Source: a virus
Taxonomy: Duplodnaviria; Caudoviricetes
Direction: 5' to 3' (one strand)
DNA: 36,741 nt
Virus record (IMG/VR): IMGVR_UViG_3300010234_000031
Span: 1-36,741 of that record
In this document: in pieces, positions 1 through 36,741 of the stretch
Layout of the letters: the number at the start of each line of letters is the position of its first letter
How positions within the stretch are numbered: position 1 is the stretch's first letter
Notes under the pieces: model-generated
The model's database searches: none
Seen by the model: only the letters and a program-made list of their open reading frames with translations
Told to the model about the DNA's origin: nothing
Translations under genes and position numbers: made by a program

Positions 1-1
1 A

Positions 2-175
2 CGCATGCTACCGGAAATCCTGCAATGGAAACGGAAGTGCCAACGGCTAGGACCGGAGGCGCCTTTCGAGTGCGTAGAAATCGGGGACGATATAGCGGAC
101 GTTATCCGGACCAGATTGCAACGGGGTGAACCCGTATCCGCCGCATTTGCGCCGCCCTACGATCTGTCTTTTTAG
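2..175 (+). CDS. Portal protein, C-terminal part (continues the ORF at 35541-36741 across the circular junction)
   Basis: Frame 2 reads RMLPEILQWKRKCQRLG...APPYDLSF*. Merging the terminal 'AC' gives ...GCC ACG GAA CGC ATG CTA, in frame with the portal. Confidence 0.75.
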   Translation, partial: RMLPEILQWKRKCQRLGPEAPFECVEIGDDIADVIRTRLQRGEPVSAAFAPPYDLSF

Positions 176-963
176 AAGCCCCGTCCGTAGAGCGCAAGCG
201 AAACGGGGCCGAAGCCAAGGCGCTATTTGACGCGGAAGAATACGCGGCGGAGTTCAACGACAAACTAGACGAAGCGATAAGCCGACACGTAGGCGCTATC
301 CGGTCCGTACTGGCCGCACAATTCGCGGAGGCGGCCGAAGACATAGAGAGCGGAGGCGTGGGCGCCTTTGACAGAGAGGCGCTTACAGAGCCGCTACGGA
401 GCTTGTGGGAGGACGTAGCCCCGGAGTTTGCCGCGTGGATCTACGAAGAGATTACGACACGGACGAAGAGCGCCACGAAAGACGGAGAAGAGGAAGACGA
501 ATCCAAGTGGCAAGAAGCCATAGCGGCGTACCTTCTTACCGTGCTGGTATCCAAGACCACGCAAATAAACGAGACCACGGCGCGCATAATAAACGCGGCG
601 CGGCTGGACGCACTAGGCGAAGGGCTTACCGTAGCGGCCGTAGCCGGCGCCGTACGGGCCGCGTGGGATTCTATTAGCACATGGCGGCCGGAAGGAATCG
701 CGGACACGGAGGCGCACGGAGCGGCTAATACGGGAGCGTGGGCCGGCGGTAGAGCTACGGGCCAGCCGATAGAGAAAACGTGGAACGCCGTAATGGACAA
801 GCGCACGCGGCCTTGGCATGCAGACGCCAACGGGCAGACCGTGGCGGAGGGCGAAAATTTCGTAGTCGGCGGCGAGCAATTACGATGGCCGGGGGATACA
901 AGCCAAGGCGCCGGGCCGCATAACATAGTACGTTGCCGGTGCGTGGTTCAGTGGAGCGCTTGA
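169..963 (+). CDS. MuF/SPP1 gp7-like minor head (head morphogenesis) protein. Annotated start GTG 358, but the frame is open from 130.
   Basis: Motifs IADTEAHGAAN, KTWNAVMDKRTRPWH, ANGQTV, F.VGGE.LRWPGD, NIVRCRC; position directly after portal. Confidence 0.85.
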   Translation, partial: FLEAPSVERKRNGAEAKALFDAEEYAAEFNDKLDEAISRHVGAIRSVLAAQFAEAAEDIESGGVGAFDREALTEPLRSLWEDVAPEFAAWIYEEITTRTKSATKDGEEEDESKWQEAIAAYLLTVLVSKTTQINETTARIINAARLDALGEGLTVAAVAGAVRAAWDSISTWRPEGIADTEAHGAANTGAWAGGRATGQPIEKTWNAVMDKRTRPWHADANGQTVAEGENFVVGGEQLRWPGDTSQGAGPHNIVRCRCVVQWSA

Positions 964-989
964 CATTCCGGCCGGCAGTGCGTAAAAAT

Positions 990-1089
990 AGGACGGCCGA
1001 TAGATCGAACGCTATCGGCTGTCTTGTTTCGTTTGTGTGAGTGAGAATGTAGCGCCCGGCTAGTATCGCAACTGGCCGGGCGCTTTTAT
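990..1089 (+). ncRNA. Candidate structured small RNA or 3'UTR element: hairpin, U/G-rich linker, intrinsic terminator
   Basis: 14-bp stems at 990-1003/1012-1025 and 1051-1064/1071-1084 followed by TTTAT. The non-Watson-Crick pairs are G.U only on the + strand. Confidence 0.4.
1051..1089 (+). terminator. Rho-independent terminator of the terL-portal-MuF transcript
   Basis: AGCGCCCGGCTAGT-atcgca-ACTGGCCGGGCGCT-TTTAT. Confidence 0.75.
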
Positions 1090-1092
1090 CGT

Positions 1093-1473
1093 TTAGTGCC
1101 AGACGATTGTAACGGCGTCTATGGATGGCGTTTGCCCAAGGCCGGACGTATGAAACGACATGTACGTATTGGCCGGCGCGATTCGGAGAAGAGCGGCAAC
1201 ACGGGCGGTAGGCACGCGGAAGCCGGAAACGGTCCAGCCGCAACCGTCTTGCGGACGGCCAACATTAAAGCCGGGTCCGCTTCCCCAAGACGTAAGCTCT
1301 ACCATTACGTCCGCTACTTGCGCCTTAGAGAGACCTTGGATAGATACTTGAACCTTGGGGCCGAGCGGCGTTTCGTTATCGAATTGCGCGGATTCGCCAC
1401 TGGCGCCGGAGTGCTTGCGGACATAGTGGGCGCGGAAGTGGACGGGCGAGAAGAGACCGGAGATAGTAGGCAT
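1093..1473 (-). CDS. Hypothetical protein (126 aa), the only sizeable reverse-strand gene
   Basis: ATG preceded by ACGAAACA, as in other early genes; downstream of promoter P1. Confidence 0.65.
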   Translation of the reverse strand: MPTISGLFSPVHFRAHYVRKHSGASGESAQFDNETPLGPKVQVSIQGLSKAQVADVMVELTSWGSGPGFNVGRPQDGCGWTVSGFRVPTARVAALLRIAPANTYMSFHTSGLGQTPSIDAVTIVWH

Positions 1474-1485
1474 TGTTTCGTAGGT

Positions 1486-1566
1486 CTAAAGGGTTTCGGC
1501 TATGGTCTGCGCTATGCGGATTAGCATAAAGAGCTTGTCCGAAAAGAGTATGGAGGCGAGAGGCAT
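1486..1566 (-). CDS. Putative 26-aa peptide MPLASILFSDKLFMLIRIAQTIAETL
   Basis: First ATG after promoter P1; fills the gap to the 126-aa gene; below the ORF track cutoff. Confidence 0.35.
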   Translation of the reverse strand: MPLASILFSDKLFMLIRIAQTIAETL

Positions 1567-1569
1567 AGG

Positions 1570-1633
1570 ACCGTTTGCGTTGCTTGTTGCAATACTACAA
1601 CACGGCGCACCATACTGTCAACAGGTTGCAACA
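1570..1633 (-). promoter_or_regulatory. Early promoter cassette P1
   Basis: Minus strand: GTTGCAacctg-TTGACA-18 nt-TAGTAT; GTTGTA-N4-TGCAAC over the -10; ACAAGCAA leader. Confidence 0.8.
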
Positions 1634-1687
1634 AAAAAGACGAAATAAATCTTGTGTGGATTAGTGGACAAGTGCGTTGATAACCAT

Positions 1688-1778
1688 ACGACGGTAAAAA
1701 CGACGCACGAACGGCGGCGCATGCGACGGTGAAACGCGAAGAGAGAAGAAGAAGAAAGAAGAAGTAATAGAAGAAAGG
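1688..1778 (+). repeat. Intergenic iteron array plus purine tract (origin-like copy A)
   Basis: RCGACGG-type units at 1688, 1700, 1711, 1723, then ACGCGAAGAG at 1734 and a GAA-rich tract; same layout as 22409-22503. Confidence 0.75.
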
Positions 1779-1846
1779 TGTAGGCGCCGGCGGTTTGCGA
1801 TAGTCAAGCACTCCGGGTACATTTGGGAGAACCTATACCGGGAGCA

Positions 1847-4063
1847 ATGAAGCCAGAACCAAAGACCGTCGTAAATATCTACCTATCCCCGCAAGGATCG
1901 GAAGACGAAACGAAGGCAGAGCCGAAGGGCCGGCCGCTAACGTTCAAGACGGAAGCCGGCGCCGTACTCCCTACGCTGGTGGCTACCGGCGGCGCTATCA
2001 AAGTGCTTGGCAAGACCAAGGACGGAGACACGCGGATAGGCGGCCATATCCTTCTATTCTCGGATGAGGGTTCTCCGGACTTGTGGGGGGACTACTTCAC
2101 GAAGGCCACGCACTACGGGCCGCACAAGACCTTGCCGCTATACTGGCAACACGGCTTCGACTCCAAGATGGGCACGCGCCAGATTGGCGAAATGTCTTGG
2201 GACGTAGACGAAGCCGGCCTATGGGCCGAAGGCATTATGGCGGAGCGGGACGCGTACAGCGCGAGAATCCTGCAAATGATCGAAGACGGAGAGCTAGGCT
2301 ACAGCACTGGCGCCGTAGGCCACCTAGTCCGGGACAAGATGGGACCGACCGGGAAGGCTTGGGAAATTACGGAGTGGGTACTAGGCGAAGTATCGCTAAC
2401 GCACACGCCGGCAGAGCCGCGCACAAGCGCGCTGGTGGACCCCAAAAGTTTCGCTATCAAGACGTTAGACAATCCAGTTTCGGAGCTACACGGAGCGACC
2501 AAGGCCAAAGAGGACGCCACGAAGGCGCCGGCACCGGACGCGGCGGAAGGCAACGGAGCGCATGAACCAAAGACAAAACCAGTTATGACACCCGAAGAAT
2601 TGGCCGCACTGTCCGCCGCGACAGACGCCAACACGAAGGCCGTTGAAGGTTTGGCGTCGGCAGTTACTACGCTCGTAGAGAGCCAGACCGCCGCCGCAGA
2701 AGCCGCCAAGGCCGCCGCAGTAAAGACCACCGCCCCGGACGTAATCACGGCGCCCGGAATCATTACGGATACTTCCGATTGGAAATATGACGCAATGAAG
2801 GCGGACGAAATCGCTATAATGTGCATGTTCCTGAACGCATGCGCGGACCAAGGGCTTAAAAGCGCCAGTGGCCGCCGTGCGGAACGTCCATCCGACCAAG
2901 CCTACCGCGCCATAGGCCGCCGGCTTCTGTCTAGCGAAGTGAAAGAATCTCCGCACTTGATCCCGGCACGCCGAGCCTACAAGAAGTTCTTATGGGATGT
3001 TCAGCAGAAGAACCCGGCTTTCCGTTCGGATGAAGTAATGTACTCCACGCTAGCCGGCTTCGGCGACGAGTGGATTGGCGCCGCCTATTCGGGCGCACTT
3101 TGGGAGAGCATCCGGACAGAAGCCACGCTGGCCTCGCGGTTCCCGTCGTTTGCGTTCCCGGCCGGATCGGATTCCTTTACGGAGCCGTACGATACTTCGG
3201 ACCCGACTTGGTATAAGGTGGCGGAAGCTAACGATATCGCCACGAATCCGGGCACGCCGATTACGCATACGGTCCCCGCTAGCCAGCGCGGAACGGCGAA
3301 AATGACGCACAGCCTAGCCAAGCTCGGCGCGCGCGTAGCGTACTCCGGTGAGCTTGTAGAGGATGCGCTTATTCCTTTCGTGGCCGATCTGGCTAAGAGC
3401 TTGAAGGTATCGGGCGCCGAAATCGTGGATGCCGCGATTATCAACGGTGACGATACGCTGACGGGCACGACGAATATCAACGAGATCGACGGTACGCCGG
3501 CGGCTACGGATTGGTATACCGCGTGGGACGGCCTCCGTTATAACGCTCTTATCGCTAACAGCGCGGCCAACGCGCGGGACGGCGGATCGCTTTCCGTGGA
3601 TGATTACCTAGATACGATGTTCCTTATGGGCACCGTGGGTAAGCACTCCCGGAATAAGGCGAAGTGCGCGTTTATTACGGACCCGACTACCCACAAGGCT
3701 TCCTTGAAGCTGGCGGAAGTAAAGACGCGGGACGTATTCACGGGCGCCACGGTGGAAGGCGGCGATCTGAAAAACGTTTGGGGCTACGAGGTTATCGTAT
3801 CGGACCAAATGTGCCTGACCGCCGATAACCGCCTTTCGAACGCGGCCGGTAAAGTGGACGTAGGTACGCAAGGCAACAACACGAAGGGATCTATTCTCGG
3901 CGTGCGCTTCGACCAGTGGAAGCTCGGTACACGCCGCGCCTTCACGGTAGAGGCGGACCGCGTGCCACAGGCAGACGCTACGGAGCTTGTAGCCATGATG
4001 CGCCTTTCGTTTACGCCGAGGGATACAGAGGCTTCGGCCATTTCGTATAACTTGACCGTATAG
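1847..4063 (+). CDS. Fused HK97-type prohead protease + major capsid protein
   Basis: N-terminal protease motifs (GDYF, LYWQH, DEAGLWAEG, LGYSTG, EVSLTHTPAEPRT); C-terminal HK97-like capsid (KLGARVAYSGELVEDA, DAAIINGD, VWGYEVIVSD); followed by a terminator. Confidence 0.9.
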   Translation: MKPEPKTVVNIYLSPQGSEDETKAEPKGRPLTFKTEAGAVLPTLVATGGAIKVLGKTKDGDTRIGGHILLFSDEGSPDLWGDYFTKATHYGPHKTLPLYWQHGFDSKMGTRQIGEMSWDVDEAGLWAEGIMAERDAYSARILQMIEDGELGYSTGAVGHLVRDKMGPTGKAWEITEWVLGEVSLTHTPAEPRTSALVDPKSFAIKTLDNPVSELHGATKAKEDATKAPAPDAAEGNGAHEPKTKPVMTPEELAALSAATDANTKAVEGLASAVTTLVESQTAAAEAAKAAAVKTTAPDVITAPGIITDTSDWKYDAMKADEIAIMCMFLNACADQGLKSASGRRAERPSDQAYRAIGRRLLSSEVKESPHLIPARRAYKKFLWDVQQKNPAFRSDEVMYSTLAGFGDEWIGAAYSGALWESIRTEATLASRFPSFAFPAGSDSFTEPYDTSDPTWYKVAEANDIATNPGTPITHTVPASQRGTAKMTHSLAKLGARVAYSGELVEDALIPFVADLAKSLKVSGAEIVDAAIINGDDTLTGTTNINEIDGTPAATDWYTAWDGLRYNALIANSAANARDGGSLSVDDYLDTMFLMGTVGKHSRNKAKCAFITDPTTHKASLKLAEVKTRDVFTGATVEGGDLKNVWGYEVIVSDQMCLTADNRLSNAAGKVDVGTQGNNTKGSILGVRFDQWKLGTRRAFTVEADRVPQADATELVAMMRLSFTPRDTEASAISYNLTV

Positions 4064-4079
4064 GCGAAACCGCTAAAGG

Positions 4080-4108
4080 TTGACAATAGGCGCCCCGGTG
4101 GATACACT
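4080..4108 (+). promoter_or_regulatory. Sigma70-like promoter overlapping the capsid terminator
   Basis: TTGACA (4080-4085), 17 nt, TACACT (4103-4108). Confidence 0.5.
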
Positions 4109-4127
4109 GCCGGGGCGCTTTTTATTT
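4088..4127 (+). terminator. Rho-independent terminator after capsid gene
   Basis: GGCGCCCCGGT-loop-GCCGGGGCGCT followed by TTTTATTT. Confidence 0.8.
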
Positions 4128-4182
4128 ACTCAATTCGCCAGACCCGGCGCTGCGCGGCCGGCGAGGCAATAGGGACAGAACA

Positions 4183-4707
4183 ATGCCACAGAAGACATTT
4201 ATTCCCCGCAAGGGAGAAGACGCGGATTTCGCAAACGTTACGGCCAGTGGAACGGTAGACGCTACGGGGCTTGTTACGGCAAACGCCGGCATAGCCACGC
4301 CGGCCGTTAGCGGCGTAACGACCGTAGGGCCGCTAGTCAAGCTAGAGGAAACGGTAGCCTTTGACGATTTCACGGATGGCGGCGCCGCAGTGGGTACTTT
4401 CGACCTTACGGTAGGAACGATCCCGGCCGGCGCTACCGTGCTGGCGGCGGCTATTACAGCCGTAACCGGGTTCGCCGGGGATACATCCGCAACTATGACC
4501 ATCGGAGACGGGACAGACGCCGACCGATACAATACCGGAACGCCTAACGTCTTCGCCACGGCGGCGGCTGGCGTAGACGCGGGAGCGGTTAGCGGGACGG
4601 CCTACCACGCGGCGGCCAAGACGGTTAAATTAACCGTGACAACAAACGCCGACTTTACCAGCGTTTCAGCCGGTAGCGTTACGGTGGAATTGACCTACAT
4701 AACCTAG
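4183..4707 (+). CDS. Probable head decoration/cement protein
   Basis: Ala/Gly/Thr-rich beta-type protein directly after capsid, with its own terminator. Confidence 0.6.
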   Translation: MPQKTFIPRKGEDADFANVTASGTVDATGLVTANAGIATPAVSGVTTVGPLVKLEETVAFDDFTDGGAAVGTFDLTVGTIPAGATVLAAAITAVTGFAGDTSATMTIGDGTDADRYNTGTPNVFATAAAGVDAGAVSGTAYHAAAKTVKLTVTTNADFTSVSAGSVTVELTYIT

Positions 4708-4734
4708 ACCGCCCACCACGGTTAGAGGTTAGAA

Positions 4735-4769
4735 GAGGCCGGCGCTTTCGAAAGAGGCGCCGGCCTTTT
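4735..4769 (+). terminator. Rho-independent terminator
   Basis: AGGCCGGCGCTTTC-GAAA-GAGGCGCCGGCCT-TTT. Confidence 0.8.
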
Positions 4770-4806
4770 ACATTAGGGGAAAGACCGACAACTAAAAGGC
4801 GAAGCC

Positions 4807-5031
4807 ATGCGGATCAAGTTTACCGAAGGGTACCGTGGAGTAAAGACGGGAGAGACCTACTACGCGCCGGGCACGGTAGCGGACCTAGAGCCGGACGTAG
4901 CCAAGCATATTATTAGCTTGGGCAAGGCGAAGAACGCAGGACGCGCGCCAGCGCCAGAGACAGCCACGGCCGACGAAGCGAAGCCAGCGCCAAAGAGACG
5001 CCGGGCACGTAGGGCCAAGACAACCGAATAG
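4807..5031 (+). CDS. Small head-region protein with basic tail (74 aa)
   Basis: Typical position between capsid and head-tail connector; CGAAGCCATG start context. Confidence 0.7.
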   Translation: MRIKFTEGYRGVKTGETYYAPGTVADLEPDVAKHIISLGKAKNAGRAPAPETATADEAKPAPKRRRARRAKTTE

Positions 5032-5033
5032 CC

Positions 5034-5606
5034 ATGCACATTACGCGCGGCGCGCCGGCGGCCCAAGCCGTTACCACGGCGGAAGCCAAGACGCATTTGC
5101 AGGTAGACCATAGCGCGGACGATACCTACATAGACACGCTGGTAGAGGCGGCGGTAGGCTTCGTAGAGGACATGACCGGGCTGGCGCTGGTGAACAAAAC
5201 CATTACGGTTCTACTGGACGCTAGGGACGTACGCGGCGAAGACTTCACCCTACCGGAATCTCCGCTATCTGGAAGCATTACTAGCTTCCAGTATTACGAC
5301 ACGGACGGAAATCTGAACACGGTAGATTCTACGCTATACTACGTGGCCGGGACTACGCCGGCTACCGTCGTACGGCAGAACGGCGGATGGACAGCCTACC
5401 GAAAAGTGGCGGCCTTTAAGCTCGTCTACACGGCCGGCTACGGAGCGGATGGAACGAGCGTGCCTACGCGTCTACTGTCCGCCGTAAAGAAGCTGGTAGA
5501 GGATCTGTACGCCATGCCGGGCACGGACTACGCCGGCACTGGACTACTGGACAAGGCAAGCCCTAAAGTGCTGGACATGCTGGCGCCATTCCGGAGGCTA
5601 GTCTAA
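5034..5606 (+). CDS. Head-tail connector (HK97 gp6/phiE125 gp8-like)
   Basis: VTTAEAKTHLQVD...DDTYIDTLVEAA, YTAGYG, VPTRL, LAPFR motifs. Confidence 0.88.
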   Translation: MHITRGAPAAQAVTTAEAKTHLQVDHSADDTYIDTLVEAAVGFVEDMTGLALVNKTITVLLDARDVRGEDFTLPESPLSGSITSFQYYDTDGNLNTVDSTLYYVAGTTPATVVRQNGGWTAYRKVAAFKLVYTAGYGADGTSVPTRLLSAVKKLVEDLYAMPGTDYAGTGLLDKASPKVLDMLAPFRRLV

Positions 5607-5968
5607 TGCCAAAACCACGGGTAGGAAGGTTGCGGGAACGGTGGATAATCAAGGCCGCCACGAACAGCGTAAACGCGGACTTCGAAAACGTCCCTACGCC
5701 TTCCACCGTGGCGACGGTTTCTGGTAACTCGGAACCAGCAAGTAGCTACACCGGGCGCATAGCCGAAACGATCCGGGCCACCACGGAACGCGTATTGCGT
5801 ATCCGGGATAACTCGGACCTAGATGGACTCGGCGGCGGCCGGGCGCTTCGGGACTCGGACTACCTTGTAGACGAAGACGGCAACGAGTGGGCCATAGATG
5901 GCATAGACCGGCACCGCCGGGAACGCATGCTAACGGTCTACATAAAGCGCACGGCTACCGTGTCCTAG
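5606..5968 (+). CDS. Head closure/stopper (SPP1 gp16-like)
   Basis: N-terminal GRLRER motif, size and synteny. Confidence 0.7.
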   Translation: MPKPRVGRLRERWIIKAATNSVNADFENVPTPSTVATVSGNSEPASSYTGRIAETIRATTERVLRIRDNSDLDGLGGGRALRDSDYLVDEDGNEWAIDGIDRHRRERMLTVYIKRTATVS

Positions 5969-6418
5969 ATGGCAGAGAAGAACGTACTAGAGTTCCGGAT
6001 AGATGACGCGGATCTACGTACGGCCGTAGCCGCGATAGACGTTTGGAGCATAACCGCCAGAGCGCGCGTGAGTACGGCCGTATGGGACTCCGCCGGCCGG
6101 ATACAGAAAGGGGCGCGCGCGAACGCCAGACGCCGTAGCGGCAACCTAGCGGCGTCCATACGGCGCCAGAAGGTAGGAGACTACGGGGCCGAAGTGGGGA
6201 CCAACGTATTTTACGCCAAGTACGTAGAGCTAGGGACGAAGCCGCACACGATAGCGGCGCGCCGGGCGAAGTTTCTACGTTTCGAAGTAAACGGGGAAGT
6301 AATATTCCGGCGCAAGGTTCGCCATCCGGGCACCAAGCCTATGCCGTGTCTATTTCCGGCGGCGGAGGCGGATCGGCTTCGGTTTAACCAAGGTATGCGA
6401 GAGGCTATACGAAGATGA
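5969..6418 (+). CDS. HK97 gp10-family tail completion protein
   Basis: SGNLAASI, VGTNVFYAKYVELGT, HPGTKPMPCLFPA. Confidence 0.88.
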   Translation: MAEKNVLEFRIDDADLRTAVAAIDVWSITARARVSTAVWDSAGRIQKGARANARRRSGNLAASIRRQKVGDYGAEVGTNVFYAKYVELGTKPHTIAARRAKFLRFEVNGEVIFRRKVRHPGTKPMPCLFPAAEADRLRFNQGMREAIRR

Positions 6419-6837
6419 AAGACGGACGCACGGCGTTAAAGCAAGCATGCGGCGCCAAGATGGCGGCGGCCATTCTAGCGGATGGCACTTACACCGGAAG
6501 CCGGCGAGTGCTGGTAGAGCCGGTCCCCGGCGAGACGCTACCCTACGTGGTAATCGACGGGACCACGGTAATACCGTTTAGCACGAAGAACGTAGAGGGC
6601 GGCAACTACACGCAAGCATGCCGGGCCATCGGCGGAACCAGAGCCGAAGCCGAAGCGCTGGCCGCCATATGCGTAGAGACCCTAACGGACCGGAGCGCGC
6701 CGCTAGATCCCGGATCAGATTTCGTCTTGTCGCTGGCTACGCTGGACTTCGGCGGAGAGGCGGAGGCGTCCAACGTGAACGAAGAGGACTACTATACCGT
6801 GCCATTTCGGGTACGGTTCATGTTACAGGAAGCATAA
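6415..6837 (+). CDS. Tail terminator (DUF3168-like)
   Basis: LPYVVI motif, size, position after gp10. Confidence 0.7.
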   Translation: MKDGRTALKQACGAKMAAAILADGTYTGSRRVLVEPVPGETLPYVVIDGTTVIPFSTKNVEGGNYTQACRAIGGTRAEAEALAAICVETLTDRSAPLDPGSDFVLSLATLDFGGEAEASNVNEEDYYTVPFRVRFMLQEA

Positions 6838-6843
6838 CCGACT

Positions 6844-7551
6844 ATGCAGATTGCAATTCTAACCTGCCTTTGGAAGCGCCACGATCTAGAGCGCTTGTCC
6901 CTACGATGGAATAGAGACGCGCTGGCACGGGCCGGCTTCACGGTAACGCCGCTAGCCGTAGGGAGCGAAGGGAAGGCCAGCAAGGCCGTAGCCGAGAGCG
7001 CGGGATACAACTACCTAGAGGCGCCGAACGAGCCGCTATCCGACAAGCATAACGCCGGGATGGCGTGGCTGGAAGACCGCAAGGTTACGTGGGATGCGGT
7101 AATGATTCTAGGCTCCGATAACTTCGTATCGACCAGCTACGGCCGGCACGTAAAGACGCGGCTAGAGAGAGGCGACCAAGCTATAAGAGCGCGCGGGATC
7201 TATTTCTACGAGCCGGGCGGAGAGCTATTCTACGCTAGGGGATGCAGGACCGGAGCCGGCACCACGATTAGCCGGGCGCTAGCCGGCGGCGTGCGTTACA
7301 GATTTTGGGACGATGGCCTAGACAAAGGCTTAGACGCTAGCATTTACCGGCGTGTCTTGCAAAAGGCGGCGCCGTGCGATATTGTGTACGACCTACCGCG
7401 TAGAGGCGTTGCAATTCTGGACGTAAAGACGGACGTAAACGTAACGACTTGGACGGATGTAAAAGAGCGGTTCAGAATCGCGCCGGTTCCGGCTCCGGCC
7501 TTTTTCGGACAGCATTTCAGAAAGCTAAAACCAGCACTAGACGAGCTATAA
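6844..7551 (+). CDS. GT-A fold glycosyltransferase-like protein 1
   Basis: IAILTCLWKR start, KHNAG, VMILGSDNF (DxD-like position), GLDAS. Confidence 0.7.
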   Translation: MQIAILTCLWKRHDLERLSLRWNRDALARAGFTVTPLAVGSEGKASKAVAESAGYNYLEAPNEPLSDKHNAGMAWLEDRKVTWDAVMILGSDNFVSTSYGRHVKTRLERGDQAIRARGIYFYEPGGELFYARGCRTGAGTTISRALAGGVRYRFWDDGLDKGLDASIYRRVLQKAAPCDIVYDLPRRGVAILDVKTDVNVTTWTDVKERFRIAPVPAPAFFGQHFRKLKPALDEL

Positions 7552-7555
7552 AGTT

Positions 7556-8002
7556 ATGCCGGCAGATAATGGACGGAAATACCTAGGCTACTTCGGGACC
7601 ACGGCGCCAACAGTAGCGCACGATTCCGGGGACGCCAACTACGACCTATGCGGTCTTATGACCGACAAGGCCGTGCAGAGTGCGCGCGCCGCACTGGAAA
7701 CCAGTACGAAAGACGATGGCGACGAATCGACCTTCATCGGCGGCCGTCGTAATTCAACCATAAACGGTACGGCCTATTTCGATCGTACAGAAGACACGGG
7801 GCAAGCCGTTCTGCAAGCCGCCTTCGAATCGGCAACCGGAATAATCTATTTCCTCATTACGACGGATACGGCCGGAGACGAAGAGTTCTACGGGTCCGGC
7901 GTTCTGACCAGTAAGAATATCTCGTTCCCGGACGAGAGCATTATGCAACTGGACTTCTCCATACAGGTTAGCGGCGCGCTGAACCAAGGCGCAGTAACCT
8001 AA
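7556..8002 (+). CDS. Major tail tube protein (TP901-1-like)
   Basis: ETSTKDD...FIGGRRNSTING, FYGSGVLTS, FSIQVSGAL. Confidence 0.85.
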   Translation: MPADNGRKYLGYFGTTAPTVAHDSGDANYDLCGLMTDKAVQSARAALETSTKDDGDESTFIGGRRNSTINGTAYFDRTEDTGQAVLQAAFESATGIIYFLITTDTAGDEEFYGSGVLTSKNISFPDESIMQLDFSIQVSGALNQGAVT

Positions 8003-8021
8003 ACCAACAGGTAAAACCGAC

Positions 8022-8390
8022 ATGCCTAAGAGTATCCCTGAATCCTTTGATGTAGAGCTAGGCGGCAAGACACGCTATATAAAATTCGGACCGTCCGCAC
8101 TGCGGCACGCCGAAATAAAAGGGCGTATCTACACGGCTGAACAAATGTCCAACATGACTTCCGCGCTACTGGCGGAATGGACTTGGGTGAGCCTACTGCC
8201 GGACGAGCCGAGCATAAAGGAAGTTACCGTGCTAAAGTGGCTGGCCGATACGGACGAGTTCGCCGTATACCAGCAAGTAGCTAAAGCCGTAGCGAGATAC
8301 TTACGGGCGCAACAGGATTTTACCGCCGCCATTCTTCCCGCCTTGGAGGAGATAACAAGCGGAGAGGAAACGGGAGAGGACGCGGACTAA
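8022..8390 (+). CDS. Tail assembly chaperone (G-like)
   Basis: VELGGKTRYIKF start; lies between tail tube and tape measure. Confidence 0.75.
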   Translation: MPKSIPESFDVELGGKTRYIKFGPSALRHAEIKGRIYTAEQMSNMTSALLAEWTWVSLLPDEPSIKEVTVLKWLADTDEFAVYQQVAKAVARYLRAQQDFTAAILPALEEITSGEETGEDAD

Positions 8391-8755
8391 AACCGCGTTC
8401 TCTCCTGACGGCGCAAGGTAGAGACGAAGCGGCCTTTATCTTCTGCGGTCTTACGCCGCGTCAGGTCGATCAGTTATCGTTTACAGAATTGTTCGGGCTT
8501 CTTTCCGCCGGCATAGAGCGGGAGGAAGCCGCGCGCATGAACGCATGGCAAAGGACGGCTTTTCTCACTGACGCGCTACATAACTACGCGGCCAACGGGC
8601 GGAAGCCGCGTAGCATGGAATACACATTTAACCAGCTATACCCCGAAGCCAGCGGAACGAAGCAAACGCCTACCTTAGAAGAGATCCGGAACGAGCTAGA
8701 CGCCGGCCGAGCGCGGAGCGCGGCAAGGCGGAAGCGCACGAAAAAACGAAGGTAG
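8318..8755 (+). CDS. Tail assembly chaperone T-like segment, probably expressed by -1 frameshift
   Basis: -1 frame open from 8285; GLTPRQVDQLSFTELF motif lies upstream of the annotated TTG start at 8489. Confidence 0.65.
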   Translation, partial: FYRRHSSRLGGDNKRRGNGRGRGLKPRSLLTAQGRDEAAFIFCGLTPRQVDQLSFTELFGLLSAGIEREEAARMNAWQRTAFLTDALHNYAANGRKPRSMEYTFNQLYPEASGTKQTPTLEEIRNELDAGRARSAARRKRTKKRR

Positions 8756-8759
8756 GAAC

Positions 8760-11700
8760 ATGAGCGGCGCACCTATTACGGAGCTTGTAGTACGGATCGG
8801 CACGGACGTACGGGAGCTAGAGCGGCTAAATGGCAAGGTTCAATCCGAGTTCAACAAGGTTGGAGAATCGGTAAGCCGCGTAGGCGCCGGTCTATCGCTG
8901 GCCGTAACGGCTCCAATATTGGCGTTCGGAGCTTCGGCAATATCCGCCGGCGCTAACTTTGAGGAAGGCATGAACAAGGTAAAAGCCTTGTCAGGTGCCA
9001 CGGGCGAAGACTTGGAAATGCTCACTAACCGAGCGAAGGAGTTAGGTAGCTCTACCAAGTTCAGCGCTTCACAAGCGGCGGACGCCATGAGCTTTCTAGC
9101 TATGGCCGGCTTCGACACGGCCGCCATCTACGAAGCCATGCCGTCCGTACTGAACGCCGCCGCCGCCGGAAACATGGACCTAGCCGAATCGGCGGACATT
9201 GTTTCTAACATTATGACCGGCTTCGGCATGACTGCCGACGAGACCGCCGGCGCGGTGGACATTCTGGTAGCCGGCTTCACGAACGCAAACACGGATCTAA
9301 GCCAGCTTGGTTCTGCCATGAGCTACGTAGCGCCGGTAGCTCGGTCCCTAGGGATGGACTTCGGGGACGTAACGACCGCCATCGGTCTTATGTCTAACGC
9401 TGGTATACAGGGAGACCGGGCCGGTACTTCTCTACGCGGAGCGCTGGCTAGGCTGGCGGCGCCTACTGACAAGGTTACGGCCCTATTGGGCAACTTTGGG
9501 CTAACTATGGACGCGTCCAAAGACGGTATGGTTGGAATGTTCAGCGGCGTAGAGAAGACCGTATACGCGCTAAAGGACATGGACGGCAACCTAAAGCCGA
9601 TCCCGGAGCTACTTAAAGCCTTAGAGGCTTCCGGTATGGACGCCGGGACAATGATGACGATTTTTGGCCAGCGCGCCGGGCCGGGTATGCTGGCAATGAT
9701 AGACCAAGGCATGCCGGCTTTTGAAGAGCTACGCCAGACGCTAGAGGATTCCGGCGGTTCGGCAGAGTACGTAGCCGGCACTATGCAGGAAGGACTTAAG
9801 GGCGCCGTAACGGAATTAAAATCCGCTATGGAAGGATTGCAAATAGCAATCTCCGGCGCCGGTATTCAAGGCGTGCTTGAAACGCTGGTAGATACTATGT
9901 CTTTCGTTATCCGGGCTTTCACGGAGGCACCGCCTTGGGTGATGAACCTAGGTGTGGCCGTGGGTGCGCTAGCGGCGGCCATCGGGCCATTGCTTTTTAT
10001 CACTGGAAAGCTAATGGTAATGTTCGGGCCGGGCGGCACTATGACCGTAGGGCTTGCGGCCGTAAAGGCCGGCTTCGCTACAGTGGCTACGGCGCTAGGG
10101 CCGGTAGGGCTTGCCATTGCGGCCGTGGTGGCCGCCGTAGCGCTTCTAATCCTGAATTGGGAGGAAGTTACCGGGTGGATGGGAGAGCGCTTTCCGAAGG
10201 TTGTGGAGGCGTTCAAGGCCATATGGGGAAGCCTACAAGACGCGTTCGCGCGAGTGGGCGAAGCCTTCGAAGGCGTAGGCGGTAGCTTCGGCACGGTCTC
10301 CGAATTTATCGGCATGGCTATAAAGGGCATTTACGAAGTGGCGGACACGGTACTAACGCCGCTAGTCCAGCTATTCGGCTTCGCGTTTGGCAACATGCTA
10401 GACGGCGTGGTTATGGTCTTTGAGCTAATGGCTAACGCGTGGAAAACGATGTTCTCCGTGTTCGGGAATATCTTCGAAGCGGCGTTTAATGTGCTAACCG
10501 GGAATTGGGGCGCCGCGTGGGACAACATAAAGGCGGTCTTCGGAGACATTTGGGTAGGCATAAAAGAGGCGTTCAAGATTGGGCTTAAAGCGCTAATCAA
10601 CATGCTACCGGGATGGGCGCAAGACATGCTAGGCTTGTCGGACGCCTTCGAAGAGAATACCGAGCTATCTAAGAAAGCTCTAGAGGACATGGCGGCGGCC
10701 ACGGCCAGAACAGCCACGGACACGGGCGCCGATTTTGCTTCGATGGACGCGGCGCTAGCCGGCACCACGGACGCCACGGCGGCGCTATCCGAAGAGACGC
10801 GGGACGCTATCGCGGCTATGGGAGACGAAGCCGACGCGGCCGAAGACGCGGCCACGGCGGCGGCCCTATTGGGCGAAGAGAACGAAGAGACCGAAAAGAA
10901 GACGGAGAGTAGCCGGAAGGTAGTAGAGAAGACTACCACCAGCTACGAAGACTTCGGCGGCGTTCTGATAAAAGTAACCAGCGAAACGCGGAAGGTAGGT
11001 AACGAAAAGACCGTGCTTACCGGCATTACGCGGGAGCTAGGCGGCGCCGTAATAGAGGAAGGCGCGGCGTTTGCCGTGCTGGCCGGCCGGGTTACGGAGT
11101 GGGGCGCGGCCACGGCGCAAGCGCTGAACCCGCTACAACAATTAAAGACGGATGGCACGGACCCGGCTAGTCAGTCTATACGCGGCCTAGAGCAGTCTAC
11201 AATCGACGCGGCCAAGGCGGCTTATGACCAAGCGCATGCCGGCGGCGGCGGCCTAGCGGGTGCCATAGCGGAGACCACGCGGCTAATGACGGGCGCGGGT
11301 GGATGGCAAGGCGCCATCGGCGCGGTAATGGAGAAGTTCGGCGGCCCGTCTTCGGGTCTGACCGGATCTATCTTCGGCGTTGTCAACTCCATAACCGGAG
11401 GCGGCGGAATCGGCGGAGCCGTGGGCGGCCTACTCGGACAGCTAGGTATGGGCGGCGGACTCGGCGGCGTTCTCGGCGGAGCCGTGGGGCTACTGACCGG
11501 AGAAGGCGGATTCGGGGACGCGGTACTAGGCGTGGCCGGAATGATACCGGGAATCGGTACAGCCATAACCGGCGTAACCGCCGTGCTGGACATGTTCGGA
11601 ATCGACGCGGGAAAGATTCTGGACAAGGTGGCCGGGACCGTCGTAAAGAAGGTAGGCGACATCGGGAAGGCCATCGGGAAGGCGCTAGGTATTGGGCGCA

Positions 11701-12809
11701 ACACGGACGGCACGGTAGCCCATCAAGTACAGCAAGCCGCACTAGAGGCGGTGAACAAGCTACGGGACGAAGAAGGGCTTAATTGGGTGCAAGCCGTACA
11801 GCAGGTAGCGCAGTCTCTACTTGGAACGCAAGGCATGAACGACCTAGGCCACGACACGCTAGAGAAGATCGCTCAATTCATTTCGCCGGGGATCGGCGCC
11901 AACACTTCGGCCACGATAGAGGAAGCCATACAGAAGTACCTAGACCGAAACACGGACCTCGGCGCCACGCAAGCGGAGGCGGCGGCCAAGGCGCTAGCTA
12001 GTCTGGAAGCGGGACAGTGGAAACTAAACAAGTGGGGAAGCAACTCGGAGGAATTCCGGGCGCTAGTAATGTCTATGTCCGGCGTAACGCAAGCCGAAGT
12101 AGACGAAGCACAGGCGGCGCTGGACTACGCGAAATGGTACGCCGAGAATTACGATAGCGACGGGGAATGGGTCGGCGGCGGATCGGAGCCGGGGAACGGC
12201 CACGGCACGCTACCGGACAGTAAGACCGGCGGCGCCGGAGACGCGGACGATGATGTAGCCGGGCCGGGAGCGGCGGCGCAACAGACGGCCGACGCGGAAG
12301 CGCGCCAGCTAGCATTACTGGAAGAGCTAGGCAAGAAGGTATCGCACGTAATGGACCAAGCCGGGGCGTCCATAACCGGAGCCGAAGGCGCGGCCGTGGC
12401 TGGCGATTGGGCGCGGGTCCGTCCGCTAATGCAAGATGCGGCCTTTGCGTACCGTAGGGTCTTAGGGGATCTGAACGCGGCCGGCGCGGATCGTGGCGTA
12501 CTGGAAGGCATAGAGACAGCCGCAAGCCGTGGCGAACACCTAGCGTCGGAAGCGGCGCAAGCCGGCCAGATGGGCGAAGCCGAAATGGCTATGCACATGC
12601 TGGAAGAGGCGTTGCAATTCATGGCGTCTATCGACCTACCGACAATCGTAGACGGCCTAAAGGCGGCGGTAAGCAACGCCACGGGAACGGGCGACGGCGG
12701 AGCGCCGACGCAAACCATTAACGTGAACATGGACGGGGCTACAGTGGCGTCCGTCGTAGCGGAGAATCTGCCCGAAGTGGTGAACGTAACCACGGGGCGC
12801 GGAGCGTAG
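8760..12809 (+). CDS. Tape measure protein, TP901 family (1349 aa)
   Basis: FEEGMNKVKALSGAT, TKFSASQAADAMSFLAMAGF, GIQGDRAGTSLR; Trp-periodic repeats. Confidence 0.95.
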   Translation: MSGAPITELVVRIGTDVRELERLNGKVQSEFNKVGESVSRVGAGLSLAVTAPILAFGASAISAGANFEEGMNKVKALSGATGEDLEMLTNRAKELGSSTKFSASQAADAMSFLAMAGFDTAAIYEAMPSVLNAAAAGNMDLAESADIVSNIMTGFGMTADETAGAVDILVAGFTNANTDLSQLGSAMSYVAPVARSLGMDFGDVTTAIGLMSNAGIQGDRAGTSLRGALARLAAPTDKVTALLGNFGLTMDASKDGMVGMFSGVEKTVYALKDMDGNLKPIPELLKALEASGMDAGTMMTIFGQRAGPGMLAMIDQGMPAFEELRQTLEDSGGSAEYVAGTMQEGLKGAVTELKSAMEGLQIAISGAGIQGVLETLVDTMSFVIRAFTEAPPWVMNLGVAVGALAAAIGPLLFITGKLMVMFGPGGTMTVGLAAVKAGFATVATALGPVGLAIAAVVAAVALLILNWEEVTGWMGERFPKVVEAFKAIWGSLQDAFARVGEAFEGVGGSFGTVSEFIGMAIKGIYEVADTVLTPLVQLFGFAFGNMLDGVVMVFELMANAWKTMFSVFGNIFEAAFNVLTGNWGAAWDNIKAVFGDIWVGIKEAFKIGLKALINMLPGWAQDMLGLSDAFEENTELSKKALEDMAAATARTATDTGADFASMDAALAGTTDATAALSEETRDAIAAMGDEADAAEDAATAAALLGEENEETEKKTESSRKVVEKTTTSYEDFGGVLIKVTSETRKVGNEKTVLTGITRELGGAVIEEGAAFAVLAGRVTEWGAATAQALNPLQQLKTDGTDPASQSIRGLEQSTIDAAKAAYDQAHAGGGGLAGAIAETTRLMTGAGGWQGAIGAVMEKFGGPSSGLTGSIFGVVNSITGGGGIGGAVGGLLGQLGMGGGLGGVLGGAVGLLTGEGGFGDAVLGVAGMIPGIGTAITGVTAVLDMFGIDAGKILDKVAGTVVKKVGDIGKAIGKALGIGRNTDGTVAHQVQQAALEAVNKLRDEEGLNWVQAVQQVAQSLLGTQGMNDLGHDTLEKIAQFISPGIGANTSATIEEAIQKYLDRNTDLGATQAEAAAKALASLEAGQWKLNKWGSNSEEFRALVMSMSGVTQAEVDEAQAALDYAKWYAENYDSDGEWVGGGSEPGNGHGTLPDSKTGGAGDADDDVAGPGAAAQQTADAEARQLALLEELGKKVSHVMDQAGASITGAEGAAVAGDWARVRPLMQDAAFAYRRVLGDLNAAGADRGVLEGIETAASRGEHLASEAAQAGQMGEAEMAMHMLEEALQFMASIDLPTIVDGLKAAVSNATGTGDGGAPTQTINVNMDGATVASVVAENLPEVVNVTTGRGA

Positions 12810-12869
12810 GACGGGTTTCAGTCGGCATTGCGGGAGCGTGACAGCGCCGCAGTGGGAACGCGGTCTACC

Positions 12870-12906
12870 GGGCCGGTCTTTCGCGGGGCCGGCCCATTCT
12901 TTTTTT
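12870..12906 (+). terminator. Rho-independent terminator after tape measure
   Basis: GGGCCGGTCTT-TCGC-GGGGCCGGCCC-ATTCTTTTTTT. Confidence 0.8.
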
Positions 12907-12915
12907 CATCTTTTT

Positions 12916-12990
12916 TGTTGCAAGATGTTGACACATATACAATCCTTGTTGTATGTTTGGAACAAGCGACAACGAAACCACGCCGAAACA
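12916..12990 (+). promoter_or_regulatory. Early promoter cassette P2
   Basis: TTGACA 12928-12933, 18 nt, TATGTT 12952-12957; shared flanking motifs. Confidence 0.8.
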
Positions 12991-13251
12991 ATGACCGCAC
13001 TTGCACTCGCCACTGTCCGCCACGCCACGAAAGCCCTTCTTACCGAGACGAACGAAGCGAAGATCGCTAGGCATTACGAAGTAATAGACGCGGCATACAG
13101 CGGCGCATGGATCGCCGGAACGGACGAGCCAGTGACCACTAACGGCGTCTACCGCTATCAGTATAGCTGGAACCCGTCTTTGGGGTGCAAGGGATGGTAC
13201 AATCTGGATACGGACATTGTGGAAATGGCAGACCCGTACGCCATCCGATAA
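12991..13251 (+). CDS. Hypothetical early protein (86 aa)
   Basis: CGAAACAATG start after P2. Confidence 0.7.
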   Translation: MTALALATVRHATKALLTETNEAKIARHYEVIDAAYSGAWIAGTDEPVTTNGVYRYQYSWNPSLGCKGWYNLDTDIVEMADPYAIR

Positions 13252-13298
13252 CCGAAACCGAAGCCGGGCGCCAATGGCGCCCAAAGACAAGCGAAGCC

Positions 13299-13568
13299 AT
13301 GAACGTTATCCAATTTGCAGAGCGCGTCCGGAATCTCTTCGTAGAAGACAACCGGGAAGAGCTTACAGCCGGCGGAGAAGAGCGCGTAGCCTACGCGTCT
13401 ACGTTTCTGCAACGAGAGTTCCGGGCATTCTTCGAAGGCGAGACGGACGCCTACAGGGCCATCCGGGACGGCATAGCGTGGGGAAGCATTTCGGAGCGCG
13501 TAGGCGCGCGCATGCTAGCGGACGAATACAGCAATACTTGGAAAACCATACACGGGGCGAAGCAATGA
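13299..13568 (+). CDS. Hypothetical protein (89 aa)
   Basis: CGAAGCCATG start; ATGA overlap with next gene. Confidence 0.7.
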   Translation: MNVIQFAERVRNLFVEDNREELTAGGEERVAYASTFLQREFRAFFEGETDAYRAIRDGIAWGSISERVGARMLADEYSNTWKTIHGAKQ

Positions 13569-14248
13569 AAATCACAATCGTAACGCCGGTCTGGAAGCGG
13601 CCGGCCGTATCCATTCCGGTAATCGCTAGCTGGCCTAGGAACGAGATTTGGAATACGGTAATAGTCGGGAGCGAAGGCGCGGCCAGCCGGGAGCTATACG
13701 AAGGCTTCGGTAGCTACATAGAGTATCCGAACAAGCCACTAGGCGCGAAATTCAACGCCGGTATTTTGCACGCGCTAGCCGAAGGCGCGGACTACGTACT
13801 GATAATGGGAAGCGATACGCTGGCGACCGGGGACGCGTGGGGCCGTTGGCAATCGCTAGCCGTGCGCGGAGTGGCCTACGCCGGCGTGCGGGACGCGTGG
13901 ATAGTAAACGCCGTAGAGGCGCGGCTATGGCCGGGCTACACGAACCATAGAGCCGGCCAGCCTATCGGACCGGGCCGCCTTCTATCGGCCGCCACGCTAA
14001 GAGCCAGCGCGCTATACCACCCTGACCTATCGTTTAATCTGGACGCCAGCCTAGACGCCACGCTACCAGAGCCGGACTACGTTCTAGAGCTAGCGGAATC
14101 GGCCGGGTTCGCGTCTCTTAAAACCAGTGGGTCCATTACGTCCACGGGCCGATACAAAGGCGTTACGGAAACTATTAGGGCTTCGGAATTCCTCCGGTTC
14201 TACCACCCGGATCTAATCGGGCTAGCGCCCCTACTGGCTAGGCACTAA
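13565..14248 (+). CDS. GT-A fold glycosyltransferase-like protein 2 (paralog of 6844-7551)
   Basis: ITIVTPVWKR, VGSEG, YIEYPNKPLGAKFNAG, VLIMGSD, NLDAS. Confidence 0.7.
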   Translation: MKITIVTPVWKRPAVSIPVIASWPRNEIWNTVIVGSEGAASRELYEGFGSYIEYPNKPLGAKFNAGILHALAEGADYVLIMGSDTLATGDAWGRWQSLAVRGVAYAGVRDAWIVNAVEARLWPGYTNHRAGQPIGPGRLLSAATLRASALYHPDLSFNLDASLDATLPEPDYVLELAESAGFASLKTSGSITSTGRYKGVTETIRASEFLRFYHPDLIGLAPLLARH

Positions 14249-14255
14249 AAATAAT

Positions 14256-14324
14256 CGTTGTAAGGTGTTGACAATGGTAGCGCGGCGTTGTATTATTACA
14301 ACAAGCAAACGAACAAGCGCCGCC
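14256..14324 (+). promoter_or_regulatory. Early promoter cassette P3
   Basis: TTGACA 14268-14273, 17 nt, TATTAT 14291-14296; perfect GTTGTA-N4-TACAAC. Confidence 0.85.
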
Positions 14325-14711
14325 ATGAAAGCCTACAGAATACTCGGAACGACGGAAGAGCATACAACGTGCTGGAATTGCGGACGCGAAGACCTTACCA
14401 AGACCGTCGTAATGGGCGTGCTGGACGCGGACGGAAACGTAGTAGCCGCCGAATACATGGGGACTACGTGCGCCAGCCACGCCGCGAAGATGGACCAGAA
14501 AGACGTAACGAAGGAAGCGCGCGCGGCGGATACGGCCAAGGCCGAAGCGGAAGCACGCCAGCGCCGCGCGGACAACCGCACAAAGGAAGACGTAATAGCC
14601 GAACGGATCGAAGAAATCTTGGGCATGCCGTTTAGCACCGCAGTTTCTACGCTCGGTCCGGCGGCCATCTGGAAGGCACGCGGCGAAGCAAAACGCCAGC
14701 TTGCCGCATAA
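14325..14711 (+). CDS. Hypothetical Zn-binding protein (128 aa)
   Basis: CWNCGR...GTTCA cysteine pattern plus helical tail. Confidence 0.75.
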   Translation: MKAYRILGTTEEHTTCWNCGREDLTKTVVMGVLDADGNVVAAEYMGTTCASHAAKMDQKDVTKEARAADTAKAEAEARQRRADNRTKEDVIAERIEEILGMPFSTAVSTLGPAAIWKARGEAKRQLAA

Positions 14712-14738
14712 CTCACACAACATAGACCGGACGAAAAA

Positions 14739-15032
14739 ATGACAGTAGCCGAAGCGATCGACCAAGTAAACGCCGCCGCCACGCACGGAAGCGTAGATGG
14801 GCATACGATCTTAGCCACGGACGGGGAAAACGACTTCCGCGTAGAGCGGGTTCTCGAAGGGTTCAGCGTGCGCGTGCATCTGTATATGAATAGCTCGCCC
14901 GTCTTCTACAACGTGGACGCGAAGCACTCCGTAAAGGAAGCATGGCGCCGGCTGGACGAGAAGGTTAGAACGCTGGCGGACGAGCGCCGCGCGACTAGCT
15001 ACAGAAGCGCCTTGGACTTTTTTTCTAATTAA
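14739..15032 (+). CDS. Hypothetical protein (97 aa)
   Basis: ORF with A-rich leader, fills the gap. Confidence 0.7.
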   Translation: MTVAEAIDQVNAAATHGSVDGHTILATDGENDFRVERVLEGFSVRVHLYMNSSPVFYNVDAKHSVKEAWRRLDEKVRTLADERRATSYRSALDFFSN

Positions 15033-15033
15033 T

Positions 15034-15105
15034 TGTTGCAAGGTGTTGACAACAACCCTGTAAGGTTGTATGTTTACAACAAGCAAACGAACAACGGACG
15101 AGACA
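15034..15105 (+). promoter_or_regulatory. Early promoter cassette P4
   Basis: TTGACA 15046-15051, 17 nt, TATGTT 15069-15074; perfect GTTGTA-N4-TACAAC. Confidence 0.85.
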
Positions 15106-15408
15106 ATGACCAACGCCGAAGCCAGAGCAACCGCCGCCACGTTTACCGCACTTGAACAGAAGACCGTTAGCGCCTTCGTTGCATGCCTGTACGCGGAGCC
15201 GGGATTTAGCGACGTAAACGCCCCGGACCTAGTAGTAGAGACGGGAATCCCGATGGCGCAAATGCGCGGCGTCTTGTCTTCCCTGACGCAGAAAGGCGTC
15301 TTGGACGTAGACGAAGAATTCCAGCACGGCGGTTACGGGATTATCTATCTCCGCCAGAAGTTTTACTTCCTGCATCCGGACGAATACTGGCAAGCCGAGT
15401 GCAAGTAG
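15106..15408 (+). CDS. Winged-helix-like protein (100 aa)
   Basis: DLVVETGIPMAQMRGVLSSLTQKGVL wHTH pattern. Confidence 0.65.
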   Translation: MTNAEARATAATFTALEQKTVSAFVACLYAEPGFSDVNAPDLVVETGIPMAQMRGVLSSLTQKGVLDVDEEFQHGGYGIIYLRQKFYFLHPDEYWQAECK

Positions 15409-15427
15409 GCCAGCACGCCCCGGCGCC

Positions 15428-15458
15428 GCCCGTAGTCTTTAAGTAGGCTACGGGCTTT
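15428..15458 (+). terminator. Possible weak terminator
   Basis: GCCCGTAGTCT-ttaagt-AGGCTACGGGC-TTT. Confidence 0.5.
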
Positions 15459-15485
15459 CCGGGTGAAACCAAACGAGACATTACG

Positions 15486-15992
15486 ATGGCACGCGCACAC
15501 TACGTAAAGAAAGCACGCAAGGACAACCCGGTAGCCAAGAAGGGCGAGAGCTACTACTGGTGGAAATTCGCCTTCGGAGCGAAGCGGTACAGCAAGACGA
15601 AGCCGAGAGCCAGCCAGCTTACGCAATCCGCGTACTTCGGCACGCTATACGATCTGGCAGACAGCGTAGATACGAGCCGGGAAGATTTCGAAGAGGCGGC
15701 CGAAGAAATCGGGACCGCGCTACAGGAGCTTTACGAAGAGACCGAAGAGAAGCTATACAACATGCCGGACAGCTTGCAGGAAGCGCCTACCGGCCAGCTT
15801 TTGCAAGAGCGGATGCAAGCGCTGGAATCCGCAATGGAAGAGATCGAAAGCGCCGACCGCCCGGACACGGAGATAGACCGTAGCACTTTCGGATCGGACG
15901 AAGAATGGGACGAAGCCCAAGACGAGCTAGGGGAAGAGATCGACAACTTTTGGAGCGAAATTGAAAACGCGATTTCAGACGCGCAGGTATAG
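15486..15992 (+). CDS. Hypothetical protein with basic N-terminus and very acidic helical C-terminus
   Basis: MARAHYVKKARKD...YYWWKF followed by an E/D-rich region. Confidence 0.8.
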   Translation: MARAHYVKKARKDNPVAKKGESYYWWKFAFGAKRYSKTKPRASQLTQSAYFGTLYDLADSVDTSREDFEEAAEEIGTALQELYEETEEKLYNMPDSLQEAPTGQLLQERMQALESAMEEIESADRPDTEIDRSTFGSDEEWDEAQDELGEEIDNFWSEIENAISDAQV

Positions 15993-15996
15993 AGCT

Positions 15997-16230
15997 ATGC
16001 CAGTAACGACACTAACGGCGGCCAACGTGCAAGTAGAGCTAGATTGTCTGGCCGGCTTGCACGTTGGCGAAGCCAAGAACCTACGAGCCACGGCGCACGC
16101 CGCGCGAAAGGCCGGCGCCCCGTTCTTGGCATGGACCAATACCCAAGCCGCCATACGGGCCATCCAGCAAGCTAGACGCGTACGCGCACTGGCTACTAAA
16201 TTCCGTAACGAGTGGACCACCAACGACTAG
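15997..16230 (+). CDS. Hypothetical protein (77 aa)
   Basis: Tightly packed ORF. Confidence 0.55.
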   Translation: MPVTTLTAANVQVELDCLAGLHVGEAKNLRATAHAARKAGAPFLAWTNTQAAIRAIQQARRVRALATKFRNEWTTND

Positions 16231-16234
16231 AATA

Positions 16235-16687
16235 ATGGCAAAACGAACAGACCTACTGAAAGAGATCCGGAACGCCGTAGACGAGCTAACGGATACCGTA
16301 GCTTCCGGGGACGATACACCGGAGAACCTACGAGCGCACGCCGCCGAAGACCTACGCAGTACAGCGCGCGCACTGGCGCACCACGGCCAGACGCTAACGC
16401 CGGATAGTCCGCCGATGATAGAGAAGACCTACGCGAAGGGAAACGGGAAGCCGGCCGGCACGGTCCGCCTTTGGGCGCTAGGCGATTTCGATTCCTTCGC
16501 GGCGCCCGGAGACGTTTACCTAGATGGCGCCGGCCTAGTGCGGCATGATTCCTTCGGAGGCGCTAGCTACTGGCACCATAGCGGCGTAGAGGACGCGGAA
16601 ACGTGGCGGTGGATTGCAACCGAAATGGGCGCCACCGGGCCGCCATATGAATCCGAAGATGGCGAAACGATTACAAGCTCGAAATAG
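16235..16687 (+). CDS. Hypothetical protein (150 aa)
   Basis: Tightly packed ORF with genome-typical codons. Confidence 0.7.
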   Translation: MAKRTDLLKEIRNAVDELTDTVASGDDTPENLRAHAAEDLRSTARALAHHGQTLTPDSPPMIEKTYAKGNGKPAGTVRLWALGDFDSFAAPGDVYLDGAGLVRHDSFGGASYWHHSGVEDAETWRWIATEMGATGPPYESEDGETITSSK

Positions 16688-16868
16688 CTACGGCCAGATA
16701 TGGCGGTGCCGCGCGTGCGGGTTGTCTGCGGCCGATTGGCACGCGCGGCGCGCGGCCCATAACGGCGTACTTGTCAGGCGCGCGGTACGGTCTTACAAGG
16801 CGGACCCAAGAATATGCACGCAATGCGTCGAAGACATTCAAAAGAGGAAAGAGAATGGAAGACCGTAG
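16659..16868 (+). CDS. Small Zn-finger protein
   Basis: CRAC...CTQC. Confidence 0.55.
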   Translation: MAKRLQARNSYGQIWRCRACGLSAADWHARRAAHNGVLVRRAVRSYKADPRICTQCVEDIQKRKENGRP

Positions 16869-17376
16869 AACGTTCCTAGCGAAGCTCACTGGCGGCGCAC
16901 TGGCCGCGTGGGCCAGCGGCAAGAAGGCCGGCGAAGTGCTGGTAGAGCCGAAGCCAGACGCACTAGCGGAGTACCTAGACGTAGAGATAGCGCGGCCGGC
17001 GCTTCCGGTTAGCGATTGCGTTCTATCGGTACGGCCGGAAGGCGGAGACATAGGGATAAGACTACTATGCGAGAACATAGAACTAGAGCAAACGCGGGAC
17101 GCCTTACGCGGTCCGGACTTGCCTAACTATGCGCCAACCTACAAGGCCGGCAAGCGGCGGAGAAAGATAACGGCGCACCTAGGGCCGGGCGTCTTGTCGC
17201 CACGCATGGCGCAAAGGCTAATGGCTATGGAGCGCGTACAATTCATGGCGGAAGCCAGACCGTACGAAATAGCCGGCCACGGCTTCGTAGTCCAAGTAGA
17301 CCAGTACGAGCCGGACACGGGCGCGCGCGTGGTTATAGAAGTATCTGGAAAGCCGTTAATATCCCACAACGAATAA
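16855..17376 (+). CDS. Twin-arginine-signal protein with a tail-tube-like domain (173 aa)
   Basis: MEDRRTFLAKLTGGALAAWA-S; C-terminal part aligns by eye with the tail tube protein 7556-8002. Confidence 0.6.
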   Translation: MEDRRTFLAKLTGGALAAWASGKKAGEVLVEPKPDALAEYLDVEIARPALPVSDCVLSVRPEGGDIGIRLLCENIELEQTRDALRGPDLPNYAPTYKAGKRRRKITAHLGPGVLSPRMAQRLMAMERVQFMAEARPYEIAGHGFVVQVDQYEPDTGARVVIEVSGKPLISHNE

Positions 17377-17393
17377 CCTAGACCAGCGAAGCA

Positions 17394-17909
17394 ATGCTAT
17401 TACTAGAAGCGGCAAAGAGACACGTAGAGCAAGAGGCCACGGCCGGCGTTACGTGCCCGTGTTGCGGCCAGTACGTCCGTAGATACCGGCGCACGATAAC
17501 GTCCGGGATGGCGCGCGCGTTGATAATGATGCGCAATGCGTCCAGAGACAACCGGGGCCAGTGGCTAAACGTGCTACCAGTGCTGGACGAATCCCCGGAC
17601 GCCGTGCGGCTACGAGCCGACTACACGAAGCTCCGGTTTTGGGGATTGATCGACAACAAGGAAGCGCGGCGCAAAGACGGTAGCAAGCGCGTAGGCGTAT
17701 GGAAGGTTACGCCACTAGGCTATGCCTTCGCGGAAGGGCTTGCATGGATTCCGAAGTACCGGACAATCCAGAACAACGAGCTAATAGACGAAGACGATAC
17801 GGGCGGCCAAGTAAACATAGCCGAAGCGCTAGGCGCCGAGTTCAACTACGCGGAAATAATGCGTACCGGAGATCCGAGCTTTAGGCCAAGCCTATTCCCT
17901 AACAAGTAG
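17394..17909 (+). CDS. Hypothetical Zn-ribbon/wHTH-like protein (171 aa)
   Basis: CPCCGQ; KLRFWGLI...GVWKVTPLG. Confidence 0.7.
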   Translation: MLLLEAAKRHVEQEATAGVTCPCCGQYVRRYRRTITSGMARALIMMRNASRDNRGQWLNVLPVLDESPDAVRLRADYTKLRFWGLIDNKEARRKDGSKRVGVWKVTPLGYAFAEGLAWIPKYRTIQNNELIDEDDTGGQVNIAEALGAEFNYAEIMRTGDPSFRPSLFPNK

Positions 17910-17975
17910 CGTTGCAGAGTATTGACAGCACGCCAGCGGTGTTGTATGTTTACAGCAACTAACAATCTCGAAACG
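17910..17975 (+). promoter_or_regulatory. Early promoter cassette P5
   Basis: TTGACA 17922-17927, 17 nt, TATGTT 17945-17950. Confidence 0.8.
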
Positions 17976-18209
17976 ATGGGAATAACCGAGCGCGTATCCG
18001 AGCAATACAGCCGAATCAGTGAACGCCTTTGGGATCTGACAGACGGCGGCGCCATGCTAACCATAGACGGTTCGCTATGCGTAGACGGATACACGGTAGG
18101 CCATCTAACCCTATCACAAGCGAAGGCGGTATTGTACGTAGCCGAGACGGCGCGAGAGCGCACGATAGAGGCGGCCGTACAGGTCTTCCGCAAGCAAATA
18201 GAAGAATGA
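17976..18209 (+). CDS. Hypothetical protein (77 aa)
   Basis: CGAAACGATG start after P5. Confidence 0.65.
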   Translation: MGITERVSEQYSRISERLWDLTDGGAMLTIDGSLCVDGYTVGHLTLSQAKAVLYVAETARERTIEAAVQVFRKQIEE

Positions 18210-18418
18210 AAAACAAAGACCTTGTAGCCGTCCAGAAATACATTTCGTTGCGGTCCCTAATCGACCGCGCGGGGCTTTCCTACTACGCCGTAATGCAACG
18301 GATATGGAGGAAGACGGAGCAACCGGAAGACGCGCAGAAGGCGTTACGTAAGGCCATGTGGCCGATCAAACGAGCCATAGACAAGGCTCTAGACAAAGAG
18401 GCAAAGAATGGAGCATAG
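18206..18418 (+). CDS. Small basic HTH (Cro-like) regulator candidate
   Basis: SLRSLIDRAGLSYYAVMQRIW helix-turn-helix pattern. Confidence 0.55.
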   Translation: MKNKDLVAVQKYISLRSLIDRAGLSYYAVMQRIWRKTEQPEDAQKALRKAMWPIKRAIDKALDKEAKNGA

Positions 18419-18710
18419 CAATTTTCTAGACGCGCTAGGGGACGTACACGGCGGCCAGCTAATCGAAGAGGCGGACCGCCACCTACGGCAAGTAATAGCG
18501 GCCGTGCGGGAGCGTGGCGGAACGAGCGTGCTAACCTTAAAAATTAAGGTTGCGTCCGTGGCCGAGAATCGCGTAGACGTATCCGGCCAAGTAACGGCCA
18601 AGGTGCCGCCGGCGTCCTATCCGCCGTCTATCTTTTTCACGGACCAAGACAATAGCATTTCGCGGCGAGATCCACGCCAGCACGAAATGAAGTTTCAAGA
18701 CAACGAATAG
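18408..18710 (+). CDS. Conserved partner gene upstream of DUF2303 (YfdP-like)
   Basis: SIFFTDQDNSISRRDPRQ ending; synteny with DUF2303. Confidence 0.7.
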   Translation: MEHSNFLDALGDVHGGQLIEEADRHLRQVIAAVRERGGTSVLTLKIKVASVAENRVDVSGQVTAKVPPASYPPSIFFTDQDNSISRRDPRQHEMKFQDNE

Positions 18711-18721
18711 AGGAAGCCAGC

Positions 18722-19540
18722 ATGGACGAAACGAAAGAAGCCGTACAGGAAATCGCCAAGATGGGCGGAGCCATAACGGCAATGCAGACGCTACCGGAAG
18801 GGCTATTTATCGTGCCGGACGGGTACAGCCTACAAGGCGGCCACCGGGAGAGCGAAGACAGCCAAGAACGGCCGGCGCATAGGCGCGGCCAAGTGAACAT
18901 GAATAACGCCGCGTCTCTTGTGCGCTTCGTGCGGACGCACGGCGTGCCGGACCGGACCGCCATATTTGCGGACCATACGAAAGGCGTTGTCCGGGCCATC
19001 ATAGACTACCACGCTACGAGCTACGAGCCGGGGCACTGTCTCTTTAGCGCGCGGCTACTGGCCGTTTATTCGGAGGCGTTTTCAAAGTGGGACGCCGTAT
19101 GCGGAGGCGGCCAGCGCCAACGAGAGTTTGCGGAGTTTATCGAAGACAACATGCTAGACATAGTAGACCCGGACGGCGCTACGGTCCTAGAAGTGGCGCG
19201 GCACTTGTCGGCCAAGCGGAACGTAGCGTTTCGATCTAAGGTGGATCTGCATTCCGGGGATAACGTCTTTACCTACGAAGAGCAAACCAGCACGGGAGCG
19301 CAGAAAGGAAGCCTAGCCGTGCCGGAATTCGTGACTATCCGCGTGCCGGTCTACGAAGGCGAAGATCCGGAAGAGATTCGTATACGTTTCGGCTTCCGGA
19401 TCGGAGATAACGGTACGCTGGTATTCGTGCCTAGAATTATAGGCATTCAAGCACTGGTGGCCGAAGCCTTCGGACGCCTTTGGGATCGGATGCAAACGAA
19501 CCTAGAAGCGTTCCCGATGCAATACGAAGGCACGCCGTAG
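18722..19540 (+). CDS. DUF2303 (YfdQ-like) protein
   Basis: RAIIDYH...PGH, QREFAEFIEDN, VPEFVTIRVPVYEG. Confidence 0.85.
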   Translation: MDETKEAVQEIAKMGGAITAMQTLPEGLFIVPDGYSLQGGHRESEDSQERPAHRRGQVNMNNAASLVRFVRTHGVPDRTAIFADHTKGVVRAIIDYHATSYEPGHCLFSARLLAVYSEAFSKWDAVCGGGQRQREFAEFIEDNMLDIVDPDGATVLEVARHLSAKRNVAFRSKVDLHSGDNVFTYEEQTSTGAQKGSLAVPEFVTIRVPVYEGEDPEEIRIRFGFRIGDNGTLVFVPRIIGIQALVAEAFGRLWDRMQTNLEAFPMQYEGTP

Positions 19541-19546
19541 AAACGC

Positions 19547-19620
19547 GTAGGGGCGCCCGGCGTGAGTACCGGGCGCCCCTACTACGAAGCCAGCCGGGCG
19601 AAGCAACGCCGGCCGGCTGG
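19547..19620 (+). other. Two GC-rich intergenic hairpins
   Basis: Perfect 14-bp inverted repeat 19547-19560/19569-19582; CCAGCCGG...CCGGCTGG 19590-19620. Confidence 0.65.
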
Positions 19621-19644
19621 AATATAGGTGAACGCCTTTTTTTT

Positions 19645-19714
19645 ACCTAGAGTGTTGCAACTATGTAACGCGCGTTGTATACTTAGAACAAGCAAACGAA
19701 CAAGCGCCGAGACA
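19645..19714 (+). promoter_or_regulatory. Early promoter cassette P6
   Basis: TTGCAA 19655-19660, 17 nt, TATACT 19678-19683; 23 nt of leader identical to P3. Confidence 0.8.
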
Positions 19715-19894
19715 ATGACTATCAACACCACGCCAGTACCGTTCTCCACTAAGGAAGTAGCCGAGAGCTACGCGGCCAAGTACCGCGCCGGAGATCCGGA
19801 ATGGACGTACACGGTAGTCCGCGCCTATGGCGGCGGTTTCGTTATCGTGGTCAAAGACGAAGACAGAGAGACCGTAGACGAAGTAGGAATCTAA
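19715..19894 (+). CDS. Hypothetical protein (59 aa)
   Basis: CGAGACAATG start after P6. Confidence 0.65.
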   Translation: MTINTTPVPFSTKEVAESYAAKYRAGDPEWTYTVVRAYGGGFVIVVKDEDRETVDEVGI

Positions 19895-19912
19895 ATCCAG
19901 ACAAGCGAAGCA

Positions 19913-20806
19913 ATGACAGTAAACGAAGCATTCCACGCAAACCGCCTAACCGGCATAGGCGGGTCCGACGCCGCCACGGTATGCGGCCTAAACCCGTACA
20001 AGAGCGCAGTAGAGCTTTACTACGAGAAACGGGGCGAATCCACGCCGGAAGACATTTCCGACAAGCCGGCGATCCGTTGGGGCAACCTACTAGAGCCACT
20101 GGTAGCGGCGGAGTACATGCGCGAAACCGGCCGCGTGGTGCGGCGCAAGAACGCCATGTTACGCCACAAGGAGCATCCGCATATGATCGCGCACCTAGAC
20201 CGCGTGGTGCAAGGCGAAAGGATCGTGGTAGAGATTAAGACCGTAAGCCAGATAGCCTATGACAAAGGCGATTGGGGACCGGCCGGCACGGACGAAGTGC
20301 CTAGCCATTATCTCTTGCAGGTTCAGCACTACATGGCCGTAACCGGATACCCTGTAGCGCACCTAGCCGTGTTGATCGGCGGCCGGGATTTCCGGCTATA
20401 CGTTATCGAACGGAACGAGGCGCTGATAGAGCATTTGATAGAACGCGAATCGGCGTTCTGGACATGCGTTCTGGAAGGCGTATTGCCGGAAGTGGACTAC
20501 ACAAACCCGCTGGCCGGCGCGGACGTACAGCGTATCTATCCGGACGTTACGGACGAAGTGGTAGAGATTGGAGAACGCGGCGCGGAGATCCACAAGCAAC
20601 TGCGGGAAATTGCCGTGTCCGACAAAGAGAACAAGACCGCCAAGGCCGCACTGCGCGCGGAGCTTGCGGCTATGATCGGCCAAGCCGGCTTCGGCGTTCT
20701 CCCGGATGGCACGGCCTACCGGCGCAAGGCCACGGCGGAGAAATTCGTAAAGGGCTACACGAAGAAAGCCGGCATAGACATGCGCCACGTAAAGGGAGTA
20801 CGCTAA
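19913..20806 (+). CDS. YqaJ/lambda-exonuclease family recombination nuclease
   Basis: RLTGIGGSD, WGNLLEP, AHLDR, EIKT, YLLQVQHYM. Confidence 0.95.
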   Translation: MTVNEAFHANRLTGIGGSDAATVCGLNPYKSAVELYYEKRGESTPEDISDKPAIRWGNLLEPLVAAEYMRETGRVVRRKNAMLRHKEHPHMIAHLDRVVQGERIVVEIKTVSQIAYDKGDWGPAGTDEVPSHYLLQVQHYMAVTGYPVAHLAVLIGGRDFRLYVIERNEALIEHLIERESAFWTCVLEGVLPEVDYTNPLAGADVQRIYPDVTDEVVEIGERGAEIHKQLREIAVSDKENKTAKAALRAELAAMIGQAGFGVLPDGTAYRRKATAEKFVKGYTKKAGIDMRHVKGVR

Positions 20807-20813
20807 AAGAATC

Positions 20814-20884
20814 TGTTGTAGGGTGTTGACATTAACGGGTGGCGTGTTGTATACTTAGAACAAGCAACAACAACGCCGCCCGTT
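20814..20884 (+). promoter_or_regulatory. Early promoter cassette P7
   Basis: TTGACA 20826-20831, 18 nt, TATACT 20850-20855; 22 nt identical to P6. Confidence 0.85.
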
Positions 20885-21094
20885 ATGACTATCAAGAACA
20901 ACATGCAAGCCGCCGCCAACGAGATCGTAAAGACTATCGGCGCAATGGACCCGACGATTTCTAACCGGGACGCCAATAAGTTGGCGCTTGCCTTTATCGT
21001 TCAGGCATGGGCGGAGACGGCGGACGCCGAAGCAATGACCGACGCCGAAGCCAAGCATTTCTTAGAGCAAATCGAAGCGGACCTTTTCGCCTAA
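20885..21094 (+). CDS. Hypothetical protein (69 aa)
   Basis: ORF after P7, between exonuclease and annealase. Confidence 0.7.
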   Translation: MTIKNNMQAAANEIVKTIGAMDPTISNRDANKLALAFIVQAWAETADAEAMTDAEAKHFLEQIEADLFA

Positions 21095-21108
21095 ACCAAC
21101 ACGAAGCC

Positions 21109-21954
21109 ATGCCAGAATTATTCGAACAAGACGGACTAACGCCGGAGCAAAAGGCGGCCTTCTTCCCGGAGGAAGAGGACGCCCCGGAAGCGGCCACGGA
21201 AGAGCAATTAAGTAGCGCCATAGACGAGAGGCTAAAACGAGAAGGCGCGCCGGAGCGAGAGCCGGTAGAAGTGGAGACCGTAGAAGTAGACGCCAGTACG
21301 AAGGAAGGGCCGGCCACGGCTACGGCCATCGTGCCACGCGCTACGCTAACGGCCGCCGCCGGCCAGCGTGTCCAGCCATTGCGCCCGGACTCCGTGGAAG
21401 GCTACTTCCGCCTAGCTCAATACGTAGCGTCTTCGGACCTAGTGCCAAGTAGCTACAAGAACAAGCCGGCAAACGTGCTGGTGGCTATGCAATTCGGCGC
21501 CGAGCTTGGCCTGTCCCCGATGCAAGCCGTACAGAACATAGCCGTAATCGGCGGCCGCCCGGCCGTGTGGGGGGACGCGGTAATAGCTATCGTCTTCGGC
21601 CATCCGCTATTCGTGCAAGAGGCGTTCAGCGAAACGACCGAAGGCGAGTATCCATCGGACGATTTCGCGGCCGTATGCACATGCCAGCGCGAAGGATCGG
21701 AGCCGAAGACCACGCGGTTTAGCATAGCGGACGCGAAGACGGCCGGGCTTTGGGGCGGCAGAGGACCGTGGAGCCAATACCCTAAACGCATGCTGAAAAT
21801 GCGCGCGCGCGGATTCGCCTTGCGGGACTCGTTCCCGGATTCGCTAAAGGGAATGTATCTAGCCGAAGAGGTTGTAACAGTACAACAGGAGCCGTACACT
21901 AGTGGGGCCGCCACGAAATCCGACAAGGTAGCGGCACTACTTGGGGGCGCCTAG
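21109..21954 (+). CDS. RecT/Redbeta-like single-strand annealing protein
   Basis: GAELGLSPMQAVQNIAVIGGRP, PWSQYPKRML..RARGFALRDSFPD.L.G. Confidence 0.88.
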   Translation: MPELFEQDGLTPEQKAAFFPEEEDAPEAATEEQLSSAIDERLKREGAPEREPVEVETVEVDASTKEGPATATAIVPRATLTAAAGQRVQPLRPDSVEGYFRLAQYVASSDLVPSSYKNKPANVLVAMQFGAELGLSPMQAVQNIAVIGGRPAVWGDAVIAIVFGHPLFVQEAFSETTEGEYPSDDFAAVCTCQREGSEPKTTRFSIADAKTAGLWGGRGPWSQYPKRMLKMRARGFALRDSFPDSLKGMYLAEEVVTVQQEPYTSGAATKSDKVAALLGGA

Positions 21955-21961
21955 CGCCCTA

Positions 21962-22030
21962 CGTAAGCGCGTACGGACCCCGGCGGATACAGGCAGTCAC
22001 GTAGGACGCCGGGGCCGCGCGCGCCTTACG
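21962..22030 (+). other. Long structured leader upstream of the replication initiator
   Basis: CGTAAG/CTTACG, CGCG and CCCCGGCG/CGCCGGGG nested stems. Confidence 0.55.
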
Positions 22031-22065
22031 GAGCATTTAACGAAGCCATACAGCGAAGCAAACCG

Positions 22066-22875
22066 ATGGCAGGAAAACCAGCATTCCAATTTTATCCGGG
22101 CGATTGGTTAAAAGACCCGGCGCTAGGCATGTGCGGACCGGCCACCCGTGGCATTTGGGTGGACCTACTATGCGCGTGCTGGAATTCGGACCAAGGGAGC
22201 ATAACCGGGACGCCCCGGCAACTGGCGCGCGTGTGCCGTTGTGACACGGCCGAAATGCGCGAAGCCATCGAAGAGCTAGACGCGCAAGGCGTAGCCGACA
22301 TAACCGAAGACCCGGCCGGCGTGTTTACCGTCGTAAGCCGGCGCATGCAAAGAGACCTTAGAGAGCGCGGCCTAAAGCGTGACCGGGACCGGCGCTACCG
22401 TGAACGAAACGACGGTGGAAGCGACGGTGAAACGACGGGCGATACGACGGCAAAACGCGAAGAGGAAGTAGAAGAAGAAGTAGAAGACCTAGAAAGAGAA
22501 AGGATAGCCGACTTCGAAGCGCGTTTCTGGAATCCGTACGGTAAGAAGATCGACCGGAAGAAATGCTACCGCATGTGGCGGCGGCTAACGGAAGGAGAGC
22601 GCAAGGCCATAGCCGAAGACATTCCGCACTACGTACAGCACGCGCACGATCCGGCATTCCGTAAGAACCCGCTAACGTATCTAAGCGGAAACAACTGGCT
22701 AGACGAAAGGGCAACGACCTACGCGGACCCGGCGGCCAAGCTCGTAACCTACGAAGGCATGCTGGACGCGATAAGCAAGAACGGCAAGAACCAGAGTAGC
22801 ACGGACGATTACGAACGTGTACCGCAGAAAACAGGGAAACCATTATGGCGACTAAAAAGCAAGAAACGTTTATAG
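22066..22875 (+). CDS. Phage replication initiator protein
   Basis: N-terminal PAFQFYPGDWL...RGIWVDLLC; acidic linker; C-terminal FW..YGKK...KNPLTYL...NWLDE. Confidence 0.82.
   Translation: MAGKPAFQFYPGDWLKDPALGMCGPATRGIWVDLLCACWNSDQGSITGTPRQLARVCRCDTAEMREAIEELDAQGVADITEDPAGVFTVVSRRMQRDLRERGLKRDRDRRYRERNDGGSDGETTGDTTAKREEEVEEEVEDLERERIADFEARFWNPYGKKIDRKKCYRMWRRLTEGERKAIAEDIPHYVQHAHDPAFRKNPLTYLSGNNWLDERATTYADPAAKLVTYEGMLDAISKNGKNQSSTDDYERVPQKTGKPLWRLKSKKRL
22409..22503 (+). repeat. Iteron array plus purine tract inside the initiator gene (putative origin, copy B)
   Basis: RCGACGG at 22409, 22421, 22432, 22444, then ACGCGAAGAG at 22455 and a GAA-rich tract. Confidence 0.8.
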
Positions 22876-22993
22876 CCGGCTTCGTCGGCTTCGCACGGCT
22901 AACGTGTATCGTGGGGGCCGGGGTGGCCTTCTACACTGGCAACATAGAAGGCGCCTTTTTCGGACTAGCCGCCTTTTGGGTAATGGGCCAGCC

Positions 22994-23197
22994 ATGAAAG
23001 AGCCGAAGCAAACAATGATAGGCGCCGCGATCGATCTACAGAGCGCGTTCGAAGATGTAGGCGCCGCCTTCGTAGGCGCTACTAAAGCAATAGAAGGCAT
23101 GCGGCCCATATTGTACGAGATCAAGGCGGGCCGCCGCCGGCACATGCGGCGTATGGCGTACATGACATTTCGTAAATGCCGGAGGCAAGGACTATGA
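22994..23197 (+). CDS. Hypothetical protein (67 aa)
   Basis: ATG start; ATGA overlap with next gene. Confidence 0.55.
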   Translation: MKEPKQTMIGAAIDLQSAFEDVGAAFVGATKAIEGMRPILYEIKAGRRRHMRRMAYMTFRKCRRQGL

Positions 23198-23388
23198 AAC
23201 CAGACGCGAAGCCGTGCCCGTTCTGCGGGTCTACCGAAGTGGGCTACACGTACATTAGTGAGCTACGGGACCGTGGCGTAGAGTACGGGTGCATTAGTTG
23301 TTTCCAGTGCGGCGCCAACGCGGCCACGCTCCATAGCTGGAATAACCGCGCCACAGCCCCGCAGGACGAAAAGGAGGCACCGAAATGA
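23194..23388 (+). CDS. Lar-like (restriction alleviation family) Zn-finger protein
   Basis: KPCPFCGS...CFQCGA...WNNR. Confidence 0.75.
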   Translation: MKPDAKPCPFCGSTEVGYTYISELRDRGVEYGCISCFQCGANAATLHSWNNRATAPQDEKEAPK

Positions 23389-23714
23389 CCGAGAAGAAAA
23401 CATTCACCGAGCAGGTTGAGGATATCACGTTTGATACGTTCACTTCGATTTTGCCGAGTCGGTTCGTAGATCCCATTATGCTCACCCCCATCCTTGCCAA
23501 AGCCGAGGCATTGGAGCAGGAAAACGAGCGGCTACGGGATGTTGCGCCAGCGGCACTAAAGCTGGCTAACACGATCGCAAAAGCAGAATCCGAACTCGCC
23601 CGACTGCGGCCCGTCTACGACGCGGCTGTTGAATGGGCCGAAAGCGACACCGCGAGTGCCCACGAGGAGGATGCATTGATGGACGCGGTCAACCTATCTC
23701 GCGCCACAGCCCCG
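23347..23714 (+). repeat. 15-bp direct repeat CGCGCCACAGCCCCG at 23347-23361 and 23700-23714
   Basis: Exact match read from the sequence. Confidence 0.85.
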
Positions 23715-23750
23715 AAGCCCGACCCTTCGGGGGACGGGGCAGACAAATGA
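23385..23750 (+). CDS. Hypothetical coiled-coil protein (121 aa) with atypical composition
   Basis: AAGGAGG RBS; ATGA overlaps on both sides. Confidence 0.75.
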   Translation: MTEKKTFTEQVEDITFDTFTSILPSRFVDPIMLTPILAKAEALEQENERLRDVAPAALKLANTIAKAESELARLRPVYDAAVEWAESDTASAHEEDALMDAVNLSRATAPKPDPSGDGADK

Positions 23751-24052
23751 AACGGACCGAGCGCTACAAGCAATACCGTAAGACCGTGGCGGCCGTAACG
23801 AAGCTGGCGAGAGCCGAAGGCGTACCGGGCTACACGTACGGAGCTACGCTAGACCATATCGTGCCGGTCTCGTTCGGGTTCAAGCACGGCATAGACCCGG
23901 CGCTAATCGGCGCCAATTCGAATCTACAGTGGATGGACCTAAACGCGAACATCCAGAAGGGCGCCGGCATAACCGCCGAAGCCATCCAGAAGTTACGCGG
24001 GTGGGGATGTACTACCTTGGCGGACACGGAAGAGTACAAGCTAGACCGATGA
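23747..24052 (+). CDS. HNH-like nuclease domain protein (101 aa)
   Basis: LDHIVPV...NLQWM...NIQKG. Confidence 0.7.
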   Translation: MKRTERYKQYRKTVAAVTKLARAEGVPGYTYGATLDHIVPVSFGFKHGIDPALIGANSNLQWMDLNANIQKGAGITAEAIQKLRGWGCTTLADTEEYKLDR

Positions 24053-24228
24053 ATGCCGCGATAAGCAAAGAGTACGTAGACGCGCTAGAGTGGCTACACG
24101 AAGCACTGGTAGAGTGGCTGTCTAATCCGAACCCGGCAACGATAACCGTGCTACACAAGGCCGCCAACAGAGCCACGGACGCGCGCCTAGCGTTCTACCA
24201 AACCAGAAAGCCAGCGGGGCAAGCGTAA
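24049..24228 (+). CDS. Hypothetical protein (59 aa)
   Basis: Translationally coupled overlaps. Confidence 0.6.
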   Translation: MNAAISKEYVDALEWLHEALVEWLSNPNPATITVLHKAANRATDARLAFYQTRKPAGQA

Positions 24229-24395
24229 TGGGCCGGAAGCTAACGAAGCCATCCAGCACAAGTACAGCCAGCGCCATCAAGAGCGTAACGATAACCGTAC
24301 GCCGGACCAGTGGGCCGAACACGGACCAGACGATAAAAGACCCGGACGTATTGCGCGCGGCCTTGTGGCAACTACTAGACGAGATACCGATATGA
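24228..24395 (+). CDS. Hypothetical protein (55 aa, MGRKLTKP...LLDEIPI)
   Basis: TAATG and ATGA overlaps; below ORF track cutoff. Confidence 0.5.
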   Translation: MGRKLTKPSSTSTASAIKSVTITVRRTSGPNTDQTIKDPDVLRAALWQLLDEIPI

Positions 24396-24586
24396 GAATC
24401 TTTAACACGGAACGTACAAGGTGCCTAGAGTGCCGCATGCCGGACGCGCCGAACGTGGCGACCTTGGAGATAGGCGGAGCGCGTACGTACTTGTGCGCCG
24501 ACTGTAGAGGGCTACTGGCTACCGTGCTACGAACCTTCCGAAGACAGAACGACAAGACCGGCCGGGGGGCCGCTAGGCATGCTTGA
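24392..24586 (+). CDS. Small Zn-finger protein
   Basis: CLEC...YLCADC. Confidence 0.6.
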   Translation: MRIFNTERTRCLECRMPDAPNVATLEIGGARTYLCADCRGLLATVLRTFRRQNDKTGRGAARHA

Positions 24587-24872
24587 ATCCATAGCGGATA
24601 ATATGTACGTAATTCTATTGGGCGCATTTGCCGGCGCGCTTGTCTTTCTATTAGCGTTATACGTTGGTCGGCTATCTGTTATCGTCCGGGATCTACCGCG
24701 CGCAATGGAAGGGCCGGTGCCGATGAGGCCGGAAGCCGGCGAGAGCTACACGGACAACGCCGGCATACGATGGACATGCGACCACGTATACACGTATTCG
24801 GACGGGAGAACAGAGGCATTCTGGTTCACGATGGACCCAAAAGCAAAGAGGCTAGCACGAAATGGGAAATAA
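24579..24872 (+). CDS. Single-TM membrane protein
   Basis: YVILLGAFAGALVFLLALYV hydrophobic helix. Confidence 0.65.
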   Translation: MLESIADNMYVILLGAFAGALVFLLALYVGRLSVIVRDLPRAMEGPVPMRPEAGESYTDNAGIRWTCDHVYTYSDGRTEAFWFTMDPKAKRLARNGK

Positions 24873-25029
24873 GAAGCCACGCAAGGCGCCGCCGGTTACG
24901 CTAGTGCCGTACGCCTTCGAACAAGCACACCGGGCCAGCATGCGCGCGGAGCTTAAAAAACGCCGGAAGGCCGTAGCCAGAGGGCATATAAATGCTAAAC
25001 CGAATCAAGAGACTAAGGCGGAGGATTAA
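24862..25029 (+). CDS. Small basic hypothetical protein (55 aa)
   Basis: Fills the gap with overlaps on both sides. Confidence 0.4.
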   Translation: MGNKKPRKAPPVTLVPYAFEQAHRASMRAELKKRRKAVARGHINAKPNQETKAED

Positions 25030-25240
25030 GGGATTCCGTACCGGCGTGTATTCCGAAGAGTGGAAGCCGGACCCGTCCAAAACGTGCGGCAACTGTTACG
25101 CATTTGGCGCCGTGGCTGGCGTATGCTACCAGTACGCCGGGTCAGAATTCCGGAAGAGCAAAACGCCGGAGGACACATGCGCATTTCACGAGCAAAGGCG
25201 GAAGCGAGAGACCACGGGAAAAGGAGGGCCAAAGACATGA
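24992..25240 (+). CDS. Cys-rich hypothetical protein
   Basis: TCGNC...C...TCAFH. Confidence 0.55.
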   Translation: MLNRIKRLRRRIKGFRTGVYSEEWKPDPSKTCGNCYAFGAVAGVCYQYAGSEFRKSKTPEDTCAFHEQRRKRETTGKGGPKT

Positions 25241-25491
25241 TAGAGGAAGTATGGAAGCGCCACGCCGTCCGGTACTTTTGGGATAACGGGTACAGCACTT
25301 CGTCCATAGCGGCGCTACTCGGCATGCGCATAGCCAGCGTGTACCTAATCCTTACGGCCTACGTAGGCACGGAGGAACGAGACGGCCTACGAGCGCGCCT
25401 AGAAGCGGCGCACATGGACCAGCTACCAGCGTACCGGAAAACGACCATAACGGTAGAGGCTGGCACGCGTAGATCAATTCGCGGCGTATAG
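25237..25491 (+). CDS. HTH protein, candidate late-transcription regulator
   Basis: GYSTSSIAALLGMRIASVYLIL; AAGGAGG RBS; last gene before the lysis promoter. Confidence 0.6.
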   Translation: MIEEVWKRHAVRYFWDNGYSTSSIAALLGMRIASVYLILTAYVGTEERDGLRARLEAAHMDQLPAYRKTTITVEAGTRRSIRGV

Positions 25492-25492
25492 C

Positions 25493-25521
25493 TGGACAAC
25501 GTGCGCCGGCGGCCGTATTGT
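25493..25521 (+). promoter_or_regulatory. Putative promoter for the lysis cassette
   Basis: TGGACA, 17 nt, TATTGT, followed by a CAACAACAAC leader. Confidence 0.55.
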
Positions 25522-25554
25522 TATCACAACAACAACCGCTAGCCACCGTGCGCC

Positions 25555-26190
25555 GTGGATCAAATACAGCACTACCTTATCGCGCTAGCTAGTGCGGTAC
25601 TTACTGTTCTAATAGTGTGGGTCCACCGCGCCCGGCTAACCGAAGCCGTAATGCGAAACATAGCCAAGCCAGTAGCCACGGCACGCACGTATGCGGACGC
25701 CGTGGGCGATTGGGTAGGCTTCGTTCAACTACGGGAGATTGCCCTATTCGTGTGGACCGGAGGCGACACGATCTTGTGGGACGCCAACGCGTGCGAAATG
25801 TGGGGCATGCCCGTAGAGAACCCGGAGCCGGGCCGCCTTTATTCCGTCCGCTACGAAGATTGGGCCGCGCGCGTATGGGACGAAACAGAATTAGCGCGAA
25901 GCCAGACCCTAGTATCCGAAGCTCTAGCCACCGGGGCGCCATACCAAAGTATTATCAAAGGCCGTGGCGTAAGTGGTAGGTCTTTTCGCGTTCTCTCTAT
26001 TGGGAGCGTGGCAGAAACCGAAGACGGCAAAAAAGAGATACGGGGAATCTCTATATCTTTGCACGGATCGGTAGACGCCGACTCGCCCTATGACACTATT
26101 ATGACGCGTTTACAATCCATGACCGCGCGCACGGAAGGCACTTTCGAAGAAGCGAAAGCCCTAAGAGCGGAGCGTAAAAAATTCTGGTAG
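25555..26190 (+). CDS. Membrane-anchored PAS (PAS_3-like) domain protein
   Basis: N-terminal TM helix; FVW...ILWDANACEMWGM, YEDWAARVW...VSEALATGAPY, GRSFRVLSIGSV..EDG...IRGISI follow the PAS/PAC pattern. Confidence 0.75.
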   Translation: MDQIQHYLIALASAVLTVLIVWVHRARLTEAVMRNIAKPVATARTYADAVGDWVGFVQLREIALFVWTGGDTILWDANACEMWGMPVENPEPGRLYSVRYEDWAARVWDETELARSQTLVSEALATGAPYQSIIKGRGVSGRSFRVLSIGSVAETEDGKKEIRGISISLHGSVDADSPYDTIMTRLQSMTARTEGTFEEAKALRAERKKFW

Positions 26191-26195
26191 GAACA

Positions 26196-26510
26196 ATGCC
26201 CGAAGGTGCAGGCGTGTGGATAGTGCAAGCCGTGGCAATTCCTGTTGTATCGGCTCTATTCTTGTGGGTCCGTACTCTTGTAAAGGAGAAGGACGCCTTG
26301 CAGGAGAAGCGCATAGAAACGCTGGAAAGAATGCTACAGAATTACAACGACGCCGTACGCGTGGTAGAGGCTTCTTTCGAGCTACAGAAGGAAGGCAAGC
26401 TGGTAACGGCGGCCTTCCAAGAACGCGTAACCGAGTACATTCAGGACGCGCGCAATTTCCAAGCGAACGCAATTACTACGTTTGCGGAATTAAAACAGAG
26501 CCGGGACTAG
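26196..26510 (+). CDS. Holin/antiholin-like protein (1 TM + coiled coil)
   Basis: WIVQAVAIPVVSALFLWV followed by a charged helix; upstream of endolysin. Confidence 0.55.
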   Translation: MPEGAGVWIVQAVAIPVVSALFLWVRTLVKEKDALQEKRIETLERMLQNYNDAVRVVEASFELQKEGKLVTAAFQERVTEYIQDARNFQANAITTFAELKQSRD

Positions 26511-26599
26511 GCATGCTAGAGCGAATCTCCATAGACGTTCTACCGCCGATGGACCCGGCGCTAATACCAACCGACAACCCCGAAGCCCCTAGGTACATT

Positions 26600-26782
26600 A
26601 TGAACAAGTTTAAAGCGCTACAGTGGATCTTGAAGGCCGGCGGCCTTCTAATGCTAATCGCGGATTGGCTACCGGATACGCTGGAAGACAAGAAGATCAG
26701 CTACGCCGAAATGGTAGACCTAGGCGAACGGATTGCCCGGCACTTCGGCATAGACGTAGACAAGCAGGGAATAGAAATCTAG
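26600..26782 (+). CDS. Small lysis-cassette protein (alternative start 26513)
   Basis: Amphipathic/hydrophobic N-terminus; abuts endolysin. Confidence 0.5.
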   Translation: MNKFKALQWILKAGGLLMLIADWLPDTLEDKKISYAEMVDLGERIARHFGIDVDKQGIEI

Positions 26783-26786
26783 AGGC

Positions 26787-27218
26787 ATGCTAACCGCAAC
26801 TCTAGAGCGATTCGCGTACGCCCCGGACGGCACGTATGGCCGTCTATTCCTCCCGGACGGGCAGATACTCTATACGGTAGAACAGCCGTGGAATTGCAAC
26901 GCCGTGGGAGCTAGTTGTATTCCAGAAGGTACCTACCAGTGCGCGCCACGGCGCTACAACCGTGGCGGGTATGAGGCCATAGAGATCCGAGCCGTACCGG
27001 GGCGGACGCATATTCTTTTCCACGTAGGCAATACGCCGAGCGACCTACGCGGGTGTATTGCGCCCGGCGTGGCGCGTGGCTGGCTGGAAGGCGCGTGGGC
27101 CGTTACCAGTAGCCGGAAAGCCTTCCGCGTCTTGATGGGCCAGCTAGGCGCCTTAGAGTGGACGCTAGTAGTAAAGGCGAGACAAGTAGACGCAAAGGCC
27201 ACGGCCGCCCCGTGTTAA
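26787..27218 (+). CDS. DUF5675 family protein (L,D-transpeptidase-like), probable endolysin
   Basis: TYGRL, YTVEQPW, SCIPEGTY, VPGRTHILFHVGN...GCIAPG. Confidence 0.85.
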   Translation: MLTATLERFAYAPDGTYGRLFLPDGQILYTVEQPWNCNAVGASCIPEGTYQCAPRRYNRGGYEAIEIRAVPGRTHILFHVGNTPSDLRGCIAPGVARGWLEGAWAVTSSRKAFRVLMGQLGALEWTLVVKARQVDAKATAAPC

Positions 27219-27219
27219 T

Positions 27220-27248
27220 GTGACAAAGTTTCCGGAGCCGGCTATATT
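27220..27248 (+). promoter_or_regulatory. Putative promoter for the tail-tip operon (leaderless)
   Basis: GTGACA, 17 nt, TATATT; ATG begins 7 nt after the -10. Confidence 0.5.
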
Positions 27249-27254
27249 GCGAAC

Positions 27255-28739
27255 ATGGCCTTTACTCTTCGCATAGACGGTACGGAAGTATTCCCACTAG
27301 CCGGCGGTGCGGCCGGCGGTGCGCTGGATGGCGATTGGAGCCAGAACGGAGACGGCCGCCTAGGCTTCGCTCTGAAAGAGACCGGCACGGGCACGCTGTC
27401 TTGGTCCTACCAAGTAGGGGACGCCGTTACGCTGGTAGACGATGTATCCGGGCTAACGCGTTTCGGCGGGTCCATCCAGACGATTAGCGTCCACGAATAC
27501 ACGAACAACCCGGACGGTACGTACACCGTTATCTACGGGATTGCGTGCGTGGACAATAGCTACATAGCGAAGCGCCGGCGTATAAACGCGGTCTACACTA
27601 CGGAGCTTTTCGAAGACATAGTGGACGAGATCGTTACCAACTTCTTGAACAATGAAGGCGTTACGACCACGAACGTAAAGGCTAGCGGCGTGTCCATCCA
27701 GAAGGCGGTATTCAGCTACCGGACCGTGGCGGACGCCTTCGACGCGCTATCCGAAATAATGGGCTACGCGTGGTGGATCGACGCGGACAAGGATCTGCAT
27801 TTTGTGGCGCGCGGAGACGTAGCCGGCACGTACGCGATAACGCCTACCAGCAGGAATTTCCGGACGCTATCCACGGACCGCAAGCTAACCGGCTACGTAA
27901 ATTCGTGGGTAGTCAGAGGCGGCCAAGGGATAACCGACGCCAAGACCGAGAGCCTATCCGGAGACGGAGAACGCCGGGTATTCTCGTTATCGTTCAAGGT
28001 AGCCGAGAAGCCGAGCGCCATAACGATCGACCGTGGGGCCGGGCCAGTGGCCGTAGACGCGGCGGACATAGGCATTAAGGGACTAGATACCGGAAAGGTT
28101 ATCTACTGGCAGAAGGACAACGTAGAAATAGAGCATGACGAGAACGAGACCGTACTAAGCGCCACGGATATTATCTCGGTTACGTACAAGGGACTCTTCC
28201 CTATCGTGGTAGAAGCCGAAGACGCCAGCGCCATAGCGGAGCGCGCGGCGGTAAGCGCCGGCACTTCCGGCCGCTACGAAGGCATAGAGACGGACGTAAG
28301 CATAGAGACCACGAACGCGGCCAGCGACAAGGCGGCCGGCAAGCTCCGGAGAACGTCCGAAATAGAACAGACGATTAAGCTAACGACGGATGATAACACG
28401 ATGTATCCGGGCCAGCTAATCCCGGTAGAGCTTCCGGAGCTTGGCATAAACGGGGATTATCTAGTAGACCGCGTAAAGGCGAAGGACCAAGGCAACTTCA
28501 CTTTAGAGTATACTGTTACCCTAATCTCCGGAGAATCGCGCGGCGGGTGGGAATCCTTTTGGCGGCGCTTCACCCGTCCGGACTCTATCAACGTAGGGGA
28601 CGAGTTCATAGTACAGCTAATCAGCCTAGGCTCTAATCTGCAATTCTCCATGACGGAAACGGCTACTTCCGTCGATTACTTTTTACGATACGATGGAAAC
28701 GGTGGACCCTATGGCATGTGTGAGTACGGAGCGCCGTAA
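27255..28739 (+). CDS. Tail tip/baseplate hub protein
   Basis: RFGGSI, DAFDALSEIMGYAWWIDADKDLHF, YVNSWVVRGG, PGQLI. Confidence 0.75.
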   Translation: MAFTLRIDGTEVFPLAGGAAGGALDGDWSQNGDGRLGFALKETGTGTLSWSYQVGDAVTLVDDVSGLTRFGGSIQTISVHEYTNNPDGTYTVIYGIACVDNSYIAKRRRINAVYTTELFEDIVDEIVTNFLNNEGVTTTNVKASGVSIQKAVFSYRTVADAFDALSEIMGYAWWIDADKDLHFVARGDVAGTYAITPTSRNFRTLSTDRKLTGYVNSWVVRGGQGITDAKTESLSGDGERRVFSLSFKVAEKPSAITIDRGAGPVAVDAADIGIKGLDTGKVIYWQKDNVEIEHDENETVLSATDIISVTYKGLFPIVVEAEDASAIAERAAVSAGTSGRYEGIETDVSIETTNAASDKAAGKLRRTSEIEQTIKLTTDDNTMYPGQLIPVELPELGINGDYLVDRVKAKDQGNFTLEYTVTLISGESRGGWESFWRRFTRPDSINVGDEFIVQLISLGSNLQFSMTETATSVDYFLRYDGNGGPYGMCEYGAP

Positions 28740-29184
28740 AGGTGGCGCGCCGATTGGCGCTACCGTCAATTTCCGCGTGTCGGTTCTGGACGCCGAGACC
28801 GGGGATGTACTGCGCACGGAGCTAGGGCACAACAAGGTGCCTACGGCCGGGCTAAACGTTGTCCGGGATCTTCTGACCGGAGACAGCTCCGCCGTGCTTT
28901 CAACCTTCCGGATCGGAACGGACGATACAGCGGAAGCGGACGGAGACACGGCGCTAGGCACGCAAGTAAATTCCGACTCGTTTACGCAGACCGTAAAGAA
29001 CAGTGCGCAGATAGTCTATTCGTACCTACTGGCGTCCGGAGACCTAAACGTATACGTTCTGAAAGAAGCCGGCATTTTCTTTGACGATGGAACCATTTTC
29101 AACCGTTTCGTCTACGCCGATATAGACAAGAGTAGCGCTATACAGGTACTCTACCAAGTAACGATAGACATTACAGAGGCGTAG
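28693..29184 (+). CDS. Baseplate/tail-fibre attachment protein (start uncertain)
   Basis: NKVPTAGLN, IGTDDTA...DTALG, LKEAGIF, FNR motifs. Confidence 0.7.
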   Translation: METVDPMACVSTERRKGGAPIGATVNFRVSVLDAETGDVLRTELGHNKVPTAGLNVVRDLLTGDSSAVLSTFRIGTDDTAEADGDTALGTQVNSDSFTQTVKNSAQIVYSYLLASGDLNVYVLKEAGIFFDDGTIFNRFVYADIDKSSAIQVLYQVTIDITEA

Positions 29185-29186
29185 GC

Positions 29187-30422
29187 ATGCCAACACTAAC
29201 GGGCAGTACGCACTTAGTCCACCCCACCGGGGGCGACATAGCGACAACGACCAATCAAGGGCGATACGGCTTGGAGGAAATTCTAAGCCATCTACTCTTC
29301 GATACGCTGGCCGGCGCTACAGATTGGGTAGTCTCCGGCTTCGACTACGCCAGCGGCGCGGGTCTTGTGGCAACGTTCAACGGAGGCGCGGCCATTATCC
29401 AAGGCCGGTACGTGAGCGTAACCGGAACGTGGACCGTAACCGTTGCGGACGATGCGACCACCACGGTCTACCTAGCGCTTACGCTGGACGGAGACAACAA
29501 GGTTACGGACGTAACGGTAGAGACTTCCACGCCATCCGGATACTACCTAGAGCTAGGCGCCGTAACGGCCGCCAGCGGGAGCATATCCGGCGGCACGGAC
29601 ACGCGGCGGACCACGCCGGCATTCATCCGGCATACGGACGCTAGCGGCACCACGGCCGGCCACATGCGCCGGACCGGAGAGCGGACCTACGAAGTAGTAG
29701 TAGACAACCTAGCGGCCAACACGGAGCCGGGTGTAAGCAATGACAACACCGAAGGGTACGGCGTAGACTCCCGGTGGATCGACACTACGGCCGGCGAAGC
29801 GTACGTGTGCTTAGACGCCAGCACGGGCGCCGCCGTGTGGGGTCACATTACCAGCCTAGCCGAAGCCGTACTGGACTCGGACTACACGGGCGCCGGAGAT
29901 ATACTGGTAGGGACCGGGGCCGGCACGCACGCCGCTAGGGACATATCCATCAAGGGCACGCTACTGGTAGGAGACGGCACGGACGCGGCGGCCCTATCGG
30001 TAGGCGCCAACGACACGTTCCCGGTAGCGGCCAGCGGCGAAGCCACGGGCATAGAGTGGCGCGTACTGGCGGCCGGAGACATTCCGAGCCTAGCGGCCAG
30101 TATAATTACGAGCGGCACGCTAGCGCACGAACGCGGCGGCCTAGAGGCGGACGTAAGCGCGTACGCCGGGCGCATAGCGATAGCCGGCGGCGCCACTACG
30201 GAAATCAAAGACAACCTAACCGCGTCCGCGCGGCCTGTGTCTACTGACGATAGCGCTTCTGGCTACGGTATCCGGTCGCATTGGGTGATTACGTCCGGCG
30301 GCAACTTGGGCGAAGTATGGCTGTGCCGAGACGCCACTACCAGCGCGGCCGTATGGGATCAAATAAACGCCAGCGGCGGCGGGTCTACTAACCTTTCGGC
30401 CGTCCGATACCTACAGCGATAG
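29187..30422 (+). CDS. Tail fibre protein
   Basis: G.AIIQGRYV N-terminal anchor; GDILVG/KGTLLVG fibre repeats; duplicated DN...GY...S.W...C.DA..AAVW module. Confidence 0.75.
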   Translation: MPTLTGSTHLVHPTGGDIATTTNQGRYGLEEILSHLLFDTLAGATDWVVSGFDYASGAGLVATFNGGAAIIQGRYVSVTGTWTVTVADDATTTVYLALTLDGDNKVTDVTVETSTPSGYYLELGAVTAASGSISGGTDTRRTTPAFIRHTDASGTTAGHMRRTGERTYEVVVDNLAANTEPGVSNDNTEGYGVDSRWIDTTAGEAYVCLDASTGAAVWGHITSLAEAVLDSDYTGAGDILVGTGAGTHAARDISIKGTLLVGDGTDAAALSVGANDTFPVAASGEATGIEWRVLAAGDIPSLAASIITSGTLAHERGGLEADVSAYAGRIAIAGGATTEIKDNLTASARPVSTDDSASGYGIRSHWVITSGGNLGEVWLCRDATTSAAVWDQINASGGGSTNLSAVRYLQR

Positions 30423-30423
30423 C

Positions 30424-31803
30424 ATGGCACAAGACGCAAATACAGTACACCCGTTGTCGGAAATGACCGGCGGCCCGATAGAGATTACGTCTACTACGTG
30501 GGTCAAAGTTCACGATGTACCGGCCACGGCGGAAGGCGACGAAGTAACCGTACAGCTACGGGCCAGAGACACGGCTACGATTGCATGGAAGGTTATCCAT
30601 CCGGATAATCGGAGCATGCCGCTACTGGAATCGGCTTCACGAGCGGCCACGGTAGGCGGCACGGTAAAGATTCTGGACGGCGTGGTATTGCCGGCGGACT
30701 CGGAAGTTTGGGTAAAAGGCGTAACGATTCCGAGCAAGACCGGCATAACCGGGAACGACGAAATTTGGGTGCCTACTGCCGATGGCGTAAAGGTGTATAC
30801 GGCGGACTCCGGTTTCGCGGAGCTAGCGCACTTCGGAAGCGGCACGGCCTACGTGGCCGCCATTCCTATGATGCACAAGAACGCCGTTATTTGCGTCCGG
30901 GCTAGCTCTACTACCGTCGATATCTTCGACCTAAACGGAGACAGCCAAGGCACGCTAACGCTATCGACCGCCGCGCCGGCTTCCATCCCGGCACGTACCG
31001 GAGGGCGCAACTTCCAGATTAGCGGCACGAATTCCGATGGCGACCACGTAGCCTTCGTAATGAATACCAACCTACTCGTATGCCTAGACTGCGCAGACGC
31101 GGACCCGGAGAATTGGGTAGAAGAGTGGGAGTATTCGGCCACTACGTCCGTGCTAGGGATCTTCTACAACGAAGTAAACGACCAGTGGCTAACGCTAAAG
31201 GACGCGGCTACGTACGTGGTTCTGGACAAGACGGCCGGCACGGAATCCGGCACGCGGTCCGCTACCAACGGGTCTCTAATGGATTTCTTCCTAGGGGACC
31301 GAGACGGAAGCCGGGTCTTTGCCTTTGGTAATGACGCTAGCGCCGACTGTAGGACGGCATACGTGGCGTTGTCTTCGATAGCCGCAGACACGGCGCACGT
31401 AAGCGGCGCACACTTTGACAACGTTTCGGCGGCGGGAAGCGAAACGCCTATGGACGATGGCGCGGTAGACGGCTTGCAGTACGAAGCCGCCAATACAAAA
31501 TTCCAGCACTGCAACAAGCAACTAGAAAACGCCACGAACACCGTAACGGATGTAGACACTACGGACGGCTCGGACCCGACGCCACTAGCGGACTCGGAGC
31601 TTTTTGTAATCAGCGACACGGCTTGCATTTTCAATGACGGGTCCGTGCTACAGCACTTATCTACGACCACGTACACGGCCAGCGACATAAGCACCACGTA
31701 CAGCCCCGGCGGGATCTGCTACGAGTGCCGGACCACGGGCGAGACCGTTACGGTAGGAGACGGCGGCATTTACATAGACGGCATGGCCGTTAGAACCACC
31801 TAG
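30424..31803 (+). CDS. Putative receptor-binding/tail protein, paralog A
   Basis: Acidic, beta-rich; collinear similarity to 31808-33217. Confidence 0.65.
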   Translation: MAQDANTVHPLSEMTGGPIEITSTTWVKVHDVPATAEGDEVTVQLRARDTATIAWKVIHPDNRSMPLLESASRAATVGGTVKILDGVVLPADSEVWVKGVTIPSKTGITGNDEIWVPTADGVKVYTADSGFAELAHFGSGTAYVAAIPMMHKNAVICVRASSTTVDIFDLNGDSQGTLTLSTAAPASIPARTGGRNFQISGTNSDGDHVAFVMNTNLLVCLDCADADPENWVEEWEYSATTSVLGIFYNEVNDQWLTLKDAATYVVLDKTAGTESGTRSATNGSLMDFFLGDRDGSRVFAFGNDASADCRTAYVALSSIAADTAHVSGAHFDNVSAAGSETPMDDGAVDGLQYEAANTKFQHCNKQLENATNTVTDVDTTDGSDPTPLADSELFVISDTACIFNDGSVLQHLSTTTYTASDISTTYSPGGICYECRTTGETVTVGDGGIYIDGMAVRTT

Positions 31804-31807
31804 CACA

Positions 31808-33217
31808 ATGGCTAACAGCACGTTTACGATTCACCAGCTATCCGAGCAAACGGATGACTGTATAGAGCTTACCGCAGTGGGCACATGGACGCTAGTTCAC
31901 ACGGTCCCGGACACGACGGACCTAGTGGACGAAGTGAGCATAACGCTAATGTCTATAGGCTCCGGATCTATCGACTACCGCGTAGAGCATCCGGACGTAG
32001 CCGGCACGCTACTGTCAGGCACCGTAGCCGCCGTAGCCGGCGCAGATACGGCCGTGCTGGACAAAGAGATTTTGCCGCAAGGGACAACGGTACTGGTAAA
32101 GGCCACCAGCACGCCGGGCGCCAGCGACCTAACCGGGGACGAAGAGCTATACGTACCTACGACCGATGGCATAAAGATCTACACCGCAGACGCCGCGTTT
32201 ACAGAGCGGAGCCTAACGATAGGTAGCGGAACGTCCTACGTAGGCGCCATCCCGGTTACGCACAAGAACGGCGGCGTAGTAATCGGCTTGCGTACTAGCT
32301 CTACCACCGTGGACATTTTCGACCTAGGCGGCAACTCGCTAGGCACGCTAACGCTGTCTACGGCTATGCCGGCCACGCTAACCAGTAACGGCGGAGAGTT
32401 CTACGCGTTCAGCGGCACGGATTCCGATGGCGATTACCTAGCCTTCCACGATGAAAACGGCCGGATAAAGTGCATAGATATGTCCGATGCGGACCCGGAC
32501 AACTGGACGGAGGCTTGGGAATATAATTGGTCTGCCAGCTTCGCTCGGTTTCAGGGTATCTACTACAACGAGACCTACAGCCAGTTTATCGTTTGCCGCA
32601 CTACGGCCACTAATTGCGCCATAGGACGATTCGCCGAAGCGGACGGCACGCTAGACGATAGCCAGAGTGATAACGACATAGGCAACAACGCGGACTTTTT
32701 CGTACATGACCGGGCGACTACGGCCGGCTTCGCCTTCGGGGCCGGTGCATCCGGAGACGCGGACGAGTGGAACCTAACCGGAAGCACTACTACGACTGCG
32801 GCAGGTAGGGGCACTAACGCCGGGCATTTCGACTACGCGCAAGCGGCCGGCCTTCTGGACGTACTGGACGGCGGCAACGTGGCCGGCCTTTTCTACGACA
32901 CGAACGCCAGCGACTTCCGGCATGCGTCGAAGATGGCGGAGGACGCAAGCAACACTAACACAAGCATAACCGGGATCGGCGCCAACGTGATTCCGGAGGC
33001 GCGTTCCCGGATCTTTGCCCTAAGCACTACCGAGCTAGTCTACGAAGACGATAACGGCGTACTGACGCACGTATCCGGATCGACCTTCACGCAAGGACCA
33101 ACAGTAGACCAAGACAGAGCCGGCGGTATCGGCTTCGAACGCCGCACCACGCCTTCCACTATCACGCTACCGGATGGCGGCCTATTCATCAAGGGACAAG
33201 CACTACGAGTACAGTAA
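31808..33217 (+). CDS. Putative receptor-binding/tail protein, paralog B
   Basis: Shares SSTTVDIFDL.G.S.GTLTLSTA, SGT.SDGD, DADP.NW.E.WEY with paralog A. Confidence 0.65.
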   Translation: MANSTFTIHQLSEQTDDCIELTAVGTWTLVHTVPDTTDLVDEVSITLMSIGSGSIDYRVEHPDVAGTLLSGTVAAVAGADTAVLDKEILPQGTTVLVKATSTPGASDLTGDEELYVPTTDGIKIYTADAAFTERSLTIGSGTSYVGAIPVTHKNGGVVIGLRTSSTTVDIFDLGGNSLGTLTLSTAMPATLTSNGGEFYAFSGTDSDGDYLAFHDENGRIKCIDMSDADPDNWTEAWEYNWSASFARFQGIYYNETYSQFIVCRTTATNCAIGRFAEADGTLDDSQSDNDIGNNADFFVHDRATTAGFAFGAGASGDADEWNLTGSTTTTAAGRGTNAGHFDYAQAAGLLDVLDGGNVAGLFYDTNASDFRHASKMAEDASNTNTSITGIGANVIPEARSRIFALSTTELVYEDDNGVLTHVSGSTFTQGPTVDQDRAGGIGFERRTTPSTITLPDGGLFIKGQALRVQ

Positions 33218-33750
33218 TGGACCGACACTACAAGACCCAAGGCACGCCGGAAGAAGACGGTTCCATACCGCACGCGTTTGTCTACGACCATTCCGAAGAG
33301 TGGACCGAGCTAGGCTACGCCGCATACGTGGTAGATCCGGAATTCGAAATGGACGCGGCGGCCGTGCTGGCGGCCCTATCGGCAACAGTGCCGGGGACTA
33401 TGACCGCCGTAACGCTAACGGAATACTTCGCGTATGCAGACGCGGCGTTTACAGCGGCCGGCGTCTTCGCGGATCTGTCCGGCGTGTGGGCGCTAGGTAG
33501 CGACTTCGTACCGAGACTAGAGACGGCACTAGCGGAAGCGCGCTACGCCGCCGCACTGGCGCTTATCCGCACGCAACCCGTGGTGCCTAGGTTTATCATA
33601 GAGAACGGGGCGCCGGCCATTAATCCGGCCTACACGCCGCTAGAGACGGCGCTAGACGCATGCCTGACTACGGTATGCCAGAAGGACGCACAAGTACCGT
33701 ACGATCCAGCATGGACCGAAGCGGACGTAGACGCCGCAAGGGTACACTAA
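33217..33750 (+). CDS. Hypothetical protein (177 aa), tail-module associated
   Basis: TAATG coupling to the upstream gene. Confidence 0.7.
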   Translation: MDRHYKTQGTPEEDGSIPHAFVYDHSEEWTELGYAAYVVDPEFEMDAAAVLAALSATVPGTMTAVTLTEYFAYADAAFTAAGVFADLSGVWALGSDFVPRLETALAEARYAAALALIRTQPVVPRFIIENGAPAINPAYTPLETALDACLTTVCQKDAQVPYDPAWTEADVDAARVH

Positions 33751-33751
33751 C

Positions 33752-33973
33752 ATGCAAGGAGACTACGCACTTTGGGCTATCCCGCTATTCGCCGGCGCCA
33801 TCATTCTTTACGAAGTGGTAGCCGTATGGCGGAAGGGCGATAAGACCAGCACGATTAGCGAAGCATTCTGGCACGCGGCCGGCCGGCGCTGGTATGCCAC
33901 AATCATTCTAATCTTTTCTCTCGGCTTCCTTACGTGCCATCTGGTAGGCGCTACGCCGCCGTGGCAAGCCTAG
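33752..33973 (+). CDS. Two-TM small membrane protein (holin-like)
   Basis: Two hydrophobic helices separated by TISE. Confidence 0.55.
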   Translation: MQGDYALWAIPLFAGAIILYEVVAVWRKGDKTSTISEAFWHAAGRRWYATIILIFSLGFLTCHLVGATPPWQA

Positions 33974-34012
33974 AGAAACTAGAAGGCTCACGCGCGCGAG
34001 AGCATTACTACT

Positions 34013-34405
34013 ATGCCGCAAAACGAAAAGGGCTATTTGCTTCTAGAGAACAGCCGCTATTCCGAGAAACAAGTAATAGAGGCGGCCCGGAAGTGCAAGG
34101 GCAATAAGACCGCAATGGCGCGGGTCTTGCAGTGCCACCTATCGCATATCTACAACTTGCTGGCGACCTATCCGGCGGTAGAGGAAGTAATACTAGAGGG
34201 TAGGAGTACGCGGCTAGACCTAGCGGAGAGCAAGCTAGACGAAGCCATAGCGCGCGGAGAAGGGTGGGCCATAACGCTAATGCTCACAAGCCAAGGCGCC
34301 GATCGCGGCTACGTCCGGAAGACGCATACGCAAGTGGACGTAAAGGAAGTGAAGCAAGAGTGGGAAATAGTCTTGCCGCCGGACTACGAAGAGGAAGCCG
34401 AATAA
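34013..34405 (+). CDS. terS: Terminase small subunit
   Basis: Fis-like HTH (GNKTAMARVLQC), LDLAESKL, WAI...L...G.DRGY; directly upstream of terL. Confidence 0.8.
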   Translation: MPQNEKGYLLLENSRYSEKQVIEAARKCKGNKTAMARVLQCHLSHIYNLLATYPAVEEVILEGRSTRLDLAESKLDEAIARGEGWAITLMLTSQGADRGYVRKTHTQVDVKEVKQEWEIVLPPDYEEEAE

Positions 34406-35559
34406 TGAAAACCAGCCCGGCGTATATACCGGCGCTGAAATTTACCGGCCGCTACCTACTGTTATACGGAGGCGCCGGCAGTGGGAAGAGCTTCGTAACG
34501 GCACAGAAGGTAGTGCAGCGCGCGTACAGCAAGCCGGGGCACCGGATCTTGGTATGCCGGAAGGTGCGCGCAGACATAAAGGAAAGCACGTACGCGCTAC
34601 TAAAGGAAGTATGCGACATAGAGGGCATACCGTACACGGAGAACCAGACGGACCTAACGCTAGAGTTTCCGAACGGTAGCCAGATACTCCACAAAGGACT
34701 AGACAAAGAGAAGCGGCTAAAGAGTATCGCCGGCATTACGTCCATATGGATCGAAGAGGCTACGGAGCTAACGGAACAGGACTTCGACCAGCTAGACTTA
34801 CGCCTACGTGGGGCGTCCCCGGACTACCGGCAGATGGCCCTAACGTTCAACCCGGAGAACGAGCGGCACTGGCTAAAGCGTAGGTTCTTCGACAAGACCC
34901 AACAGGACGCGCTAATAGTCCATACGACATGGAGAGACAACGCGTTTACGGACGAGAGCTACGGCCGCATTCTAATGTCCAAGGGCGAAGACAGCCGGCG
35001 TGTATACGAGCGCGGAGAGTGGGGCGCTAGCTCGGTAGGCTTGATCTATCCGGAGTGGTATCCGTACGGCGTCTTCCCTACGGACACGGAGGACGTTGTA
35101 TGGGGTTTAGATTTCGGGTATGTTGACCCTACCGTATTGGTGCGCGTAACCCGCGTGTCCGAAACGGACATAGTGGCGGACCAAGTTCTGTTCCGAACAG
35201 GACTCACGAACGCCGCGCTAATCAAAGAGCTAGAAAGATTAAACGTACCGGCTTCGGACTTCATCTATGCGGACCACGAACCAGACCGAATAGAGGAGAT
35301 CTACCAGCACGGTTACAATATCCAGAGCGCCAAAAAAAGCATTCTGGACGGCATAGACGCCGTAAAGCGCTACAACCTACACGTAACTGATAGGTCCGAA
35401 GACATGAAGGCAGAGCTTTACGCGTACAAGTGGAGAACAGACCGCGAAGGGAACCCGACCGAGAAGCCCATAGACGCGTTTAATCACGCGCTAGACGCCA
35501 CCCGCTACGCCGTTAAATCACATTTCGTACAGGAAGCAACATGGCTAATCAATTCCTAG
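34405..35559 (+). CDS. terL: Terminase large subunit, PBSX family
   Basis: YGGAGSGKS Walker A, WIEEATE Walker B, LTFNP, GLDFGYVDP, NHALDATRY. Confidence 0.96.
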   Translation: MKTSPAYIPALKFTGRYLLLYGGAGSGKSFVTAQKVVQRAYSKPGHRILVCRKVRADIKESTYALLKEVCDIEGIPYTENQTDLTLEFPNGSQILHKGLDKEKRLKSIAGITSIWIEEATELTEQDFDQLDLRLRGASPDYRQMALTFNPENERHWLKRRFFDKTQQDALIVHTTWRDNAFTDESYGRILMSKGEDSRRVYERGEWGASSVGLIYPEWYPYGVFPTDTEDVVWGLDFGYVDPTVLVRVTRVSETDIVADQVLFRTGLTNAALIKELERLNVPASDFIYADHEPDRIEEIYQHGYNIQSAKKSILDGIDAVKRYNLHVTDRSEDMKAELYAYKWRTDREGNPTEKPIDAFNHALDATRYAVKSHFVQEATWLINS

Positions 35560-36741
35560 CGCTACTTCCCGGCGCGAAGACCTACGAGACGGTAACGAGC
35601 GGAGACGAGCTAGTAGACTTGATCCGGCGCAAGGCGTCCGAAGATCCGGCGCTATCGGTACAGAAGGCGTACGCCGTCGTATCGTGGGTCCGGCGTTGCG
35701 TGGTGATTCGCTCCCGTGCGCTGGCGTCTATCCCGTGGGCCGTGTACGGCTCCGGTAAAGAGCCGATCTATCAATCGGGAGCGCAAGCCATACCGCCGGC
35801 GCTAAAGTGGATGGACGGCTTCGGGCATTTGCTGGCGAAGTGGGAAGCCAGCCTAGCGCTAGAGGGCCGAGCTTTTGCGCAACAGGTACTAGAGATTCCG
35901 AGCGGCAAGCTGGCCGGCTTGCAGTATTGGTCCCCGGCCAACACGCACGTAGCGTACGCCGATGGCGGCGGCCCTATGATCGGTCTAAAGCGCGGACTAG
36001 CGCAGAAGCCGTATCCGCTGGAAGAGTGCTTCTACGTATTCGAACCAGACCCGTACATAGAATCCGGGCCGGGAGCGGCGGACGGACTATCGGCACGCGT
36101 CCACGGGGATGTATTAGATTCACTGTCTACGTTCTTGGATGGACACCTAGACCGTGGCCTACTTCGCGCTACGATTCTGTCCGTACCTAGGGGCACGCGA
36201 AAGGAGAACAGAGACGAGCTAGAGAAGTGGTGGCAGAAGGCTTTTCGGGGCAAGTGGACCGGAGACGCCAAGGTATTAGAATCCGATGCCGTAGACGTAA
36301 ACACCGTGGGCGACGGACTAAAAGACCTTGCCAACGTGGACATAACGCTAGAGCAAAGGCAAGCGATTAATGCGGCCTTTGGCGTACCGGAATCTCTTAT
36401 GCTTTCCAGCGCGGCTAATCACGCCGTAGCGGAAAAGGACGATGAACACCTATACACGAAGACCACGATACCGAGCGCCAACAATCTAGCGGAGGCAATC
36501 AATCGGCAACTGATGGCGCCGGCCGGTCTTCGGTTCGCGTGGGACTTCGGAGCCATACCGGCCATCCAGCTACAGGAAGTGCGCCGGGCGGAGAGTATCG
36601 TAAAGCTAACCGGCGGCCGTGCGGTTATCACGCAGAACGAAGGCCGGGCCATGCTAGGCAAAGAGCCGAAGGCTGGCGGAGACGAGCTACCTACGGAGAA
36701 AACCAGCACGCCGGCGCCGAAGAGCTACGACGCCACGGAAC
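35541..36741 (+). CDS. HK97-like portal protein (runs off the window end; missing from the ORF track)
   Basis: MANQFLALL...AYAVVSWVRRCV..RSRALASIPW, INAAFGVPESL, ITQNEGRAMLG; open to the last base. Confidence 0.9.
   Translation, partial: MANQFLALLPGAKTYETVTSGDELVDLIRRKASEDPALSVQKAYAVVSWVRRCVVIRSRALASIPWAVYGSGKEPIYQSGAQAIPPALKWMDGFGHLLAKWEASLALEGRAFAQQVLEIPSGKLAGLQYWSPANTHVAYADGGGPMIGLKRGLAQKPYPLEECFYVFEPDPYIESGPGAADGLSARVHGDVLDSLSTFLDGHLDRGLLRATILSVPRGTRKENRDELEKWWQKAFRGKWTGDAKVLESDAVDVNTVGDGLKDLANVDITLEQRQAINAAFGVPESLMLSSAANHAVAEKDDEHLYTKTTIPSANNLAEAINRQLMAPAGLRFAWDFGAIPAIQLQEVRRAESIVKLTGGRAVITQNEGRAMLGKEPKAGGDELPTEKTSTPAPKSYDATE

Follow-up and report, generated by a model that had tools for sequence, protein, structure and literature searches.

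This locus raises the question of why a tailed phage should carry, among its early genes, a protein that begins with what resembles a Tat-type export leader and continues as what resembles its own tail tube. The window, i.e., the whole stretch of 36,741 nucleotides that was analyzed, is the linear record of a tailed phage with a CheckV completeness of 88%, and the gene under study will be called P0001. The answer we prefer, with a probability of roughly 0.38, is that P0001 may act as a decoy against host proteins that sense tail tubes, a predicted function that is weighed below against its rivals.

P0001 is a genuine gene. Its ATG has a pairing energy of -6.0, the best or tied best of the five listed in-frame starts, and its GC3 of 0.65 and codon index of 0.71 are similar to those of the remaining genes of the phage. 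The encoded protein has the N-terminus MEDRRTFLAKLTGGALAAWAS, and the 5' end of the gene overlaps the 3' end of a CxxC-bearing ORF at 16647-16868. The features on which the argument draws are as follows.

16855..17376, plus strand: P0001, a protein of 173 aa with a leader and a predicted tube fold, recognized by its ORF, ribosome-binding site and codon use
16843..16848, plus strand: ribosome-binding site AGAGGA, 6 nt upstream of the ATG
16855..16920, plus strand: putative Tat-type leader, residues 1-22, with D-R-R-T-F-L, 12 uncharged residues, A-W-A and K-K
16921..17001, plus strand: Pro/Glu-rich linker, residues 23-49, containing a candidate GTG start at 16936
16927..16950, plus strand: patch in the linker that matches the presumed tail-terminator gene (6500-6522) at 23 of 24 nt, with VLVEP in the same frame
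17002..17373, plus strand: predicted tail-tube-fold domain, residues 50-173, from the Atlas model, the AlphaFold model on the tube alignment, and the complex model
7556..8002, plus strand: the phage's own tail-tube gene, P0002, from PF06199 (27.1 bits, cut-off 23.8) and phrog_1407 (E 4e-9)
15046..15074, plus strand: sigma-70-type promoter repeat nearest upstream of P0001, TTGACA-17-TATGTT, a consensus match with putative activity

Translation from the main start takes in the leader, as the preliminary description had it, although a weaker candidate, the GTG at 16936 (residue 28, pairing -5.0), lies downstream and could possibly yield a leaderless form of P0001. The patch shared with the terminator gene is equaled by 1 of 300 codon shuffles at the DNA level and, at the protein level, by 406 of 1000, which is not significant; as a post-hoc lead, it may be either the scar of a recombination event or another virion fragment.

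With regard to the genome setting, the genes for head morphogenesis, protease-capsid, connectors, tube, and tape measure (to 12809) are followed by an early/replication block of 14.4 kb (12810-27254), which stands between the genes for tape measure and hub and contains small genes together with replication genes (RecE, RecT, Lar-like, and a replication protein). The hub and more tail genes resume from 27255, followed by the terminase and the beginning of what is presumably a portal gene. The tape measure and hub are adjacent in related loci (L005, L020), so that the tail module is split here by the early block. This arrangement qualifies the distance of 9 kb from the tail operon given in the preliminary description: the tube gene is indeed 8.9 kb away but the end of the tape measure is only 4 kb away, P0001 being close to the one yet far from the other because of this split. 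The location among early genes is upheld, for P0001 lies within the block that holds the replication genes and six copies of the promoter repeat (12928, 14268, 15046, 17922, 19655, and 20826). It sits between the copies at 15046 and 17922, a position from which we infer that it is expressed early.

Several other features of the record were observed in passing. The promoter-repeat copies carry a common downstream ACAAGC-rich tract, and a terminator-like hairpin (12870-12895) stands ahead of the first of them. The gene at 6844-7551, which resembles a glycosyltransferase by eye only and has no Pfam or PHROG match, immediately precedes the tube gene, as it does in most related loci, and the early block holds a second gene (13565-14248) whose N-terminus is related to that of the first. 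The ORF at 25555-26190, just before the presumed lysis genes, is hydrophobic over a stretch of its N-terminus and matches PAS_3 weakly (E 0.13), and two neighboring, similar-looking acidic proteins of 460 aa with no PHROG match (30424-31803 and 31808-33217) are encoded in the distal tail region.

The preliminary description had proposed that P0001 starts with a twin-arginine signal, and the elements that it named can be seen in the sequence: the RRTFL motif occupies 16864-16878, and A-W-A, a candidate for the signal-peptidase site that is optional in Tat substrates, falls at residues 18-20, followed by K-K. Residues 3-8, D-R-R-T-F-L, satisfy near the N-terminus the pattern Z-R-R-x-hydrophobic-hydrophobic, by which the Tat motif is defined in the available text of PMC13673990. 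The leader is weak, however, since the net positive n-region is absent (M-E-D-R-R has two acidic and two basic side chains, net charge 0) and neither PF10518 nor the NCBIfam signal models match it, PF10518 having no match anywhere in the record. Its h-region of 12 uncharged residues compares with a median of 14 in the class of phage leaders described below, where 23 of 63 have 12 or fewer, and its hydropathy of 1.33 with a median of 1.81, with 7 of the 63 sampled leaders equally low. On a profile built from 59 phage RR leaders, that of P0001 ranks first among the 765 candidate N-termini of the window (E 0.016), a ranking that is partly circular because the 59 were chosen by the motif. When the motif is excluded, the h-region falls in the top 1% of 5123 background 15-mers, and 7 of the 59 leaders score as low as it does. 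From its sequence, then, the N-terminus is tentatively read as a Tat-type leader at the weak end of the phage class, with export only predicted.

The class was obtained by sampling viral contigs for a start followed by RR-x-F-hydrophobic patterns, with a KK pattern as control. An h-region follows the motif in 105 of 131 distinct phage ORFs with RR and in none of 12 with KK, a pattern that did not mirror the RR ones exactly; this suggests that RR leaders are selected in phages. For their cargoes, 81 and 71 RR loci were reduced to 61 and 50 by dropping duplicates and very short ORFs, leaving 111, and virion-protein fragments (E <=0.005) were found in 11 of these, short ones, versus 0 of 48 upstream neighbors (Fisher p 0.035), a control that may contain spurious frames and in which two of the 48 are whole structural genes. 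Seven fragments come from the head, adaptor, or sheath (four major-head, one head scaffold or cement, one head-tail adaptor, and one sheath); the remaining four are one collar, one tape-measure, one fibre-like, and one minor-tail fragment. Kept in the 111 and not counted as fragments were L058 and L209, where the motif lies within a real portal and a real capsid, the apparently whole terminase of L046, and L047, L082, L114, and L216, whose matches had E >0.005. The cargoes of the class as a whole are highly varied. As a separate observation, the L046 ORF (701-1423), immediately downstream of the small-subunit gene, encodes a terminase large subunit that opens with an RR leader and an h-region.

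Three members looked by eye like tubes, namely L095:388-723 (half a tube), L163:701-1135 (a permuted tube), and L189:391-723 (a tube without the hairpin). They were left unconfirmed at hhalign E values of only 0.043 and 0.4, they gave no second match in their own records and nothing useful in cultured phages, and no relatives of L095 were found; a phmmer match of L163 to the P0001 domain (E 0.14) was rejected as homology. In the sampled contigs, the search for the same architecture in other phages that the preliminary description had suggested yielded RR leaders joined to virion fragments and no confirmed further leader-plus-tube protein. P0001 fits, by its sequence, a broad class of RR-leader ORFs that carry pieces of virion proteins.

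The make-up of this class bears on the most direct alternative, in which P0001 is an envelope protein for superinfection exclusion: a monomer or ring exported by Tat, either anchored or cleaved, that binds an incoming tape measure or tail and blocks DNA entry. A Tat leader in front of a folded domain is most simply read in this way, and the four collar, fibre-like, minor-tail, and tape-measure fragments would suit it. Tat leaders include both cleaved and uncleaved classes, according to the available text of PMC13673990. TatC is present in all five tested prophage-bearing genomes with 36-39% identical terminases. Terminases related to that of the phage (mostly 34-41% identical among the full-length ones) occur chiefly in genome bins of Ignavibacteria and other Bacteroidota-like groups, a weak hint that the host may be of this kind. 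Envelope proteins for exclusion are reportedly known, such as P22 SieA and that of T5, which counts in its favor. Against it, the seven head, adaptor, and sheath fragments have no obvious envelope target, the siphophage tube remains outside the cell, and no integrase was found in the phage record, so that there is possibly no lysogen to protect. Exclusion, the main rival of the decoy reading, is in our judgment somewhat unlikely.

The second half of P0001 was described as aligning by eye with the phage's own tail tube in five blocks. All five are given back by hhalign with a four-sequence tube profile, but on sequence alone the likeness is barely above chance. BLASTP of P0001 against its own tube is not significant (E 6.6), and of four statistical tests, carried out with a comparison set of 62 close tube relatives, one was clearly positive, one marginal, and two not positive. 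The positive one is the mean BLOSUM45 score against 21 of the 62 close tubes, for which P0001 reaches z 3.8 (1 of 500 shuffles; the best of several tests), a value that exceeds those of all 28 control genes (maximum z 2.1); the same score is equaled by 72 of 2000 shuffles against the own tube alone and reaches only z 1.1 against 11 distant tubes. Marginal results came from hmmsearch (18 and 44 of 1000 shuffles equally good), and those of hhalign against tube profiles (E 0.028-0.16) and of an averaged PSSM (99-290 of 1000 shuffles equal, not significant) were not positive. In one alignment, the domain shows 17-25% identity with the close tube clade. On the basis of the one clear test, the domain likely has its origin in the tube family that this phage lineage carries, the gene at 7556-8002 representing the likely source lineage.

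In other respects P0001 is an orphan. No homologs were found among 5.8 billion proteins (word-index search, lengths 95-303), in a full scan of 1.84 billion representatives, or in viral contigs and five related records; Pfam and PHROGs gave no families at E <=1, a search that the own tube passes, and neither a PDB sequence search nor PADLOC gave a match. The loci of related phages, mostly covering the structural region only, showed no Tat-type ORF and no second tube copy. A tblastn match in the Gordonia phages Floral and Pollux (E 0.03) contains a stop and spans two genes, and was set aside as chance.

Structure prediction points more firmly to a tube. In the Atlas model, which is independent of the tube alignment (pTM 0.57, pLDDT 0.66), all the named structure rows are tail-tube clusters, covering residues 51-173 with TM 0.62-0.75 by domain, and the top structural match is a nameless 80-member viral cluster of 179 aa (TM 0.75). 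AlphaFold on the tube alignment gives the domain a pLDDT of 89, and its model matches the solved tube 8qhs with Z 10.9 and an rmsd of 4.6 Å over 122 aligned residues, solved tubes heading the fold list and Hcp and distal-tail proteins following; this model is biased by its input and speaks for compatibility with the tube fold only. A complex model of the domain with two own tubes scores 0.61, versus 0.01 for the best of three controls, with a contact agreement of at least 66% and a pLDDT for the partner of at least 77 (77-80) without an alignment. Among solved complexes, 116 of 157 attain the mark used for this score, as do 2 of 215 mismatches, figures that apply here only roughly, and P0001 may pass the mark through likeness to solved rings; the Atlas and complex models come from related model families and are not fully independent. 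Residues 50-173 are therefore described as a predicted whole tail-tube fold, a beta-sandwich with a helix and a long hairpin, and the Atlas rows and the complex model bear out the fold proposed in the preliminary description.

It appears very unlikely that the tube likeness stems from a prediction artefact and that P0001 has some other beta-rich fold. The weak sequence tests and the modest Atlas scores would agree with it, as would a single-sequence AlphaFold model with a pLDDT of 33, whose fold search matched no tube; it is opposed by the uniformity of the Atlas rows, by the confidence reached for the partner without an alignment, and by the z score of P0001 against its own tube clade. We consider it equally improbable that P0001 is a minor virion part, i.e., a distal-tail or initiator-like protein with a tube fold. 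The nearest named language-model clusters, DUF6711 (0.87) and DNA_circ_N (0.86), which we take to be tail-hub-like folds, would favor such a part while falling below the bar of 0.9, and Dit structures rank low in the fold list; its leader and its place in the early block argue otherwise, and the tail operons of related loci yielded no counterpart.

The complex model also makes a statement about ring pairing, in that residues 74-83 of P0001 are predicted to strand-pair with residues 116-124 of the tube, so that the ring-edge strand is predicted to be retained. What is changed are the parts by which tubes stack. The N-terminal arm of a tube takes part in ring stacking; P0001 lacks the arm of the tube family and has the leader and linker instead. 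The invariant S-x-K-D-x-G hairpin tip of the family reads RGPDLPN in P0001, and columns invariant across 39 close tubes are replaced in the arm and hairpin tip, while the core glycines 99, 141, 143, and 165 are retained. In composition, P0001 is neutral (K+R/D+E of 16/16) whereas the tube is acidic (9/21), and it has 9 S+T residues versus 29. In the available text of PMC10973363, the hairpin interlocks the rings of a solved tail tube, and since its tip is lost in P0001, the protein would build no DNA channel and presumably cannot stack into a tube.

A protein that could join a ring and not stack might poison tail assembly in the cytoplasm, where the domain (possibly as the leaderless form from residue 28) would enter the tube rings of a co-infecting phage and halt tail growth. 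The predicted pairing, the lost stacking motifs, and the second start would all be in keeping with it, and blockers of tail assembly are known, i.e., Tai (PMC11364771) and Tab (PMC10884400), as far as the available portions of these sources go. In the model, however, the domain pairs with the phage's own tube, so that the phage would poison itself; moreover, no counter-gene was identified, and the known blockers are prophage or satellite genes, whereas this phage has no detected integrase. We regard this role as quite unlikely. The predicted ring edge would equally serve superinfection exclusion, the alternative introduced above.

A further alternative makes the cargo a passenger of a leader that is either the active part or a relic, the Tat channel being jammed or occupied, or the gene being a recent fusion in decay. 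Such an origin would suit the varied cargoes of the class, the orphan status of P0001, its weak leader, and the patch of terminator-gene DNA, which suggests a recombinational patchwork. On the other side, the whole fold and its core glycines persist despite about 80% sequence change, which argues for selection on the domain, and codon use is fully genome-like. This explanation seems unlikely.

The decoy reading, which we prefer, would work in the following manner. P0001, if expressed early as its position suggests, would be made before the real tube, and its tube-fold domain would bind a putative host protein that recognizes tail tubes. The Tat leader, if recognized by the host, would then tether the bound sensor at the membrane or remove it via Tat, and export would keep the mimic clear of the phage's own tail assembly late in infection. 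To our knowledge, pieces of the head, head-tail adaptor, and sheath never reach the envelope of an infected cell, and because seven of the 11 class cargoes are of these kinds, a cytoplasmic target would better explain the class. Virion proteins are of the kind detected by bacterial sensors (PMC12409349, available text), and the decoy reading is preferred since most class cargoes have no evident envelope target and would be detectable by such sensors. The closest precedent, in the available text of PMC10973363, is that a tail tube activates DSR2 and that the phage protein DSAD1 mimics the tube and blocks DSR2.

Several points speak against a decoy. By analogy with DSR2, which grips the tube hairpin according to the same available text of PMC10973363, the part most altered in the P0001 domain would be the very part that a sensor holds. 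Export would take P0001 out of the cytoplasm, which is the site of sensor action. The leader is weak, the protein is an orphan, and the tube-alignment model is biased. In addition, a large sensor may fail to pass Tat.

A broader proposal, which we offer as a speculation that is rather unlikely to hold in full, is that phages use the host Tat system for a bait-and-remove counter-defence, in which a large class of early genes fuses Tat leaders to sensed virion parts; P0001 would be its whole-domain tail-tube member, carrying bound tube sensors to the membrane or through it. Should the leader be functional, phages would be exploiting folded-protein export for copies of their own structural proteins, and the outcome would be either a new way to counter defences that sense virion proteins or a novel type of superinfection exclusion derived from the injection tube. 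The list of class cargoes could then reveal which phage parts, beyond the known triggers, are sensed by bacteria.

The comparison with known systems can be made part by part. With the siphophage tubes (PF06199 Phage_tail_2, TP901-1/lambda gpV-type; 8qhs, 6v8i, 8k36) P0001 shares, according to the models, the beta-sandwich, helix, and hairpin; it differs from them in having no Pfam match, no arm, and no hairpin-tip motif, in being neutral, and in lying in the early block. With Tat signal peptides (PF10518; PMC13673990, available text) it has in common the RR motif, the uncharged stretch, and a folded passenger, but its n-region is not net positive, its h-region is short, it falls below the Pfam model, and it is encoded by a phage in whose record no TatA was found. 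The mobile-element proteins Tai and Tab act on tail assembly (PMC11364771, PMC10884400); they are prophage or satellite genes with counter-genes, and the available portions of these sources do not describe them as tube copies or as exported. DSAD1, a stand-in for the tube before an immune sensor (PMC10973363), is by analogy the proposed mode of P0001, which would differ in being a diverged tube-fold domain with a leader, the available text mentioning no export leader for DSAD1. A literature search, mainly of open-access text without supplements, returned no description of a Tat-type leader joined to a tail-tube fold; the parts, a tube fold and a Tat leader, are known, and their combination is new as far as the open literature was searched. 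P0001 would work like a mimic of a structural protein, one that stands outside the tube family by its profile, its gene position, and its stacking motifs.

Follow-up and report, generated by a model that had tools for sequence, protein, structure and literature searches.

A predicted membrane-anchored PAS protein of an undescribed family in a likely lysis cassette of a tailed phage

Results

The locus and its genomic setting

The window, i.e., the whole stretch of DNA that was analyzed, spans 36,741 bases; it is a linear virus record with an estimated completeness of 88%. Profile scans of 45 open reading frames (ORFs) identify a tailed phage: genes for the capsid, connector, tail tube and tape measure are present, as are RecE/RecT-like and replication genes, and no integrase, repressor or lipobox was detected among the ORFs scanned. 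The 3' end of the record falls within the portal gene and its start lies just 5' of a head-morphogenesis gene, so that little of the genome is probably missing. The tail module is split between 8760-12809 and 27255-33750, with the tape-measure gene on one side, the tail-tip and fibre genes on the other, and early, recombination and lysis genes over the approximately 14 kb in between. The prohead protease and the major capsid protein are fused in a single ORF of 746 amino acids (1823-4063), and a clear Shine-Dalgarno sequence is absent at many starts across the window.

After the replication genes, the gene order runs from a small helix-turn-helix gene through four plus-strand genes, here named A to D, to the tail-tip genes, the terminase and the portal. 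Genes A-D form a unit of 1.7 kb with intergenic gaps of 5, 2 and 4 bases, in line with the tight packing reported in the preliminary description of this locus. The features are:

25493..25521, plus strand: weak sigma-70-type promoter-like site (TGGACA-17-TATTGT; 9 of 12 matches) in the 63-base gap before gene A
25555-26190, plus strand: gene A, 211 amino acids from a GTG start; membrane helix, flexible linker, predicted PAS domain, C-terminal helix
26196-26510, plus strand: gene B, 104 amino acids; one N-terminal membrane helix and a charged, amphipathic helical tail
26513-26782, plus strand: gene C, orphan of 89 amino acids with coding-like codon use; alternative ATG at 26600
26787-27218, plus strand: gene D, 143 amino acids; DUF5675, predicted L,D-transpeptidase (C82-like) fold, candidate endolysin
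27220..27248, plus strand: second promoter-like site (10 of 12 matches) in the gap after gene D and before the tail-tip genes

The preliminary description also placed a promoter ahead of the four genes. A site is indeed present in the gap before gene A and, at rank 19 of 73,376 positions in a matrix scan, is similar to five strong phage sites, but it is the weakest part of the observation: two promoter-like sites were found in the region where 1.2 +/- 1.0 are expected by chance, which leaves this one at chance level by itself. The second site (rank 46 in the same scan) may mark a boundary of the cassette. Elsewhere in the window, five near-consensus sites (TTGACA-17/18-TATnnT) occur on the plus strand at 12928, 14268, 15046, 17922 and 20826; their second hexamer is in each case preceded by TG and followed by an ACAA(G/C)-rich stretch. 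Sites of similar score are found at 19655 (plus) and 1621 (minus). A terminator-like hairpin at 25578-25599 was dropped as being at chance level.

Genes B to D as a likely lysis cassette

Gene D matches the Pfam family DUF5675 with an E-value of 1.7e-32 (112 bits vs a cut-off of 26.7), and H79, N82, G89 and C90 are invariant in all ten aligned sequences, which confirms the family and the HxGN...GC motif originally assigned to it. Its best-scoring matches among cultured phages are those of Salinibacter phages (52%, E 9e-29). In a VIA-align comparison, the gene D model aligns with Pgp2 over 109 residues (Z 9.3, rmsd 3.2), and the top 20 rows (Z 9.3 to 5.0) consist of cell-wall proteins of the L,D-transpeptidase type or related to it, the next row dropping to 4.0; Foldseek reached an E-value of 4e-3 only. 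The model thus predicts a YkuD-type L,D-transpeptidase (C82-like) fold with a His79...Cys90 pair. This agrees with the accessible part of a preprint, where DUF5675 is classed among the C82-like candidate lysins (bioRxiv 10.64898/2026.04.11.717860). No other cell-wall enzyme was found among the 45 window ORFs (Pfam, PHROGs). Judged by predicted fold and context, gene D is the likely endolysin and the only candidate found.

Mu-like phages keep their lysin just after the late activator, and in two Vibrio phages the DUF5675 gene follows the late activator at a distance of one or two genes. In Salinibacter phage M8CC-19, an annotated holin is located three genes after the DUF5675 gene. Among DUF5675 loci from IMG/VR, several of them short contigs, a membrane gene is adjacent in 5 of 14 credible loci; a fifteenth (L028, E 1e-3) was left out of this count as not credible. 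In another locus (L027), a one-helix coiled-coil protein with a B-like layout is encoded at 849-1319, directly after the DUF5675 gene, and no relative of gene A is present.

Gene B, first described as a membrane helix with a coiled coil, has a helix at residues 7-25 (hydrophobicity mean 2.23) followed by an amphipathic tail. It is the only membrane gene next to gene D, in a unit with gaps of 2-5 bases. Profile scans with Pfam and PHROGs gave no holin family match, and no relatives were found beyond the partner gene in locus L001 (see below). The architecture is like that of LysF1b- or BhlA-type lysis proteins. The BhlA match reached only 0.85 and serves as a lead; for LysF1b, the N-terminal helix and the charge bias fit, with 33% charged residues in the tail of gene B vs about 50% in that of LysF1b. 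By analogy, we regard gene B as a candidate holin subunit and a candidate partner of gene A. Gene C, for which profile and sequence searches found neither a family nor a relative, has no clear membrane helix (maximum 1.35) and carries amphipathic stretches or helices, as expected from its initial description as a small amphipathic protein. The predicted fold of gene D, the helix of gene B and the gene order together support the earlier proposal that B-C-D is probably a lysis cassette.

A further membrane protein, of 73 amino acids and with two helices, is encoded at 33752-33973 (plus strand), directly preceding a probable small terminase gene; it matches DUF7427 below the cut-off (E 1.4e-5). 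It is a possible class II holin outside the cassette and, as such, a rival to gene B.

Gene A: start codon, membrane anchor and PAS fold

The public gene call for gene A (P0005) begins at the ATG of codon 33, by which the membrane helix is lost. Between the stop at 25540 and the GTG at 25555, no other in-frame start codon occurs. Codons 1-32 are coding-like (0.26 bits per codon, a value reached by 2 of 586 off-frame windows), and they cover a hydrophobic helix that spans residues 8-26 (Kyte-Doolittle mean over 19 residues, 2.01). An N-terminal membrane or hydrophobic segment is likewise present in seven of the nine relatives of gene A. Codon use and the helix in the relatives thus favor the longer GTG form and, with it, the membrane anchor that had been proposed; the shorter start (179 amino acids) was rejected as the sole form. 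In A, B and both proteins of locus L001, acidic residues precede the helix and basic residues follow it, and an N-out/C-in topology is predicted for gene A.

An AF2 model of gene A, built on a nine-sequence alignment, has a mean pLDDT of 76, with core blocks at 87-96. Strands 62-67, 72-76, 130-137, 143-154 and 160-169 form a five-stranded antiparallel sheet with helices in between, in PAS order. Foldseek returned 94 PDB matches at E<=0.001, PAS/LOV-type throughout among the matches listed, and VIA-align superposes the model on 6pps_A with Z 12.1 and an rmsd of 2.0 over 99 aligned residues. ESM Atlas places gene A with PAS_3 clusters (score 0.97). The PAS fold of the preliminary description, for which a check by an AlphaFold model had been suggested, is therefore well supported as a prediction, at about residues 60-170. 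At the level of sequence, Pfam and PHROGs profiles give no match to gene A, a search of PDB sequences found nothing significant, and only one relative (P0007) matches Pfam PAS_3 (E 0.019).

The PAS domain is followed by a C-terminal helix (residues 178-210). As had been observed at the outset, no output domain (kinase, cyclase or DNA-binding) is present in A, and in all ten sequences of the family (A plus nine relatives) the chain ends 37-52 residues after the glycine of the last strand. A kinase was also absent from the 45 window ORFs scanned.

The gene A family and its sensing features

When gene A was searched with HMMER against 1.84 billion proteins, 11 hits were obtained (E<=0.001), from which A itself and two repeat-rich proteins (P0011 and P0014) were dropped; the latter two matched in several short stretches and bear unrelated names. 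The eight credible relatives, together with the one in L001, share 22-32% identity, and none has an output domain. Word-based searches recovered only A itself and two of the known relatives. When A and the L001 relative were compared with 50,697 phage records by tblastn, no match was found, and P0007 gave two weak N-terminal matches to Rhodococcus phage membrane proteins. Scans for the family yielded one member in viral contigs, that of L001, and none in metagenomes. A candidate from a genome scan (L005, E 2e-4) was rejected as a lipoprotein-like bacterial ORF. The same HMMER search over 1.84 billion proteins revealed no bacterial sensor kinase detectably related to A.

The invariant positions of the family are aromatic residues and glycines (F65, W67, W103, G150 and G164). 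LOV photoreceptors carry the flavin-adduct motif NCRxLQ, and haem-binding PAS domains of the FixL type have a conserved proximal histidine. The LOV motif occurs in none of the ten family sequences. Conservation of a Cys or His is likewise absent, and the PAS core shows no column of conserved histidines. Flavin-adduct or haem sensing by A is thus unsupported; LOV- or FixL-type cofactor sensing was rejected, and no evidence was found for cofactor sensing or for the redox signal once suggested for A.

The C-terminal DIT motif is also missing from all ten sequences. According to the accessible part of one study, this motif is thought to couple a PAS domain to the helix that follows and is common, not universal, a working PAS group without it being known (PMC3183031). 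Its absence is consequently compatible with sensing by the A family. The spacer between the PAS domain and the C-terminal helix ranges from 16 to 30 residues, and both linkers of A are modeled at pLDDT <50 and vary across the family. Missing DIT motif and variable linkers make a rigid helix relay unlikely, which casts doubt on the signal transfer through flanking helices that the preliminary description had in mind. The C-terminal helix itself, in which an M-x-R-L pattern is partly conserved, occurs in every member, and this suggests a contact surface.

In one relative (P0013), an ethylene-receptor-type membrane domain (ETR1_N, E 1.4e-8) replaces the single helix and is joined to the A-family PAS domain. 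The ETR1_N part of P0013 contains a C-x-x-x-H stretch, and the protein has no kinase. P0008 has a similar three-helix N-terminus that gives no Pfam match.

Gene neighborhoods of gene A relatives and of PAS-fold genes

The survey of gene order that had been suggested gave a divided answer. Only the relative in L001 (30% identity, E 2e-12) has a readable context. It is followed, with overlapping stop and start, by a protein of 105 amino acids with one helix and a helical tail. The similarity of this partner to gene B is weak (22% identity, pairwise E 0.002): its score of 50 lies above that of shuffled sequences (P 0.0005-0.003), and a helix-plus-coil protein from a locus without gene A scores 57. 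The L001 pair is located between the portal and scaffold genes, and no lysis family or endolysin was detected among 24 ORFs of this contig (15.2 kb, 39% complete). Conversely, none of the 15 DUF5675 loci carries an A-family gene. What looks conserved is therefore gene A with a B-like gene behind it (both loci with context), and not gene A with an endolysin (one of the two), so that a conserved link of gene A homologs to lysis genes is not supported. In phage D29, as far as the accessible part of a preprint goes, the gene equivalent to LysF1b lies outside the lysis cassette (10.64898/2026.08.27.747656), and by this precedent the position of the L001 pair is compatible with a lysis role.

Fold matches to gene A in BFVD point to the cultured Cellulophaga phages phi18:3 and phi19:1, the genes being assigned by organism and length only. 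Similar to gene A, these genes (gp090 and gp108, respectively) encode a hydrophobic segment before the domain and are found near lysis-type genes: gp090 lies two genes before a GH108 endolysin, and gp108 directly follows a weakly holin-like gene. Unlike A in sequence, they belong to a different family (hhalign probability <1%). In both Cellulophaga phages, a related multi-helix membrane gene (phrog_21474; L010 39637-40143 and L012 5610-6149) sits between the PAS-like gene and the endolysin.

Discussion

Based on predicted folds and gene order, we propose that the proteins of gene A and its relatives form a real, undescribed PAS family, encoded in the window within a likely lysis cassette. Its building blocks have counterparts in several known systems. 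In the cluster F1 mycobacteriophages, LysF1b is a one-helix N-out/C-in protein needed for normal lysis, as described in the accessible part of the report (PMC13056207). One protein of the LysF1a/LysF1b pair and of the LysA2a/LysA2b pair of D29 resembles gene B in its single N-terminal helix, its N-out/C-in orientation (predicted for B) and its helical, charged tail. In both pairs, two membrane proteins act together and their genes may lie outside the cassette (PMC13056207; 10.64898/2026.08.27.747656). The likeness to A-B is one of layout; the second protein of those pairs has two helices, and no PAS domain appears in what is accessible of the two sources. The T4 holin T and its antiholin RI offer another parallel, a separate and possibly membrane-anchored protein controlling a one-helix holin on a signal; RI, as far as the available text of the source tells, is periplasmic and responds to superinfection, whereas the domain of A has a PAS fold and is predicted to be cytoplasmic (PMC11413866).

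The fold of A is shared with PAS domains of sensor kinases, including the second PAS of Brucella LOV-HK (6pps/6ph4), a Burkholderia domain (3mr0) and FixL (8js5), at Z 9.8-12.1 and with the same helix-PAS-helix order. Identity to these domains is only 10-14%, and A differs from them in having no kinase, DIT motif, LOV Cys motif or conserved His. Also relevant here is VqmA of vibriophage VP882, which contains a PAS domain. Like the proposed A, it is a phage-encoded sensor that influences host killing; in the accessible part of the source it is a soluble transcription factor on the lysis-lysogeny switch, whereas A lacks a DNA-binding domain and its site of action would be the membrane (10.1101/2021.04.15.439952). 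The literature searched, in which subscription journals are largely uncovered, gave no account of a phage PAS lysis regulator or of a lysis module that includes a PAS protein.

How the A-B pair functions can be read in several ways. We tentatively favor, at slightly under even chances, gene A as a partner that regulates gene B in the control of lysis, whether or not a ligand is involved. We rate at the same level the broader statement that A and B make up a late membrane module that is portable and likely modulates lysis. A portable accessory module outside lysis, whose spot before gene D is incidental, appears unlikely; examples would be a kinase-less decoy that pairs with a host sensor kinase or titrates its ligand, or an exclusion module. 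A does resemble a sensor kinase truncated after its PAS domain, and the pair occupies two different late-operon positions and is unlinked to DUF5675 elsewhere, but a mimic of a particular host kinase would be expected to have a related bacterial kinase in the proteins searched, and B is the sole membrane gene adjoining D, at gaps of 2-5 bases. Slightly less probable still is that A has a structural role as one subunit of a multi-part holin, its PAS domain having lost sensing and serving only for oligomerization or as a scaffold. The missing cofactor ligand and DIT motif, the variable linkers and the invariant aromatic residues and glycines, which could be purely structural, all fit such a role, and two-protein holin systems exist, at least in the accessible parts of two reports (PMC13056207; 10.64898/2026.08.27.747656). 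However, the fusion of ETR1_N to an A-family PAS domain in P0013 suggests sensor wiring, and a gene that is absent from 15 DUF5675 loci looks optional.

Two further explanations carry far less weight. Membrane anchoring of head assembly or of some other late step, as the place of the L001 pair between portal and scaffold might indicate, is improbable given that the pair in the window is approximately 7-8 kb away from the terminase and portal genes and tightly coupled to gene D. Finally, one N-terminal helix with a long helical tail is also a spanin layout, as the accessible part of one report notes (PMC13056207), so that B could be a spanin of the inner membrane whose tail is periplasmic, with A unconnected to it. 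We consider this very improbable and rejected B as a spanin: its charges predict N-out/C-in, the opposite of spanins, and no lipobox occurs in any coding-like ORF of the window.

If gene A is indeed a regulatory partner of gene B, a membrane-tethered PAS protein devoid of an output domain would adjust the timing of the B-dependent membrane damage that releases gene D. Both proteins would be made late and inserted N-out/C-in, which would place the PAS domain and the tail of B in the cytoplasm. Contact between them may occur via the membrane helices and/or the conserved C-terminal helix of A. In this complex, A would either keep B inactive or license it, as antiholin- or LysF1-type partners do. 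In the last and least supported step, the PAS pocket would bind a small cytoplasmic ligand, probably not a covalent flavin or His-bound haem, and thereby shift the balance between A and B. Signal-responsive lysis timing by A, the central suggestion of the preliminary description, is hence plausible; true ligand-gated timing is a doubtful, low-probability form of it.

Burst size and phage fitness are determined by the time of lysis. The described signal-responsive controls of lysis that we found rely on superinfection in the case of T4 RI and on transcription in that of VqmA of VP882. Even if gene A were only structural, it would still represent an undescribed PAS family missed by Pfam and PHROGs. 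If it regulates lysis, direct action of a PAS domain on a holin-type protein would constitute a third route, one that reads the cell interior. It is then conceivable, although we consider it as doubtful as ligand gating itself, that a cytoplasmic ligand times lysis with neither transcription nor phosphorylation involved, phages having turned stripped-down bacterial sensor domains (PAS, and once an ethylene-receptor-type domain with PAS) into membrane regulators that gate a one-helix holin directly.
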